From positions 4,549 to 68,548 of the forward strand of contig JAHEKF010000008.1 of the NCBI GenBank assembly GCA_024638465.1: a stretch of DNA of 64,000 nucleotides, read 5' to 3'. Positions 1-64,000 of this stretch are shown here, piece after piece. The DNA is from Rhodospirillaceae bacterium. GTDB lineage: Bacteria; Pseudomonadota; Gammaproteobacteria; Steroidobacterales; Rariloculaceae. Under the pieces are notes generated by a model. The model did no database searches and was not told where the DNA came from. It worked only from the letters and a program-made list of their open reading frames with translations. The translations under genes were made by a program, and so were the position numbers. The stretch's first letter is position 1, and each line of letters starts with the position of its first letter.

Positions 1-1069
1 TCTTTTCTGTTTCGCCCTCCGGATCCTCGGGCGGCGCGACCATGAACGAGAGCTCCGGTATTACCCCATGCTCCCGGCAAAGCTCTGTCACCGCGAGAGT
101 CTGATCCGATCGGGTTCCCTTGCGAATCGATCGCAATAACGAATCATTCGGCGTTTCGGCGCCGATATACGCCATCCGCAGACGGCTCTTTCGAATCAGC
201 TTCCAGGATTCCGGAGAGAGCTTTAGCAACGCATCCGACCGCGCATAACACCACCACGGCAACTCGTGGCGTGCCAACACTTCCAGAATTGGAACCATAT
301 CCTCCTCGCGATCGAAAAAATTATGATCGTAAAACTGTATCGAGTCGGCTCCTATGCGGTTTTTCAGAAAAAGAAGCTCTCGGTCGAGTCGCTCAGCCGG
401 CGGCAGCATCGTCGCTCCCTCGAACATTGCCGCGACACCGCAGAACGTGCACCGAAACCGGCAGCCGAGCGCAGCCTGATGTCCGACCGTGCGGTTCCCC
501 AGAAAGGTTTTGACGGCGTACGCTTGCGGGTTCCCCAGTAGTTCATATCGAAGCGTTGGCGCAATATGGCTTCGCGACAGCGGGCGGCCGGTATTGTGTA
601 CGACGGTTTCGTCATGTCGCCAGCTGAGGCCGGCAACCGCTGACAATGACGCGGGATCATTTGCTCCCAGGCTCGTCAAAAGGCCCTGAAACGTGTCCTC
701 TCCCTGACCGCGAACGACGAAATCCACATAGTCGCTATTCAAGGCGACATCGGGATAGAGACTCGGGAAATATCCTCCCCAGACGATAGGAAGCCCGGGC
801 GCCGCATCGCGAATGGCCCGGGATACTTCGATCGCTGTTGCCACCTGCGGGCCGCCCATGACGGTTACGCCGACAGCGGCGAGCGTCTCATCCCGGACCA
901 TGCGGAGAGCGGTATCGACCGCAGCACCGTCCATGTTTCCGTCGACCAGTACCGACCGGTAGTCCGGTTCGATCGCTGCGGCAATATTCATGATCGACAG
1001 CGGAAAGCGTGCGTTACGCTGCGAGGTAATTCGCGGATTGATCAGAAGAACCTGGCGGGACGGAATCAA
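1..1069 (-). CDS. Cobalamin-binding radical SAM protein (3' end runs off the window)
   Basis: Not in the ORF track; translated by hand from a TTG overlapping the upstream stop (TTGA, 1066-1069). Reads MIPSRQVLLINP...FPLSIMNIAA...IVWGGYFPS (B12-binding-like), then GCRFRCTFC (CxxxCxxC), FYDHNFF and YIGAE. Confidence 0.85.
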   Translation of the reverse strand, partial: MIPSRQVLLINPRITSQRNARFPLSIMNIAAAIEPDYRSVLVDGNMDGAAVDTALRMVRDETLAAVGVTVMGGPQVATAIEVSRAIRDAAPGLPIVWGGYFPSLYPDVALNSDYVDFVVRGQGEDTFQGLLTSLGANDPASLSAVAGLSWRHDETVVHNTGRPLSRSHIAPTLRYELLGNPQAYAVKTFLGNRTVGHQAALGCRFRCTFCGVAAMFEGATMLPPAERLDRELLFLKNRIGADSIQFYDHNFFDREEDMVPILEVLARHELPWWCYARSDALLKLSPESWKLIRKSRLRMAYIGAETPNDSLLRSIRKGTRSDQTLAVTELCREHGVIPELSFMVAPPEDPEGETEK

Positions 1070-2487
1070 GAAAGCTTCTCCGCAGGTCGCAGCCGCTGCA
1101 GAAGGCGCATCTCTACCGGCCAGCGAAAATCCAGTCGCTCGACCCTGAGTTGAGCGATTTTTTGTAACCACGCCAATCCATTCGGCCTCTGAAACGCAAA
1201 ATCCAGAAAGAACTTGTATCTCTCGATGAGCTCGAATTTTTCCGGGGTCACCCAGGGTCCGGGCAAGCCGGCAACGTAGTCGAACTCCGACCATTCGGCC
1301 AGCGAATCGGGCAATTGAAAACCGCTGGCAACCGACTCGTTAACGATCTCGCTGCCGGGATACGGCTTGAAATAGAAGATCGGTGTCTCGAACTCCGGAC
1401 TCATTCTCCTGAGCCGTCGTGCGAATCGAATAGTGGCATCCACACTTGCGTCGCTCTCGTCCGGGAAGCCGACGATGAATGGAAAGATACCGGCGATATC
1501 GAGCTCTCGCATCCGTTCTGCGGTATGCAGAATCTTCTCCAGAGTAACGTCTTTCTTAATGCGTTTAAGCAACTCCGGATCGCCGGACTCGACGCCAACC
1601 AGCAGACGCCGCATTCCGGATTCCTTACAAAGCTGCCAGACATCGTCGGGTAATCTCTTTCCCTGATCGGCGCGCATCGTAGCCGCCCAGGTGAATTCCA
1701 TCTCCGAGTCAACAATCGCCCTTGCCATCGCCTCGACACGCGCACGCTTCGTGAAAAATGTCTCGTCCTGAAAGTTCACATCGTCGAAGCGATACTTCTG
1801 CCAGAGTTCCTTGAGCATTCGAACGATCGAAGCCGGTTCCAGCCCGACCCACTTTCGTCCGTAGACGAACGGATCGGAACAAAACGCACAGCGGAAATTG
1901 CAACCCTGAGACGAAATGTAGTCGAGCTGCCGCTTGCCTTTAAGATCGAAATAGCGTTCGACGGGAATGAGGTCGTAGTTGTGCGACCGAAACGCTTCGA
2001 GCGGAATCAATGCGCGCGGCGGATTCACGCGAATGCTTCCGTCAGCCTGCTTGAATGAGCAGCCGCAGCAACCCTCCAGCGACTTATTCGCAACCAGACG
2101 GGATACGATTTCGTTGAAGGTCGCTTCGCCCTGCGCCTGAACCGTAACGTCTACGCAGTCTTCTTTCAGGCAATCGGATCCGAACATGGACGGATGCCAG
2201 CCACCCCATACGATTGGCACATCAGGAAAGGCGGCCTTCGCTGTGCGCGAAACCCGCAGGGCATCGGCTATCGGCGCTCCGGTCAGTACCGTGACGCCCA
2301 GGCATACCGCACCGTCCAGCGCGTCCGTGACGGCTGATGTCGCGTCCGCTTCGAGCCTGCCGTCGATGATCACCACTTCATACTTATCCGGATCCAGCTC
2401 GGAGCCGATCGCCAACAGTGCCAGCGGCATGGTGAAGAACACCGCATCGGGATTGTATAGAACGACTTTTCGACGGTTCGCTGTCAT
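1066..2487 (-). CDS. Cobalamin-binding radical SAM protein (class B methyltransferase / BchE-like family)
   Basis: N-terminal B12-binding domain (PLALLAIG...VWGGWHPS), SQGCNFRCAFC, FQDETF, VGVESG. Confidence 0.9.
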   Translation of the reverse strand: MTANRRKVVLYNPDAVFFTMPLALLAIGSELDPDKYEVVIIDGRLEADATSAVTDALDGAVCLGVTVLTGAPIADALRVSRTAKAAFPDVPIVWGGWHPSMFGSDCLKEDCVDVTVQAQGEATFNEIVSRLVANKSLEGCCGCSFKQADGSIRVNPPRALIPLEAFRSHNYDLIPVERYFDLKGKRQLDYISSQGCNFRCAFCSDPFVYGRKWVGLEPASIVRMLKELWQKYRFDDVNFQDETFFTKRARVEAMARAIVDSEMEFTWAATMRADQGKRLPDDVWQLCKESGMRRLLVGVESGDPELLKRIKKDVTLEKILHTAERMRELDIAGIFPFIVGFPDESDASVDATIRFARRLRRMSPEFETPIFYFKPYPGSEIVNESVASGFQLPDSLAEWSEFDYVAGLPGPWVTPEKFELIERYKFFLDFAFQRPNGLAWLQKIAQLRVERLDFRWPVEMRLLQRLRPAEKLS

Positions 2488-2497
2488 CTTGTGTGGT

Positions 2498-3223
2498 TCA
2501 TTCCTGGGCCGGCACTATTCGCAGTATCGAAAGCGTCTCGTTCAGGTAACGACGTCTGGCAAACAAGTCTACCTCGTAGCCGCGAATCGCAAGCTGCTCC
2601 TCGAAAGCGGTGCTCGCATCCCCGTAAGAGGACAACATCAATAGCGCGACTCCGTGAGGGGAAAGATGATCAGCCAACCCACGCGCGAATCTTTCCGCAA
2701 GATCCGGGGAACGCCAGGCGGCATCGCGCTCGTCACGCGGCTTTCCGATGAGGAACGGCGGGTTAAATAACACGAGATCGAAGCGCTCACCCGCGACCGG
2801 TGCGAACAAGTCTCCGCATCTGAATTCGATCCGGGCGTTCATCCCGGACATGAGAGCGTTAATCTGCGCACAACGTATCGCGTTCGGATTGACGTCGGTA
2901 CCGATGACTCGACCGGCAAGTCGTGACGCGACCAAGGCACAGATGCCCGAACCGGTACCCAGGTCGAGAACCGAAGATCCCGCATGAATCACGCGCTCGT
3001 CCAGCTGAGAGGAAAAAAATGCGCCCGTTCGCAACAATTTCGGGTTGGCGACGCTCGGAAGCACCAGTATCGGCAACCCCCCCACTCGCTCGAGCCGGAA
3101 ATCGTCGTAGCGGTGGTGCCCCGTTACTCTGTAACCGAGGTTCAGCAGACGGCCGAGCATCGCGGCAAATCGCCCCGGACGCGATCGCTCGATCAGCGAA
3201 ACACTTTCGGGCGCATCAAGCAT
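2498..3223 (-). CDS. HemK/PrmC-like SAM-dependent methyltransferase
   Basis: VLDLGTGSG motif I and FNPPF motif. Start moved to ATG 3223, which overlaps the upstream gene end. Confidence 0.85.
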   Translation of the reverse strand: MLDAPESVSLIERSRPGRFAAMLGRLLNLGYRVTGHHRYDDFRLERVGGLPILVLPSVANPKLLRTGAFFSSQLDERVIHAGSSVLDLGTGSGICALVASRLAGRVIGTDVNPNAIRCAQINALMSGMNARIEFRCGDLFAPVAGERFDLVLFNPPFLIGKPRDERDAAWRSPDLAERFARGLADHLSPHGVALLMLSSYGDASTAFEEQLAIRGYEVDLFARRRYLNETLSILRIVPAQE

Positions 3224-4223
3224 TTCGCACTTCCGGCAGGGCGAAATCTTCAGCAGTCGTCTCCAACGACTCGCGCCACATCGAACAAACGCAGCGCTCA
3301 CATTCCGGGCGGCGCCCTTCGCGAATCGCCATGCGCAATGCCTGCATGGACGTACTGTCGAGCGCAGCCCGCAGTGATGAGGCACGCGGCGCATCGACCG
3401 GCCCGGAGATGAAGAAGCACGGCGAAACGGCACCATGGGCGTTGATTACGGCTGAGAACTCCGGCGCATTGCATTGGACATCGGGAAAATCGCCCTGGCC
3501 GCACAACGCAGCGAAGTAGTCACATATATGTCGCAGCTTGGCAGGCGATTCTGCGATAAAGCGGTTCGAGAACTCGCTCTCAAACCTGTGCTCGAGTTCA
3601 TCGATAATTTCTCTCAAAGCAACAACGTCGTCGGGGTGGAGCGCCAGGCCGGTCGCGTAATTGTCCGTTCTGGAAAACGCGTGCGGATTACCGACGTCGA
3701 CGGCCAAAAACGACACCTGAGTTGCACCCAGCTCCCGTGCCAACGCGACGAAATCCGGCAGCTCCGGATAATTAGCCCGTTGCAGCGTGACGCGAATGCT
3801 CGTCGGCACACCGAGGTCAACCATCGCACGAATGCCGGAACACACCTTGTCGAACGCGTTTACCCCTCTTATCCGTTCATAGGTCTCGGCGTTCGTTCCA
3901 TCGATCGAGACCGTCACCGTCTTGAATCGGGCAGCTACCTGATCCGAGTGCTTGACAAGGGATAGACCAGACGTGAGCAACCAAAGGTTCAAACCGCTAC
4001 TTTTGAGCAGATCGGCGATTTCTCGCCACTCGCGGTTGAGCAGCGGCTCGCCACCAGAGACAAGCACGTCACGGGTATCGAGGGCGTCCAGTTCGGGAAG
4101 CAGCTCACGCACGGCTTCGAGCTTCATGTCGCCGAAACCGGACTTCCAATAGTCGCAGGTTATACAACGCGAGTTACATCGCTCGCTCAGGTAAAGGGTA
4201 ACTAGCGGCAACCGCTCAAGCAT
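3216..4223 (-). CDS. Radical SAM protein with C-terminal SPASM/twitch-like Cys-rich domain
   Basis: CNSRCITC and SGGEPLL; C-terminal CNAP...G.VSPC...CERCVC. Start ATG 4223 overlaps the upstream gene end. Confidence 0.9.
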   Translation of the reverse strand: MLERLPLVTLYLSERCNSRCITCDYWKSGFGDMKLEAVRELLPELDALDTRDVLVSGGEPLLNREWREIADLLKSSGLNLWLLTSGLSLVKHSDQVAARFKTVTVSIDGTNAETYERIRGVNAFDKVCSGIRAMVDLGVPTSIRVTLQRANYPELPDFVALARELGATQVSFLAVDVGNPHAFSRTDNYATGLALHPDDVVALREIIDELEHRFESEFSNRFIAESPAKLRHICDYFAALCGQGDFPDVQCNAPEFSAVINAHGAVSPCFFISGPVDAPRASSLRAALDSTSMQALRMAIREGRRPECERCVCSMWRESLETTAEDFALPEVRNA

Positions 4224-5031
4224 TACAGCCTCGCGGTGCTCGACGAGCCTGCAGAATAAAGTGATCGGCAAGCGTCGCCAGCGGTTCGAATCGGTGCGCC
4301 ATTCGCTCGAGTCCCGACAGCAATCGGAACGCCCTGGGAGATCGGTTGATCCAGCCGGCCGCATAGCTCGGCGGAAGAAATACGCCTAATGCGCTGGCAC
4401 TAACGCCGTCGAAATAGTCACCAAAGGATTGCGCTAAGCCATTCGGCGTCGGATAGCGGATGCGGATACCTCTCCACGAGGTCCCGCTCCTCGACAAGCG
4501 ACGGAAGGCCTTGCGACCGTCGAGCCGCACCAGGAACCAACCCCATTCCCAGGGGACGTAGCGGCCCATCACGACACAGGTCAGGGGCGCACCCGGTTTC
4601 ATGATCGATGCCAGATCGAGAGCAAGCTGTTGCATGCTCGATGCGCAGTTGAAAACACCGAAATTCGAGACCACTCCGTCGAATGATTCACCGTGGAGCC
4701 CACTGCCGAGCTCGTCGAGGGGGAGGCGACGAAATTCGATCCGTTCCGCGCAACCGGATTTCAGCGCCTTCGCCCGGGCGATCTCCAGCATGCGCTCGGA
4801 CACGTCCGTAGCGACCACGCGGTATCCACGCTGCGCCAGATGGACAGCGTCTTCGCCGGTTCCGCAGCCGATCTCCGCGATACGACCGGTCTCCGGAAGA
4901 CTGTGTTCCAGATGGCGCCATACCTGGTCGCGTAACCATCGCCCGAGCCGCGTATCAGAGAACGATGCGTCGTAGTCGGCGGCCAATTCGTCAAAGGCAG
5001 CGGTGTGCGATCGCAGCGGTTTTGTCGTCAT
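4216..5031 (-). CDS. Class I SAM-dependent methyltransferase
   Basis: IAEIGCGTGED, TDVSERML, FDGVVSNFG. Confidence 0.85.
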   Translation of the reverse strand: MTTKPLRSHTAAFDELAADYDASFSDTRLGRWLRDQVWRHLEHSLPETGRIAEIGCGTGEDAVHLAQRGYRVVATDVSERMLEIARAKALKSGCAERIEFRRLPLDELGSGLHGESFDGVVSNFGVFNCASSMQQLALDLASIMKPGAPLTCVVMGRYVPWEWGWFLVRLDGRKAFRRLSRSGTSWRGIRIRYPTPNGLAQSFGDYFDGVSASALGVFLPPSYAAGWINRSPRAFRLLSGLERMAHRFEPLATLADHFILQARRAPRGCNA

Positions 5032-5049
5032 TGGTATCACCGCGGTCTG

Positions 5050-5070
5050 TCCGGCAACTCATTTGCCGGA
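5050..5070. other. Perfect 8-bp intergenic hairpin between two methyltransferase genes
   Basis: TCCGGCAA-CTCAT-TTGCCGGA, with no U-tract on either side. Confidence 0.45.
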
Positions 5071-5088
5071 GGTTGCGATCCTACAACG

Positions 5089-5943
5089 TCACGGCGCGGG
5101 AGGCACGCGCGCCTGGCAGACCGTCAGCGTCTGAATGTGATGAAAATCGCTCCGGTCGAGCCAGTATTCACCGGAGCCCGGCTCGCAGCAGGCGCGCAGT
5201 CTGCGTTTCAGATCGGCGTCCAGGTAGCGGTGGATCCGCTCTCCCCAGAGGCCCTCGTAAATCGCATGCTGAAAATACGCTCTGTCAACAGCTGTCAGTG
5301 GCTGGGTTCGCTCGATCACATAGGTTCTCGACTCGATTCTGTCGAAGCCCGCGCGGTCCAGAGCCCCGATCAAGCTACGCACGCCGGCAGTCGCTTCGCG
5401 GCTCAGGCCGTAGCGCTCTCGGTAGTACTGGTGACAGGCAGACCGCAACGCATCGTCGAGATGCGCGTCCCAGGCGAAGAACATCTCCGCCAGAAAACCG
5501 CTCTGGGCCAGCACGATTCGCCCATCGTTCCGCAAACATCGCTTCAGCGCGCGAAGCACGGTTTCAGCGTTTGCAGCGTGATTGACTGAATTGCAGCACC
5601 AGATGACGTCAACGGAAGCGTCTCGAATACAAGGGCGTTGCATGTCGGCCTGAATCAGCGGTAGCGCGTGCAGGAGTCGCGCAGATCGGAGATGCGGAAA
5701 CGACAGATCAAGCCCACAGACATAGACGTCCTCGGGCACCTGCTCGGCCAGCAAGGCAGTCGCCAATCCAGTGCCGCAGCCGACGTCCATGATTACGCCG
5801 GTCGACGGCAATGGAATGTCGGCGAAGATCTGTTTCAGCTCTGGTTCGATGAATCGTGAAAAACGTTCCAGTTTTTCCGCGTAGGATCTCGACGGCGAAT
5901 CCTGGAGTGGTCGGTCGCCGCGATTTGCTTCAGTTCTCGGCAA
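5089..5943 (-). CDS. Class I SAM-dependent methyltransferase
   Basis: IMDVGCGTG, GLDLS, ADM. Probable TTG start at 5943 with AAGGA upstream; start uncertain. Confidence 0.8.
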   Translation of the reverse strand: MPRTEANRGDRPLQDSPSRSYAEKLERFSRFIEPELKQIFADIPLPSTGVIMDVGCGTGLATALLAEQVPEDVYVCGLDLSFPHLRSARLLHALPLIQADMQRPCIRDASVDVIWCCNSVNHAANAETVLRALKRCLRNDGRIVLAQSGFLAEMFFAWDAHLDDALRSACHQYYRERYGLSREATAGVRSLIGALDRAGFDRIESRTYVIERTQPLTAVDRAYFQHAIYEGLWGERIHRYLDADLKRRLRACCEPGSGEYWLDRSDFHHIQTLTVCQARVPPAP

Positions 5944-5963
5944 GGGGTTCGTTCCTTGCGGGA

Positions 5964-7088
5964 TCAGAAATAACCGTGGAGTTCCAGGAAGAACGCTTCT
6001 CTGTTGGTAGTAGGGAACAGCGGTACGCCGTTGTAAACGCGATAGCCAACACGGGTCTGGAAGAGCTGAAAAGGAGAGTACTCCCACACCACGCTATATC
6101 GCTCCTCTTCGTCCTCGGCGACGATATCGCTGGGGTCGAGAAACTCGTACGCGACTTTCAAATTGTGGCCTTTTCTGAACCGCCAATTTCCCTCGACGAG
6201 CGTCGCATAAGTTTCCACGTTGCCGCCGCTCGGCAAATCGTCCTGAATAAAGTCGAGCTCGGCAAGCCACGAAATCGGTCCCGTTCGCCAGCCGGCGAAC
6301 AGCGCCTGCATTGTCCGGTCGCCGAGAGGATCTTCGTTGACGTTGTAGCTCGCACCAACCCGCCACCGTGGTCTCACGTAGACCGCCAAGAGACTCGTCT
6401 GGTCCTTGCCGGGACTGCTACCGGCACCCGCCGTGCCGTCGCTAAAAGCCGCTTGCACCGACCAGCGCGGCAGTTCCAGGCCGAACTCGACGCCGTTATC
6501 CGGCGTATTGAAGTTGATACCCGAGCGCTGACGAACAAACGTGTTGTCGTCCTGCAGCCGCAGACCGAAAGGCAGAAAGAACTGGCCCGCCTTGATCGTG
6601 TACTTGCCATTGCCGGGCGTCAACAGCAGGAACGCTTCGCGATTGAGCGAATCCCCGGGCGCCAGTTGCTGATCGGCATAGATCGTCAGCAGATCGGGCA
6701 CGGCCTTGATCTCGAGCTGCACGGTCGCCTTCTCTGTCGCCCATTCGGAGGTGTCGTTCGCCCCGGGGACATCGGTGCTCGTATAGCCGCCTCTGTAGTT
6801 CCCGCCGACTCCGAGCCACCGGGCGATTTCACCGTTCCAGGGTTGCGCCTGGTCGTCCGACAGGATCGTCCGTTCGGAAATTACCGAGCGTGCATAGATC
6901 GTTCCGAAAACGTTTCGCTTGCCGCCGCCTGAAGGATTAACGTGGCAACTGTTGCACTTCAATCCCGATTCCACCGCGAGGTAAGGCTCCGCCCGACCCG
7001 GAGTCGTGGTCAGCATAGCGACGATCCCGGCCGCAATCACAGTCACGGCGAGTGACCATCGCCCATCTTTTAAGATCAGACCTCTCAC
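5964..7088 (-). CDS. Monoheme c-type cytochrome fused to an outer-membrane beta-barrel (Cyc2-like architecture)
   Basis: Signal peptide, then EPYLAVESGLKCNSCHVNP (one CxxCH near the mature N-terminus). The rest is alternating beta-strands ending FFLELHGYF (C-terminal Phe). GTG start overlaps the upstream stop. Confidence 0.75.
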   Translation of the reverse strand: MRGLILKDGRWSLAVTVIAAGIVAMLTTTPGRAEPYLAVESGLKCNSCHVNPSGGGKRNVFGTIYARSVISERTILSDDQAQPWNGEIARWLGVGGNYRGGYTSTDVPGANDTSEWATEKATVQLEIKAVPDLLTIYADQQLAPGDSLNREAFLLLTPGNGKYTIKAGQFFLPFGLRLQDDNTFVRQRSGINFNTPDNGVEFGLELPRWSVQAAFSDGTAGAGSSPGKDQTSLLAVYVRPRWRVGASYNVNEDPLGDRTMQALFAGWRTGPISWLAELDFIQDDLPSGGNVETYATLVEGNWRFRKGHNLKVAYEFLDPSDIVAEDEEERYSVVWEYSPFQLFQTRVGYRVYNGVPLFPTTNREAFFLELHGYF

Positions 7089-8275
7089 ATCGCCGCTCCA
7101 TCCGAAATCCACTGACGAATCACGTCGATCGTTGCCTGATCCAACGCGGGACCACCCAGCGGCATTTGCCCGCCCACTGAAGCCGTGCCCTCGAGTTTTC
7201 TAATCAGGTAGCTGTCGTCCGGATTTCCAGGCTCCACCCGCTCCACCGCGCCATTCTGGAGACTCGAGACAGAGACTAACGACATGAAACTCAGCGACAA
7301 GCTCGAGAGATCCATGCCTGAGGGAAGATCGGCCGCGTCGTTCGAGGTTGGACCGGAATGGCATCCGGCACAAACCGGTGTAAACACATTGTCCTGTATC
7401 GACAGCAGTGTAGGCTGGACGCCGGCTACCGAGAAATCGGCTACAAAATTGCCTCCTTCCGTGCCGTCGCCCGACGGGAACGTTCCCGAGAACTCGCCAT
7501 CGAGCGCATTGGCGTCAAGATCCTGAATAACGGCCGGTCCCGTTCCTGTCAGCGTTACCCGGTAGTCATCCTCAACCGGTGCCGTACCCGACATATCGAA
7601 GACCGCCGTGCGCGGATTGACCAATGGCACATCGACGGAGTCGGGAAAGACCGAAACCTCGTTACCATCCGTAAACGTGCCATCTCCGCCGCTTCGAACT
7701 ACCAGAAATGTCGTTTCGTCCACCGACGCCGCGTTGAGCTCACGATCGAAAATCGCCGTTACCGTCATCGGCAGCATCGGCACCGTGGAATCGGGTAGCG
7801 GATCGAGACTCGTCACGCGCAAAGGATCCTGTGGAGCGGGCGTGGGGCTGCGCGGAGCTCCACTCGCGATCCACTGTCGCACGACATCGATCTCGGCTTG
7901 CGCGAGAGGCGGAGCCCCTAGCGGCATCTGGCCGCCAACTGACGCGCTGCCATCGAGCTTGCGCATCAGATAACTCGAGTCCGGATTACCCGGTGCCACT
8001 CGAAGAAGGCCCGATTGCTGAACGCTCGCACGCCCCACGAGCAGGTCATAGCTGTTTCCCGCATCGAGACGAAGACCGAGAGGCGCAGTTGCGCCGATAT
8101 GGCAATTACTGCATACAGGCGTGAAGATATTCGCCTGGATCGAGTCGAAGTCCGACACCAGAACGCCCGATCCCGCGATAAGCGGGCCATCGCCCGATCC
8201 ACAGCCGGTAATCGATGCAATCGCGATGACCGCGAGGTAGCGCTTTCGAAAAGCCGGGAGGTACGAGGCGCGCAT
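7085..8275 (-). CDS. Diheme c-type cytochrome lipoprotein with central Ig-like domain
   Basis: Lipobox-like ITGC. Two homologous domains (CSNCH...PGNPDSSYL..KL...GGQMPLG and CAGCH...PGNPDDSYL..KL...GGQMPLG) flank an acidic beta-rich segment. Confidence 0.8.
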   Translation of the reverse strand: MRASYLPAFRKRYLAVIAIASITGCGSGDGPLIAGSGVLVSDFDSIQANIFTPVCSNCHIGATAPLGLRLDAGNSYDLLVGRASVQQSGLLRVAPGNPDSSYLMRKLDGSASVGGQMPLGAPPLAQAEIDVVRQWIASGAPRSPTPAPQDPLRVTSLDPLPDSTVPMLPMTVTAIFDRELNAASVDETTFLVVRSGGDGTFTDGNEVSVFPDSVDVPLVNPRTAVFDMSGTAPVEDDYRVTLTGTGPAVIQDLDANALDGEFSGTFPSGDGTEGGNFVADFSVAGVQPTLLSIQDNVFTPVCAGCHSGPTSNDAADLPSGMDLSSLSLSFMSLVSVSSLQNGAVERVEPGNPDDSYLIRKLEGTASVGGQMPLGGPALDQATIDVIRQWISDGAAM

Positions 8276-8522
8276 CAGGATAATTCGCCTGCTAGAGTAG
8301 CTATGATCATAAATGGCAGTCTCACCGAGCGACGAAACTGCCGCAGATGGGGTTTGGATTGTACCTTCAAAATTTGAGCGCTACAGCCCGAAAAAGCTCG
8401 CGTTTGGCCAGGGCCAGCGCCCAGAGATCCACGTGCTTCTGCAGGACGCGGGCCACAATCAGCCTCTCTGCGCTTATGATTGAGGCGGGCGCGAGAGAAA
8501 AATCAGCGGGACGTCCGACATC

Positions 8523-10469
8523 ATGAGTGAACAAAAAATCTACCCGGTTTCGGCCGAGACAGCTGCGCATGCATGGGCCGATTCCGGCACCTACGAATCG
8601 ATGTATGCCGACTCGATCGAGAACCCGGAGTCGTTCTGGGCAGAGCATGCGCGAAAACTCGATTGGGTTAAGCCGTTTAAAGACATCAAAGACACGTCTT
8701 ACGCAGCCGACGACCTGCACATTCGCTGGTTCGCGGACGGTGAAATCAACGTCGCCACGAACTGCCTCGACCGGCATCTCGCGGAACGCGCGGACCAGGT
8801 GGCCATCATCTGGGAAGGAGATGAACCTGATGACACCGAGCACATAACCTACCGTGAGCTCCATGATCGCGTCTGCCGCTTCGGTAGCGCCCTGCGCACA
8901 CTGGGCGTCAAAAAAGGCGATCGCGTAACCATCTACATGCCAATGATTCCCGAAGCGGCGATCGCGATGCTCGCCTGTGCGCGTATCGGCGCGATCCATT
9001 CCGTCGTCTTCGGCGGCTTCTCTCCGGAGGCCCTGCGCGGACGTATCGAAGACTGCGAGTCGAACGTCGTAATCACCGCAGACGAAGGTATTCGTGGCGG
9101 CAAATCGATTCCACTGAAGGCGAATGTCGATGCAGCCATCGACGGGTTGACGAGTGAGCACGTCGATTCCGTGGTCGTCGTGAAACGAACCGGTAGCGAG
9201 ATCGGCTGGACCGATGGCCGCGATCACTGGTATCACGAAATCACATCCGCTGCCGATCCCGAGTGCAAAGCGGAAGTAATGAATGCCGAAGACCCGCTAT
9301 TCATTCTCTACACCTCCGGCTCGACCGGAAAACCGAAGGGCGTGCTGCACACCTCGGCCGGATACCTGCTGTTCGCATCCATAACGCATCAGTACGTCTT
9401 CGATTATCACGAGGGCGATATTTACTGGTGCACGGCGGATGTCGGCTGGGTCACGGGCCACAGCTATATCGTCTACGGCCCTCTCGCGAACGGCGCAACG
9501 ACACTGATGTTCGAGGGTGTACCCAACTACCCGGACTCGAGCCGTTTCTGGCAGATAGTGGACAAGCACGACGTCAACATTTTTTATACGGCACCGACGG
9601 CCATTCGCGCTCTGATGCGTGATGGCGATGAACCGGTCAAGCGGACATCGCGTCGATCGCTAAGGATCCTCGGTACCGTCGGCGAGCCGATTAATCCCGA
9701 GGCCTGGGAGTGGTACTACCACGTGGTCGGTGACTCGCGATGCCCCATCGTCGATACCTGGTGGCAGACCGAGACGGGCGGGATCCTGATAACGCCGCTC
9801 CCTGGCGCTACCGCGCTGAAACCGGGCTCGGCGATGCGGCCTTTCTTCGGCATCACGCCCGCAATCGTCGATCACGAAGGCAGTATCCGCGAGGGCGAGG
9901 CCGTCGGCAATCTCGTGATACTCGATAGCTGGCCCGGGCAGATGCGGACCGTCTACGGCGACCATCAGCGCTTTTTCGAGACTTACTTCAGCCAGTTTCC
10001 CGGCAAGTACTTTGCCGGCGACGGCGCACGCCGCGATGCTGACGGCGATTACTGGATCACCGGGCGCGTGGACGATGTCATCAATGTCTCGGGACACCGT
10101 ATGGGCACGGCCGAAGTCGAGAGTGCGCTCGTCGCGCATCCGAAAGTAGCGGAATCGGCGGTCGTCGGTTTCCCGCACGAGATCAAGGGCCAGGGGATTT
10201 ACGCCTACGTAACTCTGAACGCAAACGAGCCTCCGAGCGACGCGCTGCGCGATGAACTCGTCCTGTGGGTTCGCAAGGAAATCGGCCCGATCGCAGCACC
10301 GGACCTGCTTCAATGGGCGCCCGGGCTACCGAAGACGCGCTCCGGGAAAATCATGCGAAGAATCCTGCGCAAGGTCGCGGCCGATGACTTCGAGAATCTC
10401 GGCGACACGTCGACGCTCGCGGATCCATCGGTCGTCGAGGAGCTCATCGACAATCGAATGAACCGATAA
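8523..10469 (+). CDS. acs: Acetyl-CoA synthetase
   Basis: [31 protein letters not shown]; 648 aa. Confidence 0.98.
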
Positions 10470-10479
10470 GGCATCTCGA

Positions 10480-10746
10480 CTAAACTTGCTCGAAGTCGGG
10501 CGGCTTCTCCGAACCTTCGCCGAAAAAGAACTTCTCCATCTCCTGCTCGAGAAACTCGCGAGCCTTCGGCTCGATCGGCGTGAGCCGATACTCGTTAATG
10601 AGCATGGTCTGGTGACCGAGCCAACGCTGCCAGGCGAGCTTGGAAACGTTGTCAAAGATGCGCTGGCCGAGCTCGCCCGGATAAGTCGGCCGATCGAGGC
10701 CTTCGGACTCTGTTCCGAGCAGTACGCAGTTCACGATTCGTGCCAT
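10480..10746 (-). CDS. yggX: Fe(II)-trafficking / oxidative damage protection protein
   Basis: [33 protein letters not shown] signature; lies directly downstream of mutY. Confidence 0.95.
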
Positions 10747-10761
10747 GGTTTCTCTTCGAAG

Positions 10762-11802
10762 TTAATGCAGTGTGCTCAGTAGCGCGGCAATCGGCGCCGC
10801 GATGCCGACATCGAGTTGTCCCTGCGGTTTATACCAAAGCCAATCCGCGCTATCCATTACACTCTCGACAGTGCCGTCCAGTTCGAGCATGAGCGGCTCG
10901 ATACGCAGATCGAAATGGGTGAAGGAATGGTCGATAGGCTCCAGCGACTGTCGGCTCGCCACGCCTGCGCCCAGTCGGCTGGCGCACCAGCTTGCTGCTT
11001 CGCTCGCGTCGGCCAGTTCAGGAAGGCTGTAGAGCCCACCCCAGATTCCCGTATCCGGTCGGCGCTCGAGCAGTACTCGGCGTGCCGGATCGCGGACAAG
11101 CAATACGGCAACGCTGCGCTGTCGGCGTGTCGCTCGCGGCTTACGGTGCGGAAATTCGCTCTGATTTCCGGCGATACGCGCAGCGCATCGCTCTCGAACG
11201 GGACATCGCGCGCAGCCCGGGTCGCTGCGCTTACACAAGGTTGCGCCGAGATCCATGATCGCCTGTGTGTAGTCGGCAACGTTTTCGTGCGGCGTAAGTT
11301 GTTCCGCCAGATTCCAGAGCTCGCGCGCGACGGAGGTATGCCCCGGCCAACCCGGTACCGCGAAGTATCTCGCAAGGACGCGCTTGACGTTGCCATCGAG
11401 TATGAATGCTCGCTTGCCGAAACCGAGCGCCAGTATCGCGCCTGCCGTCGAACGACCGATGCCAGGGAGCGCCACGAGCTCGTCCAGCGTTTGCGGCAAA
11501 CCACCGTCGTATTCATCAACGACAATTGCAGCCGCGTCATGGAGATTGCGCGCCCTCGCGTAATAGCCGAGGCCAGACCAGTGAGCCAGCACCTCGTCCC
11601 GTCGCGCGCGTGCTAGCGACGTTACGTCAGGGAAACGTTCGAGAAATCGCTCGAAATAGGGTATTGCGGTCGAAACCTGGGTCTGCTGCAGCATGATCTC
11701 GGATACCCAGATCGAGTAAGGCGTTGCCGAGCGCTGCCATGGCAGATCGTGACGGCCCTCTACGTCATACCAGTCAAGAACCTGTCGCGCGAACGCGTTC
11801 AA
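10762..11802 (-). CDS. mutY: A/G-specific adenine glycosylase
   Basis: WVSEIMLQQTQV, GLGYYARARNL, LPGIGRSTAGAI and the FeS cluster cysteines. TTG start at 11802. Confidence 0.96.
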   Translation of the reverse strand: MNAFARQVLDWYDVEGRHDLPWQRSATPYSIWVSEIMLQQTQVSTAIPYFERFLERFPDVTSLARARRDEVLAHWSGLGYYARARNLHDAAAIVVDEYDGGLPQTLDELVALPGIGRSTAGAILALGFGKRAFILDGNVKRVLARYFAVPGWPGHTSVARELWNLAEQLTPHENVADYTQAIMDLGATLCKRSDPGCARCPVRERCAARIAGNQSEFPHRKPRATRRQRSVAVLLVRDPARRVLLERRPDTGIWGGLYSLPELADASEAASWCASRLGAGVASRQSLEPIDHSFTHFDLRIEPLMLELDGTVESVMDSADWLWYKPQGQLDVGIAAPIAALLSTLH

Positions 11803-12392
11803 TCGATTTCGTAGGATGCGACGGGCAGCGACGCCGCTTCGCGTGCAAGCCTTTCGATTCGATTGATGGCTCCCACTCCCCCGCGCGTCAGACGCCGTTT
11901 GAGAACCCAGGGTCCGATCAGAGGCGGCACCCAGAAATCGGGCTCCATGACGAAACGATAGGTCATGCTCGTACCGCTCTCTTCGGGTTCCAGGGTCCAT
12001 TCGGAGGTGCTGAATCGGAAATCGCTCTGCTCCGGAAGAGTGTCGGTCCGAATGAAACCCGGCTTCGCCACGGTCATTCTCTCGACGCGACGCATACTCA
12101 CGCAGAAGAACAGGACACAACCCTCCATACGAGTGAAGATGATCGGAATGCCGTCTTCATCCGGTTCGAGAAATCCGTACTCTTTATAAGTACTGGAGAT
12201 TCGCCCGAACCGCTCGTAGTCGGTCAGCACCTCGAAGATCGCTTCGCGCGGGGCATCGATGAACGTGTTCGAGACGAGCCTGTAGACGCCATCGTCATAA
12301 TCGACTTCGATTGTGCGGATCGATGCCGCGCAAATGGTTCCGGCACCGAGCGCGCCGGCGGCCAACAGCGAAAGTCGCGCGATCAACGTCAC
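11799..12392 (-). CDS. Exported SRPBCC/START-fold (polyketide cyclase-like) protein
   Basis: Signal peptide; IDAPREAIFEVLTDYE and EPDFWVPPLIG patterns typical of SRPBCC proteins. Confidence 0.65.
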   Translation of the reverse strand: MTLIARLSLLAAGALGAGTICAASIRTIEVDYDDGVYRLVSNTFIDAPREAIFEVLTDYERFGRISSTYKEYGFLEPDEDGIPIIFTRMEGCVLFFCVSMRRVERMTVAKPGFIRTDTLPEQSDFRFSTSEWTLEPEESGTSMTYRFVMEPDFWVPPLIGPWVLKRRLTRGGVGAINRIERLAREAASLPVASYEID

Positions 12393-14467
12393 CGGTCGAA
12401 GATATTCCTCAGGCCTTCGAGCCGCTCTTCGAGTTCGTTGATCTCTTCGCGATCCTCCTCGTCGAGTCGCTCCTCTAGTTCCTGTTGCAGTGCTTCTTCA
12501 GCTTCGGCGCGAACCATTGCGCTGAAATCCGGCCGAACCGACGGAGCGCTCGCGGCTCCGGAGATGGACAGCGGCAACTCGTCACCGGCAAGATCGACCA
12601 TATCCGGATCGGACTGAAGCGTCTCACCGTCGACGAAAATCGCAACGACGTCGAAGTCGATCGTGTCTTCGACGAGGTTCAGCGTCCCTCCTCCCGTCGC
12701 GGTCATGAAATCGAGATCGGCCCGCAGGTCCCGGCTGGTCATTACACCGTCGCTCAGAACGCCCGACATGGAAACTTCGGAGATGGGGGTTCGCGGCGCA
12801 CCGGCAGCCCGCTGCGGCGCATCGCGACGGTCGAAGACTGCCCGCGCACGGCGCAGCTCGTACCACATATCGACGCCTTCCCAGGCACCATCCGCCAGAG
12901 AGAAAGACACGTCACCATCCAGTTGCCGGCGAACGTCGCCGAGATTTGCGCCTGCCGCAGACAGGTCCATGTTCAAATCGAGTGTGCCCGAAACCAGTTC
13001 GCCGTCGAGCAGATCGTTAACGAGTAACGCCGAATCGACGCCGCTCAGAGATTGGTCAATCGTCAGATTCGCCGAGCTTCCCTCGACCACGACCCCGATT
13101 TCGCCGCCGAACGTGCCGCCGTAGAGCCCTGCACGCGGCTGCAGCGCGACCCGCCCGTTAGCGGCCGTAAGGGAGAACTCGACGTCGCTCATCGTCAGAC
13201 CCGAAAATTGGGTTTGCGCGATCGCGATTCGTCCGTTTGCGTTAAGGGTACGCAATGCGTCGAGCGGCAGATCGACTTCATCCAGCGAACCCTCGTCATC
13301 GGCTGCACCTTCCGCGGGTGGTGGCAGATAGCGATCGAGGTTGATCTCGTTGATCGCGAGATCGAAGCGCAGACTGTCACCCACGTAACCGAGCTCGCCA
13401 ACGAGTTCGCTGTCGTCGAGGACGAGCGTGAGATCCTCGAGCATCATCCGGTTCGCGTCGTAAGCCAGATCCGCAGCGATGCTTGCGTTAGCCAAAACGT
13501 CAGGGTCGGCAGTCTCGATCTCCGTCCCGAGTTCGTTCAGCAATCCGCTCGGATCGAAATCTTCGATCTCGATGGCGCCGGCCAGCGTCAGGTTGCTGAA
13601 TAACCGGGTGCCGCTCAGAGATCCGGAAATGTTCAGGCCCAGTATCTCGAACTCGAGATCTTCCAGATCCAGCGTCTCCGCCTCGAGGTTCGCCGCGAGC
13701 GCGCTCAAGCTGAGGTTCGCCTCGCCCTCGCCTCCGGGCCAGGCAGATCCGCTACCGGCTATCCCGACATCGACACTGTCGAGTCGATAGACGTTGTCAG
13801 CAAGTCCCAGAGTTGCGTCCATTGATGCATCTACCGCTACATCGATCGAATCTCCGGCTAACGTGAACTCCAGATCCAGCGGAAACGCGACCCCGGGCCC
13901 GAAGCCCGACGCGTCCATATTGAAATTCCCGAGTTGCCAACTGGTCGAGGCGGCCGCATCGTTCCAGTTGATCTCGGCATCCGCAACGACGATCGCGCCA
14001 ACATCGAGGTCCAGCTCCGTACCGTCGGCAGACGCCTGATCGTCCGAAGCGGGCGTTGTCGCGGCGCCCCCGTCCATCTGCCAGTTGCTGTCGCCGGTTG
14101 CGCTGCGCTCCAGGTTCAGAACGAGCCCATCGAGACGGGCTTCGCCGATTTCGACCCTTCGCGACAACAACGGTAATAGCCCAACCGCTAGACTCGCGCC
14201 ATCGATTCGCGCGAAGGGTTCGGCTCCGAAGCCGGCGGCGTTGGAGAGCGTCGCTTCGCCCACCGCGATCCGGATACCGGGAAAGACGTCGAGTTCGAGA
14301 TCGCCTTCAAGCGTAAGCTGCCGGCCGGTTGACTGCTCGACTGCGGCCGAGATTTCTTCCTTGTAAGCGTTCGGGTCGAAGAACATCGTTAGCGCAACGA
14401 TGGCGACGACAAATAGCAGCACGACTGCGCCGCCAACGATTGCTATCAGTTTTACGATTCTTCCCAT
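12389..14467 (-). CDS. asmA: AsmA family protein
   Basis: N-terminal TM anchor, FDPNAYKEEI...TGRQLTLEGDL, repeated beta segments; upstream of mutY. Confidence 0.9.
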   Translation of the reverse strand: MGRIVKLIAIVGGAVVLLFVVAIVALTMFFDPNAYKEEISAAVEQSTGRQLTLEGDLELDVFPGIRIAVGEATLSNAAGFGAEPFARIDGASLAVGLLPLLSRRVEIGEARLDGLVLNLERSATGDSNWQMDGGAATTPASDDQASADGTELDLDVGAIVVADAEINWNDAAASTSWQLGNFNMDASGFGPGVAFPLDLEFTLAGDSIDVAVDASMDATLGLADNVYRLDSVDVGIAGSGSAWPGGEGEANLSLSALAANLEAETLDLEDLEFEILGLNISGSLSGTRLFSNLTLAGAIEIEDFDPSGLLNELGTEIETADPDVLANASIAADLAYDANRMMLEDLTLVLDDSELVGELGYVGDSLRFDLAINEINLDRYLPPPAEGAADDEGSLDEVDLPLDALRTLNANGRIAIAQTQFSGLTMSDVEFSLTAANGRVALQPRAGLYGGTFGGEIGVVVEGSSANLTIDQSLSGVDSALLVNDLLDGELVSGTLDLNMDLSAAGANLGDVRRQLDGDVSFSLADGAWEGVDMWYELRRARAVFDRRDAPQRAAGAPRTPISEVSMSGVLSDGVMTSRDLRADLDFMTATGGGTLNLVEDTIDFDVVAIFVDGETLQSDPDMVDLAGDELPLSISGAASAPSVRPDFSAMVRAEAEEALQQELEERLDEEDREEINELEERLEGLRNIFDR

Positions 14468-14534
14468 CGGATAATTCCTCGACTCGGAGTTGGAACGGAG
14501 CTACGCCGATCAATGTCGGCGCACCTCGAGGTAG

Positions 14535-15197
14535 TCATTGCATATAAGAACTTACAGCAAACTTCACCAGCTGCGCGGGTGTCTGCAGATTGAGCTTTTT
14601 CTTGATCCGCTGGCGATGCGATTCCACGGTCTTGACACTCAGGTTCAGGGTCTCCGCCACTTCGCGAGTCGTCCTGCCCTGGCCGATCAGATTCAACACC
14701 TGCAACTCCCGATTCGAGAGTCGCTCGATAGGATCGACCGTTGTACCGCGAGCCTCGCCGGAGAGCCGCTCGATCATGACCGAGCCCAGCGCCTCGCTGA
14801 CATAGACGCCGCCTGCCAGCACGCGGCGTAAAGCAACCAGAAGCTGGTCCGCCGCGGCCTGCTTCATGATGTATCCGTTGGCACCCGCGCTGAGAAGCCG
14901 CTCTGCGTACATGCTCTCGTCGTGCATGGACAGCACCAGCACTGGCAACTGGCGGGTTTCCATACGAATACGCTTCAGGAGCTCCATTCCGTCGCTGTCG
15001 GGGAGCGACAGGTCCAGAATGACAACATCCGGCCTGGCACTCTCGAGCACATCCAGCGCTTCCTCGACGCTCGCAGCGTCGCCGCCGACCTCGAGGTCGC
15101 TCTCGGCATCAATGAGCTGGCTCAGGCCCTGTCGGACGATCGGGTGATCGTCCACGATTAGAACGCTTCTGGTCCGCATTGCTGTCCCGTTCGCCAT
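14535..15197 (-). CDS. NarL/LuxR-family response regulator
   Basis: VDDHPIVRQGL, ILDLSLP, LSNRELQVL...KTVESHR helix-turn-helix. Confidence 0.93.
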   Translation of the reverse strand: MANGTAMRTRSVLIVDDHPIVRQGLSQLIDAESDLEVGGDAASVEEALDVLESARPDVVILDLSLPDSDGMELLKRIRMETRQLPVLVLSMHDESMYAERLLSAGANGYIMKQAAADQLLVALRRVLAGGVYVSEALGSVMIERLSGEARGTTVDPIERLSNRELQVLNLIGQGRTTREVAETLNLSVKTVESHRQRIKKKLNLQTPAQLVKFAVSSYMQ

Positions 15198-15322
15198 CTC
15201 GCCGGTAGCCGAGGCTGTGAACTCTAGTCTAGATCAATTCTAAGCGAATGTTCGGGGCGTAGAGAAGCAATTCACACCCAGCGATGTCGTCAGGAAATCA
15301 GCGGCGCCGAAGCTGAATGAAA

Positions 15323-17188
15323 TCACCAATGGAGCCGGAGCGCGACTTCCAGGATTTCTGCAGCGTAGTCGTCAAACATGTCCTCTACATAGTCGACGTC
15401 ACGGTAAGCGAACTCCAGCGCATAGTCATCCGTCAGGCGGAGATTTACGAAGGCGAAGAAATCGTCCCGATCGAGCTCGAAGCTACCATCATTTTCGTAA
15501 CTTCGAATGCTACCGCCAATAGTAACGATATCGTTGGCAGTCCAGCGTATCGAAGCGTCCATGAAGCTCGAATCAGCCGCATAACGTATGAGAAACCTGT
15601 CCTGACGGAAACCTGCCGAGACGAGCTGATCTATGCTTCGCTCAGTATCCACCGAAGTGTAGCCAGCCGCTAATTGCAGTCGTTCATTCCGATATGACAG
15701 GCGAATGGCAGTCTGTGCAGTGTCCGATGCCCACCCGGAGTTGCCGTTTTCCACGTCAATCTGATTGTGAGTTCCAGTTAGGGATAATCCGTTGTCCCAG
15801 CGATGCCGAAGACTGAGCTTGTAGCGCCGATTATCCGTCGCTGATGCGAGCGCGAGAGGATTATCGATGCTGTTGTCTTCTATGCTCCCACTCAGCTCCA
15901 GTCCTCGCTCGTTTCTGTAGAGGGCGCGCGCGAAGAAGCCGTCCCGGTCCGTCTCGACTCGGTCCATCCTCTGGTCCGTTCCCGAGGAGCGGAATCCCAA
16001 GGACTCGCGTTCCTCGTTCGAAACGCCGACGCTGAAGACGAGGTTCGTGCGAGCCGCAAACTCGACCCCGATCTCGAGGCCGTCTGTGTCGATATTCCAT
16101 GCGCCCGCGCCGCCGTCGGGGCCGAAGGACAATAATCCGCGCTGATCGAGCGAACTGCTGCGAACGCCGCCGACCAACCGCATTCTTTCGTTGACGTTGA
16201 ACCTGAAATCAACTTCATCGAAGTCGAGATCCCGTCCGATCTCAGCGCCGCCGGAGACGTCTGTCACGAATGACGCGCCTGTGAAACCGGTTCCCTCGGA
16301 ATTCTCGCTAGCGCTCATGTCCAGATCGAGATCCTCACGCCGCAGGGCGGCACGAAGCTGAAAACGCATCGTGGGGTTCGCAATCACGCGGACCAGATGA
16401 GCCCGACTATCGAAATCGTACGACTGATCGAGGAAATAAAACTGTAGATCTGCGGGATCGAGCGGATTCGTACCAGCCGAGGCTCCGGGCAGGAATATCT
16501 CGTTGGTGTTTTCGAATTCCCTGATCTCTTCCTGGAACACGACCGTCACCTTGTCCCACGAATGCTGAATACCGGCAGTCAGCGCGTTTAGCGACTCGTC
16601 AATTGGCCGATCCAGCTCGAACTCATCGCGCTGTATATCCAGTGTAGTAGTGCTGTCTCCGGAACGAGTCTGCCTTTCGAGACCAAACGAGAGCTTCGTA
16701 TCGGGAGACAAGTCGAGAGCGAGCGAGGCCGTATCTCGAACGCGCTCGAAATCAAAATGATGAAAATCGCCGCCTGTAACGGAATTGATACTGGCAAGTT
16801 CCGCTGGAACGAGTGTGTCCTCATAGAAATATTCGGAACGTCGATGATCGACCTTCAGAGAATAGGCGCCATACTTCCGAACGGACAAAGCGACCGATTC
16901 GTTCGGATCCCCGCCGAGATTCCTGGCACTTAGGTCGACACGGTCGACGATGGAATCGGAGTCTCGGCGCGGAGCATAATGCAGGTTGAGATCGAAGACA
17001 CGAACACCATCGTCCAGATTCACGTCTTCCCGGTATTTGGTCACCGCTCCGTCAACGTCTACGTTGCGAGCCCCAAGCGACACGCTACCCGTCAAAGGCG
17101 ACTCGCCCACCGCCTGAGCGAAACCAGGAAAGGGTTCGGCGAGCAACACCACTACGATCGGGTACGCAACCTGAAGTACGCGCTTCAT
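15323..17188 (-). CDS. mtrB: MtrB/PioB/MtoB-like decaheme-associated outer-membrane porin
   Basis: About 620 aa, signal peptide, KYREDVNL near the N-terminus, many amphipathic strands, aromatic C-terminus (LRLHW). ATG overlaps the decaheme gene stop. Confidence 0.8.
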   Translation of the reverse strand: MKRVLQVAYPIVVVLLAEPFPGFAQAVGESPLTGSVSLGARNVDVDGAVTKYREDVNLDDGVRVFDLNLHYAPRRDSDSIVDRVDLSARNLGGDPNESVALSVRKYGAYSLKVDHRRSEYFYEDTLVPAELASINSVTGGDFHHFDFERVRDTASLALDLSPDTKLSFGLERQTRSGDSTTTLDIQRDEFELDRPIDESLNALTAGIQHSWDKVTVVFQEEIREFENTNEIFLPGASAGTNPLDPADLQFYFLDQSYDFDSRAHLVRVIANPTMRFQLRAALRREDLDLDMSASENSEGTGFTGASFVTDVSGGAEIGRDLDFDEVDFRFNVNERMRLVGGVRSSSLDQRGLLSFGPDGGAGAWNIDTDGLEIGVEFAARTNLVFSVGVSNEERESLGFRSSGTDQRMDRVETDRDGFFARALYRNERGLELSGSIEDNSIDNPLALASATDNRRYKLSLRHRWDNGLSLTGTHNQIDVENGNSGWASDTAQTAIRLSYRNERLQLAAGYTSVDTERSIDQLVSAGFRQDRFLIRYAADSSFMDASIRWTANDIVTIGGSIRSYENDGSFELDRDDFFAFVNLRLTDDYALEFAYRDVDYVEDMFDDYAAEILEVALRLHW

Positions 17189-18123
17189 CGCAGAAACACA
17201 GGATCGAGATTGGAACCGTGTATCGTTACATGGCAATTGACGCATTGCGTGTCGAGACCGAACCGCGGTGGCGCGACCGGATTGAATCCCGAATGAAACT
17301 GCGGAACCTCGGCATGACAGCTGTAACAGAGTTCCGCAACGCGCTGGTGCGTGAGCATGTGGCGATTCGGCGAACCATGCGGGCTATGACAAGCCGTGCA
17401 GCCGTCAACTCGCGATGCAGCGTGTTCGAAAACGAAAGGACCGCCTTTGTCGCTGTGGCAACCCGCGCATTGCTCCTGCCTGAATCCACCGAGAAGCGAG
17501 AAACTCTCGCGAGAATGCGGATCATGACAGGAGGTACACTCGAGTACGCCTTCGGTCAGGCGATGGCGCTCGTTGAACGCGAAATCGGATGCGGTCCCGG
17601 CGTGACAGTCTACGCACAAAGCCGAGCTTCCGGAGAAGCCGAGCATGTCCCGAGACTGCATCGACAGCCGCAATAGCGACGCGACTGACTCGTCGGCGCT
17701 GTGCTGGCTGTGACAGCTGGCGCAGGTGAGTCCCGCCAGCGAGTGTTCGCTGCTTTCGAACTCGGGATGCGTATCACCGTGACACGATAGGCACGTCGCG
17801 TTCTGGGCGGTTGCTGGCTCTTCGCGAAACGCGAAGATATTACCGAGTCCGCCACCGGCGCCGATATGATCATCCGCATCGACATGGCAGTTCAGACACA
17901 CAAGAGAATTCCCGGTTTGTTCCTGCCACTCGACGGTATCGAGAAGATCGTGTGGGTTGCGCACGGTGGTCTCGAACTTGTCTCGGTGGCAAGCTGTACA
18001 TAGCGCCGTCGTCCGATCAACGCCCGGCTGCGCAGCAGCAGTCCCGCTGAGCAACAGGATACCGGCAGCAATCCAGATTGAACCAAGAAGGCGAATTACA
18101 GAAGCAGTGTTTTTGATCATCAC
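17185..18123 (-). CDS. mtrA: Decaheme c-type cytochrome, MtrA/DmsE/MtoA/PioA family
   Basis: Ten CxxCH motifs (CTACH, CLNCH, CLSCH, CASCH, CVDCH, CTSCH, CAGCH, CTACH, CYSCH, CVNCH), GPFVFEH, terminal IHGSN, signal peptide. Confidence 0.93.
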   Translation of the reverse strand: MMIKNTASVIRLLGSIWIAAGILLLSGTAAAQPGVDRTTALCTACHRDKFETTVRNPHDLLDTVEWQEQTGNSLVCLNCHVDADDHIGAGGGLGNIFAFREEPATAQNATCLSCHGDTHPEFESSEHSLAGLTCASCHSQHSADESVASLLRLSMQSRDMLGFSGSSALCVDCHAGTASDFAFNERHRLTEGVLECTSCHDPHSRESFSLLGGFRQEQCAGCHSDKGGPFVFEHAASRVDGCTACHSPHGSPNRHMLTHQRVAELCYSCHAEVPQFHSGFNPVAPPRFGLDTQCVNCHVTIHGSNLDPVFLR

Positions 18124-18213
18124 TATTTCGAATACTCTCGACCGCGGCAGCTATACGACATCGGTAGATGTGCGTATATATATAAGCTCGCGGCTGTCGA
18201 AGTCTCTGATGCT
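18124..18213. promoter_or_regulatory. Divergent promoter region shared by mtrAB and the nqr-like operon
   Basis: Only 90 bp between opposing starts; contains the palindromic AT tract TATATATATA (18175-18184) in a GC-rich background. Confidence 0.5.
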
Positions 18214-19227
18214 GTGAAAGATCCGCTGCGCCAGTACTTCGTCGCTTCGTTGCCTGCCGCCTTGGCGGGCGCCTGGATCCTTGGCGATCGCCTTCCACCC
18301 GAGTCTGCTGAAACCGCTGCCATCTGGCAACTCGCCCTGCTCGATCGACTGCAGATCCCTCTCGGGACACTCCCGAACTCTCTCGCGAACCTGGCGCTCG
18401 GAGCGAGCTTTCTGATACCGCTGCTGCTCACGGTTGTCCTGGTGAGCCGAATCTGGGCCGGGATCTTCGCGCGCGTCCGCAACCGTCCCCTGGACCCGGC
18501 CTGGTTCTTGTCCGCCTGGCTCTACTCATTACTAATACCAGCCACATTACCGCTGCATTACGCCGCGATCGGCTACAGCTTCGGCGCGATCTTCGGCTGC
18601 TATGTCTTCGGCGGGACCGGGCGTTATATCGTCAATCCCGCGTTGCTCGGAGTCGCCTTCCTCTCGATCTCGTATCCCGACCTCCTTGCGCACGACCGCT
18701 ACCTGCCCGGATCGGACGCCTTGTCTTCGTGGGCTTTTGTCGCGACCGAAGGAGTCGAGACAGCCGTATCCACCGGGGTTAGTTGGGTCGCGCTGTTTTT
18801 CGGTAGCGAGACGGGCGTCCTCGGTACCACCTCGGCGCTCGCCTCGCTGCTCGGAGCGGTCTACCTGATCGCCCGTAAGATCGCTTCCATAGGTATCGTA
18901 GCCGGCGCGCTGGTCGCAATTCTCATAACCGGCGAATTGATCAGCGAGATCCCCTGGCAGTGGCACCTGGCGCTGGGAAATTTCGCCTTCATCCTGGCCT
19001 TCATCGCGACGGACCCGACTACGAGGCCGACTACGACTGGCGGCTGCTGGGCCTATGGCGCGCTATTCGGTGTCCTGATCATTGTCCTGCGCATGGCCGA
19101 TCCCAATAACCCGGAAGCCAGCGTACCCGCCCTGATGCTCGCGAGTCTGTGTGTTCCGCTGATCGATTACATCGCCGACGCGGCAGCACCGCGCTCAAAG
19201 GCGCCCGAGGCTATCGGTCGTGACTGA
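18214..19227 (+). CDS. nqrB: Divergent NqrB-like membrane subunit (N-terminally truncated, FMN-site Thr absent)
   Basis: VFGGTGRYIVNPAL, PWQWHLALG.FAF, ATDP, PLID. Only 337 aa; PGSDALSSW stands where SGATALSQW is expected. Confidence 0.85.
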   Translation: MKDPLRQYFVASLPAALAGAWILGDRLPPESAETAAIWQLALLDRLQIPLGTLPNSLANLALGASFLIPLLLTVVLVSRIWAGIFARVRNRPLDPAWFLSAWLYSLLIPATLPLHYAAIGYSFGAIFGCYVFGGTGRYIVNPALLGVAFLSISYPDLLAHDRYLPGSDALSSWAFVATEGVETAVSTGVSWVALFFGSETGVLGTTSALASLLGAVYLIARKIASIGIVAGALVAILITGELISEIPWQWHLALGNFAFILAFIATDPTTRPTTTGGCWAYGALFGVLIIVLRMADPNNPEASVPALMLASLCVPLIDYIADAAAPRSKAPEAIGRD

Positions 19228-19993
19228 GCGCGAATCCGTTGCCAGAACGCTCGGCGTTGCCGCCATCGTGGCGGTTTTCTGCTCACTAATGGTTTCATTG
19301 GCGGTGCTCTGGCTTCGCCCGATCCAGCTCGCCTATCTGTCTATAGAGCGAAACCGTGCCGTCCTGGAGGCATCGGGCCTGATCGAGCCCGCAACCGAGC
19401 TCACCGAGCAACAGATCGTCGATCGCTTCCTCGGTCTCGATACCCGAATCGTGGATCTCGATAGCGGCACGTTCTCCGATGCGGTTTCGACGACCAGCTT
19501 CGACTTCAGGGCAGCGATCAATGATCCTGACCTGACCAGACCGATTCAGGACGAATTGGACATTGCAAACCTCGGCCGCCGCCCTGTCTACTTGCCCGCT
19601 TATCTCCTGCGTAATGGTTCCACCATCGAGCAAATCGTGCTGCCAATCTATGGTCAGGGAATGTGGGCGACGATTCACGGCTTCATCAGCCTGAGAGCAG
19701 ACTTCGCGACGGTTGAAGGAGTTGCGTTCTATGAACATGGAGAGACGCCGGGCATAGGAGACCGGTTCCTCAACCCCGAGTGGCTTGCTCAGTGGCGAGG
19801 ACAACCTGCGTACGATGAGAATGAACGGGTCGCTTTCCGAATCGGCGCCGACGGAGGGCGCCCTGCGGGGATCGACGCAATCACTGGTGCGACTGTCACG
19901 ACATCGGCTATCGAAGATCTGGTTCGATACTGGCTCGGCGATGACGGTTTCGGTCCGTTCCTGGCCTACATGCGACGGGAGGCACCGCAATGA
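19220..19993 (+). CDS. nqrC: NqrC-like FMN-binding subunit
   Basis: N-terminal TM, LPIYGQGMW, FYEHGETPGIG, intact flavinylation motif IDAITGATVT. Confidence 0.92.
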   Translation: MTERESVARTLGVAAIVAVFCSLMVSLAVLWLRPIQLAYLSIERNRAVLEASGLIEPATELTEQQIVDRFLGLDTRIVDLDSGTFSDAVSTTSFDFRAAINDPDLTRPIQDELDIANLGRRPVYLPAYLLRNGSTIEQIVLPIYGQGMWATIHGFISLRADFATVEGVAFYEHGETPGIGDRFLNPEWLAQWRGQPAYDENERVAFRIGADGGRPAGIDAITGATVTTSAIEDLVRYWLGDDGFGPFLAYMRREAPQ

Positions 19994-20667
19994 TCCAACG
20001 CCTCATCGCAACCTCGCGTAACACGCTGCTCGCGCCGTTGCTCGACAACAACCCGATAACGCTTCAGGTGCTGGGCCTGTGCTCCGCTCTCGCCGTAACC
20101 AGTTCCCTGCGGCCGGCCATCTTCATGAGTGTAGCGGTCATTTCCGTGCTCGTCTTCGCCAACGTTACCGTGAGCCTGCTCCGCCATGTGATTCCGCAGA
20201 GCATCAGGTTGATCATCGAAGTCACGTTGATCGCCTCCGCCGTCATTGTCGTCGACGAAGTGCTGAAGGCATTCGTTCCCGATGTAGCGGCAATCCTGTC
20301 CGTGTTCGTCGGACTCATCATCACGAACTGTATCGTTCTGGCACGCGTTGAAAGTTTCGCGATGCATCATGGCGTTTGGGCGAGCCTCCTGGATGCGCTG
20401 GGAAACGGTCTCGGCTACGCCTGGATCCTGTTGCTGGTCGGAGCTATCCGCGAGCTTCTCGGCGCGGGATCGCTGCTCGGGCAAGAGATTCTGCCGCTCG
20501 CTGAAAGTGGCGGCTGGTTTGAGCCGAACCAGCTGATGCTACTCACGCCGAGCGCGTTCTTTCTGCTGGCATTGCTCGTCTGGACGATTCGCTCGCTGCG
20601 TCCGGTGCAGCGGTCTCAGTCTGATCAGATACGAAGCGACAATCCTCCCTCCGGCGCCGCGCCATGA
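19990..20667 (+). CDS. nqrD: NqrD subunit
   Basis: [18 protein letters not shown] and [12 protein letters not shown] (both FeS cysteines present). Confidence 0.93.
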
Positions 20668-21275
20668 CTGGCGATCTGGTCATCATCGCGTTCCGCGCGA
20701 TCTTCATTGAGAATCTGGCGCTGAACTTCCTGCTCGGTGTCTGCACATACATCGCCGTCTCTCAGCGCGTCGCGACCGCGCTCGGCCTCGGAATGGCCGT
20801 GACGGTAGTACAGACGATTACTGTCCCGGTCAACAATCTGATCTACCGAAACCTGCTCGAGCCGGAAGCGCTTCGATGGGCGGGTGTCGTAGGCCTGGAC
20901 CTTTCGTTTCTGCGATTCATTACCTTCATCGGTGTCATCGCTGCGGGTGTCCAGATACTCGAACTGACACTCGATCGCTACTTTCCACGCCTTCAGCATT
21001 CGCTCGGCGTCTATCTGCCACTCCTGACCGTCAACTGCGCCATCCTCGGCGGGTCTTTGTTCATGGTGCAGCGCGATTACAGCTTTTCGGAAAGTGTGGC
21101 GTACGGGTTTGGAAGCGGCGCCGGGTGGGCTCTCGCAATCGTGCTGTTCGCAACTATCAGGGAACGAATCGACGAGAGCGAGGTTCCCGAAGGTCTGCGC
21201 GGACTCGGTCTCGCATTCGTCGTCACCGGAATTCTGGCTCTGGGCTTCGCAGGGCTCAGAGGTCTCGAGTTCTAG
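20664..21275 (+). CDS. nqrE: NqrE subunit
   Basis: [19 protein letters not shown] and [13 protein letters not shown] (both FeS cysteines present). Confidence 0.93.
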
Positions 21276-21289
21276 AGCGCAGGCCTGAC

Positions 21290-22513
21290 ATGTTGCTCGA
21301 GATAGTGGTTCCGACGGCAGTATTCACGGCGATCGTGCTCGTTTTGTCGGCGATCGTGCTTCTTGCCCGCAAGCGGCTCGAGCCAAGCGGGCCGGCGAAG
21401 ATAGAAGTCAACGGCGAACGCGTCATCAACACGGAAGCGGGACGCAGGCTGCTTTGGGCGCTCGCCGACAACGGTATCTACCTGCCGGCAGCATGCGGTG
21501 GTCGCGGCACCTGTGGCCAGTGCCGGGTCACAGTCAGGTCCGGCGGTGGTCCCTCTCTTCCGACTGAAGCGCTGCACATAGGTGCGGAGGAGCAAGCGAA
21601 GGGAGCACGCCTCGCTTGCGCTGTCCGGATTCGTGACGACATGAAGATCACGGTGCCGGCTTCAATTCTCGATGTCCGCCAATGGTCGTGTGAGGTCGTA
21701 TCGACGCGGAACGTCTCGACTTTCATAAAGGAACTCGTACTCAGGCCTTCCGAGCCTGACCCAATGCGATTCGAGGCGGGTGCCTACGTCGTGGTCGAGG
21801 CACCGCCCCATCACGTCAGTTTCCGCGATCTTGATATAGGCGATCAGTATCTCGAAGACTGGCGTCAGTCGGATCTTCTCGAACTCGAATCCGTCGTCGA
21901 GACCTCCACTCTCCGTGCCTACTCCCTGGCGAATCCGCCACAACAATACGATCGGTTGGTGTTGCTCGTTCGAGTCGCTACGCCTCCCGCGACTGCTCCG
22001 CCAGGCACACCACCCGGGCAGGCCTCTTCGTATCTCTTCAGCGTCGGCGAGGGTGACCGGCTCGCAGTCTCTGGCCCGTTCGGGCAGTTTCGGGCTCGAG
22101 AGAGCGACAACGAAATGATATTCATCGCTGGTGGCGTTGGCATAGCGCCGATACGGTCGATCGTTCTGGATCAGCTGTCGCAAGGGTCGCGCCGCAAGAT
22201 GAGCCTCTGGTACGGTGCGCGGGACAGAAAAGATCTTTGTTACGTCGACGATTTCGTGGAAGCCGAAGGGCAACATGATAACTTCGAGCTACACATCGCA
22301 CTGTCGGCGCCTCGTGGTGACGACAAGCAAAGCTATCAAGAGGGATTCGTTCATCTACTGCTACGTGATAACTACCTCAGTACGCACCCGGCACCCGGGG
22401 ATGTGGAATACTATCTCTGCGGCCCTCCGCTCATGAGCGCCTCCGTCATAGAAATGCTCCAGCAGCTCGGAGTCGATCGCAGTCAAATACTATTCGACGA
22501 TTTTGGTGAATGA
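21290..22513 (+). CDS. nqrF: NqrF NADH-oxidising FAD/[2Fe-2S] subunit
   Basis: N-terminal TM, ACGGRGTCGQC...RLAC, RAYS, GGVGIAP, YYLCGPP, FDDFG. ATG at 21290. Confidence 0.94.
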   Translation: MLLEIVVPTAVFTAIVLVLSAIVLLARKRLEPSGPAKIEVNGERVINTEAGRRLLWALADNGIYLPAACGGRGTCGQCRVTVRSGGGPSLPTEALHIGAEEQAKGARLACAVRIRDDMKITVPASILDVRQWSCEVVSTRNVSTFIKELVLRPSEPDPMRFEAGAYVVVEAPPHHVSFRDLDIGDQYLEDWRQSDLLELESVVETSTLRAYSLANPPQQYDRLVLLVRVATPPATAPPGTPPGQASSYLFSVGEGDRLAVSGPFGQFRARESDNEMIFIAGGVGIAPIRSIVLDQLSQGSRRKMSLWYGARDRKDLCYVDDFVEAEGQHDNFELHIALSAPRGDDKQSYQEGFVHLLLRDNYLSTHPAPGDVEYYLCGPPLMSASVIEMLQQLGVDRSQILFDDFGE

Positions 22514-22643
22514 TGCTTTTCGTCGTGAGCTTAATAGCGTTCGGATTAGCGATGTTCCTGATGGCACTGGGCACGTTACTCGGTCGTCGGCCGTTGACGG
22601 GCAGCTGTGGCCGCAGCACCACTTGCGACTGCCGGAGAGAAAG

Positions 22644-23060
22644 ATGAGCATTGCTCTGCGAGTGCGGGATTACATGACGACCGAACTTAAGACGATCACG
22701 CCGCACACCGATATTACTCTGGCTTTACAAATCCTGATCACCAATGACATTTCCGGCGTACTAGTGGTCGACGATTCGGGGACGCTGGTCGGGATCCTCA
22801 CCGAGCGAGACTGCATAGCGACGGCCTCGAGTGCCGGCTATTACGATGAGCTTGGCGGTCCAGCGTCTGAGTTCATGAGCGCTACTGTCGAAACCGTCGC
22901 ACCCGACGAGAATCTGGTCGACATCGCCATTCGGATGACCAATTCACGCTATCGCCGGTTCCCCGTGCTCGAAGACGGGAAGCTGGTCGGGCTCTTGAGC
23001 CGCCGTGACGTACTCCGTGCGCTCGGCAGCGGTTCATGGTTCGCTAAGAAGAACAACTGA
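22644..23060 (+). CDS. CBS-domain pair protein
   Basis: VRDYMT...LVGILTERD...RFPVLEDGKLVGLLSRRDV; GGAG ribosome-binding site before ATG 22644. Confidence 0.9.
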   Translation: MSIALRVRDYMTTELKTITPHTDITLALQILITNDISGVLVVDDSGTLVGILTERDCIATASSAGYYDELGGPASEFMSATVETVAPDENLVDIAIRMTNSRYRRFPVLEDGKLVGLLSRRDVLRALGSGSWFAKKNN

Positions 23061-23083
23061 AGTGATGCCAGGTCTGAGTAAAG

Positions 23084-24556
23084 TTAGAACGACACGTCCC
23101 ATTGAAGCCGAAGCCGGTTCTCAGAGTCGTCGAGACCGAGCAGGTTGTCGTCGAGCGTCAGCCGGGACAGATCGACCGTAATCTTGTTGTTGTGACCGTT
23201 AAAGAACCAGTTCGCTCCTAACGTCAGTTCTCTGCGATTGTTCTCTAAAGCTCGATTGACAGCGTTGGGCTCGTCCACCCGCGCGTAACGCACGGCGAAT
23301 TCCAGTGGGGCCGGGACGCTCGGAATCAGATGGTGGAAAAAGTACCCGGCCTGCACATACCCACCCGTCAGCTCGTACTTGCTGTTGTCGGACCGGTCTC
23401 GAATCGTCTTCTCATGGTACTCCTGCTGGATCGAAAGCCCTCGATATTTGAAGGCAAACTCCTGAACCGTCTGGTCTGTCTTGAATTGATCTGCGGCGGC
23501 GGTCGCGGGAGATTCGAATCCATCGAGATTGCCGCAGCCCGAAGAGGACCAGCGCGTACAGCTGCCCGTATTAGTCATGGTTGCGAGAGCAAGACTTCCG
23601 GTCGGAAGCTCTGTGTACTCGACATCGGTCTGCCGCCAGGACAGATCACGACCCATGAAATTCCACTGCAGACGCCCCATGTACATCAGGTCGTCGCTGT
23701 TGTTACGGACGCCTCTGCCTTCGCCGTTGAACGCACCCGCCCAGTAGCGAAGATCCGCGCGCGTGCCGTTAAATGCTCGACCTCGCAGCTGAAAACCGAC
23801 CTGGCGATCAATGGTGAACACACGATTCACGATCGAGCGCTCAACGAATTGCTGGCGCCCGGATGAATCGACACGTTCCCGGTTCAGATCGATTTTCCAC
23901 TGACCTACTCGAAACCCGCCCCAGCTCCACTTGGCGATATCGATTCGCCAGTCTATGACCCGGGAGCTCGCGGACGCACTGCTGTCGTCAACGTCGCGCG
24001 TCGGTTGGAGATCGACTTCGAAGTAGTATCGCAGCCAGGGCTGATAGCCATGGCCGCCGATCTTCATGCGTAACCTGCGTGCTTCGAGCGTAGTCTCGTC
24101 ACCCGAAGAGAAGGCGGAGAGTTGCCGGGGATCAGAATCCAACGGCGTCGTTGCGCGCAACTGAGCCCGCCACTGCAACTCGGTTCTCCAGTTGCCGTCA
24201 CGAGACTGCAGGCGAAACCCGGTACTCTCGTAGCTGCCATCGAGCAACAGGTCATCGTCGCCGTCGACCGCATCGTTGGAATCCGCTTCACTCGATTCGG
24301 CTTCCGGTGTTGTCGCGTCCTGGAGAATATCCTGGCTCGTCAGCGTCTCCGACTCGAGCAGTTCGTCATACTGCTGTTGTGAAATCGCGCCGTTGCTCAG
24401 AAGAACATCCAGAAGTTCCTTATCCGCAGCGTGAGCGCTACCGAACAACGACAGGAAGACAACAGCTGCGAACACTGGTCTGGAAACCGACAATTCTGTG
24501 AAAATGTTAATGGCTCTGGCTCCGGTTTTCGGCTCGTCTGAGTCTCGGCCGGCCAT
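23084..24556 (-). CDS. Phosphate-selective porin, OprO/OprP family (true start possibly TTG 24493)
   Basis: Signal peptide ending AHA, ARRLRMKIGG, GQWK, ERSIV, LGANWFFNGHNNK, terminal Phe; Pho box upstream. Confidence 0.8.
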   Translation of the reverse strand: MAGRDSDEPKTGARAINIFTELSVSRPVFAAVVFLSLFGSAHAADKELLDVLLSNGAISQQQYDELLESETLTSQDILQDATTPEAESSEADSNDAVDGDDDLLLDGSYESTGFRLQSRDGNWRTELQWRAQLRATTPLDSDPRQLSAFSSGDETTLEARRLRMKIGGHGYQPWLRYYFEVDLQPTRDVDDSSASASSRVIDWRIDIAKWSWGGFRVGQWKIDLNRERVDSSGRQQFVERSIVNRVFTIDRQVGFQLRGRAFNGTRADLRYWAGAFNGEGRGVRNNSDDLMYMGRLQWNFMGRDLSWRQTDVEYTELPTGSLALATMTNTGSCTRWSSSGCGNLDGFESPATAAADQFKTDQTVQEFAFKYRGLSIQQEYHEKTIRDRSDNSKYELTGGYVQAGYFFHHLIPSVPAPLEFAVRYARVDEPNAVNRALENNRRELTLGANWFFNGHNNKITVDLSRLTLDDNLLGLDDSENRLRLQWDVSF

Positions 24557-24622
24557 CGTCTATCGCGTCAAAAGCGGACGGCGTCGAGCCGGCATTCTGA
24601 ATCGGGATCGTGGGACTGCAAC

Positions 24623-24640
24623 GTTACAGAATTATTACAT
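24623..24640 (-). promoter_or_regulatory. Pho box (PhoB-binding site) upstream of the porin
   Basis: Minus strand ATGTAAT-AATT-CTGTAAC fits the 11-bp-periodic CTGTCAT-A(A/T)A(A/T)-CTGTCAC consensus. Confidence 0.65.
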
Positions 24641-24738
24641 TGGAATCGCGACGCCTCTGTGTTCATCGGAAACACCTGACCGAAAGCCCCTGGTGGGTGA
24701 GCAGACCCGCGTTGTCATTACCGGGATGCGCAGAAAGC

Positions 24739-24812
24739 TGGAGCGGGTGATGGGAATCGAACCCACGTCATCAGCTTGGGAAGCTGAGGTTCTACCATTG
24801 AACTACACCCGC
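24739..24812 (-). tRNA. tRNA-Gly(CCC)
   Basis: GCGGGTGTAGTTCAATGGTAGAACCTCAGCTTCCCAAGCTGATGACGTGGGTTCGATTCCCATCACCCGCTCCA: cloverleaf, anticodon CCC, encoded CCA end. Confidence 0.97.
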
Positions 24813-24947
24813 TATTCCTGTGTCGACCACGGATTTTACTGCTGGCCAAGGCTCACAGTCACCATCGAACGGTAGAGAAACGGTAGCTCTCGGTAAGAAC
24901 GAGCTTCAAGCGAGTCGCGCGGCCTGGAGTGCGCGTTCGAGATTCCG

Positions 24948-25319
24948 TTGGCGCCGCGCTGGGTACTCGACGGCAATGCGCTGTTCAACGACACCGCGAC
25001 GGTCGACGATACGATCCGTATCCGCCGGCCGGAAGGGATGGCGAACCTCGGTGTGCAGTATCGAGGCGGCGACGGCCGGCTCGGCCTTCGCGCGAACGTC
25101 AGGCGTTCGGACGGTGCCGTGGACGAGCTTTTCGGTATCGGCCGCTTGCCGCTTGCCGACTACGATGTTCTCGACGTCTCCGGGGCATGCCGGCTCGATA
25201 GCGGTGTCGAGGTCTTTGTCCGCGTCGAGAACCTGTTCGATGAGTCCTTCCAAGAGATCATCGGTTTCAACACGCCGGACCGAACCGTGTTTGCCGGTTT
25301 GCGTCTTCGGCTCGATTGA
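24948..25319 (+). pseudogene. C-terminal fragment of a TonB-dependent receptor
   Basis: RRPE...YDVLDVS...VFVRVENLFDESFQEIIGFNTPDRTVFAGLRL is a TonB-receptor C-terminal signature. No room upstream for the plug and most of the barrel. Confidence 0.75.
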
Positions 25320-25329
25320 CGTTAGCTGC

Positions 25330-25923
25330 TTACCAACCAGTAGCGAGCGGCAGGTCTTCGTTTGCCGAGATGTTCAAAACGGCGCAGTGGTGATAGGAGA
25401 AATCGCCTGCACGGAGGCCGGGATGCTGCAACATGACCTGGATGATCTGCAGGAAGCAGCCTTCGCAGTCGATGTTCGGGATTTCGATCTCGGTTTCCCA
25501 ATTGCCGGCGCCGCGCTCGTAGTGCTCCCACAAGCCGTCGACCAGGACGGGCGGTTCCGGGTTCTCAAGGATCTCGGCCGACTCGGAACGCGGGCCACGT
25601 TCCGTTTCCATCATCGTGACGTGGGGGTCGTCGGGCAGCCAGTTGGGTCGGCGCGCGAGCGCGATTCGGAAATGACCGGGATGGTAGATCTTTTCCTCGA
25701 TGGCGACGCGGAGCATCTGTCCTCCTTGAACCTCGGTCACGGCGCCGCTACGCGTGCCGCCATCGGCAATCGTCCCGCCGCAGGGTGCGAGCTTTTGCGG
25801 GTCGCCGCGATCATCCTCTTCGATCCATGAGGCCGGTTCCAACAGCTTGAAATGCGCACTCGCGGCCGTGAAAGCCAAGGTGCAGGCCACGGCGAGCGTG
25901 GTTTTGGACAAGATCGTGTTCAT
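25330..25923 (-). CDS. Secreted histidine-brace (LPMO-like, SCE4755-type) copper protein
   Basis: Signal peptide ending ASA followed directly by His (HFKLLEP); PCGG, HPGHFRIAL, CEGCFLQ, YHHCA. Confidence 0.7.
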   Translation of the reverse strand: MNTILSKTTLAVACTLAFTAASAHFKLLEPASWIEEDDRGDPQKLAPCGGTIADGGTRSGAVTEVQGGQMLRVAIEEKIYHPGHFRIALARRPNWLPDDPHVTMMETERGPRSESAEILENPEPPVLVDGLWEHYERGAGNWETEIEIPNIDCEGCFLQIIQVMLQHPGLRAGDFSYHHCAVLNISANEDLPLATGW

Positions 25924-26060
25924 TGAAGGTCCTCTTGTTGCTCCGGCTAAAGCCCCTTCTTCGAAATTGCTGACAAGTATATAGTCACCGTACCGATTAA
26001 GAAGCTGCTGATGTGTCCCGGGCATGCCCGCGAAACGCATCCAACCGTGGAGATTTCATC

Positions 26061-26351
26061 GTGAAGATGAGCGTACGCTTGACCTTGCTGTCCACGTTTC
26101 TACCGGCCTTATTTCTCGCCGGCTGCGATCGAGCGGCCGTCGATACGCCTGAATATCCGGTCGATGCGTTTCTCGAGACGACGGCCTACGTCGGCGCGTT
26201 GTTCTCACCCGACAAGTCGACATTGCTCGTGTCAAGCAACGAGACCGGGATCTTCAATTTATACGCGTTACCCGTGGACGGTAGCGAGGCGGAGCCGCTG
26301 ACACGCTCGACGACCGAGGCTTACCGAACCGTCCGGGAAACCGGTGCCTAA
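26061..26351 (+). pseudogene. N-terminal fragment of a lipoprotein, probably an S9 peptidase beta-propeller
   Basis: Lipobox LAGC, then FSPDKSTLLVSSNETGIFNLYALPVDG..AEPLT; ends after about 96 aa. Confidence 0.6.
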
Positions 26352-26379
26352 CCCATCCGCTTGATTACCCGGGTAGTGA

Positions 26380-27599
<1,220 letters not shown>

Positions 27600-27997
27600 G
27601 CGTCCGATTCCTCTGTAACTGACTGGTCGACTCGACGACACCTCCCGGTTCGAGTCGGAGATTTAGAGGTTTCTAATGACTATATGGAAACGGTTGCTGA
27701 TCACATTACTCTGTATGGTCCTTGCGAGCTTTATCGTGGGACTTGCGTGGCGGGGCATGTTCGATGCGAGGATCCCCAGCTATCTAAGTGGCCTAATTGG
27801 CGGGGTGTCCGCGCTGGCGATCTGGGAACTTCTACGTCCTCGGTCTGGACGGTGAATCGCACTTGCCGATTTACGTGCTACGGATGCTCAACCGGCAGAC
27901 TCTGAATGACCGGAGCTGGCCGTACTTGGATCTTTGCATCGTAAAGTCGAACGTCTCGGATGCTTTCACAAAGCAGCCGTTCAGCCCCGCTAAAGAA

Positions 27998-28159
27998 GTG
28001 AGGCTAAAACTGAGCTGACTCGAAAAGCCCGGTAGACTCAGTTGGTTACTTTAGCGTGACGTACCTGTCTGATTTCGGTGGCCTCAAGACCAGAGATCAA
28101 TGCGGTTTCTCTCAGTTGGTAACTGTGCTCCGGTAATCGCGAAGCTTGGCTTCTACCAT
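27998..28159. repeat. Direct repeat copy 1 (~160 bp, att-like), ending in a tRNA-Gly 5' fragment
   Basis: Colinear with 30584-30744, e.g. GCCTCAAGACCA.AGATC...TCTCAGTTGGTAA.TGTGCTCCGGTAATCGCGAAGCT. Confidence 0.85.
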
Positions 28160-28233
28160 AATCTTTGCGTAGCCGTGTCCAGCGTATTAGTTTGCAGCGT
28201 AGCCAGAAGAATACATTCCGCGAGTTATCAGTC

Positions 28234-29919
28234 ATGGAGAATCTAGCCGCACCCGAGGGCTTCGAGTTGGGCGTACTGGTCACGCAATTGGGCGGCGGAC
28301 TGGCGCTGTTCCTGTACGGCATGCGGCAGATGACTGGAGCGCTCAAGACGGTTGCCGGCAGCGGCATGAAAAACTTGATGGCGCGCATGACGGCCAACCG
28401 TTTTGCCGCCGCATTCGGCGGCGCGATTGTCACCGCGGTGATCCAATCTTCCTCCGTCACCACCGTGCTCGTGGTGGGTTTCATTTCGGCCGGAATCCTG
28501 AACCTCAGTCAGTCGATCGGCGTGATTTTGGGCGCCAACGTCGGCACGACCTTTACCGCCCAAATCATCGCGTTCCAGGTATACAAATATGGTCTTGTGA
28601 TGATCGCCGCAGGTTTCTTCACGGAGATCCTGGCGAGGCGCGAGCGGATTCGGCAGTGGGGCACGGTGTTGATGGGTCTCGGGCTCATCTTCTTCGGCAT
28701 GGAACTCATGAGCATCGCAACGAGTCCGCTGCGCCAGTGGCGCCCCTTCATCGAGCTGATGCAGAACATGCAGAACCCGTTGCTCGCGATAAGTATCAGC
28801 GCGGCCTTCACGGCGGTCGTGCAAAGCTCTTCGGCCACGACCGGTATTGTAATCGTGCTCGCGAGTCAGGCGCTGATTTCACTCGAAACGGGCATCGGAC
28901 TGATACTCGGCGCCAACATCGGAACCTGTGTCACTGCCTTCATCTCGGCAATCGGTCGGCCGCGGGAGGCGTTGCAGGCCGCCTGGGTGCACATCCTGTT
29001 TAATGTCGCCGGCGTGTTGCTGTGGCTGCTTTTCATCGCGCAACTCGCCGACCTGGTCCGTACGATCTCGCCGACTGCAGAAATCGCGGATGCTTTAGCG
29101 CGCGCGGCGGCCGAGACGCCGCGTCAAATTGCCAATGCCCACACAATATTCAATGTCAGTAACCTTGTCATTTTTATCTGGTTTACGGGACCGCTGAGTC
29201 GTATCGTCGAACGGATTGTGCCGCCGCGTCCAGAGCCGCCGGGTATCCAGCCACTGTACCTGGACGAGTTCTTCCTTGAGCAACCGGCTCTGGCACTCGA
29301 CCAGGCGCGCCGCGAATTGGTGCGGCTCGGCGAATTGAGCCAATCGATGCTGCGCCGCTCATTTCCGGTCGTCACAGGCGGAACGGAACAAGACATCATC
29401 ACATTGTCGCGCGCCGACGACGAGATCGATACCCTCTACGAAGCAATCATTCGATACCTCGCCAAACTCTCGCAGAAAGATTTGATACAACCACAACCCG
29501 AGCAGCTGAGTGAGTTTGTGGGCATCGCCAATTACCTGGAGAACATCGGCGACGTCATAGAAACGGACCTGCTGCCCGTTGGCAGCAAACGAAGGAGCAC
29601 GGGATTGGTGATTAGCGAATCTACACTGGAGAAGTTGGAGCCTATTCATGAGCAGGTATGCTGGTCATTCGAAAAGGCGCTTGCTGCCTTGGAAACAGGT
29701 GACAGACAGGATGCCGCCGATACGATCGAGACCAAGGGCGTCGTCAACGATCTTGCCGAGGCAGCGACGAAGCACATCGCCAAGCGGCTGGTCGTCGATG
29801 AGCCCAATCGAATGGAGGCGTTTCAGATCGAGACCGACATCATCGAGAGTTACCGGCGAATCAATACCTATGCGCGTCGAATCGCTAGGCTATCTCTCGA
29901 AGTGAACGGCGGTGATTGA
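28234..29919 (+). CDS. Na+/phosphate cotransporter family protein with PhoU-like C-terminal domains
   Basis: GGLALFLYGM, twin QSSS...GAN(V/I)GT repeats, ANAHTIFN, LENIGD. Confidence 0.92.
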   Translation: MENLAAPEGFELGVLVTQLGGGLALFLYGMRQMTGALKTVAGSGMKNLMARMTANRFAAAFGGAIVTAVIQSSSVTTVLVVGFISAGILNLSQSIGVILGANVGTTFTAQIIAFQVYKYGLVMIAAGFFTEILARRERIRQWGTVLMGLGLIFFGMELMSIATSPLRQWRPFIELMQNMQNPLLAISISAAFTAVVQSSSATTGIVIVLASQALISLETGIGLILGANIGTCVTAFISAIGRPREALQAAWVHILFNVAGVLLWLLFIAQLADLVRTISPTAEIADALARAAAETPRQIANAHTIFNVSNLVIFIWFTGPLSRIVERIVPPRPEPPGIQPLYLDEFFLEQPALALDQARRELVRLGELSQSMLRRSFPVVTGGTEQDIITLSRADDEIDTLYEAIIRYLAKLSQKDLIQPQPEQLSEFVGIANYLENIGDVIETDLLPVGSKRRSTGLVISESTLEKLEPIHEQVCWSFEKALAALETGDRQDAADTIETKGVVNDLAEAATKHIAKRLVVDEPNRMEAFQIETDIIESYRRINTYARRIARLSLEVNGGD

Positions 29920-30519
29920 CTCGCGAACCAGCCTCTTGAGTCCGCGACGTATCATAATGAAGCAGACGATCGGGTAGGGAACGATCACGGGCAAGTTGAT
30001 ATACGGCCAATAGTCACCGTTTACAGGGATCGGCAGTTGACTTGGAGACGCGCTCAGAAGAAAAAAGAATGCCGTGCAGACAGAGATGACCCGCAGCTCG
30101 AGATGCCTTTCGGATCTCATTACGAGGACGAGCCCGCGAAATGCAACGAACAGAATAAGCGCTTGCAGCGGAACGCCGAGAAGTTCCCAGACCAACCCTA
30201 GCCCCAATTGCCACTCCACCTCCCCCAGTAGCGAGACCAGTGTCCCTAAGAGAAGCAGCGCAAAAAGCGACGACAACCACGCAACACCTCTAAGCCATGA
30301 ATAAGCTTTGTTCGTGGTGGCATGCCGGTCTGATACGTTCCCCGGCGGCTTGGATATTACGGTCACAAGTAATGTGAAGAACGGAAACAGGAACCCCAAC
30401 GTCGGGATTCCATAAAAGATCACCGACAGAGCGCGTTGAGGATCCCATAAAAACAGCACCGCACTGCCTAATGCGATCCATGTGTACCAACGAATCCTGC
30501 CAGCTCGTATTACTGACAT
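29890..30519 (-). CDS. Hypothetical polytopic membrane protein
   Basis: 209-aa ORF with several hydrophobic segments and GAGG upstream of the start; no family recognised. Confidence 0.55.
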   Translation of the reverse strand: MSVIRAGRIRWYTWIALGSAVLFLWDPQRALSVIFYGIPTLGFLFPFFTLLVTVISKPPGNVSDRHATTNKAYSWLRGVAWLSSLFALLLLGTLVSLLGEVEWQLGLGLVWELLGVPLQALILFVAFRGLVLVMRSERHLELRVISVCTAFFFLLSASPSQLPIPVNGDYWPYINLPVIVPYPIVCFIMIRRGLKRLVRESITAVHFER

Positions 30520-30583
30520 GGGTGCACCTCAAAACGAAAACGAAATTTCGCTTCAGCAGGAAGCGGCCGTTCCGCACGTAAAT

Positions 30584-30744
30584 GTGAGGCCGGAACTCAG
30601 CGTATTCGAAAAGCCTCTTGGACTCTTTTAGTCACGTTGAAGTGATCTAACTATCTGATTTAACTCGCCTCAAGACCACAGATCGATACTTTTTTCTCAG
30701 TTGGTAAGTGTGCTCCGGTAATCGCGAAGCTGAGCTTTTGCCAT
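30584..30744. repeat. Direct repeat copy 2 (~160 bp, att-like)
   Basis: Colinear with 27998-28159. Confidence 0.85.
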
Positions 30745-30757
30745 GAACTACACCCAC
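30726..30757 (-). pseudogene. Displaced, degenerate 5' half of tRNA-Gly
   Basis: GTGGGTGTAGTTCA-TGGCAAAAGCTCAGCTTC versus tRNA GCGGGTGTAGTTCAATGGTAGAACCTCAGCTTC. Similarity stops in the anticodon loop. Confidence 0.8.
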
Positions 30758-30796
30758 AGGTCTCGTGCGGGACGATTGTACGGCGGGTCGAACCGC

Positions 30797-31690
30797 TCAG
30801 GTCTTCGAGGCGTCAAAGATCGATTGAATCGCCGTGTCCAGCATTTCATTGAACTCCTCCTCGGACTGTTGCGCGGAAAGCCCTTCGGTCAGCGCGCGAG
30901 AGAAACTCGCGATCATTCCGTTATTTTGCGAAAGCCGCCGGTTTGCTTCCTCACGACTATAGCCTCCCGACAGCGCTACGACTCTGACGATGTTCGGATG
31001 CTCCTGGCAGGCTCTGTAGAAATTCGCCTCTTCCGGCAACGTGAGCTTGAACATCACGAGTTCGTTCGAGTCGAGCTGGTCGAGATTCGCCAACAACTGC
31101 GCTCTGAGCAGCGCTTCCGCTTCGGCTTTATCCGGTGCGTTGATATCCACCTCGGGCTCGATGATCGGGGTGAGGCCCGCAGCGACGATGCGTCGGCCGA
31201 TCTCGAACTGCTGGGCTACGTTGGCCTCGATACCGGCGGGATTCGCGGATTTAATCACGGAGCGCATCTTCGTGCCGAAAACCGGTTGCGCTTTCGCCTT
31301 TTGCAGCAGGGTACCCAGGTCGGGCATCGGCTTCATCAGCTGAACGCCATCGGCCTCCTCTGCCAGTCCCTTGTCGACCTTGAGGAAAGGCACAACGTTC
31401 TTCTCCTCCCAGAGAAAGCTCGCCGAACTCTTCCCGTCGATCTCACGGTCCAGCGTGTTCTCGAACAGGATCGCGCCCAGGATGCGGTCACCGTTGAATG
31501 CTGGTGACTTGACGATTCGGGTGCGCATTTCGTGCACAACGGTGAACATCTCTTCGTCATTGCTGTAGGCGTCCTCCCCTATTCCATAGAGGCGCAGCGC
31601 TTTCGGTGTGCTGCCGCCGCTCTGATCGAGCGCGGCAATGAATCCGTCCGCCGTACGAACTTTGTTCAGTTGGTCTTCGAGAGTAGACAT
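30797..31690 (-). CDS. fda: Fructose-bisphosphate aldolase class I
   Basis: [48 protein letters not shown]. Confidence 0.95.
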
Positions 31691-31796
31691 CGTGTTGGTT
31701 ATCCTTTCGCCGAGTGGGAACTTTAAAACAAATGATAACCGGCACGGGGCGCAAGTTCACCGGACTTGGGGCGATCTGTCCCGGACTATCGTGAAT

Positions 31797-33884
31797 TCAG
31801 GCTGCTGGTGTCCCAAAAATTCTTGTGAGGTCGTCGAGGTCCACGGGTTTTACGAGGTGCTGCTCGAATCCTGCCGCTGCCGTTCGCTCGCGGTCTTTTT
31901 GCTGGCCATAGCCGGTCAGCGCGACAAGTTGCACATCGGAGGCGGACGGGTCATTGCGAATCGCGCGGGCCAGTTCGTAGCCGTCGAGTACAGGCAGGCC
32001 AATGTCGACCAATGCCACTTCCGGCGGATTTTCCTTAACCAGCCTTAGCGCTTCTTCTCCGTCGGCGGCAGCGCTGACCTGATGGCCCCAGATCTGCAGC
32101 AGTCGGCACAATCCCTCGCGTGCCCCGGCATTATCTTCGACAACCAGGACCCGGCGCGACGTGCCGGTTGACGGTATTGCATCGGACCGCGCTGCCACTG
32201 ATGTCGCCGGAGCGCTCACTCGCGGGAGAGTCAGTACGAACCGGCTGCCTTTGCCGTGACCTTCGCTATGCGCGGCAACCGCGCCGCCATGCAGCTCCGC
32301 AAAACGACGAACCAGCGCCAGCCCGAGTCCCAGCCCGCTTTTCGACCTTGCAAGCGAAACGTCGGACTGCACGAAGGGCTCGAACACGCTCGGCAGGATG
32401 GCTGGATCGATGCCCGTGCCCGAATCGCTGACGCTCACGTTAACTTCGTCCTCGTCGGCCGTCAGCTCGATTTCGATCGGCTTATCCGGATCCGAATATT
32501 TCAGCGCATTGTCGACCAGATTCTGCACCGACTGCACCAGGCGAGCACGATCGCCGTCGACCCAGGCAGCTTCAGTCCGCTTTTCAAAACTTATTTCTCT
32601 GTCCGCATGGGATATCCGGATCGAGTTCAGAAGCTCGTCGAGCAGTCCACCGATCTCGACAGGCTCGCGCGTAAGCGCCAGCTTGCCGGCACTCAGTCGG
32701 CTCAAATCGAGGAGGTCATCGAGAATGCGTTTCAGCATCTGCGATTCGCTAAGAACAATGGCCTGCAGTCGAGCACGCTCATCGTCCGTGCCACCGAGCG
32801 CGTCGAGGGCATAAGCCGCATTCGCGACCGCACCAAGCGGGTTTCGGAGTTCGTGGCTCAGCATCGCGAGAAACTGGTCCTTGGCACGGTTCTCGGCCTC
32901 GACCCGTTCGAGTTCGGCATGTTCGCGTTCGAGCATCTCCGTAAGCTGCTGCTTCGACCGATGGCTTTCAATCGCGATGGACGCGATGTGCGCGCTGTTC
33001 TCGATCAGCTGAATCTCGGGCGGTGTCGGCTCACGAACAGAGCGATAGTAGAGTGCGAGGGTACCCAGCACCTCACCCGCTGACGAACGAACCGGCGTCG
33101 ACCAACAGGCGCGCAACCCGTCTCTGAGCGCGACTTCGCGAAAATCCGCCCAGCGCGGATCGTTGTCTATGTCAGACACGATGACCGTCTCGCCGAGATA
33201 AGCCGCCGTTCCGCAGGAACCTACGTCGGGGCCGATAGCGACGCCGTCGATAGCTTCCGAATAGCGGTCCGGAAGGCTGGGTGACGCCGCATGGCGCAGC
33301 CTGCCTTCGTCGTCCAGCAGCAGTAGCGATACGAACATGCCGGCTGTGTTGTCCTCTACAGACCGCGCGAGTCCGAGCAACGCCTCCTCCAGCGGCACAC
33401 CGTTGGCAATCATCGCGAGAACGCGTTTTTCTGCTTCGAGCAACGCCTCGGCACGCCGCCTGGCGAGCACCTCTCGCTTGAGTTGCTCGATCGTCTCGTT
33501 GAGTGTCGAAAAGCGCTGAACCGAAGCCGCGGCGTCGGGCCCGCCGGCCCAGAGCATCACCAGTACGGTGTCGTCGTCTAGCTCTCCAGCACGAGCACCT
33601 GAAACCTGTACCCGTTTTGTCCCGCCACCGTTCGTTCGCACCGTGAGCGATCCCGGAAGCAACTGGCGGCCACGTGCGCAGCGCCGCAGGAATTCTGCCA
33701 GGTCGGCTTCGGACTCTTCGATCCATTGCGTCAGTGGCCGCCCACGGATCTCGCCAGACGACGCGCCGAGTATCTTTCGACCCCGGCCGTTGGCACCGGC
33801 CAGCCGGCCGTCCAGATCGACCAGAAGTACTGCTCCGGGTAGAAGTTCGGCTATCTGCCAGCCGTCGAGGTCAGCAGGCAACAT
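31797..33884 (-). CDS. Hybrid sensor histidine kinase (PAS-GAF-HisKA-HATPase-REC)
   Basis: [11 protein letters not shown] motif, [25 protein letters not shown]-terminal receiver (LVDIGLP). Start is 33884 or 33896. Confidence 0.92.
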
Positions 33885-34425
33885 ACTCGCGACCATCGAC
33901 AGCCGTCGTCTCGTCTTCCGCTTTGAGATGGACGACGACCCGGCAGCCGGGATGGCCCTCGGCGATCGTTTCCTGGAGCTCCACTTTGGCATAGCCCAGA
34001 TTTTGCGCGGCGATGTACCCGAATACGTTCGATGTCATCATGCACATCGACGGTCGGCCTATGACTTTATCGCCGAAAGGGCAGCTGTGATTGCCGAACA
34101 CGATCTTGTCTTCGTCTTCCTCGATGATGTAGAAGCGGCCATCGATACGGCGCTTCAGATCGACGAGGACGTCGGCCACTTGCGTGCGGTCAAGCTTGTC
34201 GACGGAGAGCTCGTTACGGTAAGAAGAATCGAGCTTCGTGCCAATCACCTGCCCGACGACGCTAATGTATCCCGACGCGTCCTCGAGGCCGACAACATCC
34301 TCGAGTGTTCCGGCCAGTTCGCGGATCAGATCCCGCATGAACAGGTCGCGGCTCAACGGAATGTCGGACGCCGCCGCGTCCGAATCGCTTCTGGTGTCTT
34401 CATTCATCGTTATCTCCGACGCCAT
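33871..34425 (-). CDS. Methanogen output domain 1 (MetOD1, V4R-like) protein
   Basis: [12 protein letters not shown]...[33 protein letters not shown]...GCRVVV. Confidence 0.8.
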
Positions 34426-34607
34426 CCTACCATTCCCTCTCAGTGAGGTAACGCAGCGACGGGTACGCAGCACCGATATGCAGGACGGCAGCGAGCCACA
34501 CGACTCGCTTCAATCCCGCGATGAAACCGGGGGAGAGTTCAGCCGGACGAATCGACAGGCACAGCAAGAAGAAATTATTAATCAGCAGGTTGCGGCGTCA
34601 CTACGGG

Positions 34608-36083
34608 TCAGGGAACGCTCGCGAGCTGCGTTACTACGTAGGTCACGCTCGCATCCATCGCTTCCAGCATAGGCCCGGGATAAACCCCCACAAAGATCAC
34701 TGCGACCGCCAGGGGCGTCACAGTGAGCATTTCCCGGAAATCCAGATCTTTCAGATTGCGCGCCGCTTCCGTTCGCGGTTGTCCCAAAGCAACTCGCTGC
34801 AGCATCCACAGCATGTAGGCCGCACCCAGGACGATGCCGCCCATCGCGAGAACCACGAAGATGAAGTTCTCGTAGGACACGCCGACAAGAATCAGGAACT
34901 CGCCGATAAAATTCGACGTTGCCGGCAACCCGAAAGATGCCACCGCAAACAGACTCAGAATAGCAACGAAACGCGGCATTCGCTGATGAAGACCACCATA
35001 GTCCGCCATCGATCTGCTATGGGTGCGGTCATAGAGTTGCCCGACGATCAGGAACATCGCGCCCGTCGTGAGACCGTGTGTAACCATCTGCAGAATCGCG
35101 CCCTCGATGCCTTCATTGTTGAAGGAGAAAATACCAAGCGTCACGAATCCCATATGAGATACCGAGGAATAAGCAACAAGGCGCTTCAGATCGTTCTGCG
35201 CCAGCGCCATGTAACCACCGTACAGTATCCCGGTAACTGACACCCACAGCACGACAGGCGCAACATTGTGCGCCACTTCCGGAAAGATCGGCAGGCAGAA
35301 ACGCACGAAACCGTAGCCACCCATTTTCAGAAGCACCCCGGCCAGCAGCACGCTACCGGCCGTTGGCGCCTCGGAGTGCGCGTCCGGAAGCCAGGTGTGA
35401 AACGGCAGCATGGGCAGCTTGATCGCAAAACCCAGGAACAACGCAAGGAAGATCCAGGATTGCGACTGCGGCGAATAGGCGTGCTCGGCCAGCATCGCGA
35501 TATCGAACGTTCCCGCCTGCAGTGACAGGCCCAGAATGCCGATCAAGAGCAGCAAGCTTCCCGCCAGGCTATAGATAACGTACTTCAAACCGGCCGCGAC
35601 GCGATCGGGTCCACCCCACAGGACGATCATGAAATACATGGGAATCATCGTGACTTCCCACAACATGAAGAACAGGAATGCGTCGAGGGCGGTGAACACG
35701 ACCATCATCGCGCCCTCGACGAGAAGTATCAGCATCATGAACGCTTTCAACCGCGTCGTGATCGATTCCCACGAACCCAGTACGCAGAGCGGCGGAAGAA
35801 ACGTTGTCAGTAGTACGAGCAGCAGGCTGATACCGTCGATACCGACCGCGTATTGGATACCGAACGTCGGCATCCAATCGACACGCTCGACGAACTGCAT
35901 CCCGGTTTCGACGTAGTCGAAGTTCGTCCAGAGATAGAGAGCAAAGCCGGCGTTGATGAGCGTTGTAGCAAGCGTCGCTGAGAGTACCGCCGTACGCTCG
36001 CGGACGAGCGCAATAGCTACCATGCCGAGAAACGGCACGGCAATCATCCAACTCAGCAAATGGTCTGCGATCAGTGCGCTCAT
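34608..36083 (-). CDS. nuoM: NuoM-like proton-translocating subunit
   Basis: GIDGIS, WEVTMIPMY, AIKLPMLPFHTWLPDAHSEAPT, LKMGGYG, AYSSVSHMG. Confidence 0.88.
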   Translation of the reverse strand: MSALIADHLLSWMIAVPFLGMVAIALVRERTAVLSATLATTLINAGFALYLWTNFDYVETGMQFVERVDWMPTFGIQYAVGIDGISLLLVLLTTFLPPLCVLGSWESITTRLKAFMMLILLVEGAMMVVFTALDAFLFFMLWEVTMIPMYFMIVLWGGPDRVAAGLKYVIYSLAGSLLLLIGILGLSLQAGTFDIAMLAEHAYSPQSQSWIFLALFLGFAIKLPMLPFHTWLPDAHSEAPTAGSVLLAGVLLKMGGYGFVRFCLPIFPEVAHNVAPVVLWVSVTGILYGGYMALAQNDLKRLVAYSSVSHMGFVTLGIFSFNNEGIEGAILQMVTHGLTTGAMFLIVGQLYDRTHSRSMADYGGLHQRMPRFVAILSLFAVASFGLPATSNFIGEFLILVGVSYENFIFVVLAMGGIVLGAAYMLWMLQRVALGQPRTEAARNLKDLDFREMLTVTPLAVAVIFVGVYPGPMLEAMDASVTYVVTQLASVP

Positions 36084-36091
36084 ATCGTTGC

Positions 36092-38179
36092 CTACCTCGC
36101 GATCCAGTAGAAAAAGCCCAACGCCGCAATCAGCCAAAAGACGATCACCAGCAGGTTGTGCTGAAGCGTTCGAGGTTCGTATCGTCGCGCAGCGTGACCG
36201 GAAGCTTCGACACCGCGGCCCAGACCCTCGACTGTTTTATTGATACCAGCGGTATCGACGAATTTTCCGAGCCAGCGCGCAGTTCTGACGCTGCCCGTCC
36301 CGACCGAGACCACGCGTTGATCTACTGCGCGATCCAGATAGCCGAGCCGGCGCGCGATGCCTGTACTGACGGAGCCCACGGAGACAACGATGTGGTCGAC
36401 CAGGCGATCCACATGGGCTAACTGCCGGGCAATGCCTATGCTCATGGAACCCAATGAGACGACGAGGCGGTCGACGATACCCTGATCGATCGTACGCCAT
36501 GCCCAGTTCGCGAAACCGAGTGTTGGCCGTACGATAAAGACATCGTAGATCTCATCGAAATAGCCCTTGTTCAGCAAAAATACATAAAGCCGCTTCCGCC
36601 ATGGCGCAGCGCCGTGTGCATGGGGTCGATTCCGTCGAATATACGCGACGGCCCAACCGGCTGCGGCCACAGCGACCGGAACCAGCAACCAGGCAGAGAA
36701 TCCTGGCGTCGCTGCGGACACGGTTCCGCCAACGGCAGGCGACAGAAATGCGACGAACCAGCGCCATACAGAGAGCATGATCCCGATCAGAACGATCGAA
36801 GCGACGGCGATTCCGAAGATGTGTTGCGGCGAAAGCAAGGACGGCACGACACGCGGCTTGTCGTCTCCGGCACCCGGCGGGCCGTCATTAAAAACGCTGG
36901 AGATACTGTCGAAAATAGACATTGCGGTAAAAAATACGGTTCCCAGCCCGACGATCCACAGCACGACGCTGGCGGGAGCGAAGCTTTGCGAAAGCCAGAG
37001 GTGCTGATACGCACCCGAGAAGATTACGAGTGGCGGCACGACCGACAAAATAAACGCGCCGGCGAAAAGGCTGCCCATCGCACGGGGCGGGGCTTTTTCC
37101 GTCGTCTCGAAATGGCGATGCGTTGCGGCCAGCACGTTGCCGGTCGACAAGAACATGAATGCCTTGAAAAAACCGTGCGCAATCAAGTGGAAGATAGCCG
37201 CAACGAATGCGCCAACGCCGCATAGCATCGTCATGAACCCGAGCTGGCTGATAGTCGAGTACGCGAGAGTTCGCTTGATATCGGTCTGCGTCAGCGATAC
37301 GAGAGCGGCAAAGAGCGCGGTAGCCGCGCCAACGGTAGCGATAACGGTCATCGCCGTGGGCGACAACACGATGACTGGGCTAAGCCGAACAAGCAGGAAT
37401 GGCCCGGCATTAACCATCGTAGCAGCGTGGATCAGCGCCGATACGGGTGTCGGCGCCTCCATTGCGAATGGCAGCCATACATGCGCCGGCATCTGTGCCG
37501 ATTTTCCTACTGCGCCGGAGAACAGACATAGCGTGAGCAGCGTTACGATATGTGCCGGGATATCGCCGCCGGCCTGTGCAAGCTCGAGGATCTCCGGGAT
37601 GTTCAGCGTGCCGAAAGTCCGAAACGTGAGAATCACGCCGACGAACAGGCCCAGGTCCGCGACTGAGTTTACGAGAAAGACCTTCGTAGCCGCGCTGGCA
37701 GCCGATGGACGTTCGCCGTAGTGGGAGATCAGCAGGTACGAGCAGATTCCCATGACCTCCCAGAAAATGAACGTCATAAGAAGGTTGCTGCTCATGACCA
37801 GCATCGTCATCGCGGCGGTAAACAGCGCCGTTAAACCGAAGAAACGGCTGTGGCGACGGTCGCCGATCATGTAACGGGATGAATAGACCTGCACGATCGT
37901 GCCGACGCCCGTTACGAGAAGAAGCACGAGCACGGTGAGCTGATCGAGATAGAAACCCAGATCGACGGTGAGCCCACCCACGTCGAGGAAGCGGTAGAGC
38001 TCGATTTCCCGGGCTCCATTGGCGGACACATCGAAGAATGCCGCGACCGAGACAAAGAAGGAGATAGCTACTGCCGGAACGACAAGCCGGTGCCCGGCAC
38101 CCTGGAGGCGCCGCCCGAAAATTGCGAGAACGAACGCCGCCGCGAGCGGAAGCAGGGGAATTAGCGTATAGATCGACAT
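36092..38179 (-). CDS. nuoL: NuoL/MrpA/DabB-like antiporter subunit with repeat-extended C-terminal helix
   Basis: WEVMGICSYLL, GKSAQMPAHVWLP.AMEAPTPVSALIHAATMV, AYSTISQLG, KGYFDEIY. Confidence 0.88.
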   Translation of the reverse strand: MSIYTLIPLLPLAAAFVLAIFGRRLQGAGHRLVVPAVAISFFVSVAAFFDVSANGAREIELYRFLDVGGLTVDLGFYLDQLTVLVLLLVTGVGTIVQVYSSRYMIGDRRHSRFFGLTALFTAAMTMLVMSSNLLMTFIFWEVMGICSYLLISHYGERPSAASAATKVFLVNSVADLGLFVGVILTFRTFGTLNIPEILELAQAGGDIPAHIVTLLTLCLFSGAVGKSAQMPAHVWLPFAMEAPTPVSALIHAATMVNAGPFLLVRLSPVIVLSPTAMTVIATVGAATALFAALVSLTQTDIKRTLAYSTISQLGFMTMLCGVGAFVAAIFHLIAHGFFKAFMFLSTGNVLAATHRHFETTEKAPPRAMGSLFAGAFILSVVPPLVIFSGAYQHLWLSQSFAPASVVLWIVGLGTVFFTAMSIFDSISSVFNDGPPGAGDDKPRVVPSLLSPQHIFGIAVASIVLIGIMLSVWRWFVAFLSPAVGGTVSAATPGFSAWLLVPVAVAAAGWAVAYIRRNRPHAHGAAPWRKRLYVFLLNKGYFDEIYDVFIVRPTLGFANWAWRTIDQGIVDRLVVSLGSMSIGIARQLAHVDRLVDHIVVSVGSVSTGIARRLGYLDRAVDQRVVSVGTGSVRTARWLGKFVDTAGINKTVEGLGRGVEASGHAARRYEPRTLQHNLLVIVFWLIAALGFFYWIAR
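36262..36480 (-). repeat. Three tandem 75-bp (25-aa) repeats inside the NuoL-like gene
   Basis: GAGAC anchors at 36306, 36381 and 36456; protein units begin VDRLVVSLGS, VDHIVVSVGS and VDQRVVSVGT. Confidence 0.85.
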
Positions 38180-38184
38180 CGCTC

Positions 38185-39648
38185 TCAAACGCCTCCGCCG
38201 GCCAGGGATTCGAGCAGGAATCGAACGATCGAATCACTCATCAGACCGAGCGCAATCATCGAAACGGAAATCGCGCCGAGACTGACGCGCAGGGATCCAG
38301 CCACGGGCTGCGGTTGTGCTTCGGCGCCGGCGGACCTATTGAACCAGCACGCGAAAATTCTGACGAAGTATCCAAGCGTAAGCAACGTCGAAGCGACTAC
38401 GGTGAACGCGGCAACCAGATGCCCTGCTTCCAGCGCGCCGAGGATGATGTTCCATTTACCGAAAAAACCGCCTGTCGGTGGTAGCCCGACCATCCCGACC
38501 GCGACGACTATCAGCGCCCCCGTAAGCCACGGTGAGCGCGGCCCGAGATCGCGCAGATCATCGAGAGAGCGAGCGCCGTGATAGTGCACCAGTGCGCCTG
38601 CAATCATGAATAGCGCCGCCTGCATGACGGCGTCGTTGATCAGGTAGAACATTCCGCCTACGAACCCCGTCGGATTTCCGAGGCTTACACCAATCAGAAT
38701 CAGGCCGATGTGGCTCACGCCGCCGTAGGCAAACATGCGCTTGAGATCGGTTTGAATCAGCGCGAGCGCCCCGCCGATCAGCGCCGCGATCACACCGAGC
38801 TCTTCCAGCAATACCAACACGGGAACGTGGCCGACCTCGAGACCGGGAACGATCAGTGAATACTCGATACGCACCCACGCAACGAGTGCAACTTTGGTGA
38901 CCGTCGACGCGAGCAGTGGCGCTACAGCTTCCGGCGCGTTCTCATACGCGTCGGGCAACCAGCTGTGCAATGGCACCAGTGCCATCTTGATCGACAGACC
39001 GAGAAAAATATAAATAAGGCCGCCGGCCACCGCAGTAGACGTCACGATCTGGGGCAACCGCGTTGCGAGATCCGCCATATTGAGCGTACCCGTCGCAGCA
39101 TACAGATGCGCAACGCCGAGCAGATATAGCGTGGCGCCGAAGGATCCCAGCAGCAGATAGCGAAATGCGAATACGCTCGCCTTGCCACCCTGAGCGCCGA
39201 CGAGTGCGTATCCCGTCAACGCAGCGACTTCCAGAAACACGAATACGTTGAAAAGATCTGCTGCGAAAATCAGGCCAACGAGACCGCCGATGAGCAGAAG
39301 AATCAGCGTGTGGTAGGAGATGCTTCTCTCGAGTCTCGCGGGTACGACGACGCGACCGAAGATCAGCGACAGCAGCGCCACGGCACTGATCGTCAGGACC
39401 ACGGTCGCGGCAATCGTATCGTCGAGCCACGCTATACCCAGGGGCGCGGCCCAGCCGCCGATCGCGTACTCGATCGGGCCGCCGTTCAGCACGACGCGCA
39501 GATTGACGATCGCCAGGACGACCATGACTGCCACCGCGCCGATCGTCAGCGGCTGGCAAATCGACGGACGCCTGGCCGCAAGAATAGGCATCGACACGCC
39601 CGCAAAGAACGGGACCAGGAAAAGGAGCATGGGCAGCTGACTGCTCAT
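38185..39648 (-). CDS. mrpD: MrpD-like antiporter subunit
   Basis: GGWAAPLGI, DLFNVFVFLEV, IKMALVPLHSWLPDAY, GLPPTGGFFGKW. Confidence 0.9.
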   Translation of the reverse strand: MSSQLPMLLFLVPFFAGVSMPILAARRPSICQPLTIGAVAVMVVLAIVNLRVVLNGGPIEYAIGGWAAPLGIAWLDDTIAATVVLTISAVALLSLIFGRVVVPARLERSISYHTLILLLIGGLVGLIFAADLFNVFVFLEVAALTGYALVGAQGGKASVFAFRYLLLGSFGATLYLLGVAHLYAATGTLNMADLATRLPQIVTSTAVAGGLIYIFLGLSIKMALVPLHSWLPDAYENAPEAVAPLLASTVTKVALVAWVRIEYSLIVPGLEVGHVPVLVLLEELGVIAALIGGALALIQTDLKRMFAYGGVSHIGLILIGVSLGNPTGFVGGMFYLINDAVMQAALFMIAGALVHYHGARSLDDLRDLGPRSPWLTGALIVVAVGMVGLPPTGGFFGKWNIILGALEAGHLVAAFTVVASTLLTLGYFVRIFACWFNRSAGAEAQPQPVAGSLRVSLGAISVSMIALGLMSDSIVRFLLESLAGGGV

Positions 39649-40019
39649 TCAAGCTGCTCCATCACCTCGTCCTCGTCAAGGCTTCGGTACTTGCGGTAAA
39701 TAGAAGAAACGAGTGCAAGCGAGACGCCGAGCGTGGCGACCTGGACGACGATTGCCGTTACCGTCAAGACATGCGGCAGCGGGTTCGCATACGCGGCGGC
39801 GTCCACCACGCCCTCCGAAATAATAATCGGAACGGCCGCCCCATCCTTAGCGCTGAACGCGACGAGAAAAAAGATCGCGCTGGTCTGGACGATATACAGG
39901 CCGATGAGCTTCTTCACGAAATTGGGGTGGGCCGCCATGATGTAGAAGCCCCACAAAAACAGAATCACAAAGACGACGAAGTTAGGTCGCTGCCATAGCG
40001 TTTGCAGAAGCTCAACCAT
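39645..40019 (-). CDS. mrpC: MrpC-like subunit
   Basis: NFVKKLIGL, NPLPHVLTVTAIVV. Confidence 0.88.
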   Translation of the reverse strand: MVELLQTLWQRPNFVVFVILFLWGFYIMAAHPNFVKKLIGLYIVQTSAIFFLVAFSAKDGAAVPIIISEGVVDAAAYANPLPHVLTVTAIVVQVATLGVSLALVSSIYRKYRSLDEDEVMEQLE

Positions 40020-40473
40020 GGGAAGCCTCGTCGCTCGGCTCATCCGCACCTTCGAAAGACAGGCTGATGGCTATCGAAACGCCTGTCACAGCGACATCGA
40101 CGGCCACGCCGACCTGAGTGAGCAATATTCCGATGTAATGTTGCGACGCTTCGTCGAGATTCGGAATCTCGAGATGCGTGTAGTTCAGGAACTGACCGCC
40201 GCCGATCATGCAGAGTCCACCAACGCCGGCGAAGATCAGCAGGCCCAAGCCGTCGCCGTGCACCACGGTCTTTGCCAGCCGGCTGTCGTGCGCGTCGAGC
40301 CCGTAGATCAGGATCGCGAGGATCATGCTGGCGGCGAGGATGACGCCGCCGACGAATCCACCGCCCGGCCCGTGCTGACCGAAGACGAGCACATAGAAGC
40401 CGAACAGCTGTGCAACCGGGATTACGATACGTCCGAGGGTCCGTACGATCGCGCTGTCGTGCGGGTGGATCAT
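40012..40473 (-). CDS. mrpB: MrpB (MnhB domain) subunit
   Basis: GQHGPGGGFVGG motif. Confidence 0.85.
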   Translation of the reverse strand: MIHPHDSAIVRTLGRIVIPVAQLFGFYVLVFGQHGPGGGFVGGVILAASMILAILIYGLDAHDSRLAKTVVHGDGLGLLIFAGVGGLCMIGGGQFLNYTHLEIPNLDEASQHYIGILLTQVGVAVDVAVTGVSIAISLSFEGADEPSDEASHG

Positions 40474-40994
40474 GAGCGGCCTCTCCTCAGGATCAGCGCG
40501 CATGCGATTCCGCCGGTGAAGATCACGATCGTCTCTATAAACGTGTCGAACGAACGATAGTCCATGAGAACCGCCGTCACGACGTTCGGGGTCCGTGTTT
40601 GCGCAACGCTGTTCTCGAGATAGGTCGGCGAGATATGAACACTTGCCGGCGATGTCGGATCGCCGAAAGCTGGCAAGTCACCCGCGCCGTAGAGAAGCAG
40701 GAGCGCGAGCAGCGGCAAGCCCACGAATGCGGCCCATGGCATCGGTGGCCGACGGATCTGTGTGTCCTTCTCTTCCGTACGGAACAGCGTCAGCAAAAAG
40801 AACACGGTTGCGAGTCCGGCGCCGACAACGGCTTCGACAAAAGCCACGTCCACCGCTCCCAGGAGTGCCCATACCAGAGCGAGCGCGAAGCTGTAGGAGC
40901 CGAGGATGAATACGGCCGAGATTAAATCCTTGACGAGGATCGCACCGGCCGCGGTCATCACCAGCAGGACAAGCAACGGAAGTTCGAAAGTCAT
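40470..40994 (-). CDS. MrpB-associated subunit (DUF4040 / MrpA C-terminal-like)
   Basis: AVDVAFVEAVVGAG and PNVVTAVLMDYRSFDTFIE. Confidence 0.85.
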   Translation of the reverse strand: MTFELPLLVLLVMTAAGAILVKDLISAVFILGSYSFALALVWALLGAVDVAFVEAVVGAGLATVFFLLTLFRTEEKDTQIRRPPMPWAAFVGLPLLALLLLYGAGDLPAFGDPTSPASVHISPTYLENSVAQTRTPNVVTAVLMDYRSFDTFIETIVIFTGGIACALILRRGRS

Positions 40995-41293
40995 TTATCG
41001 TCAACCTCTGTGGGTCGCAGACCCGATCGGTATGCGGCTCGAATCGTTGCGTGCGCGATGACCGGGTTCAGCAGATAGACAAGCGCCAACACGACGAAGA
41101 TTCTGAGAAAGTTCGAATTGAATCCTTCGAAGACGGCGAGTCCGCCCAGGACGAAAAGCGCTCCGAGGGAGTCGATCACCCCGAGCGCGTGAGCGCGACT
41201 GAACACCTCGGGCAATCGCAGCATGCCGACAGAGCCGGCAATGAGAAAGAACATCCCTATAAGGATCAGGCCCATCGCGACCCAGGTCATCAT
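40991..41293 (-). CDS. mrpG: MrpG-like subunit
   Basis: GMLRLPEVFSRAHA...DSLG, NPVIAHA. Confidence 0.88.
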   Translation of the reverse strand: MMTWVAMGLILIGMFFLIAGSVGMLRLPEVFSRAHALGVIDSLGALFVLGGLAVFEGFNSNFLRIFVVLALVYLLNPVIAHATIRAAYRSGLRPTEVDDK

Positions 41294-41559
41294 CTCGTCG
41301 CTCCTCTTTCCTCGAGGAATTTAGCGATCGCCAATGCGCCTACGAGGTTCAACAGCGCATAGCCTGTCGAGATGTCGACGAACATGTCGACTTGTCCGAG
41401 CCCGGAACCGATCACTACGAGCAGAATGATGGCTTTCGTCGAGATGCCGTTGAGCCCGAGCATCCGGTCGAACGCCGTCGGTCCGCGCACAACCCGGTAC
41501 AGATTGACCAGCATCAGCAGCGCCAAAGTCGTCAGGAGGAAGGTAAAGAAAGCACTCAT
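41290..41559 (-). CDS. mrpF: MrpF-like subunit
   Basis: YRVVRGPTAFDRML; start ATG 41559 overlaps the mrpE stop. Confidence 0.88.
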   Translation of the reverse strand: MSAFFTFLLTTLALLMLVNLYRVVRGPTAFDRMLGLNGISTKAIILLVVIGSGLGQVDMFVDISTGYALLNLVGALAIAKFLEERGATR

Positions 41560-42026
41560 TGCTCGCCGTTCCTCGGCTTGAACACGGTGCCGACTTTGGC
41601 ATCGAACTCGCCGCTCTCGAGCCCCCGGGTAGATTCCGCATCGATCGCATGAACCAGGAGCTCGCCCGGCCTGGCTTCGACGGTGACCGTACCGGGAGTC
41701 AGCGTTATCGAGTTCCCGAGGACGACGATCTCGCCGTCGCTCTTGAGGTCCGTCTTGTGTTGTACGAGTCTCGGAGCGATAGGAAGCCTGGGGTTGAGGA
41801 TCAACCAACTGACATGGATTCCGCTCTTCACGACACGCACGAGCAGCCAGGGCAAATAGCCCAGCGCTGCCGGCAGCGAGACGCGTCGCTGCATTGGCGG
41901 GCCGGGGGGCGTCAGCCACGCTACAACGCTGGCGACGACAGCGCCGAGCGCGACATGAGCGGGATGAAGCGTAGCCGACAGGACCAACCAGAGGGCAAAA
42001 AGCGCGATAGCAGCCAAAAATCTCAT
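41556..42026 (-). CDS. mrpE: MrpE-like subunit
   Basis: LGNSITLTPGTVTV...LLVHAI. Confidence 0.9.
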   Translation of the reverse strand: MRFLAAIALFALWLVLSATLHPAHVALGAVVASVVAWLTPPGPPMQRRVSLPAALGYLPWLLVRVVKSGIHVSWLILNPRLPIAPRLVQHKTDLKSDGEIVVLGNSITLTPGTVTVEARPGELLVHAIDAESTRGLESGEFDAKVGTVFKPRNGEQ

Positions 42027-44887
42027 AACTCTATGCGCTCCCAGGTCGCGTCCGTGTTGTAGCGATGGAATGTAAACGCTTCCGGATCGACTGCGACCAG
42101 GTTCACCCAGCCGTTATGAAAGAACTGCTGAAGTATTTCGTGTTTGGCGATGATCCCTCCGATAATCGATGGCGCTGCTTCGATGATCGCCATCAGTCGC
42201 ATCGGCTCATGAAAATGGATCTCGCCATTGTTGACCGTTTGCAGAGGCAATCCGGTCGCGAGGTCGCTCTGCGCGCCATACATCACGCCGACGCCCGCCA
42301 CGATGTTATGAATGACCTTGCTCCCGCTGCCGTATTTCCACGGATCGGTCGCGGAAGTGTAGTACTGCATGTTTATCCACTCGCCGACGACGAGTGGTGC
42401 CGTCATGATTTTCTCCAGTATCGCACCCTCCGGATCGGTGCTGGCATCATAGGAGTGCAGAAAGCAACGGCCGCCAAGATTGGATCCTTTGGTCAACGCC
42501 CGGCGTGCGATGATGAACCCGACATTGCCGGACAGACCCCACTCGGGCCGTGTGTTGGCCCAGTCGTAACCTCGCGCCTCGACGTGCGCATGGGCCTGCT
42601 GCGGCGTCATGCCACGGGGCGTCCCCGGAATGCGGCCGCAACGCTCCAGTGCTTGTTGTTCGCCACCCTCGATCAATGCCTCGCGAAGCTTCTGCAAGTC
42701 TTCCTGAAAGCTGTCGGGAAGATCAACGAGATCATAGAAATCGACCCGGTCAGCCGTGGTGTTGTGCTTGGCGGGAAGAAACCAGGTGTCCTCGGGGATC
42801 GACAGGCCTCGCTTCGCGAGCTCAGCGCGTACGGCCGGATCGTTGCCCATCGCGGCAAACGTGCGCGCGTTGGGGTCTCCGTGACGCCCGCCGCAGGCAC
42901 CACAGTCGAGCGCAGCGAAATAGGGGTTATTGTCCGTTGTGCTGCCATGACCACAGAGCACGATAAATCGAGCGAAGTTGTCAGTCAGGCCGATGGTACG
43001 GAGTCCGCCCTCCACGAAGTTCGCCTGCTGCTCGAGCGAAAAACCGCGGGGCAGCGCTATCGGCAGACCGCCAATCTGCGGCGGCTCGCTCTCGCCGACC
43101 TTGATCTCCGTCACGACCGGTCGCAGGAACCAGCCGCGCGTCGCGCGGACCAGCGCCTTGTACGGCCGCCGCACCAGCGTCTTGCCCAGCAACGCAGCGC
43201 TGAAGAACAACCCGAGCACATCAACGAGCAAAAAGGCTGCGACAGGATTGTGCTTCAGCTCGTGGAAAAGGTGCTCGCCGAAGCGTTTCCAGCGCGAACC
43301 GGAAGCGTATCGCTCCAGCGCCTGCTCCTGACCTGCGCGAGGCAGTTCGGCGAGCGCGTTCCCCGGTGTAAGAAGTACCGGACAAAGCGGGAAGGATTCG
43401 TCTGTATCGAAATTGCGGTGGTCCATCGGGATACCGAAAAAACCCGCGTATCCGAAGGTCTCGATTGCCCCGGTGTTTTCGAAGTGGCGACGAAACGGCT
43501 CCGAGCGGACGTCGATGCAGAACGCGGCCTGCGCCAGCGGACGCTCGTCGAGCGGTCGAACCGTTTTCCGGTCGGCTGCAATCTTCGACAGCAATTCATG
43601 GCGGTAGGAGTCTTCGTACGCTTCGAGCCAGACCGGGCTGTGCCGATCCGTTGGAAACGCGTCGAGCCAATCGAGCAATACGGATGCATGCTCGCCGGTC
43701 ATCGCCTGAACTTCATCGTCCGCGAGCGCAAGAAACTGTGCGAGGTGAAAGACACGCCATGCGTTGTGGCAAACCGCGCGCTTGTTGGCACCGACGGTTG
43801 AACCGGCCACCATGCCCTCAGCTTCGAGTCGGTTTGCGATGGCCGGAAGGTTTCCCGATACATTCCATCTTCGGTGCGCTTCCACGGCGACGAATTCCGC
43901 TTCGTAGAACAGACGCACAGCGAGGTATTGCGCGACATCGATCGGATTCACTTTTTGAATCGGATCCTCGGGATTCAGACCGCGCCAGCGGATCAGGCCC
44001 GTCCAGCCGGGAAGCTGGCCGAGCACGCGCATCAAATAGTCAGGCCAGCGCGCCTCGGGAATCTGCAACGTCTCAAGAGAATTCCGGATGGCGCCCTCAG
44101 GGTCATCGGGGAGCGCGCGGATCTTTTCCGCGAACCCGTCGATGCCGAGAAGCCGGCCGCTCGCGTCGTGCTGGGCGAGCTCACGCCATGCAGCGTAGAA
44201 GCCGGACCGTCTTTCGGGCATACCCCATCCGGCCATACCTTCATCGACGAACGACGAAACCCATTTGATTGTCTGCCGATCGATCGATGCGACGATGGAT
44301 GAGCCAGTGAGTTCGTCCAGCCAGTCGCTGAGCGCGCGGCGAAACGGCAGCTCGATCGTTGCGACGTCCGGGTTATCGTCTGCCGGGTCGGACGCACCGA
44401 TGCGGGGATCGATGAGATCCAGCGACGAGAGTACGCGCTGCCAGAGCGCGCTGAGGTCGACTTCCGTCGACGCGCCCGTGCGCGGTTGCGACAAGGCTCC
44501 GGCACTCGTGAACTGCCAGTCGAACAACGCCGGCTCGAGCGGATCGATGCCATGCAGAAAATGCATTCGCTGCACTTCCGCTGCCGATATCTTGCGTGAT
44601 CCGAGCGACAGCGATGCATCGTCCGTCGGACCGAGGCGTGCGATAGCGCGATCGACACTGCGCTCCGTGATTCGCCCGGCCTGATAGAGACTGCGGTATT
44701 CATCGACCGGCAAATAGCCTTCGGCACCGAACAAGTGCTTCGCCTGGCGCATTGCCTCGTCGAACGGCAGATGCTCGAGGCCCTGGATCGGATTGTGAGA
44801 CACGTAACCTTTCATCGGCCAGAACTGCGAGACCGGCTCGACGGCCTCGTCGATCAGCTGACGAAGTGTGGTGCTCGTCGCGGCCAT
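42023..44887 (-). CDS. dabA: DabA / DUF2309 (UPF0753) inorganic carbon transporter catalytic subunit
   Basis: WPMKGYVSHNP; beta-CA-like Zn ligand motifs FCIDVRSE, CGHGS...NNPY and LDCGACGG; RPEWGL, FLHSYD, HEPMRL. Confidence 0.93.
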   Translation of the reverse strand: MAATSTTLRQLIDEAVEPVSQFWPMKGYVSHNPIQGLEHLPFDEAMRQAKHLFGAEGYLPVDEYRSLYQAGRITERSVDRAIARLGPTDDASLSLGSRKISAAEVQRMHFLHGIDPLEPALFDWQFTSAGALSQPRTGASTEVDLSALWQRVLSSLDLIDPRIGASDPADDNPDVATIELPFRRALSDWLDELTGSSIVASIDRQTIKWVSSFVDEGMAGWGMPERRSGFYAAWRELAQHDASGRLLGIDGFAEKIRALPDDPEGAIRNSLETLQIPEARWPDYLMRVLGQLPGWTGLIRWRGLNPEDPIQKVNPIDVAQYLAVRLFYEAEFVAVEAHRRWNVSGNLPAIANRLEAEGMVAGSTVGANKRAVCHNAWRVFHLAQFLALADDEVQAMTGEHASVLLDWLDAFPTDRHSPVWLEAYEDSYRHELLSKIAADRKTVRPLDERPLAQAAFCIDVRSEPFRRHFENTGAIETFGYAGFFGIPMDHRNFDTDESFPLCPVLLTPGNALAELPRAGQEQALERYASGSRWKRFGEHLFHELKHNPVAAFLLVDVLGLFFSAALLGKTLVRRPYKALVRATRGWFLRPVVTEIKVGESEPPQIGGLPIALPRGFSLEQQANFVEGGLRTIGLTDNFARFIVLCGHGSTTDNNPYFAALDCGACGGRHGDPNARTFAAMGNDPAVRAELAKRGLSIPEDTWFLPAKHNTTADRVDFYDLVDLPDSFQEDLQKLREALIEGGEQQALERCGRIPGTPRGMTPQQAHAHVEARGYDWANTRPEWGLSGNVGFIIARRALTKGSNLGGRCFLHSYDASTDPEGAILEKIMTAPLVVGEWINMQYYTSATDPWKYGSGSKVIHNIVAGVGVMYGAQSDLATGLPLQTVNNGEIHFHEPMRLMAIIEAAPSIIGGIIAKHEILQQFFHNGWVNLVAVDPEAFTFHRYNTDATWERIEL

Positions 44888-44889
44888 TC

Positions 44890-46521
44890 TCAGCCCTTTC
44901 TTTTCCGTCCCGACAACGGATGGCCGGACAGTTGCTGATGGCCGTCGAGTCCGGCAATCGAAAGCTGGCGATCACCCTCTTCGAACTCTCGCTTCAGCGC
45001 AGCGAGATTGGCCATGACGGTATGGTCGACAAATTTCGTGCCTGAAAGATCGACGACAACTTCCTTCGCGCTCTGCGCCTCGATCCGGCTCTTCAGAGCA
45101 ATCCAGGTACTGAAGACGGCTGAATCGTCGACCTTGATCGTCGCCGAATCGCCTCCACCCGTACCGACCCTGATGCTCGGTTTGAACAGTGAACCAATCG
45201 GCGCTCCGTTGATGACATGGATTATCGCTTTGACGAGAATGCCGATCATGATTCCGATCAGCAGGTCGGTAGCGAGCACACCGAGAATAGTTGAAACAAA
45301 GACGATGAGCTGCTCGCGCCCGATCTTGTACATGTGCATGAACTCCTGCGGCGAAGCCAGCCGGAATCCCGTGAATACGAGCATGGCCGCAAGCGCTGCG
45401 AGCGGAATCTGGTTGATGAGCGCCGGAGCGAGCGCCACGAACAGCAGCAGGAATATGCCATGGAACATGTTCGCGAAACGCGTACGCGCGCCATTGTCGA
45501 TATTCGCTTTACTTCGCACGATCTCGGAGATCATCGGCAAGCCACCGATGAAAGCTGCGACTGTGTTGCCGATACCGACTGCCAGCAGGTCCTTGTCGAG
45601 ATTCGTTTTGCGCCGCCAGGGATCGATCTGATCGACAGCCTTGGCGCTCAGCAGCGACTCGAGGCTACCGATCAGCGAGAACATAATGATGTATTTGATG
45701 CCGACCGATGTCAGTACGCCGGAAAAATCCGGAAACGTCAGCGCGCTGAACATATTGCTCGGGACATTGACGAGATAGCGCGGCCCGACCGAACTCTCCT
45801 GCCCCGCGAACGCGATGGTGTGCTCCGTACCGATATCGAAGAAGATGCCGAGCGGTACTGCGATCAGCAATACCAGCATGGGCGCCGGGATGATCTTCAG
45901 CGTCGGATTCTTGATCAACGGAAAGCCGAACATGATGACGAGGCTGATGCCACCGATCAGCGCAATCACCGGGTTCATATCGATGAAATATTGAGGAAAC
46001 GACGCGAGTCGTTCCAGCGGCGTTCCTTCGGCCTGTACACCGAGCGTGATCGGCACCTGCGTTGCGATCACGAGAACACCGATCGACGCGAGCAGGCCGT
46101 GCACGGCCGATGTCGGGAAAAACTCGCCGAGTATTCCCGAGCGAAACACTCCGAAAAGAATCTGGATAACGCCGGCAACCACGCCGACACCGAGCGCCAG
46201 GCGATAGGCCTGAAAGTCGGCGGTGGGATCAGCGCCGCCGGTGAAGCCGAACTCGGTCACGCAACCCAGCGCGATAACGATGAGCCCCGCGGCCGGGCCC
46301 TTGATGGTCAGCTCCGAGTTGCTGATGAAGGCGGAGAGGATACCGCCGACAATCGCTGTGAAGACGCCCGCGATCGCAGGGTACCCGCATGCGAGTGAAA
46401 TCGCGAGACACAACGGCAGCGCAATCAGGAATACGAGGAAACCCGACAGCATGTCGGCTTTCCAGCTCTTCTTCAGGCCATCGAGCGTTCCCAAGGGAAC
46501 GTCGGGTGTTTGTGTATTCAT
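44890..46521 (-). CDS. SulP/SLC26 anion (probably bicarbonate) transporter
   Basis: SGFLVFLIALPLCLAI, KGPAAGL, LESLLS, EIVRSKANI, IPLAALAA; short STAS-like tail. Confidence 0.92.
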   Translation of the reverse strand: MNTQTPDVPLGTLDGLKKSWKADMLSGFLVFLIALPLCLAISLACGYPAIAGVFTAIVGGILSAFISNSELTIKGPAAGLIVIALGCVTEFGFTGGADPTADFQAYRLALGVGVVAGVIQILFGVFRSGILGEFFPTSAVHGLLASIGVLVIATQVPITLGVQAEGTPLERLASFPQYFIDMNPVIALIGGISLVIMFGFPLIKNPTLKIIPAPMLVLLIAVPLGIFFDIGTEHTIAFAGQESSVGPRYLVNVPSNMFSALTFPDFSGVLTSVGIKYIIMFSLIGSLESLLSAKAVDQIDPWRRKTNLDKDLLAVGIGNTVAAFIGGLPMISEIVRSKANIDNGARTRFANMFHGIFLLLFVALAPALINQIPLAALAAMLVFTGFRLASPQEFMHMYKIGREQLIVFVSTILGVLATDLLIGIMIGILVKAIIHVINGAPIGSLFKPSIRVGTGGGDSATIKVDDSAVFSTWIALKSRIEAQSAKEVVVDLSGTKFVDHTVMANLAALKREFEEGDRQLSIAGLDGHQQLSGHPLSGRKRKG

Positions 46522-46690
46522 GTCACCCTTCTTATCTTTGTTTCTAGAAATCGAAAGCGGATCGGCGGCGAACGCCGTCGCTCCTTTATTTTGCAGGACC
46601 GAGACCGGCCGTAATCTTCAGCGCTCCCCATGGAGCAGATTCATCGTCTCACTCCCCCTTTCGGGTTGTTATTGTGTGCAACCGCCGCGG

Positions 46691-47047
46691 TCATCGCCAG
46701 ACACGTCGTACGTCTTCTACGGCGCGACTGAGTTGCTCGGCATCTTCTGAGCGTGTATCCAAAAACTTTAATGCCTTGAGAAGCCAGCTTGCAAGCCCGC
46801 GATTGGTAAGAGAATACCGCACACTGCGCCCATCGCGTCGCTGTTTTACGAGCTTCGCGTGCCGCAGCACACTCAAATGCTGTGAAACCGTCGGCTGCGG
46901 CACTTCCAGGATTTCGACGAGCGAGTGTACGTCAAGCTCGCCGCTGTCGCCGTGAGCGAGCTCTTCGACGATGCGAATCCGAATTTCGTGGCCGAGCGCA
47001 CGGAACGTCTCAGCAATTTCACGCGCTACCATTTTTCGTGCGGGCAT
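46691..47047 (-). CDS. ArsR/SmtB family transcriptional regulator
   Basis: FRALGHEIRIRIV...QPTVSQHLSVLR...RRDGRSVRYSL. Confidence 0.9.
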   Translation of the reverse strand: MPARKMVAREIAETFRALGHEIRIRIVEELAHGDSGELDVHSLVEILEVPQPTVSQHLSVLRHAKLVKQRRDGRSVRYSLTNRGLASWLLKALKFLDTRSEDAEQLSRAVEDVRRVWR

Positions 47048-47187
47048 TAATATATCCTAATACGATGTTGTATTATCGGCAACATGGAACGGGATGGCGG
47101 CGTCGGCTCGGACCGATCGTCCGCTGTCGCCATCGCGTCGGCCGGCGCGACAGCAGTTGCGCTTGACTGAATGATTCGAAAGGAGCC

Positions 47188-47913
47188 TTGTTGGTGCGAA
47201 CGATTGGCGGGCTGACGCGCAGAGCGCTCATTGCCAGTATCGCGGTCACTGCCGCGTTGTTCGGAACGCTGGCACATGCGCAAGTCGACGAAGACAAGTT
47301 GGGCGCGTGGTACATGTACTTCTGGAGCATCCCGGCCGGTGACCGCAGCTACGGCTTCCAGGGTGACATCCAGCATCGCAACTGGGACAGCGGCGGGGAT
47401 CTCGAACAGCTGCTGATTCGCGGCGGCGTAACCTGGACGCCCGAAGGCAGGCGAGAGTTGTACACGCTGGGCGCCGCACACATCACATCGGAGCCGTTCG
47501 GCCCCGGCGGCGAAGCAGTCTACGAAACCCGGCTGTACCAGGAAGCCCTGATTCCTCAGCGTCTCGGGCGCAAGATCCATCTCACGCATCGCTTTCGCTT
47601 CGAGCAACGCTGGGTTGATAACCAGGATACCCGCTTCAGGGCACGCTACTTTTTCGCGCTGAATTACCCGTTCAACCAGGACACACTGGGCCGCGGCGCT
47701 CACTATTTATCTTTCTATAACGAGGTGTTTCTGAACCTCAATCAGAACATCGGCGACGGTCGCCGCGTGAGCCACTTCGACCGTAATCGCTTCTATCTTG
47801 CGTACGGCTACAGTGTTCGCGACAACATGCGCATCCAGTTTGGTTGGATGCACCAGGAAACGGATGCCATCGGTAAGCAACAGCTACAGTTCAACCTGTT
47901 TCATACTTTCTGA
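47188..47913 (+). CDS. DUF2490-like outer-membrane beta-barrel protein
   Basis: Signal peptide (AHA-Q), GAWYMYF, ETRLYQE, HRFRFEQRW, YNEVFLN, FDRNRFY, terminal Phe. Confidence 0.8.
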   Translation: MLVRTIGGLTRRALIASIAVTAALFGTLAHAQVDEDKLGAWYMYFWSIPAGDRSYGFQGDIQHRNWDSGGDLEQLLIRGGVTWTPEGRRELYTLGAAHITSEPFGPGGEAVYETRLYQEALIPQRLGRKIHLTHRFRFEQRWVDNQDTRFRARYFFALNYPFNQDTLGRGAHYLSFYNEVFLNLNQNIGDGRRVSHFDRNRFYLAYGYSVRDNMRIQFGWMHQETDAIGKQQLQFNLFHTF

Positions 47914-47944
47914 ACCGCCTGGCTGACCGCCACGTTACGCTGGC

Positions 47945-47974
47945 AAAAAAAACGGCCCGCACAGGGCGGGCCGT
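47945..47974 (-). terminator. Rho-independent terminator of the TorF-like porin gene
   Basis: ACGGCCCGC-ACAGG-GCGGGCCGT stem next to an A8 run on plus (U-tract on minus). A second hairpin CAACTCAG/CTGAGTTG lies at 47983-48002. Confidence 0.8.
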
Positions 47975-48015
47975 CATGGCCACAACTCAGGGGGCTGAGT
48001 TGCGTCCGGGGGGAT

Positions 48016-48786
48016 CTAGAGCTCGAAATCCATACTGTAGGACAGGACGAACTTGGGTTCGCCGTTGTCGTTACCGCTGATGTCGAGACCGCCGGGATAG
48101 GGCCCGCCGGGATCGGGCACGGAGTCGAGATCCGTGTCCGAGATCGTGAACGTGAAATTATCGACGCTGAAGGAGATTCCGTAATCGATGTAGCTATCGG
48201 TAGCGAAGTTGAACCAGGTCATGAAGTCGCCGTCATGAGCCCCGAGATGCAGGCCGATCCCAAGTCCGCTAGCGGTCTCGAATTCATAGTCCAGCGAAAG
48301 ATAGTAAGCCTCGCCGAAGCCGAAATCCGCGCGGGGTACTAAAAACGCGCTCTCGTATTCGACTTCGTTGGCCTCGGTTCCGCCGAGAATATAAGCCGTG
48401 GCGCTGAAGCCACCGTAACCGATGGAACCGTAGATCTCGTGGAAATCGATGTTGGCGAGATCGTCGTAGTTGTAGTACAGCCAGCCGACGTCGTAGGTGA
48501 CGTCGTCACCGCCGGACCAGCCGAAGTAGACGTCGTGCTCGTAAGAATAGGGATCGCCGGGAGCATACTCGACGTTGGATACCCACGTTCCCGCGTAGAA
48601 GCCGTTGTCGCCGGCCCAGTCGAGACCACCCTGTACGGCCGCCGAGTTGATTGTCTGGGTCAGACCGCGCCAAAGATAGTTGTTGGTCACGCTGGCATTG
48701 GCGCTGATCTGAGCCATCGCAGTGCCGCTTCCCAACGACAGCACGGCTACCGCCGCCAAGATTCCTGAACTTTTCATCGTAATCAT
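48016..48786 (-). CDS. TorF/Gcw_chp-family putative porin
   Basis: Signal peptide, NYLWRGLTQT, AVQGGLDW, GFYAGTWVSNV, EHDVYFGW. Confidence 0.85.
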   Translation of the reverse strand: MITMKSSGILAAVAVLSLGSGTAMAQISANASVTNNYLWRGLTQTINSAAVQGGLDWAGDNGFYAGTWVSNVEYAPGDPYSYEHDVYFGWSGGDDVTYDVGWLYYNYDDLANIDFHEIYGSIGYGGFSATAYILGGTEANEVEYESAFLVPRADFGFGEAYYLSLDYEFETASGLGIGLHLGAHDGDFMTWFNFATDSYIDYGISFSVDNFTFTISDTDLDSVPDPGGPYPGGLDISGNDNGEPKFVLSYSMDFEL

Positions 48787-48850
48787 CCTTTTTCAACGAA
48801 TGTCTATAGTTGTTATCGGCGTTGATTCACCGATCACTGCGCAGAGTAGA

Positions 48851-48866
48851 AGCACAAACCGTGCCA
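48851..48866 (-). promoter_or_regulatory. Sigma54 (-24/-12) promoter
   Basis: Minus strand TGGCACGGTTTGTGCT with GG-N10-GC spacing. Confidence 0.75.
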
Positions 48867-48930
48867 AATAGAAATTCTTCTTATTTAATAAAGGATTACG
48901 TGTGAACACGCGGAAACGACTTGATCGTTC

Positions 48931-48978
48931 AGCCCCCTCCTAGTGCACGGATGAGGGGCAACGCACCGATGTAGTGCA
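48931..48978. promoter_or_regulatory. NtrC-like enhancer sites
   Basis: CGCACCGATGTAGTGCA (48962-48978) and TGCACGGATGAGGGGCA (48944-48960) resemble TGCACC-N5-GGTGCA. They sit about 100 bp upstream of the sigma54 site, across an AT-rich tract. Confidence 0.6.
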
Positions 48979-49051
48979 TGCGGGCGCTACGGTTGCGGAC
49001 CTATCGGCAGCGCGGCTTGCCGACTTCGGCGCGAGGACGCGCCGCGCGAAT

Positions 49052-49348
49052 TCAGCCGCCGGCGATGGCGCCCACGACGAGAAACGGTTCGGCGCCCGAG
49101 GCTACCGGTTCGGCGAGTGGCGCGTTCGCCGGCTCATGGGTCACATCTTCGTTGCAGGCGAAAAACCTGACGAGCGGGCGGCGGCGCCTGGTCGCGTGGT
49201 CTCGAATCGTGCCGCGAAGCATCGGGTAACGAGCCTCGAGAGCATCCAGGACCGACTCCTGCGTGACCTCGCCCTCGACCAGGAGCACGATCTCTCCTTC
49301 GACACCCGCGAGCGTGTTCAGATGGTGCGGAAGTACGACGCGGATCAT
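49052..49348 (-). CDS. MoaD/ThiS-family ubiquitin-like protein
   Basis: 98 aa, beta-grasp-like pattern, ends AIAGG. Confidence 0.9.
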
Positions 49349-50547
49349 TCGATAGTCTGAACCTCGACCGACAGGACACTCGGCAGATCCCGGACGATCG
49401 GAGCCCAGCTGTCGCCGCCGTCAGCCGAGCCGTAGACCTGTCCGCCTGTCGTCCCGAAGTAGATACCGCAGGGGTCGAGCCTGTCGACGGACATCGCGTC
49501 GCGTAGCACATTCACGTAGCAGTCTTTCTGCGGCAGTCCGTCCGTGAGCGGTTCCCACTCGTTGCCTCCCGTGCGGCTTCGATATACGCGCAACTTGCCT
49601 TCCGGCGGAAAGTGCTCGGAATCGCTCTTGATCGGAACAACAAAGATTGTCTCCGGCTCGTGCGCATGCACGTCGATCGGAAAGCCGAAATCACTCGGCA
49701 GGTTGCCACTGACCTCTGTCCAGTTCTCGCCGGCATCGTCGCTGCGCATCACGTCCCAGTGCTTCTGCATGTACAAGGTATCGGGAGTCGCCGGATGCAT
49801 CGCCAGCCGGTGTACGCAGTGCCCGGTTTCGGCTGTCGGATCCGGAATGTACTGCGAGTGCAGGCCATTGTTGATCGGCTTCCAGCTTGCTCCGCCGTCG
49901 TCCGTCCTGAACGCACCCGCGGCAGATATCGCAACGTACATGCGCTTCGTATCGTCCGGGTGTAAAAGGATGCTGTGCAGGCACATCCCGCCCGCTCCCG
50001 GCTGCCAAGCGGGCCCCGATGCATGGCCACGCAACCCGGCGATTTCATCCCAGGACTCGCCGCCGTCAGTGGTCTGGAACAGCGCCGCATCTTCAACCCC
50101 GGCATACGCCGTATCGGGGTCCGTCAGCGAAGGCTCGAGGTGCCAGACGCGCGCGAACTCCCAGGGATGCTGGGTGCCGTCGTACCACTGGTGCGTCGTC
50201 AGCGGCTTTCCCGTCTCGTCGGATGTGTCGTAGACGAATTTGTTGCTTTCGCCCTGCGGCATCGACGGCGTCCCGTCCGGATCCTGAGGACCGGATGCCG
50301 CCTGATCCATCGAACCCGGCTGTTCCCAGGTCCTGCCGCCATCGCTCGATCGCTGGATGACCTGGCCGAACCAGGCACTTGTCTGCGAAGCGTAAATCCG
50401 GTCGGGGTCCGCGGGCGAACCCTTCATGTGATAGATCTCCCACCCTGCGAAACAGGGCCCGGACACGTTCCAGTCCGAGCGCGCCCCGTCCGATGTGAGA
50501 ATGAAAGCGCCTTTCTTGGTACCTACTAGAACCCTTATCGCGGTCAT
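49345..50547 (-). CDS. BNR/Asp-box repeat beta-propeller (sialidase-like), cytoplasmic
   Basis: Repeated S/TxDGGxxW Asp-boxes, [11 protein letters not shown]-terminus, no signal peptide. Confidence 0.85.
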
Positions 50548-50575
50548 GATTTCTCCTCGTCCGAACGGTACGTCA

Positions 50576-51673
50576 TCAGTTCCCTACGAACTTCGCGTAA
50601 ATACTCCGGGCGACACTGGCTTCGGCCGTTCCGTGAACGATCGCACGCCCATCGGGAAACACACTTAATGAGTATGGTTTTCCGTTATCGGTGATTGCCG
50701 CGCGAAGCATATGGCGGCTCGAAACGACGTCTCCATGGCTCCGCAATTGTGCCGCAATCGCGCCGAGATCCAGATTCGGCGCGTCCTGCCGGTGCGTCAG
50801 CTGCACGGCGTCACGCCCGCACAACGTCGTAGCGCCCGACCCAAGCTCACCCTCCAGATAGTCGAATCGTCGCTGCTTGCAGCACGGGCAGTTGCCGTCT
50901 TCGTATGCGCGCGAGACTTTGAGCTGCGAGATCGTGTTGTTCCAGAGATCGATGTTCAGCATCGACCGCGAAACGTTCTCGTAATTGCGCGTCAATATTT
51001 TGATGGCTTCCGCAACCTCGAAGCTCGCTATGGTCGTGATGACCGGCGATAACACGCCCGCGGTGTCGCAGGTCGGCATACTGCCGGGAGGTGGCGCCTC
51101 CTCGAACAGGCAACGCAGACAGGGCGAAGCCAGATTTCCATGCGCTGCGGACTCCCAGGGCATGTCACCCCCGGCGGTGTGCGGCAAAACCGCGTAAGAC
51201 GCGCCAACCGTGCCTACTGCGCCGCCGTAGACGTAAGGAACGCCGCGCGATACGGCAAAGTCGTTCGCCAGGTAGCGTGTTTCGAAATTGTCGAGGCCAT
51301 CGATGAGAACGTCTGCACCTTCTGCATGTCGCTCGATATTGGTGTGATTCAGGTCGTCGACAATTGCTGTGACCCGAATGCTCGAATTGATCCTCGAGAG
51401 ACGGCGACGCGCAGCCTCTGCTTTCGGAATCGCGTCGGCAACGTCTCGTTCGTCGAAAAGTAACTGCCGCTGCAGGTTGGTCAATTCGACGAAATCGCGG
51501 TCCACGATCTTGAGATGCCCGACACCAGCACGCGCGAGCAGATCCGCTGCCAGACTACCCAGGGCACCACAGCCGAGAATGACTGCGCAGGATTCGTCCA
51601 GCCGGCGCTGACCGGACTCCCCGATACCGGGAAGCAAAGTCTGACGATGATAGCGTGAGAGATCGTCGCTCAT
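50576..51673 (-). CDS. ThiF/MoeB family E1-like adenylyltransferase
   Basis: [28 protein letters not shown]...TCDTAGV, CPCC. Confidence 0.92.
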
Positions 51674-51715
51674 TCTTGTCACTCACGCACCGAATCGGAA
51701 TCGATGCGCGAGAAA

Positions 51716-53236
51716 TTAACGTATCGCTTCGCTGGTCGCCGGGATGGCGCCCATGGGCGCTTTATCGCTGTCGAGGTTGTCGTTCTTGCGCCCGAATACA
51801 CGGCCTATGTACACGCCGGCGCCGGCCCAGACCGCCGCGATACCCGCACCGATCGCCGCCATGGCACCGATCCCGAGCCCTACTCCGTCGGTCAATGCAG
51901 CGAACGCAATACTGCTCGCAGCGTCGCCACCCCGATAGACCGCAACGTCGATGACCGGCTTGGACTTGAACCGGGTCTCGCGATCGACATGGGTAAACAG
52001 CATCTCCCGCGCGGGTCTGGTGACGCCATAATTACCCGCCTGGCGCGCAACCTGCAGCGCGAGCAGAACCGTCAGAATCGGTGCGAAAGCCAGAATCAGC
52101 AGGCCGGCGCAAATGAAAACGGGTACGAGTGCCAGCGTCGCCGGCATACCCAGCTTAGTGACAAGCCGACTGGTCGCGAACAGTGCAAGACCGAAAGTCA
52201 GAATATTGACCGTCGCAGCCAGGCCGGAAAGTATCGCTGTCCGTTCTTCGCGCGTGAACTCGCGCAGGAGGTTCGTTTGCTCGAAATAGACGAACGAACT
52301 GATCGTCGTATAAAGAAGTATGAATGCGCCGATCCCGAGCAGATAGGGATTCGTGAAGAACTCCTTGAATCCGGCGAACGGATTACCGCCAATCCTCGCG
52401 GCGCTGAGGTCGGCGTGAATATCCTCGTTGTGAAGGTCGACGACTTTCAGTCGCTGCAGATAAAAAATGATCGGCAGCGGAATCAACAGCATCACCGATG
52501 CGATCAGCATCAGGTTATTCACACCCACGTCGTTGACAATCTGGCTCGCAACGAGCGGGCCCGCCGCACCACCGGCCGTCGCTCCGGCCGCAATGAAGCC
52601 GAATACACGCCTGGATTGCTCTTTATTGAACAGATCCGACATGAAACTCCAGAAGACCGACAGATGCAGCAGTGCGAATACCGTTACCCAGAGATAAAAC
52701 GCCTTGTCGACCAGGACCGCGTTCTCCACCAACGAAGTCCCGAAATAGAACGCGACGAACGATATGGCGAAGAATATATAGACCGCCGGCACCAGCATAT
52801 TGAAGCGGATCCGCGAGCACATGAATCCGTAAAGCGCGACAACTGCGGTACTGATCACGAGCTGAATATTCCACAGCACACTGATCTCGGTATTCGTCCA
52901 GTCGCTGGCCATAGCGTCTCGGACCGGCCGCAAGATGTAGTACGCGGCCATCAGAATAAAGACAAAGGTAAAAGCGAATGCGACGGTGCGCGCTTCGCTC
53001 GGCTCGATCATCGTTGCAGACTTGAGGAAGCGCGGTGAACGAAGAATGAGAAGAATAAAACTCACTGCACAGGCCAGCCCAGCCAGCGAGGGCTCCGCAA
53101 AATTGAAGAGTTCGGTGAGCGCTTCGCCCCGAAACAGGCCTACGATCTTCGAAACGGCGTACACGCCGATAACGAGCCAACAGATTGTCTTGACCCAATC
53201 GAGTTTGTCTTCGCCGGCGGGTTCGTTTGTTGTCAT
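51716..53236 (-). CDS. Npt/TLC-like (ATP/ADP translocase family) MFS transporter
   Basis: YYILRPVRDAM, FWSFMSDLF, RPAREMLFT, KSKPVIDVAVYRGGD. Confidence 0.8.
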   Translation of the reverse strand: MTTNEPAGEDKLDWVKTICWLVIGVYAVSKIVGLFRGEALTELFNFAEPSLAGLACAVSFILLILRSPRFLKSATMIEPSEARTVAFAFTFVFILMAAYYILRPVRDAMASDWTNTEISVLWNIQLVISTAVVALYGFMCSRIRFNMLVPAVYIFFAISFVAFYFGTSLVENAVLVDKAFYLWVTVFALLHLSVFWSFMSDLFNKEQSRRVFGFIAAGATAGGAAGPLVASQIVNDVGVNNLMLIASVMLLIPLPIIFYLQRLKVVDLHNEDIHADLSAARIGGNPFAGFKEFFTNPYLLGIGAFILLYTTISSFVYFEQTNLLREFTREERTAILSGLAATVNILTFGLALFATSRLVTKLGMPATLALVPVFICAGLLILAFAPILTVLLALQVARQAGNYGVTRPAREMLFTHVDRETRFKSKPVIDVAVYRGGDAASSIAFAALTDGVGLGIGAMAAIGAGIAAVWAGAGVYIGRVFGRKNDNLDSDKAPMGAIPATSEAIR

Positions 53237-53453
53237 GAGATCGTTTCCCACCCCTTGATCGCCTGGTCCTGCAATTCTACAGATCGCCGACCCCGCGAGC
53301 CACGGAAGCGGCCGAAGCCCGAATAGACGGGCGCTTCAGGCCTTCCGGGGTGGCTTTTTGGGCGCGCTTGCCACGGTCCGAGACTTTCCGGCAAACCGCT
53401 ACGGTGCTACTTTGGCCCGCCAGGAATCACTGGATCCTCGCAGGAGAATGGAT

Positions 53454-54746
53454 ATGGCAGATCGGGAGTTCGGCTTCGCGACACGCACCGTGCACGCGGG
53501 CTGCCGTCCCGATCCCACGACCGGTGCGCGAGCGCTGCCAATTTATCAATCGACAAGCTTCGTATTCGAAGACGCCGAGGCGGCAGCCTCGTATTTCAAC
53601 CTGCAGGAATATGGCAATACCTATTCGCGGATCGTCAACCCGACCGTCGCTGCTTTCGAGGAACGCGTCGCCAACCTCGACGGAGGTGTTGGTGCGGTCG
53701 CGTTCGCCAGCGGCCTGGCGGCGCAGTCGGCGGCATTCTTCACCCTGTTGCAGCCGGGCGATCACGTCGTCTCGTCATCCGCACTTTACGGCGGGACGAT
53801 CACGCAGCTCAAGCACTTCCTCGGCAAGTTGTCCGTTGGCCTCGATTTCGTCGATCCCGACGATCCTGACGCATGGAAAGCGGCGTTGACCCCGGACACG
53901 AAATTGCTCTTCGCCGAAACGATCGGAAATCCCGGCGGCAACATACTCGACATCGAGAAAGTCGCGGCGATCGCGCGTCAACACGACACACCGCTCATGA
54001 TCGATAACACTTTCGCAACGCCCTATCTCTGCAAGCCTCTCGATTGGGGCGCGGACATCGTTGTCTACTCGGCGACGAAGTTCCTGGGCGGACACGGCAC
54101 CAGCCTGGGCGGTGTCGTTGTCGACAGCGGCGACTTCAACTGGTCGAACGGTCGGTTTCCGGTCGTTGCGGATCCGTCTCCCGCGTATCACGGACTTTCA
54201 TTTCACGACACATTCGGATTTTACGGCTATCTGACGAAGCTTCGGGCAGAGACGCTGCGCGATCTGGGCGCTGCCCTCAGCCCGTTCAATGCGTTCTTGC
54301 TTGCACAAGGCATTGAAACGCTACCGCTCCGAATGCGGCAACATGTTGCGAACGCGAGAGCCGTCGCCGCCTTTCTCGAGTCCGACGATCGCGTCGGTCG
54401 CGTCAGTTATCCCGGGCTTGCCAGTAGCCCGTACCGCGAACTGGTCCGTAAATATCTGCCGGAAGGCCCAAGCTCGGTGTTCTGTTTTGATCTGCCGGGC
54501 GGCCGCGAGCATGGCGTGCGCTTTATCGAGGCGTTGACACTGTTTTCTCATCTCGCCAATGTTGGCGACGCCAAAAGCCTCGTGATCCATCCGGCGTCGA
54601 CGACCCACAGGCAACTCGGCGACGCGGAGCTTTCGGCCGCGGGAATCGGGCCGGGAACAATACGACTATCCATCGGCCTCGAGGACGCGGACGATCTGAT
54701 CTGGGATATCGAACGGGGTCTCGCCGCGCTCGAGGACACGAATTGA
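53454..54746 (+). CDS. metY: O-acetylhomoserine sulfhydrylase / aminocarboxypropyltransferase
   Basis: PIYQSTSF, YSRIVNPT, SATKFLGGHG (PLP lysine), HLANVGDAKSLVIHPASTTH; AGGAG ribosome-binding site. Confidence 0.93.
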   Translation: MADREFGFATRTVHAGCRPDPTTGARALPIYQSTSFVFEDAEAAASYFNLQEYGNTYSRIVNPTVAAFEERVANLDGGVGAVAFASGLAAQSAAFFTLLQPGDHVVSSSALYGGTITQLKHFLGKLSVGLDFVDPDDPDAWKAALTPDTKLLFAETIGNPGGNILDIEKVAAIARQHDTPLMIDNTFATPYLCKPLDWGADIVVYSATKFLGGHGTSLGGVVVDSGDFNWSNGRFPVVADPSPAYHGLSFHDTFGFYGYLTKLRAETLRDLGAALSPFNAFLLAQGIETLPLRMRQHVANARAVAAFLESDDRVGRVSYPGLASSPYRELVRKYLPEGPSSVFCFDLPGGREHGVRFIEALTLFSHLANVGDAKSLVIHPASTTHRQLGDAELSAAGIGPGTIRLSIGLEDADDLIWDIERGLAALEDTN

Positions 54747-55213
54747 ATATCGAGCGCTACCAGGATCCGAAGGTAATTCGCCAGACGCTGACGAGGCGGC
54801 GAGTCGCTATTGTCGGCCTCTCGGGCAATGAGCTACGCGCCAGCAATTTCGTTGGTCGCTACCTGCTGCGCAATGGCTATGACGTTACTCCCGTGAATCC
54901 GCGCGAAGAGTTCATACTCGGGAGAAAATCCTATGCGTCGCTGACTGACATACCGGACCCGATCGATACCGTCGACGTATTCAGACAGCCGAGCGCGGTT
55001 CCGGCAATCGCAAGCGAAGCTGTCGCTATCGGCGCGGGCTGCCTCTGGTTGCAGTACGGGGTCATCAGTTTCGAAGGCGCCGAAATTGCGGAGAAAGCGG
55101 GCCTCAATGTCGTCATGGATTGTTGCATGAAGGTCGAGCATGCGAGATACCTGGGCCGGATGCACTGGCTCGGCTTCAACACCGGCAGGATCAGTGCGGT
55201 GCGTGATAGCTGA
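54743..55213 (+). CDS. CoA-binding (YccU-like) protein
   Basis: VAIVGLS, PVNP, VDVFR, LWLQYGV, CMKVEH. Confidence 0.88.
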   Translation: MNIERYQDPKVIRQTLTRRRVAIVGLSGNELRASNFVGRYLLRNGYDVTPVNPREEFILGRKSYASLTDIPDPIDTVDVFRQPSAVPAIASEAVAIGAGCLWLQYGVISFEGAEIAEKAGLNVVMDCCMKVEHARYLGRMHWLGFNTGRISAVRDS

Positions 55214-55309
55214 GGTTCGACGCCGTCCGCCAGGCCGCATTTGTGATTTCGATCGGATAGTCACTATCATTGTCCGACTAAGCAATAACAACAACATGGG
55301 AGCTATAGA

Positions 55310-55879
55310 ATGTCCGAGAGCACCTCCTCCGTTGACAACGGTGTCAACGTCGAAGCACTTCTTGGCGCGCGCGAGGCACTGAGCCAGGCGCCCGAAGCTG
55401 CGCAATTCAAATGGCGCGCGACCTGCGATTGGGTGAAAGGCACGCATAGCAAATCCTCCGTGACGAGCTTCTTCGGACTTGGCGAGGAACAGCAGCACAG
55501 GCGCGAATTCACTTTCGAAGCGGATCATCCCGAAGTCTTCGCTTCCGAAGACCTCGGCGCCACTCCGGTCGAAGTCGTACTGTGCGGGCTGGCCTCCTGC
55601 CTCATGGCTGGCGTGGCGGCCGTTGCTCAGCACCGCGGAATTCAGCTCAACTCCGTCAAAGCAACGCTCGAAGCCGGCATGGACATCCAGGGAATCCTCG
55701 GAATCGATGCCGACGTTCGCAACGGTTTCGATGGCATCAACGTGTCTTTCGAAGTTGACGGCGACGCATCTGCCGAAGATCTCGAAGCGCTGGTCGCTCA
55801 GTCGCAGAAACGTTCCGCGGTTTTCGACATCGTAACCAACCCGACGAATGTCAACGTCAGCGTGACCAAAACCGGGTGA
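55310..55879 (+). CDS. OsmC-family protein (second Cys replaced by Ser)
   Basis: NGVNVEAL, DHP...GATPVE...LASCL, KRSAVFD. Confidence 0.85.
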   Translation: MSESTSSVDNGVNVEALLGAREALSQAPEAAQFKWRATCDWVKGTHSKSSVTSFFGLGEEQQHRREFTFEADHPEVFASEDLGATPVEVVLCGLASCLMAGVAAVAQHRGIQLNSVKATLEAGMDIQGILGIDADVRNGFDGINVSFEVDGDASAEDLEALVAQSQKRSAVFDIVTNPTNVNVSVTKTG

Positions 55880-57141
55880 CCGGAAGCAGTGACGATCAGC
55901 CGGCCCGAAGTGTCGACGCCGTAGTTATCGGCGCCGGACATGCCGGTCTGGCGATCAGTCACTGCCTGCGAGAACAGGGCGTCGATCACGTCGTATTCGA
56001 ACGCGGCGAGATCGCCAATTCCTGGCGAAACGAGCGCTGGGAATCTCTGACGCTACTGACGCCGAACTGGCAATGTCGCCTGCCGGGTTTCAGCTATTCC
56101 GGCGACGATCCCGATGGCTTCATGTCAATGTCGGAAGTCATCGACTTCATCGAGCGCTACGCCGGGAAAATTGACGCTCCCGTCCTTACCCGGACGGAAG
56201 TGACTTCTGTCCGTCGAAACGCGGATCAATACGAAATCGCGACCGCCACGGGTAACTGGCGCTCCCGCGCTGTCATCGTGGCGAGCGGCGCCTGCAACTT
56301 GCCGGTATTTCCTCCGGTCGCGTCGGCAAGCCCCGCGCTCGTGTCAACGCTGACACCTCATGACTATCGGAACCCGAGCCAGCTGGACGACGGCGGCGTG
56401 CTCGTGGTCGGTGCGTCGGCTACCGGGTTACAACTCGCTGACGAGATCCAGCAGTCAGGCAGAGCGGTGACGATTGCCGTCGGTGAACACGTCCGCCTGC
56501 CGCGGATCTATCGGGATCGCGACATTCAGTGGTGGATGCACGCAACCGGCATCCTCGACGAATCTCTCGACGAGATCGACGACATCGTCAGAGCGCGCAA
56601 TATTCCGTCACCTCAACTCGTTGGCTCACGGGATCGGCAGATACTCGATCTCAACGCGATGTCCGACCTGGGCGTAAGACTCGTGGGCCGGCTCATGAAC
56701 TTCAACGGCACGGTGGCACAGTTTTCCGGCTCGCTGAGAAATGTTTGCGCGCTGGCCGACCTGAAGATGGGCCGGCTACTGGACACGATCGATGAATGGG
56801 CGGCCAGGCAGCCGGAAGCAGAATCGTTTTCCCCTCCGGAACGTTTCGCAAGGACCCGCATTGACGACCATCCCTGCCTGACACTCGATCTCGATCGAGA
56901 CGGTATCAGAACGATCCTCTGGGCTACCGGATATCGACCGGATTACCAGTGGCTGGACGTTCCGGTTCTCGATCGCAAGGGCAAGCTGCGGCATGACGGT
57001 GGCGTCGTATCCGATTCACCCGGGATGTACGTCCTGGGCCTGCCGTTTCTGCGTCGGCGAAAGTCGAGCTTTATTCACGGGACGGAGGACGACGCGCGAT
57101 TCATCGCGAACCATCTGACCGGGTATCTCGCGAGGCAGTAG
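55876..57141 (+). CDS. Flavin-containing monooxygenase-like oxidoreductase
   Basis: GAGHAG, RWESLTLLTPNW, YRNP, VVGASATG, WATGYRPD. Confidence 0.88.
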   Translation: MTGSSDDQPARSVDAVVIGAGHAGLAISHCLREQGVDHVVFERGEIANSWRNERWESLTLLTPNWQCRLPGFSYSGDDPDGFMSMSEVIDFIERYAGKIDAPVLTRTEVTSVRRNADQYEIATATGNWRSRAVIVASGACNLPVFPPVASASPALVSTLTPHDYRNPSQLDDGGVLVVGASATGLQLADEIQQSGRAVTIAVGEHVRLPRIYRDRDIQWWMHATGILDESLDEIDDIVRARNIPSPQLVGSRDRQILDLNAMSDLGVRLVGRLMNFNGTVAQFSGSLRNVCALADLKMGRLLDTIDEWAARQPEAESFSPPERFARTRIDDHPCLTLDLDRDGIRTILWATGYRPDYQWLDVPVLDRKGKLRHDGGVVSDSPGMYVLGLPFLRRRKSSFIHGTEDDARFIANHLTGYLARQ

Positions 57142-57144
57142 CAC

Positions 57145-57993
57145 TCAGGCGCCGTGATCCTCGCTCGCGGGATCCGCGCCGGTGGCGCGAATCAGGGCTC
57201 GAGCGCTGCTGCCAACGTGCAGGTGATTGTAGATAAAGTTGGATAACGGCTTCTTCGAGTAGGTTTCCCAACGTATGAGCGAAAAACCCGTTTCGTGCAA
57301 CAGGTACTCGAACGAGGCTCGACAAAACTCGTTGGCATGCCCGATAACGAGATCGTCGGGGTAGCGCGGACGACGCAGCCCGGTTTCGGCAAGAAATCGC
57401 TTCACCTTCTTCGAGATCGAATCGACGTTCGGTATCTCGATCAGCACGTGGCCGCGTGGAACAAGTAACGCGCGAAGCTTACGCATCGCGTGCAGGCAGT
57501 CCGGCAGATGCTCGAGTACGTGGCGCAGCGATACGAGATCGAAAGCCGTCGCGCTGATCTCATTCGGCTCGACTGCCAGAAAGTCAGCGACGACCACCTC
57601 TTCCCCGAGACTGCGGCGAACGAGTTCAGCCATATCTTCCGACAGCTCGAGGCCCTTTACGCGCCAGCCGGCACGTCTCGCGACATACATGAGCCGACCG
57701 CTGCCACATCCGATGTCGAGCATGTATCCGGGGCCGCTCAGATAGCGAGTCACGAACTCGAACGATTGATCTTTCTGGAGATTCCACGGATCGGTATCGT
57801 CGGTCGGATCCTTGTCGAGAACCGTGAACTGTTCCTGGCCCAATCCCGTCGCCAGATCATAGTTGACGAGTTTGCAGTTCTCGCAGCGGTAATAGCGAAA
57901 TTGCCCGGCATTTCCCATCACGTGGCAGAGCCGGAGATCCGCTGCTCCGCAAAGCCGGCAAGGGAAGTTCGCGGAAGGCGCGCCCGGTCGCAT
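57145..57993 (-). CDS. Class I SAM-dependent methyltransferase with N-terminal zinc ribbon
   Basis: CRLC...CENC, LDIGCGSG, HVLEH, IEIPN. Confidence 0.85.
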   Translation of the reverse strand: MRPGAPSANFPCRLCGAADLRLCHVMGNAGQFRYYRCENCKLVNYDLATGLGQEQFTVLDKDPTDDTDPWNLQKDQSFEFVTRYLSGPGYMLDIGCGSGRLMYVARRAGWRVKGLELSEDMAELVRRSLGEEVVVADFLAVEPNEISATAFDLVSLRHVLEHLPDCLHAMRKLRALLVPRGHVLIEIPNVDSISKKVKRFLAETGLRRPRYPDDLVIGHANEFCRASFEYLLHETGFSLIRWETYSKKPLSNFIYNHLHVGSSARALIRATGADPASEDHGA

Positions 57994-58042
57994 GCGCGCA
58001 CCATAGCATCTGCCTCGGGCAGGAGCAGCTTAGAATGGCCCT

Positions 58043-58726
58043 ATGGAGCAGAAGCATCACCGCAAAATCAGAAGCTTCGTTCGCCGGCCCGGGCGAACGA
58101 CGGAAGCGCAACGTAAGGCACTTACGCGGCTCGGCACGAAGTTCGGGATCGGATACGAAGATCGCCGCATAGATCTGGCGCCCGTTTTCGGCCGCGTCGC
58201 GAAGACGGTGCTGGATATCGGCTTCGGCAATGGCGAAGCGTTACTCACGTCGGCGGCGAACAACCCGGATACAGACTATCTCGGCGTAGAAATCCACGAA
58301 CCAGGGATCGGAAGGCTGATGCTGATGCTCGAGCGCGCTGGTCTCGACAACGTTCGCATCATTCAGGCTGACGCCGTCGATGTCGTCACCAACATGCTGG
58401 GCGACGGCTCCCTCGACGCAATCAATCTGTTTTTTCCGGACCCGTGGCCGAAGAAACGGCATCATAAACGCCGCCTCGTTCAGCCCGGTCTATCGATGGA
58501 ATTTGCGCGAATACTCAAACCGCGGGGGCGCCTGCACATCGCGACCGACTGGGAAAACTATGCGGAGCACATAAGTGGCGTCATCGAAGCGACACGAGAG
58601 TTCGATCGCGTCACTTCTGAGCAGCTTGGCGAGGAGCCGGCAGCGCTACGCCCGCCGACGAAATTCGAGCGCCGTGGGAAACTTCTCGGCCATGGCGTCT
58701 GGGATTTCGTTTACGAACGCCGCTGA
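58043..58726 (+). CDS. trmB: tRNA (guanine-N7)-methyltransferase
   Basis: IRSFVRR, IGFGNG, FPDPWPKKRHHKRRL, ATDWENYA, TKFERRG. Confidence 0.96.
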   Translation: MEQKHHRKIRSFVRRPGRTTEAQRKALTRLGTKFGIGYEDRRIDLAPVFGRVAKTVLDIGFGNGEALLTSAANNPDTDYLGVEIHEPGIGRLMLMLERAGLDNVRIIQADAVDVVTNMLGDGSLDAINLFFPDPWPKKRHHKRRLVQPGLSMEFARILKPRGRLHIATDWENYAEHISGVIEATREFDRVTSEQLGEEPAALRPPTKFERRGKLLGHGVWDFVYERR

Positions 58727-58735
58727 GGAAAACTG

Positions 58736-59113
58736 TCAGCGGCTGCGAGCTCCCAGCAATGCGTCGAGTTCGGCCGCGCTTGCAAATAACTCACCGTTTC
58801 GCTCCGTCAACGACAATCGAGTCAGTCGCGCGCCCGGACATGGTCCGAGGACGCATACCCCATCCGCAATTGTGAAGCGTGCTCCATGCGACTGGCAGAG
58901 GATCAGGTCGCCCTCGCTGGTCAGAAACCTGTCCGGTTGCCAGTTGAGCTCGTGACCCGCGTGCGGACAGCGATTCACGTAAGCGAACGCGCTGTTGCCC
59001 TGCCGAACCACGAAGAACTCGAGAGGCCAGTCGCCATCGCCCCAACTGAAAGCCCGTGCCCCTGGATCAGAGAGTTCCGACAAGCGACACAGGCCTGTTA
59101 GCTCATCGGACAC
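58736..59113 (-). CDS. Rieske [2Fe-2S] ferredoxin
   Basis: NRCPH...CQSHGARF...G.C..GPC; GTG start 59113. Confidence 0.88.
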   Translation of the reverse strand: MSDELTGLCRLSELSDPGARAFSWGDGDWPLEFFVVRQGNSAFAYVNRCPHAGHELNWQPDRFLTSEGDLILCQSHGARFTIADGVCVLGPCPGARLTRLSLTERNGELFASAAELDALLGARSR

Positions 59114-59115
59114 GG

Positions 59116-60384
59116 TCAGGTCACGATCGGAGTGTCGTCGCTGTCGTGAATCCAGGACTTGAACGACAGCAGCAGGAGCATGCCGGGAATGGCCACGAAC
59201 GCACACATCGTGAAAAACGGCAGCCAGCCCATGACTCCCGCCATCCAGCCGGTCGGTGCCGTAAGCACGACGCGCGGCAGCGTCGCGAGCGCAGAAAGCA
59301 TTGCGAATTGAGTGGCCGTGAAACGCTTGTCCGTGAGATAGGCCATGAACGCCAACAACGCCGAGATTCCCATTCCCTGAGTCAGGTTCTCGAACGCAAC
59401 TACCGCCGCGAGCCACCAGAGATCGTCACCCATCACCGACAGTACGGCGAAGCCCAATGTCGAGATGCCCTGGAGGATGCCGGCGATAAACAATGCCCGA
59501 TACAGCCCGGCCTTCAGATTCAGGACACCGCCGACGAAAACGCCGAACAGGAGCGGCGCAAGGCCGAAGAACTTCGCTACCGTGCCGATCTCCGTGTTCG
59601 TAAAACCGATGTCGAGGTAGAAGGGTATTGTCATGTGACTCGCAAGATTGTCGCCGAGTTTATAGAGCAGAATAAATGCGAGTACGAGTAAAGCGCTCCA
59701 GGACACGCCACGACGATTGAAGAACTCGGTAAACGGACCGATGAAGGCTGTGGTCAGACTCGCAGGCGGTTCTTTCACATCCGCCGGCTCAGGAGCGAAG
59801 ACCGTTACCAGGACCATCGATAGCATCAATGTCGCCATGAACATGTAGACGCCCGCGAAACCGACAACATCGGCGAGAATCAACCCGCCCGCCGACGCGA
59901 CGAGCATTCCGCTGCGATACCCGTAGGTATACATTGACGCGCCAAGACCCTGCTCGCTGTCTGCCAAAGTTTCGCGACGATAGGCGTCGATAACCACGTC
60001 CTGGGTCGCCGAAAAGAAAGCGACGACGCAAGCTGCGGCTGCGACGTTCCAGATACTCTCGAGCGGATCCTGCAGCCCGAGAAGCGCAATCGAAGCGGCA
60101 AGGCAGCACTGGCTTACCATGAGCCAGCTCCTGCGCCTCCCGAGTTTCAGCGGGTCGTAGCGATCGATCAGCGGAGCCCACAGAAATTTCAGGTTGTAAG
60201 GTAAGGCCACCAGCCCGAGAAAGCCGATCGTCGCAAGATCCACCTCTTCGGCCGTCAGCCATGCCTGCAGTACGGTCAGCGTCAGCAGTAACGGTACACC
60301 GCCGGCAAAGCCCATGAGCCCCGCGAGCCAGAATCTCCCGCTGACAAAGACGCCCCAGTCGGCGATCTCGCGACTAGATGCCAT
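59116..60384 (-). CDS. ampG: Muropeptide permease AmpG
   Basis: KFLWAPLIDR, GRRRSW, SATQDVVIDAYRRE, YKLGD, TATQFAMLS. Confidence 0.93.
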   Translation of the reverse strand: MASSREIADWGVFVSGRFWLAGLMGFAGGVPLLLTLTVLQAWLTAEEVDLATIGFLGLVALPYNLKFLWAPLIDRYDPLKLGRRRSWLMVSQCCLAASIALLGLQDPLESIWNVAAAACVVAFFSATQDVVIDAYRRETLADSEQGLGASMYTYGYRSGMLVASAGGLILADVVGFAGVYMFMATLMLSMVLVTVFAPEPADVKEPPASLTTAFIGPFTEFFNRRGVSWSALLVLAFILLYKLGDNLASHMTIPFYLDIGFTNTEIGTVAKFFGLAPLLFGVFVGGVLNLKAGLYRALFIAGILQGISTLGFAVLSVMGDDLWWLAAVVAFENLTQGMGISALLAFMAYLTDKRFTATQFAMLSALATLPRVVLTAPTGWMAGVMGWLPFFTMCAFVAIPGMLLLLSFKSWIHDSDDTPIVT

Positions 60385-61141
60385 AGTCGATCGTCAATGG
60401 CGCATGATCCGAGAAAACTTTCCTGGTATAGATCGCGACCTTCTCGATCCTGTCCTCGAGTTCCGGCGTCACGAGGTGATAATCGATCCTCCAGCCGACA
60501 TTCTTTGCTCGCGCCTGGCCGCGCGCTGACCACCAGGTGTACTGATCGGGCTTCTGATTGAGTACGCGGAAAGCGTCGATGTATTCGCCCGTCGTGAGAA
60601 CGCGTTCCATCCATTCACGTTCCTCCGGCAGAAAGCCCGAGTTCTTCTTATTGCCACGCCAGTTCTTGAGATCGATCTCCTTATGCGCGATATTGAAGTC
60701 GCCGCACAATATATAAGGTATAGGTTTTCTCCTGAGTTCCGCCAGATGATCCTCGAACAGTTCGAGGAAGCGAAATTTCGAAGCCTGGCGGTGCTCGCCC
60801 GCCGATCCGGACGGCAGATAAATACTGACCACGGCAACATCGTCGAAAATCGCTTCGAGATACCGGCCTTCGGCATCGAACTCCTCGGCGCCGAGCCCGA
60901 CGACGACTTCATTCGGTTCCACGCGCGAGTACAGCGCCACACCGCTGTAGCCAGGCTTTACCGCTTCGTGGACGAAACGGTGATAGCCGCGGCGTTCGAA
61001 CGGCGAACCCTGGATCTGTTCCTGTTTCGCTTTGAGTTCCTGAACGCAGAGCACGTCGGTCTTCTGCCGGGCGAACCAGTCGAAGAAGCCTTTCTTCGCG
61101 GCCGCACGAATTCCGTTGGCGTTGAAACTCATCACTCTCAA
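60374..61141 (-). CDS. xth: Exodeoxyribonuclease III (AP endonuclease)
   Basis: NANGIRAA, QELK, CGDFNIAH, GWRIDY, SDHAP. Confidence 0.93.
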   Translation of the reverse strand: MRVMSFNANGIRAAAKKGFFDWFARQKTDVLCVQELKAKQEQIQGSPFERRGYHRFVHEAVKPGYSGVALYSRVEPNEVVVGLGAEEFDAEGRYLEAIFDDVAVVSIYLPSGSAGEHRQASKFRFLELFEDHLAELRRKPIPYILCGDFNIAHKEIDLKNWRGNKKNSGFLPEEREWMERVLTTGEYIDAFRVLNQKPDQYTWWSARGQARAKNVGWRIDYHLVTPELEDRIEKVAIYTRKVFSDHAPLTIDYGI

Positions 61142-61257
61142 AGGTGTCGGCTCCTCATCTAGGGGAAATACCTGCACAAGGCGTGGGGCAATAACCTAGC
61201 AGATCCCCAATCGTCGGGAAGCGCTGTATCATAGAGTAAGGTCAGTCCCTGGTCTTC

Positions 61258-61920
61258 ATGGAAGCGTATAAAACACAGTTCCTGGAATTAGCGCTCGAGC
61301 TCGGTGTGCTTCGCTTCGGCGAATTCGAACTTAAGTCCGGCCGAATCAGCCCCTATTTCTTCAACGCGGGACTCTTCAACACCGGGTATGCCGCGGCGAA
61401 GCTGGGCCGCTGTTACGCATCGGCAATCGTGGAACTCGACATCGAGTTCGACATGTTGTTCGGCCCGGCCTACAAGGGAATCGGGCTCGTCAATCTGACT
61501 GCCGCGGCTCTGGCGGAGCATCACGATGTCGACGTGCCTTTCGCATTCAATCGCAAGGAAGCGAAAGACCACGGCGAAGGCGGCGCCTGCGTCGGTGCGC
61601 CTGTAACCGGTCGCGTTCTGATACTCGATGACGTGATTACTGCCGGCACTGCGGTCAGAGAGGTCATCGAACTCATCGTCAATGCCGGCGCCGAGCCGGC
61701 TGGCGTTCTCGTCGCGCTCGACCGGGAGGAAATCGGCGGGCGCGGCCGAGTCTCCGCCGTGCGCGAGCTCGAGGCGAGCCTGGGCGTTCCCGTACGCTGT
61801 ATCGTGTCATTGACCGACCTCGTCGACCACCTCGAGGATGACGCAGAATTCTCGGAGTTTCTGCCGAGTGTGCGCGCTTACCGGAATCGCTATGGCGTCG
61901 CGATCGAGGATGCCCGTTAG
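61258..61920 (+). CDS. pyrE: Orotate phosphoribosyltransferase
   Basis: [39 protein letters not shown]. Confidence 0.98.
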
Positions 61921-62035
61921 CAGCTCGTTTTCGCGACGAAATTCGAGAAACGCGGCATGGTTAACCCCCTGGAACGGGTTTAATCTGCTATACCTGAGCT
62001 ACGCAAAGCACGGTATTTCTTGACATAATGCGATC

Positions 62036-62665
62036 ATGAGCATTTGGCCAACAAGTCTGGCGCTCGCTGCCCTGTCCTTGGGGTTGTCGCAGGCGTCCGC
62101 CCAGAGCCTCTACCGATGGGTAGACGAGAACGGGCAGGTGCATTACGGCGATCACATTCCGCCGGCGTACGCCACTCGGGATCACGAAGTGCTCAACGAC
62201 CACGGGGTGTCGTTGCGAACGATCGACGGCGCGGCAACGGACGAAGAGCTTGCCGAGCGGGATCGGGTCGCGGCTGAACAGGAAGCAACACGTCTCGCAG
62301 AAATCAGACAGGCCAACCGCGACCGCGTACTTCTCGACACCTATCTCTCGGTGGACGAAATTATCCGACTGCGTGACCAGCGTCTCGACCTGCTCGAGGC
62401 GCAGATCTCCGTCACCGAAACCTACCTTGCGAATCTCAACGATCGGCTTCTGGAACTGCGTCAGAGTGCGAATCGATTCAAGCCGTATAGCGTCGACCCC
62501 GACGCGTCCGAAATTCCGGAAAATCTGGCTCTGGACATGGCGCAGACCGCAGACTCGATCACGCTCTACGAGCAAACGCTGGTACGCACTCGTACGCAGG
62601 CTCAGACATTGAGCGAAGCTTTCGCCCGGGACATCGAGCGATTCGAGGAATTAACGGGGTCCTGA
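62036..62665 (+). CDS. DUF4124-domain exported coiled-coil protein
   Basis: Signal peptide, then LYRWVDENGQVHYGDHIPP and RDRVLLDTY. Confidence 0.85.
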   Translation: MSIWPTSLALAALSLGLSQASAQSLYRWVDENGQVHYGDHIPPAYATRDHEVLNDHGVSLRTIDGAATDEELAERDRVAAEQEATRLAEIRQANRDRVLLDTYLSVDEIIRLRDQRLDLLEAQISVTETYLANLNDRLLELRQSANRFKPYSVDPDASEIPENLALDMAQTADSITLYEQTLVRTRTQAQTLSEAFARDIERFEELTGS

Positions 62666-62682
62666 GGAAATCGGAGATCTGA

Positions 62683-63153
62683 CTATACGGTTCCCGTATG
62701 GCCGAAACCACCCGCGCCGCGGTCGGTCGCTTCAAAAGATTCCACAAGCTCGAAACTAACCTGCTCGACGGGGACGATAACCAGCTGGGCGACGCGCTCG
62801 CCGGGATTGATTTCGAAACTGGTCGATCCCCGGTTCCAGCAAGATATCAATAACTCGCCCTGGTAGTCGGAATCGATGAGTCCTACGAGATTGCCAAGCA
62901 CGATCCCATGCTTATGCCCAAGACCCGAACGCGGCAAAATCATTGCGGCGAGGCCCGGGTCGTCAAGATAGATCGCCAATCCCGTATGCAATAGTTCGCA
63001 GTCTCCGGGCTCGAGCGTCAATGGTTCATCCAGGCAGACGCGAAGATCGACTCCGGCCGAACCGGCGGTGCCGGCTTCCGGCAATGGGATATCGCGACCA
63101 ACGCGCGGGTCGAGAATCTTGAGCTGAACGCTCGTAGGCCGGGTTCCGCTCAT
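62683..63153 (-). CDS. dut: dUTP diphosphatase
   Basis: [37 protein letters not shown]. Confidence 0.98.
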
Positions 63154-63164
63154 CGTGCCGGCGA

Positions 63165-64000
63165 TCAACCGGCCTGCGACGAGGAATTACCGGAGACGGT
63201 CGTCTCGCGATAGCGCTGCGCGATGAGCTCGATCAGGCGTCGCGCCAGGACACCTTTTGTCGTTTGCTCGAGCTGCGCTTCACCGCCACGCCAAAGTACG
63301 TTCAGCGAGTTGGTTTCCTGATCAAATCCGCAATCGGGACCGACCTTGTTCGCCGCTATCATATCGAGACCCTTGCTCTCCAGCTTCTGCCGCGCATGCT
63401 CGATCACGTCGTTGGTCTCAGCGGCGAAGCCGACGGTGAACGGACCACCGTCGAGCGTAGCGACACTCGCGAGCGTATCCTGCGATTTGGTGAGCTCGAG
63501 ATTAATGTCCTTGCTCGAGCGCTTGATCTTGCTCTCCGAGGGGCTCTGCGGGCGATAATCCGAAACGGCGGCACAGGCGATGAACAGGTCGGTTTCACCG
63601 ATCAACCCGTGAACGGCATCGTACATCTGCTGTGCGGTTTCGACGTCTACGCGGTCCACGCCGGCGGGCGTTTGCAGCGCGACGGGGCCGGTAACGAGAA
63701 CGACATCCGCACCGGCTTGCTGAGCTGCCGCGGCGAGTGCGAACCCCATTTTCCCGGAGCTTCGATTGGTGATATAGCGAACGGGATCGATCGGCTCCCG
63801 GGTAGGACCCGCAGTAATTACGGTTCGTAGTCCGCGCAGCGACTCGGACGCGAGCACGGCTGGCTCCTCGAAAACTGCCCGAACGATGTCGGCGGGTTCC
63901 AGCATTCGCCCCGGCCCCGTTTCACCACAGGCCTGATCGCCAACGCCGGGACCGATAACTCGGATCCCGCGCTGCTCGAGCAGTTGTCGATTCGCCTGTA
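63165..64000 (-). CDS. coaBC: Bifunctional CoaBC (5' end off the window)
   Basis: [51 protein letters not shown]. Confidence 0.97.

Follow-up and report, generated by a model that had tools for sequence, protein, structure and literature searches.

A conserved NqrB-like subunit predicted to lack the quinone-reducing half of Na+-NQR, encoded beside a putative cytochrome conduit, suggests a new route between NADH and the cell exterior in sediment bacteria

The canonical Na+-NQR of Vibrio cholerae (PDB 7xk3, 8a1t) is a complex of six subunits including NqrA, and in canonical operons nqrF is followed by apbE/nqrM. In the NqrB subunit, the quinone is covered by the N-terminal helices AH-I and AH-II, G141 packs on the bound quinone, and D52, E157 and E273/4 lie on a proposed Na+ path (Hau 2023, PMC10643135). 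One ligand of riboflavin is D346 (Hau 2023, PMC10643135; Kishikawa 2022, PMC9325719), and the available text of Kishikawa 2022 describes the segment F34-L54 as the anchor for NqrA. The available part of a 2026 V. cholerae study (PMC12901251) places Na+ transport in NqrD/E, not in NqrB. It also describes a G141A enzyme that is purifiable and inhibitor-resistant (Table 1), and an NqrB-T236Y mutant (PDB 9ud3/9ud4) in which NqrB carries no covalent FMN, the complex assembles and NqrC docks at NqrB.

Several other members and partners of this superfamily provide points of comparison. Two-subunit NQR/RNF-like systems, found mainly in Actinobacteria and CPR, have no conserved flavinylation threonine and carry the NqrB-like domain in one protein with a C-terminal NAD-binding domain (PF00175); NqrD/E and NqrF are missing from them. 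Electron flow in one direction has been proposed for these systems, with NAD(P)H as the source and an extracytosolic FMN domain as the recipient (Meheust et al. 2021, PMC8238504, and Huang et al. 2024, bioRxiv 10.1101/2024.03.13.584918, in the portions available). A 2025 review of Rnf and NQR (PMC12174285) states, in its accessible sections, that the cofactors of the membrane subunits are strictly conserved. The same sections describe the Rnf of Methanosarcina acetivorans, which is linked genetically to MmcA, a c-type cytochrome with multiple haems that passes electrons onward or outward; this system is archaeal, takes its input from ferredoxin, keeps the RnfD flavins and six core subunits, and has no outer-membrane barrel.

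The locus described here lies in a window of 64,000 nucleotides. It consists of one operon, nqrB'CDEF plus a gene for a CBS-pair protein, which follows nqrF in place of apbE/nqrM, and, divergent from it, a pair of genes encoding a decahaem cytochrome and an outer-membrane beta-barrel, neighbors that the canonical operon does not have. All five nqr reading frames are intact, with coupled overlaps. The first, nqrB' (18214..19227, + strand), starts with GTG, encodes a 337 aa NqrB-like membrane subunit identified by Pfam and NCBIfam profiles, phmmer, alignment and an AF2 model, and shares 8 nt with nqrC, in keeping with the initial annotation of an intact, overlapping frame. NqrB' scores 179.5 bits against PF03116 (NQR2_RnfD_RnfE; gathering threshold 27.7) and contains no other domain; a protein cluster search returned PF03116 clusters only. 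It falls below the cut-offs of the NCBIfam NqrB equivalog models (223.7 vs 414 bits for NF003756, 182.8 vs 349.9 bits for TIGR01937), which it enters at model position 59-61, and in a MAFFT alignment 53 residues precede its first residue in the canonical NqrBs. Upstream of the GTG, the frame is closed by a stop 45 codons away, inside the divergently oriented cytochrome gene, and the interval contains no other start codon, indicating that the N-terminal truncation is real. The missing region includes the NqrA anchor F34-L54, AH-I/AH-II and the D52 region. The AF2 model of NqrB' is predicted to share the fold of V. cholerae NqrB (TMq 0.83-0.87), and on a tree rooted with RnfD as the outgroup NqrB' falls with NqrB. 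The locus therefore differs from Rnf, in which RnfD works with RnfB/RnfC, as NqrB' groups with NqrB and has NqrF as its partner.

Alignment of NqrB' to V. cholerae NqrB by phmmer (chain 7xk3_B; E 9e-51; query 35-321 to chain 97-400) located its substitutions. The flavinylation segment GATALSQW corresponds to GSDALSSW, so that the S/T-G-A-T motif is absent and T236 is replaced by D168 (codon 18715-18717). No Ser or Thr at or adjoining the T236 column is conserved within the window's clade. S167, S171 and S172 were considered as substitute flavinylation sites and rejected, as all three lack a G-A-[ST] setting and S167 varies. The quinone-site motif VGGFWE reads VSRIWA (G140 to S78, G141 to R79, E144 to A82) and IGEVS reads LGTTS (E274 to T205), while ATDP (D346, here D267) is retained and PLFD (D397, here D318) reads PLID. 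These assignments, together with the loss of the N-terminal segment and of the FMN threonine, had all been made by eye in the initial annotation and were reproduced here. Its wider statement that the core acidic residues are kept holds for D346 and D397 but not for E144, E157 or E274, and the D52 region is missing altogether. E157 is replaced by P95, with an invariant D94 one position before it, and none of the three proposed Na+-path acids (D52, E157, E273/4) is kept. A role for NqrB' in an ion path had been suggested on the strength of D346 and D397; this idea is weak, since E144, E157 and E274 are gone and D346 is a riboflavin ligand.

Across the window's clade, Y replaces N200 and T162 varies. 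Of the four riboflavin ligands, two (D346 and N203) show little or no variation, and the F338/F342 pair and D397 are conserved. The clade also has residues of its own, with S78, W81 and A82 nearly invariant and D94, W97 and W173 invariant. Because the G141A enzyme is purifiable, small residues appear to be tolerated at G141, and the general rule that any change at this position blocks the quinone site was dropped; only the arginine found in the window's clade argues strongly for a blocked site. Judged from its sequence, NqrB' is a stripped-down, conserved NQR subunit from which the quinone-reducing half has gone. The T236Y enzyme of V. cholerae lacks covalent FMN on NqrB, as is predicted for NqrB', but is an engineered single change in a full six-subunit quinone reductase, whereas the change in NqrB' arose in nature, has become fixed and goes together with the disappearance of the quinone site and of NqrA.

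The remaining subunits are orthologous to their canonical counterparts and keep all of their cofactor residues. The periplasmic FMN subunit NqrC (19220..19993, +) retains the flavinylation motif D-A-I-T-G-A-T in alignment to 7xk3_C and scores 166 bits against TIGR01938 (cut-off 144). NqrD (19990..20667, +) and NqrE (20664..21275, +) are both above their NCBIfam cut-offs and keep the equivalents of the 2Fe-2S cysteines C29 and C112 (NqrD) and C26 and C120 (NqrE). The NADH/FAD/2Fe-2S subunit NqrF (21290..22513, +; ATG at 21290, searched from base 21293) scores 479 bits against TIGR01941 (cut-off 295), with its 2Fe-2S, FAD and NAD domains present. In contrast to the two-subunit systems, NqrB' thus has no PF00175 domain and NqrD, NqrE and NqrF are separate and complete. 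The CBS-pair gene (22644..23060, +; likely ATG at 22644, with an open frame reaching back to a TTG at 22503) is conserved as the seventh gene in the variant family described below. No nqrA is found upstream of nqrB', an absence that the initial annotation did not remark upon. In the organism's own genome, which is 88% complete, the best TIGR01936 match is only 19.3 bits and corresponds to RnfC, a separate rnfCDGE cluster being present on another contig; NqrA also had no match in two related genomes (G001 and G004), of which G001 is recorded as "chromosome: 1" (4.7 Mb) and was taken to be a closed chromosome. The acidic patch by which NqrF binds NqrA averages 2.0 of 5 acidic positions in six NqrA-less loci versus 3.9 of 5 in 47 loci with NqrA. 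NqrM (PF04400) had no match in the organism's own genome, but the control genomes gave none either.

On the opposite strand, the gene nearest to nqrB' (17185..18123, -) encodes a decahaem cytochrome c of 312 aa with 10 CXXCH motifs and a signal peptide, a candidate periplasmic protein of the MtrA/DmsE type. It scores slightly under the cut-off of TIGR03508 (DmsE family; 185.4 vs 192.2 bits), and its only PDB match is chain A of 6r2q (E 1.6e-24), a chain with an odd molecule label. It overlaps by 61 nt the gene for a putative MtrB-like outer-membrane beta-barrel of 640 aa (15323..17245, -). The barrel had no match to the Pfam and NCBIfam MtrB_PioB sequence models, and its assignment comes from an AF2 model (pLDDT 75.7, from a 9-row alignment) whose best PDB match is predicted to be MtrB (6r2q_B; E 5e-18, TM 0.66), the next matches having TM values of ~0.42-0.46. 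The 90 bp spacer separating the cytochrome gene from nqrB' (18124..18213) contains a sequence block conserved in the seven closest loci; no sigma-70 consensus was found in it, and a promoter and terminator scan of 17900-18400 was empty. A LuxR-type response regulator (14535-15197) was considered as a member of the system and dropped, as it had weak matches beside the operon in only two loci. With a decahaem MtrA-like protein and a putative large MtrB-like barrel encoded in A-then-B order, the pair resembles the MtrCAB, MtoAB and PioAB porin-cytochrome conduits. Such conduits are fed by quinol dehydrogenases, e.g., CymA. Here, the NapC/NirT/CymA family (PF03264) had no match in the three genomes searched (G000, G001 and G004), and the adjacent machine is an NADH-oxidizing NQR derivative, not a quinol oxidase. 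There is no MtrC-type surface cytochrome within the window and no second decahaem ORF in the organism's own genome, where only one other ORF has four or more CXXCH motifs. The missing PF03264 match and the scarcity of multihaem ORFs leave no other obvious inner-membrane partner. The initial annotation did not remark upon the decahaem and barrel neighbors either, and with these taken into account the likely function of the operon changes.

The same changes in NqrB' were found on at least 13 further contigs, and their recurrence in homologues places the substitution pattern beyond chance. The NqrA-less NqrB' proteins form one clade of 14 rows (SH-aLRT 96, in a tree built by a quick method). Besides the window, 13 loci lack nqrA and carry the barrel and decahaem genes in divergent orientation to nqrB'; this count leaves out a duplicate (L059) and includes several near-copies, corresponding to about ten distinct sequences. 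Four further loci combine the barrel/decahaem pair with a divergent nqrA, and in one (L081) an NqrA-less nqrB' adjoins MtrC/OmcA-like and MtrA-like decahaem genes. The clade is nested in a larger variant NQR family, of which about 120 loci were examined, whose NqrB lacks the SGAT motif and in which the CBS gene lies downstream of nqrF in 59/59 informative loci. In one subclade of this family, a hexahaem cytochrome gene is located directly upstream of nqrA (33 of 37 informative loci). Cultivated Lentisalinibacter strains (L033, L037 and L042) have the form of the family that includes NqrA, alongside a canonical operon. Among 201 genomes of the same order, copies outside the window were found only in genomes G013 and G141 (47% identity each), and the nqrB' cassette was not found in three genomes of the same genus, so that its distribution is patchy. 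The sequencing runs listed are four DNA runs of sediment metagenomes, all of one study, with no RNA run among them. In the article texts searched, neither an NQR lacking NqrA nor one paired with MtrAB was found to be described, nor was the wider variant family that lacks SGAT and carries the CBS gene.

The reading that we favor, with a probability of about 0.5, is that electrons would pass from NADH through NqrF and NqrD/E to the FMN of NqrC and would leave, or enter, on the periplasmic side via the decahaem cytochrome, bypassing quinone, with NqrB' serving as a scaffold. The outbound half of the enzyme, from NADH through the FAD and 2Fe-2S of NqrF and the membrane 2Fe-2S of NqrD/E to the covalent FMN of NqrC, has been kept, and the return half, from the NqrB FMN through riboflavin to quinone, together with the docking of NqrA on the NqrB N terminus, appears to have been dismantled. 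The NqrC FMN may then exchange electrons in the periplasm with the MtrA-like cytochrome, which would be threaded through the divergently encoded MtrB-like barrel. Such wiring would connect cytoplasmic NADH with acceptors, or donors, outside the cell without recourse to quinone, and in this organism it probably runs forward, as NADH oxidation. Ion pumping would be retained if it is seated in NqrD/E, as the 2026 V. cholerae work proposes in the part available (PMC12901251). A fuller version, put forward tentatively at somewhat less than even odds, is that the locus encodes an ion-pumping NADH:multihaem-cytochrome oxidoreductase derived from Na+-NQR by discarding the return path and wiring NADH to an MtrAB-type conduit, and that it may be the extreme member of a "cytochrome-associated NQR" family. 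Several points weigh on the favored route, among them the loci without a neighboring cytochrome gene (below), the missing MtrB/PioB sequence match of the barrel and the score of the decahaem protein just under its cut-off. Retention of D346 and N203 means that a flavin may still sit in NqrB' and that an inward path is possible. Moreover, MtrA enclosed by a barrel in the outer membrane would not be expected to make contact with NqrC, which is anchored in the inner membrane, so a periplasmic carrier may be needed.

Purifying selection contradicts a reading of the locus as what is left of a canonical nqr operon in decay: dN/dS is far below 1 in all five genes, with values for nqrB' of 0.17-0.29 at dS 0.6-1.2 (dS near 1 approaches saturation) and similar values for nqrC (0.12-0.22). 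The loss of nqrA, NqrB' scores far under the equivalog cut-offs and the patchy distribution are what decay might leave behind, but the five intact ORFs with their overlaps, an architecture that persists across 44-80% identity, and the conservation of the new residues make it very improbable. The selective loss postulated in the initial annotation, as opposed to random decay, is thus borne out by orthologues without relaxed selection, by changes fixed within the clade and by intact NqrC/D/E/F cofactor residues. It is also improbable that the complex is still an NADH:quinone oxidoreductase, with a non-covalent flavin in NqrB', a remodeled site (for example, for a different quinone) and a dispensable NqrA. 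The arginine at G141, the absence of the entire N-terminal region that closes over quinone (Hau 2023, PMC10643135), the change at N200, the unconserved T162 and a complex I already encoded in the genome speak against it, set against the conserved D346, N203, F338/F342 pair and D397. This view can further draw on the two-subunit systems, also without the threonine, for which a non-covalent flavin site is proposed in the available text (bioRxiv 10.1101/2024.03.13.584918), and on NqrA having neither a cofactor nor an assigned function according to the accessible sections of the 2025 review (PMC12174285).

Alternatively, NqrB'CDEF might pass electrons from the NqrC FMN to a different acceptor in the periplasm (for example, free flavin, a small cytochrome or a soluble reductase), with the cytochrome and barrel being frequent but functionally separate neighbors. 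Consistent with this, no cytochrome gene lies within reach at four informative loci of the near clade (L009, examined over 7.2 kb upstream, L065, L066 and L071), a neighboring cytochrome is found in 0/17 loci of two large subclades of the wider family, and the NqrC FMN is partly solvent-exposed according to the sections of the review available (PMC12174285). However, the divergent pairing over a 50-115 bp spacer is held down to 44-51% NqrB' identity (L008 and L010, the latter in genome G001) and occurs in MAGs labeled as a different class (L008, Rhodospirillales), and multihaem modules of three kinds are found repeatedly next to the family, so that such an acceptor is unlikely. Reverse wiring is equally unlikely: electrons from Fe(II), minerals or a cathode would enter through the MtrAB-like conduit to NqrC, and a Na+ or H+ gradient would drive them through NqrD/E and NqrF to reduce NAD+. 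The lack of an MtrC-type surface cytochrome in the window and of a second decahaem ORF in the genome agrees with this direction, as a conduit without the MtrC-type protein presumably resembles the MtoAB/PioAB modules of iron oxidizers. One ion per electron may nevertheless fall short of the potential gap. A search of the genome (88% complete) gave no RuBisCO large subunit, and the presence there of complex I and three haem-copper oxidases suggests an aerobic or facultative heterotroph for which driving NAD+ reduction uphill would be of little use; at L081, the variant is paired with an MtrC/OmcA-like outer cytochrome of the kind typical of reducers. Machines of the Rnf/NQR type are reversible in principle, as the review notes in its accessible part (PMC12174285).

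An NQR that occurs in nature, is under selection, has no NqrA and is predicted to lack both the flavin and the quinone site of NqrB runs counter to the statement of strict cofactor conservation in the available text of the 2025 review (PMC12174285). It also constitutes a natural experiment on the roles of NqrA and NqrB, and on whether pumping resides in NqrD/E, as held in the available part of PMC12901251, or in NqrB (PMC10643135). If the favored link to the cytochrome is true, sediment Gammaproteobacteria would have a way of connecting NADH with extracellular minerals that needs no quinone and may conserve energy, and extracellular electron-transfer pathways would have a new entry point at the inner membrane. 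Should the reading as a pumping NADH:multihaem-cytochrome oxidoreductase also be true, these loci would represent a class of respiratory enzyme so far undescribed.

The gene nqrB' (18214-19227, + strand; GTG start, 337 aa) opens a tightly coupled operon that continues on the same strand with nqrC (19220-19993), nqrD (19990-20667), nqrE (20664-21275), nqrF (21290-22513) and a CBS-pair gene (probable start codon ATG at 22644; end at 23060), with no nqrA ahead of nqrB'. NqrC scores above the TIGR01938 cut-off and NqrD, NqrE and NqrF above their NCBIfam equivalog cut-offs; NqrB' falls far under the NqrB cut-offs of NCBIfam (223.7 vs 414; 182.8 vs 349.9) and is a clear PF03116 member (179.5 bits). 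On the opposite strand, 90 bp upstream of nqrB' and where nqrA is absent, lie genes for a decahaem cytochrome (17185-18123; 312 aa, 10 CXXCH motifs) and a barrel protein (15323-17245; 640 aa). With 185.4 bits the cytochrome stays below the DmsE-family cut-off (192.2), and the PDB gives a single match for it, to the Mtr complex 6r2q, chain A (E 1.6e-24). The barrel protein matches no MtrB/PioB sequence model; its AF2 model is a large beta-barrel whose top solved match is MtrB (6r2q_B, E 5e-18, TM 0.66), with TonB-dependent receptors well behind (TM ~0.42-0.46). The divergent intergenic region (18124-18213) yielded no sigma-70 consensus and carries a block common to the seven closest loci, around ...GGTAGATGTGCGTATATAT... 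and ...CTGTCGAAGTCTC..., which may be a shared promoter or operator. The CBS-pair gene (22644-23060) occupies the place of apbE/nqrM in V. cholerae. Convergent to it is a gene for a 490-aa Porin_O_P family protein (23084-24556, - strand) with a weak, sub-threshold match (36.5 bits, cut-off 150) to the porin ExtI from a cluster for selenite/tellurite reduction.

A phmmer search against solved structures aligned NqrB' 35-321 with V. cholerae NqrB 97-400, and residue correspondences were counted along this alignment. The observation made in the initial annotation is confirmed, and all of its sequence statements hold, including the overlap of nqrB' with nqrC. The FMN threonine T236 is replaced by D168 (codon 18715-18717), the change of VGGFWE to VSRIWA at the quinone site corresponds to G140->S78, G141->R79 and E144->A82, and that of IGEVS to LGTTS to E274->T205. 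D346 and D397 are retained as D267 and D318. The start had been placed by eye near residue 50; in a MAFFT alignment 53 residues of canonical NqrBs precede residue 1 of NqrB', and an in-frame stop lies 45 codons upstream, within the cytochrome gene, with no earlier start codon. Also changed are N156 (D94), E157 (P95), T162 (S100) and N200 (Y138), and also kept are N203 (N141), F338 (F259) and F342 (F263). The AF2 model of NqrB' (pLDDT 76) matches V. cholerae NqrB with a TMq of 0.83-0.87.

NqrB' is a real, selected NQR variant. Among 5.8 billion proteins searched, 217 relatives reached E<=1e-10, and the best 120 were listed; of these, roughly the top 77 have 320-370 aa, 40-80% identity and no S/T-G-A-T, most without the N-terminal extension, and lower-ranked proteins of 400-415 aa have VGGxWE, SGATxL and GETS. 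Across 29 aligned members the new residues are fixed: D94, W97 and W173 show no variation, and S78, W81 and A82 hardly any. Pairwise Nei-Gojobori dN/dS, taken from pairs with dS of 0.6-1.2 (more divergent pairs are saturated), was 0.17-0.29 for nqrB', 0.12-0.22 for nqrC, 0.10-0.17 for nqrD, 0.05-0.09 for nqrE and 0.11-0.16 for nqrF. Though the least constrained of the five subunits, NqrB' is clearly under purifying selection, and the earlier argument against random decay stands. Some relatives (L065:2489-3274, P0049, P0053, P0056, P0060) are only ~261 aa, a still more reduced form without the whole periplasmic loop that bears the FMN site in canonical NqrB.

NqrA is truly absent. In the organism's own genome (88% complete) the NqrA model gave only a 19-bit match, in RnfC of a separate rnf cluster, and it matched nothing in G001 (a closed 4.7-Mb chromosome) or G004, the hosts of close relatives; NqrA is present in three genomes that carry more divergent variants. 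According to Kishikawa 2022 (PMC9325719), NqrA docks on NqrB F34-L54 and on an acidic patch of NqrF (E368, E371, D372, E397, E399). The F34-L54 segment is absent from NqrB', and the NqrF patch has decayed in NqrA-less loci: on average 2.0 of its five positions are acidic in six such loci vs 3.9 in 47 NqrA-bearing loci, and the E371 column holds E in 1/6 vs 46/47.

Related loci were fetched from species genomes (47) and metagenomes (80) and typed by BLAST with the window proteins and the NqrA sequences of L052-L055. Leaving aside the RnfD-like outlier L051, and L059, which shares its contig with L005, the classification comprised 125 loci: 13 of the window's kind, type I, with barrel and decahaem genes divergent from nqrB' and no nqrA; 4 of type II, with the pair divergent from nqrA'-nqrB'; 89 of type III, with NqrA and no such pair; and 19 unclassifiable or with neither neighbour, mostly through contig ends. 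Near-copies among contigs (L005/L006/L058; L062/L064) reduce type I to ~10 distinct sequences. Loss of the SGAT motif and of E274 and the change N200->Y are common to all variants, and the CBS-pair gene follows nqrF in 59/59 loci with enough downstream sequence; its product may sense nucleotides or substitute for NqrA. A quick IQ-TREE run on 52 rows, with two RnfD sequences as the root, left out near-set proteins <290 aa, L059 and most type III loci (17 sampled). In it the variant family forms one group beside canonical NqrB (SH-aLRT 94); inside that group a single starred clade of 14 rows (SH-aLRT 96) takes in every NqrA-less protein, and type II loci branch immediately outside the clade. This topology, on its tentative root, fits a possible gain of the cytochrome neighbours ahead of the loss of nqrA.

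Cytochromes recur beside the family. In L081 (2131-5503) a long-branch, NqrA-less nqrB' adjoins MtrC/OmcA-like (746 aa) and MtrA-like (350 aa) decahaem genes. One type III subclade, with Y-D-x-P-T/S in its NqrB loop, has a ~210-aa hexahaem NrfB-like cytochrome gene ending immediately upstream of nqrA in 33 of 37 informative loci, vs a cytochrome in 0 of 17 loci of the remaining type III subclades. Counter to the pattern, no cytochrome gene is in reach at L009 (7.2 kb upstream), L065, L066 or L071. In the wider, NqrA-keeping variant family (L013-L050, L072-L137; e.g. L024:7793-8515, L018:3367-3999) G-Y-D-Q-P-T stands in the NqrB loop in place of S-G-A-T, and the Thr that it retains may be flavinylated.

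The cassette is accessory and patchy, since in a sample of 201 genomes of the same order only two others carry a copy (47% identity) and three same-genus genomes have none. One type I locus, L008, is labelled Rhodospirillales; if it was binned correctly, the cassette as a whole has passed from one class to another. The own genome encodes complex I, three haem-copper oxidases, Rnf and two ApbE flavin transferases, and no RuBisCO large subunit was detected in it. Its separate rnfC-D-G-E cluster (G000:C127, L001) keeps the RnfD flavinylation threonine context, so that a normal Rnf stands alongside the stripped NQR. Only one further ORF there has at least four CXXCH motifs, namely G000:C18:2-1672 (L140), in which six of them are fused to TPR repeats and which the contig end truncates, and no NapC/NirT/CymA-family gene was found in this genome, G001 or G004.

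The FMN site of NqrC (D-x-x-T-G-A-T) is kept, as are the two cysteine pairs that NqrD and NqrE contribute to the membrane 2Fe-2S cluster; NqrF can be aligned over its full length with its V. cholerae counterpart, the C-x5-C-x2-C...C cluster motif included. The path before FMN-NqrC is conserved throughout, and all that lies beyond it is missing or altered. The NqrC FMN is periplasmic and partly exposed (PMC12174285), and quinone binds at the rim of NqrB, next to G141 and beneath the N-terminal helices (Hau 2023, PMC10643135). On the simplest reading, NqrC-FMN would be the terminal cofactor, its electron-exchange partner being the decahaem cytochrome encoded alongside. Such a cytochrome-coupled, quinone-independent function is plausible, and we put its probability, judged purely by synteny and the logic of the residues, at about 0.5. 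A remodelled quinone reductase, with flavin perhaps still bound in NqrB', is a live rival: D346, a riboflavin ligand (Hau 2023), is retained together with N203, whereas N200 and T162 are not. The electron flow of the favoured, cytochrome-coupled reading may run from NADH to external acceptors, the direction favoured by a gene content like that of heterotrophs and by L081, a relative with MtrC; that the own genome encodes no MtrC-type protein would fit electron uptake from Fe(II) as well.

The initial annotation had read the losses as selective, leaving NqrB' a scaffold or ion-path role. This interpretation finds partial support. Selective, selected loss agrees with the purifying dN/dS; the ion-path role finds little support under either Na+ model. 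A 2026 cryo-EM and MD study (PMC12901251) concludes that the NqrD/E 2Fe-2S cluster drives Na+ translocation, which bypasses NqrB, and shows that the T236Y mutant, though FMN-less, is able to assemble and has NqrC docked at NqrB. Should that account hold, the truncated machine would still pump, with NqrB' a docking scaffold. In Hau 2023 the path instead lies within NqrB, along D52, E157 and E273/4, all of which NqrB' lacks; the F338/F342 pair is kept.

Full-text literature searches, confined to main texts, turned up no NqrA-less NQR, no Thr-less NqrB in a five-subunit NQR and no pairing of an nqr operon with mtrAB-like genes. Nearest among published systems are two-subunit NQR/RNF-like systems, where the NqrB/RnfD threonine is also absent (PMC8238504; bioRxiv 10.1101/2024.03.13.584918), and the Methanosarcina Rnf with its attached multihaem cytochrome (PMC12174285); neither has the architecture seen here. 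Cultivated Lentisalinibacter isolates (L033, L037, L042; G002) carry a variant operon that includes NqrA and whose NqrB lacks SGAT, and in at least one of their genomes another NqrA, with a canonical score, is encoded elsewhere. They would offer tractable hosts in which to test the variant family.

Follow-up and report, generated by a model that had tools for sequence, protein, structure and literature searches.

Genetic organisation of the locus

The window, a stretch of 64,000 nucleotides, encodes on the minus strand between positions 34608 and 47047 the genes arsR, sulP, dabA, mrpE, mrpF, mrpG, an mbhDE-like gene, mrpB, mrpC, mrpD, nuoL and nuoM, as identified from the ORF listing and Pfam matches (Table 1). 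ORF coordinates and translations indicate that all junctions from sulP to nuoM overlap or leave gaps of at most 8 bp. sulP and dabA are 2 bp apart, overlaps of 4 bp are found at dabA/mrpE, mrpE/mrpF, mrpF/mrpG, mrpG/mbhDE and mrpC/mrpD, and the longest ORFs overlap by 34 bp at mbhDE/mrpB and by 38 bp at mrpB/mrpC. The last two junctions depend on the choice of start codon: mrpD/nuoL has a 4-bp overlap (TTG start) or a 5-bp gap (ATG at 38179), and nuoL/nuoM an overlap (TTG start) or an 8-bp gap (ATG at 36083). A spacer of 169 bp separates arsR from sulP. Every long minus-strand ORF of the span could be assigned, and none encodes NuoH, NuoB/C/D/I or a hydrogenase subunit. The initial annotation was thus right about the gene set, the tight junctions from sulP to nuoM and the absence of redox subunits.

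Table 1. Coordinates of the genes and protein regions of the locus.
Feature	Positions	Strand	Basis or remark
ArsR-family HTH regulator, first gene of the block	46691..47047	-	Pfam HTH_5, E 6.4e-12
SulP-family anion transporter	44890..46521	-	Pfam Sulfate_transp, E 1.1e-55
DabA, 954 aa	42023..44887	-	PF10070, E 8.8e-261, full profile 1-747
DabA catalytic core, zinc-ligand positions C457, D459, H647, C662	42902..43519	-	Alignment to DabA2
DabA membrane finger/elbow hairpin, residues 546-568, acidic D556	43184..43252	-	Alignment to DabA2
MrpE	41556..42026	-	Pfam MNHE, E 2.5e-35; start overlaps dabA stop by 4 bp
MrpF, Asp D31 in GPTxxDR motif	41290..41559	-	Pfam MrpF_PhaF; aligns to MbsB, MbhB and MrpF chains
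MrpG	40991..41293	-	Pfam PhaG_MnhG_YufB, E 2.4e-20; TIGR01300 75.7 bits, above cut-off 63.1
MbhD/E-like protein, 174 aa, MrpA C-terminal domain	40470..40994	-	Pfam MbhD and MbhE
MrpB	40012..40503	-	Pfam MnhB, E 5.3e-23; aligns to 6z16_B, 7qru_B
MrpC, NuoK-like, start codon uncertain	39645..40049	-	Pfam Oxidored_q2, E 1e-17
MrpD, Mrp/Mbh-type antiporter-like subunit	38185..39648	-	Matches to solved chains
NuoL-like, complex-I-type, 695 aa from ATG at 38179 (695-698 aa)	36092..38188	-	Pfam Proton_antipo_N and Proton_antipo_M
NuoL-like extended lateral-helix region, residues 546-667	36179..36544	-	Insertion in alignment with E. coli NuoL
NuoM-like, complex-I-type, probable start ATG at 36083, last gene	34608..36137	-	Pfam Proton_antipo_M

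DabA and its putative partner

DabA matches the solved DabA2 chain (9rd0_A, E 1.1e-117). Its zinc-ligand residues align to the DabA2 stretches FCIDVRSE, GHGS and LDCGAC, the ligands of DabA2 being presumably C351, D353, H524 and C539. In a phylogeny of 75 full-length DabA, a single clade of 61 rows (SH-aLRT 100) unites the Mrp-linked sequences, and all 61 keep the four zinc-ligand positions. D556 aligns with Glu444 of DabA2; this acidic position of the finger is Asp in 60 of the 61 clade rows (Glu in the other one), whereas it is Glu in all 14 classic DabA. We assign DabA as a beta-carbonic-anhydrase-like catalytic subunit that belongs to the Mrp-linked clade. A PF00361 search of the genome (88% complete) found no gene for a DabB-type partner: the 7 matches correspond to the three genes of the cluster and to the complex I genes nuoL, nuoM and nuoN on other contigs, and DabA thus has no other possible partner in this genome.

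The NuoL-like subunit exceeds the cut-off of TIGR01974 NDH_I_L (459.6 bits for 407.5) and scores 275 bits against complex I NuoL, 154 against MrpA and 135 against DabB2. In all 60 orthologues, R175 is replaced by A/S/V and K399/D400 by [PSAT][YF], so that TM12 lacks its Lys/Asp pair and the Glu144-Arg175 pair is disrupted. All these residues are kept in four true complex I NuoL (Bryobacterales), and K399/D400 is likewise absent from two classic DabB. We follow section 10 of the DAB2 paper for the roles of these residues. The NuoL-like subunit thus bears the signature of a DabB-type partner, which, together with structure prediction, supports its proposed role as the docking partner of DabA.

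Of the assembly that the initial annotation had suggested modelling, we ran the pair formed by DabA (417-954) and the NuoL-like subunit (60-520), in three runs and with three controls. The ipSAE was 0.81 in all three runs and 0.00 in the best control; in the calibration of the tool, 58 of the 80 solved complexes attained the mark, as did 2 of the 110 mismatched pairs. The runs share at least 94% of contacts, and the pLDDT of the partner is at least 81. DabA residues 546-563 touch NuoL-like residues 330-341, and D556 contacts H331, A334 and H335; the finger is predicted to lie in the proton path of NuoL. In complex I, the arm ends distally with the NuoL-type subunit, and the NuoH/Q-module end is the catalytic head. 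The initial interpretation is partly supported, but the idea that DabA replaces this head has to be changed: DabA is predicted to sit at the NuoL-type subunit and not at the NuoH/Q-module end. The high ipSAE may simply reflect likeness to the existing DAB1 and DAB2 structures.

Degenerate repeats of about 25-27 residues, arranged in tandem, make up the lateral-helix region of the NuoL-like subunit. Orthologues have 0-4 extra 27-residue repeats, giving regions of 45, 72, 93-99, 122-126 or 153 residues (122 in the window). The base length is that of E. coli, and most copies are 27-108 residues longer; in complex I, a lateral helix of E. coli length spans two antiporter-like subunits. AF2 predicts the extension as helical, with low confidence (pLDDT < 50). 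Since the number of repeats goes from n = 0 to n = 4 despite an identical gene set, the length of the helix is not a simple count of subunits.

Subunits of the Mrp-like module

Three antiporter-like subunits are present, as first described, but nuoL and nuoM are of the complex I type and only mrpD is of the Mrp type. The NuoM-like protein scores 410 bits against NuoM of Paracoccus (8qby_M) and 138 against MbhH, and 54 of 55 orthologues retain its residues E144, K234, K265, H322, H348 and E407. The best solved matches of MrpD are MbsH (6u8y_H, 202 bits), MrpD (7qru_D, 192) and MbhH (6cfw_H, 186), and the Glu of TM5 and the Lys of TM7, TM8 and TM12 are kept in 61/61 orthologues. Canonical charged residues are thus retained in both proteins.

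The MNHE profile has a single match in the whole genome, the mrpE of the cluster. MrpC matches the NCBIfam MrpC models, always under their cut-offs. The two genes initially labelled as a split B are in fact a gene for MrpA's C-terminal domain (MbhD/E-like) and mrpB. We rejected the former as MrpB because it has MbhD and MbhE domains and aligns to residues 605-762 of 7d3u_A; it also aligns to 6cfw_D/E and scores 172 bits against NF009159 (cut-off 141). Some NCBIfam models (NF009161) call the fusion of the two halves "subunit B". Alignments and motifs of orthologues indicate that the small subunits retain acidic residues along the sodium path of Mrp. The GPTxxDR motif of MrpF is found in 65/65 orthologues, the DVAxxEAxxG and D[YF]RxxDTxxE motifs of the MbhD/E-like protein in 64/64 and 63/64, and the PGGGF motif of MrpB in 62/63; Asp38 of MrpF has been named as a sodium site (PMC9568556). 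In MrpB, 56 of the 63 orthologues have Tyr at the equivalent of His34, and Asp121 is not alignable.

Conservation across genomes

The initial annotation had supposed that similar gene sets may exist elsewhere, and the survey of DabA neighbourhoods confirmed it. We fetched 80 loci with the window DabA, of which 71 carry a DabA of the clade (at least 44% identity). The full ten-gene order dabA-mrpE-F-G-mbhDE-B-C-D-nuoL-nuoM is found in 56 of these; in 8 the order is kept up to the end of the contig or locus, in 6 the contig ends at most 700 bp from dabA, and one (L021) lacks mrp genes within 10 kb. DabA and the mrp module thus occur together in 64 of the 65 loci reaching past dabA, and also in the sole genome where dabA is unlinked (G041). 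The carriers are Gammaproteobacteria, Nitrospirales/Nitrospira, Bryobacterales and two MAGs labelled Myxococcota: the dabA-to-nuoM cluster is a conserved unit across phyla. Among the 400 class genomes scored, 3 encode an MbhDE-like protein with at least 75% identity, and these all bear the cluster (G293 checked).

The mrp operon always ends with nuoL and nuoM, which never adjoin dabA. The mrpD/nuoL junction is tight in most loci (median tblastn gap of 45 bp), and in G041 both genes still close the mrp operon at its 3' end, with dabA about 260 kb away. The spacer between dabA and mrpE measures 0.1-4 kb in Nitrospirales; it sometimes contains unrelated genes and, in part of Nitrospira, a terminator-like element. 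Given these spacings, dabA is not always co-transcribed with the arm. Among the DabA-free relatives of the small-subunit module, four of the five fetched encode three PF00361 genes directly after mrpC.

The literature searched did not mention DabA together with Mrp, nor, in agreement with the initial annotation, describe the gene set biochemically. Parts of the set had been noticed in passages of COGNAT (2017) and of Nitrospira genome papers (PMC7784846, PMC12342949).

SulP, ArsR and the host genome

SulP matches STAS_2 weakly (26.7 bits, under the Pfam cut-off of 29.2) and scores 120.6 bits against the NCBIfam BicA model (cut-off 880). It may be a bicarbonate carrier. In 39 of the 71 loci, a sulP gene shares the strand of the clade dabA and lies upstream of it (at most 300 bp away in 28), and ArsR homologues (81-84% identity) precede sulP in four gammaproteobacterial loci (L010, L011, L015, L027). 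A search for RuBisCO or other carbon fixation, which the initial annotation had suggested, found neither RuBisCO nor any other autotrophy marker in this 88% complete genome, and alpha- and beta-carbonic anhydrases were not found either. Because RuBisCO and these anhydrases were not found, the role of the system is likely the supply and retention of bicarbonate for carboxylations rather than a carboxysome-type carbon-concentrating mechanism.

A putative CO2-hydrating arm and its alternatives

Judged from its sequences, the sulP-nuoM block is most likely a larger version of the two-protein DAB inorganic-carbon pump, conserved and also present in the nitrifier Nitrospira. We lean, with confidence slightly above even, towards one Mrp/complex-I-like arm as the driver of vectorial CO2 hydration, without redox input. 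DabA would hydrate cytoplasmic CO2 to bicarbonate at its zinc site, and its hydrophobic finger would insert into the NuoL-type subunit, where Asp556 would supply the charged residue absent from TM12; these steps draw on residue patterns and structure prediction. We further infer that, unlike the free-standing DabB, the NuoL-type subunit is the end member of a single complex-I-like arm, in the order NuoL - NuoM - MrpD - (MrpC, MrpB, MrpA-C-terminal-like protein) - (MrpG, MrpF, MrpE), tied together by the long lateral helix of NuoL. All ten proteins would then form one complex. The grouping of NuoL and NuoM with Mrp draws on their place in G041, on the length of the lateral helix and on the DabA-free relatives with three PF00361 genes. 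Ion flow through the arm, i.e., protons through the three antiporter-like subunits and sodium probably through the small-subunit site of Mrp, would power the conformational cycle that makes hydration one-way. Na+/H+ exchange may be coupled to CO2 hydration. The co-transcribed SulP would provide a second anion route, possibly for bicarbonate, and ArsR would be a local regulator.

The main rival, which we regard as unlikely but worth serious attention, is that the locus encodes two separate co-regulated machines: a DAB1-like trimer (DabA, NuoL as DabB, NuoM as DabC) and an Mbh-type minimal Mrp antiporter (MrpE, F, G, A-C-terminal-like, B, C, D). This antiporter would recycle the Na+ used by a Na+/bicarbonate-symporting SulP and offset the acid load from CO2 hydration. 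The complex model covers the DabA-NuoL pair alone, which is expected here too. DAB1 is described as a heterotrimer whose small subunit DabC occupies the place of NuoM beside NuoL, with a cycle that costs two protons and acidifies the cytoplasm (passages of the DAB1 paper), and a cooperation between Mrp and BicA has been proposed for Nitrospira (PMC7784846). The E-F-G-D/E-B-C-D set of MBH, with its single antiporter-like subunit, is a natural module whose chains rank first or nearly so among the matches of the small subunits, and dabA and mrp are apart in Nitrospirales. Yet nuoL and nuoM stay with the mrp operon even when dabA is far away, their junction with mrpD is mostly tight, and clamping NuoM alone would need no helix of E. 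coli length, and even less the longer ones observed.

It is highly improbable that the system is an ordinary multi-subunit Na+/H+ antiporter with DabA as a mere neighbour, whether as a carbonic anhydrase that is soluble or loosely attached or after the loss of its coupling. The nuoL/M-like genes are taken as extra mrpA/D-like antiporter genes in sections of PMC7784846 and PMC12342949, and DabA-free relatives with three PF00361 genes exist; against this, the acidic finger is kept in all 61 DabA, for which the genome offers no alternative partner, its acidic residue is the would-be replacement of the K399/D400 missing from every NuoL-type orthologue, the module nearly always accompanies DabA, and close MbhDE-like proteins are, in the genomes scored, restricted to cluster-bearing ones.

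We give equally little credence to a reverse operation, in which CO2 hydration or a bicarbonate/CO2 disequilibrium would move ions for pH or sodium homeostasis in alkaline or saline habitats, and not for carbon uptake. COGNAT (2017) proposed, in the passage concerned, that exergonic catalysis by YbcC drives ion export, with more membrane subunits moving more ions, and several carriers are marine, sponge-associated or haloalkaline (record titles and passages of PMC7784846). The lack of autotrophy markers in the window organism also fits. However, the characterised DABs are described as building up bicarbonate at the expense of ion-motive force. Close to equilibrium, moreover, CO2 hydration offers little free energy.

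Comparison with known systems

The predicted place of DabA on the distal NuoL-type subunit resembles that of CupA, which sits on NdhF3 at the equivalent position of cyanobacterial NDH-1MS. Under the single-arm reading, a full NuoM would be a natural extension of the arrangement of DabC in DAB1, and Asp556 is proposed to play the part that Glu444 of DabA2 has in the solved DAB2 complex. DabB2 is described as having only a short axial helix, whereas the NuoL-like subunit has a lateral helix of E. coli length or longer. Finally, DAB2 uses protons only and two proteins suffice, a point against the machine proposed here, which would add an Mrp arm and, probably, sodium.

The dabA-mrp-nuoLM cluster and its subunits

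The ORF listing and the Pfam matches confirm the gene list given for 34608-47047 by the initial annotation: twelve consecutive genes on the minus strand (see the table). Its description of the block as free of redox subunits also stands. The span encodes no NuoH, NuoB/C/D/I or hydrogenase subunit, and all its long minus-strand ORFs are assigned to families other than a NuoH/MbhM-like subunit, NuoB/D or a hydrogenase Q-module. The label of a split mrpB was half right, as the second half is MrpB and the first is not. From sulP to nuoM the junctions are 4-bp overlaps, longer overlaps or gaps no larger than 8 bp, according to which start codon is chosen, and arsR alone stands apart (169 bp). Scanned for promoters and terminators, 33800-47800 gave numbers of sites in the range of chance (promoter-like: 4, expected 4.4; terminator-like: 20, expected 14.6 +/- 4.4), and the scan defined no operon boundaries.

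Location of the cluster genes in the window and of related features in loci fetched with the window DabA (L-numbers)
Feature	Location	Strand	Evidence
ArsR	first gene of the block at 34608-47047	minus	Pfam
SulP	second gene	minus	Pfam; STAS match sub-threshold
DabA	third gene	minus	PF10070, E 8.8e-261, whole profile
MrpE, MrpF, MrpG	after dabA	minus	Pfam
MbhD+MbhE protein, 174 aa	between mrpG and mrpB	minus	Pfam
MnhB (MrpB)	after mbhDE	minus	Pfam
NuoK-like MrpC	after mrpB	minus	Pfam
MrpD	after mrpC	minus	Pfam
Protein with Proton_antipo_N and Proton_antipo_M	second-last gene	minus	Pfam
Second Proton_antipo_M protein	last gene	minus	Pfam
Spacer element	L031:13145-13422; e.g. L062:13143-13418, L029:13131-13405, L043:13127-13405	plus strand of locus	
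Classic dabB-dabA pairs	L065:3673-8568, L067:2913-7785, L072:3534-8436		
Complex I nuoL-M-N upstream	L042:1804-6963, L049:1244-6415, L054:2147-7309, L080:2709-7757		

Each of the three large membrane subunits was scored against the sequences of solved structures. The 487-aa protein matched MbsH with 202 bits, MrpD with 192, MbhH with 186 and NuoN with 128, and classifies by these scores as an Mrp/Mbh-type subunit. The 695-aa protein matched NuoL chains with 266-275 bits, MrpA with about 154 and DabB2 with 135, and it passes the NCBIfam model NDH_I_L (459.6 against a cut-off of 407.5). It is classed as a complex-I-type NuoL; its identification as DabB or as MrpA's N-terminal domain was rejected on the scores against solved chains and NCBIfam models. 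The last protein, which matched Paracoccus NuoM with 410 bits and MbhH with 138, is classed in the same way as a complex-I-type NuoM. The scores thus describe a chimeric arm, in which an Mbh-ordered block of Mrp small subunits with MrpD is joined to the distal NuoM-NuoL pair of complex I. The residues that we take to be canonical are kept in the other two of these subunits: E144, K234, K265, H322, H348 and E407 of the NuoM-like protein in 54/55 orthologues, and the Glu and three Lys of MrpD in 61/61. E. coli, checked alongside, carries these residues at the same positions.

Conservation and distribution of the cluster

We scanned one genome per GTDB species with the window DabA. The scan matched 135 stretches, of which 101 encode relatives; the best 80 of these were kept with flanks of up to 10 kb, and the window proteins were mapped onto them by tblastn, gene calls being tblastn matches extended to ORFs. 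This survey reaches only relatives that have peptide patterns in common with the query, and its counts include related, hence not independent, genomes. DabA with at least 44% identity was found in 71 of the best 80 loci. The initial annotation had proposed surveying DUF2309 neighbourhoods for Mrp and nuoLM genes; run on relatives of the window DabA, the survey found the set complete, in the order dabA-mrpE-F-G-mbhDE-B-C-D-nuoL-nuoM, in 56 of these 71. The order is kept up to the end of the contig or locus in eight others, the contig ends less than 700 bp from dabA in six, and one locus (L021) has no mrp gene within 10 kb of dabA. The genome of this last locus encodes a mrp-nuoL-nuoM operon about 260 kb from dabA, so nuoL and nuoM travel with mrp and not with dabA. 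The remaining nine of the 80 loci carry a Chloroflexota-type DabA (36-38% identity), with the classic DAB arrangement (a nuoL-like match just upstream of dabA) in six and dabA alone in three.

The cluster is carried by gammaproteobacterial MAGs (Ca. Rariloculaceae, Pseudohongiella, Halieaceae, Pseudomonadales), by two MAGs labelled Myxococcota, by many Nitrospirales, Nitrospira sp. T9 among them, and by Bryobacterales. A maximum-likelihood tree was built from 75 full-length DabA, leaving out partial DabA and the duplicate loci L002-L005; in it the Mrp-linked DabA form one clade of 61 rows (SH-aLRT 100). Three Nitrospirales chromosomes also encode a classic dabB-dabA pair, on the opposite strand and 2-7 kb from the Mrp-linked dabA. 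The DabA of these pairs branch outside the clade, and both DAB types share one inorganic-carbon island at these loci. The two MAGs labelled Myxococcota (L008, L009) encode the cluster with a DabA 73-76% identical to that of the window and nested in the gammaproteobacterial clade, which indicates recent transfer or mis-binning. Several Bryobacterales have sulP-dabA-mrp immediately preceded, on the same strand, by nuoL-nuoM-nuoN of complex I, whose NuoL keeps K399/D400 and R175.

Relatives of the small subunits were also found apart from dabA. Among 400 scored genomes of the class, MbhDE-like proteins of at least 75% identity occur only in three (G000, G293 and G080; G293 has the full cluster and G080 is known from the protein match alone), and the next tier, of at most 45% identity, in 45 genomes. 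Four of five fetched distant relatives encode mrpE-F-(G)-mbhDE-B-C-D followed by two more PF00361 genes, without dabA; the products of these two are only 25-33% identical to the window NuoL and NuoM. Three antiporter-like subunits are therefore normal for this Mrp lineage, and the idea that only the DabA-linked form has extra antiporter-like genes was rejected. What sets this cluster apart is the complex-I type of NuoL and NuoM together with the presence of DabA.

The distance from dabA to mrpE is 0.1-4 kb in Nitrospirales. In part of Nitrospira, a spacer of about 500 bp contains an element of about 270 nt that is strongly conserved (mean column identity 84% in 7 sequences). At its end stands a long hairpin, in which two pair changes are compensatory, and then a run of U. 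An exact pattern locates it in 16 of 96 loci, always on the plus strand of the locus, and between dabA and mrpE wherever the locus includes mrpE. The element has no conserved long ORF and no Rfam match. It is a candidate for the control of the mrp-nuoLM genes, as a leader, attenuator or riboswitch.

Predicted pairing of DabA with the NuoL-like subunit

The window DabA is full length (PF10070, 868 bits against a cut-off of 25, profile positions 1-747). The zinc-ligand positions C457, D459, H647 and C662 fall within segments alignable to DabA2 and are kept in 61/61 rows of the Mrp-linked clade. Residues 546-568 form the hydrophobic finger or elbow hairpin, whose acidic residue, Asp556, aligns with Glu444 of DabA2; this position is Asp in 60 and Glu in one of the 61 clade rows, and Glu in 14/14 classic DabA. 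As described in the accessible text on DAB2, Glu444 of the DabA2 finger replaces Lys399/Asp400 of NuoL TM12b, while DabB2 retains the Lys229/Asp178 pair and has lost the Glu of the Arg175/Glu144 pair (10.64898/2026.03.13.711513).

We aligned 60 NuoL-like proteins of the cluster with E. coli NuoL. All 60 keep E144, D178, K229, H254, H334, H338 and K342; position 175 is A, S or V and positions 399/400 read [PSAT][YF] in every one of them. At the same ten positions, four true complex I NuoL of Bryobacterales loci read E-R-D-K-H-H-H-K-K-D, and two classic DabB read Q-R-D-K-H-H-H-K-A-H. Compared with these controls, the residues at 175 and 399/400 give the cluster NuoL a DabB-like functional signature, reached by a different substitution. 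Neither the cluster nor the 88% complete genome holds an adjacent DabB-clade PF00361 gene (about 550 aa, short axial helix), and the candidate partner of DabA is the NuoL-type protein of 695 aa, encoded seven genes downstream of dabA.

A complex prediction of DabA 417-954 with NuoL-like 60-520 (35-row alignment each) gave an ipSAE of 0.81 in all three runs, against 0.00 for the best of three controls. The mark used for ipSAE is reached by 58/80 solved complexes and 2/110 mismatched pairs. The runs share at least 94% of contacts, and the pLDDT of the partner is at least 81. The predicted contacts with the least expected error link D556 and its neighbours to NuoL-like residues 330-341 (H331, H335 and K339, the equivalents of H334, H338 and K342), placing the DabA hairpin inside the NuoL-like subunit. 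The model supports the DabA-NuoL pairing without proving it, because DAB structures are already solved and the result may merely mirror the likeness to known DABs.

Residues of the proposed sodium path in the Mrp subunits

Homologues of MrpA (N- and C-terminal domains), B, C, D, E, F and G are all encoded in one operon, according to Pfam and NCBIfam. The residues proposed for the sodium path, in the part of the study available, are MrpF Asp38, MrpA Glu687, Asp771, Asp776 and Glu780, and MrpB His34, Phe41 and Asp121 (PMC9568556). In the cluster, the Asp of MrpF is kept in 65/65 orthologues, the D..D..E motif of the MrpA C-terminal domain in 63/64 and the Phe of MrpB in 62/63, and a membrane Glu stands in the MbhD register in 64/64. 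The equivalent of MrpB His34 is Tyr in 56/63 orthologues, and Asp121 is not alignable. As judged from these alignments, the sodium-path residues appear to be largely present.

Length variation of the lateral helix

Among orthologues of the NuoL-like protein, the helix region between two conserved motifs has 45, 72, 93-99, 122-126 or 153 residues, i.e., roughly 45 + n x 27 with n from 0 to 4; in the window this region counts 122 residues. At 45 residues, it can be aligned to E. coli NuoL with no gap. The repeat is easily seen in Nitrospira, where self-similarity peaks at a shift of 27; Tandem Repeats Finder detected no DNA-level repeat in the lateral-helix region. The repeats are visible at the protein level only, which suggests that they are old. 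They are not simple counters of subunits, since the gene set is identical for n = 0 and n = 4.

In the portions of the source available, a lateral-helix insertion of about 26 residues is linked to one extra pumping subunit in the 2M complex I of Nitrospira and in Complex_I_3 of Ca. Manganitrophaceae (PMC9040806). The likeness lies in the lengthening of the helix by insertion; here, in contrast, the unit is 27 residues, it occurs in 0-4 copies with an unchanged gene set, and the arm has no redox module. The Mrp lateral helix lies on the cytoplasmic surface, as stated in the text at hand (PMC9568556), and this is the side where DabA sits. Such quantised repeats bear on the role of this helix in complex I and related complexes.

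One arm or two machines

The ten proteins may form a single Mrp/complex-I-like arm or, less probably, a DabA-NuoL-NuoM trimer next to a separate Mrp antiporter. A single arm is favoured because the mrp operon always ends with nuoL and nuoM, because three antiporter-like subunits are the rule in this Mrp lineage, because the lateral helix of the NuoL-like protein is long, and because the small DabC of DAB1, in the available description, already occupies the NuoM position beside a NuoL-like subunit. Against it stand the gap between dabA and mrpE in Nitrospirales, the unchanged gene set at n = 0 and n = 4, and the AlphaFold2 model of the NuoL-like protein (mean pLDDT 70.6, pTM 0.71), in which helices are predicted in the lateral-helix region and residues 597-681 have a pLDDT below 50. 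Since it gives no distinction between a straight and a folded lateral helix, this model does not decide between the two arrangements.

Each DAB1 cycle costs one admitted proton and one proton released in the cytoplasm, according to the accessible part of the report (10.64898/2026.05.01.722082), and a sodium/proton-exchanging module on the same arm could remove a proton load of this type. It is conceivable, although we consider it rather unlikely, that the cluster represents a third type of vectorial carbonic anhydrase architecture ("DAB3"): a complex-I arm without redox parts, powered through a sodium-translocating Mrp module in place of the Q-module. Sodium entry at the small-subunit site would then drive proton ejection through MrpD and NuoM and would also trigger the NuoL-DabA module, so that the proton from CO2 hydration would be expelled instead of staying in the cytoplasm. 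On balance, the sodium-motive force would drive the conversion of CO2 into captured bicarbonate in a pH-neutral way, functionally an equivalent of Na+/HCO3- symport. The 27-residue repeats would act as a molecular ruler, setting the reach of the clamp along the arm or the number of antiporter-like copies.

A ten-subunit form of DAB would show that a DabA module can plug into a full complex-I/Mrp arm, and would provide a natural redox-free system for long-range coupling among antiporter-like subunits, with CO2 hydration as catalytic read-out. The "Mrp plus extra nuoL/M" annotation in Nitrospira would shift from salt and pH homeostasis to carbon acquisition, and the engineering of carbon-concentrating mechanisms would gain a sodium-coupled option.

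Genomic and physiological context

The window comes from a MAG with 153 contigs, a size of 3.26 Mb and a completeness of 88%. This genome has a single copy of MrpE, and its seven PF00361 matches lie in the three genes of the block and in nuoL, M and N of complex I on two other contigs; this search found no stand-alone DabB. Window 38000-45000 was found in four DNA runs of one sediment-metagenome study, with no RNA run among those listed.

Several other rows of genes lie in the window. Immediately downstream of nuoM, and on the same strand (31797-34473), come genes for a protein with methanogen output domain 1 (MetOD1) and for a hybrid histidine kinase of PAS-GAF type that has a receiver domain. 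Related loci have no such pair at that position; in four Nitrospirota loci the kinase has only weak matches (26-28% identity), far upstream of dabA. The plus strand carries at 17185-22513 an NqrB-C-D-E-F-like row (NQR2_RnfD_RnfE, FMN_bind, two Rnf-Nqr and a Fer2/FAD/NAD-binding protein) that has no NqrA before it; in divergent orientation to this row is a gene for a multihaem cytochrome c (17185-18123), and a 640-aa protein without Pfam match is encoded at 15323-17245. NQRA_N has no match anywhere in the 88% complete genome, and we dropped this row as a sign of a sodium cycle. A row of genes on the minus strand at 1066-8275 specifies two radical SAM enzymes, one of them B12-binding, as well as two methyltransferases and a pair of proteins of about 380-396 aa without Pfam match.

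Nitrospira carriers are described, in the accessible text, as autotrophs using the reductive TCA cycle (PMC8115632). The genome check for RuBisCO suggested with the initial annotation found no large subunit in the 88% complete genome, nor any beta- or alpha-carbonic anhydrase. Some carrier lineages are heterotrophic. Given this search result and the range of carriers, the module does not appear to be tied to carboxysomes. Among 41 relatives, which are related and in part incomplete genomes, a PF00484 beta-carbonic anhydrase match occurs in 1/6 of those with DabA and 17/35 of those without, a weak trend towards complementarity that we do not count as evidence.

Among prokaryotic CO2 pumps DABs are the most widespread. 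Structures of two- and three-subunit forms have only recently made their coupling mechanism visible. The cluster would be a ten-subunit form; it is conserved in three phyla, and its carriers include Nitrospira, a globally important nitrifier with cultured strains.

Comparison with known systems

Parts of the cluster have been described before. A Nitrospira "group 3 Mrp + nuoL/M-like + bicA" locus has mrp genes followed by NuoM/NuoL-like genes with bicA nearby, interpreted in the available text as antiporter genes working with BicA (Daebeler 2020, PMC7784846; PMC12342949). "Clade C" of the ybcC operons in COGNAT (2017) has ybcC upstream of a nuoL homologue, with SulP and NuoM, and the authors guessed at a new energy-converting complex (PMC5700660, available text). 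Both are very likely the same cluster type as here. The main text of the two Nitrospira papers has no match to DabA or DUF2309, and the accessible COGNAT text mentions no Mrp small subunits and assigns no function; none of these texts, to that extent, joins both parts. The DAB papers, where accessible, name Mrp solely as the family of DabB, and none of the main texts searched joins DabA/DUF2309 to Mrp small subunits.

The cluster resembles Mrp (CPA3) antiporters (Bacillus pseudofirmus 7qru, Anoxybacillus 6z16, Dietzia 7d3u) in encoding the MrpA C-terminal domain and B-G homologues in one operon and in keeping MrpF's Asp and, in the MrpA C-terminal domain, the D..D..E motif. It differs in that a complex-I-type NuoL and NuoM take the place of the MrpA N-terminal domain, gene order and domain split are Mbh/Mbs-like (E-F-G-D/E-B-C-D), the TMH19 Glu is in the MbhD register, and dabA heads the operon.

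With DAB2 (Halothiobacillus neapolitanus DabA2/DabB2; PDB 9rd0, 9rd8, 9rd9) it shares a homologous DabA (E 1.1e-117 over the catalytic half) with its zinc ligands and acidic-residue finger hairpin, and a membrane partner in which the TM12 Lys/Asp pair is missing and the second ion pair is broken. This pair is broken on the Arg side here (R175 to A/S/V) and on the Glu side in DAB2, and the finger residue is Asp instead of Glu. The partner is a complex-I-type NuoL of about 670-760 aa (275 bits against NuoL, 135 against DabB2) with a full, usually extended, lateral helix, and its gene lies seven genes from dabA at the end of the mrp operon. DAB1, the DabA/DabB/DabC heterotrimer of Thermocrinis albus, likewise has a third membrane protein at the NuoM position beside the NuoL-like one, but DabC is half as large as NuoM, with hydrophobic residues at the proton-path positions (10.64898/2026.05.01.722082, in the part available). 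Here, a full NuoM with all six canonical residues is accompanied by MrpD and six small Mrp proteins.

In cyanobacterial NDH-1MS and NDH-1MS', CupA or CupB sits on NdhF3/NdhD3, i.e., a CO2-hydrating protein is placed at the distal NuoL/NuoM-type subunits of a complex-I-like arm. The cluster follows the same logic with different parts: CupA is unrelated to DabA, and NDH-1MS is driven by electron transfer, whereas the cluster encodes no redox module and has the Mrp small subunits in the proximal position.
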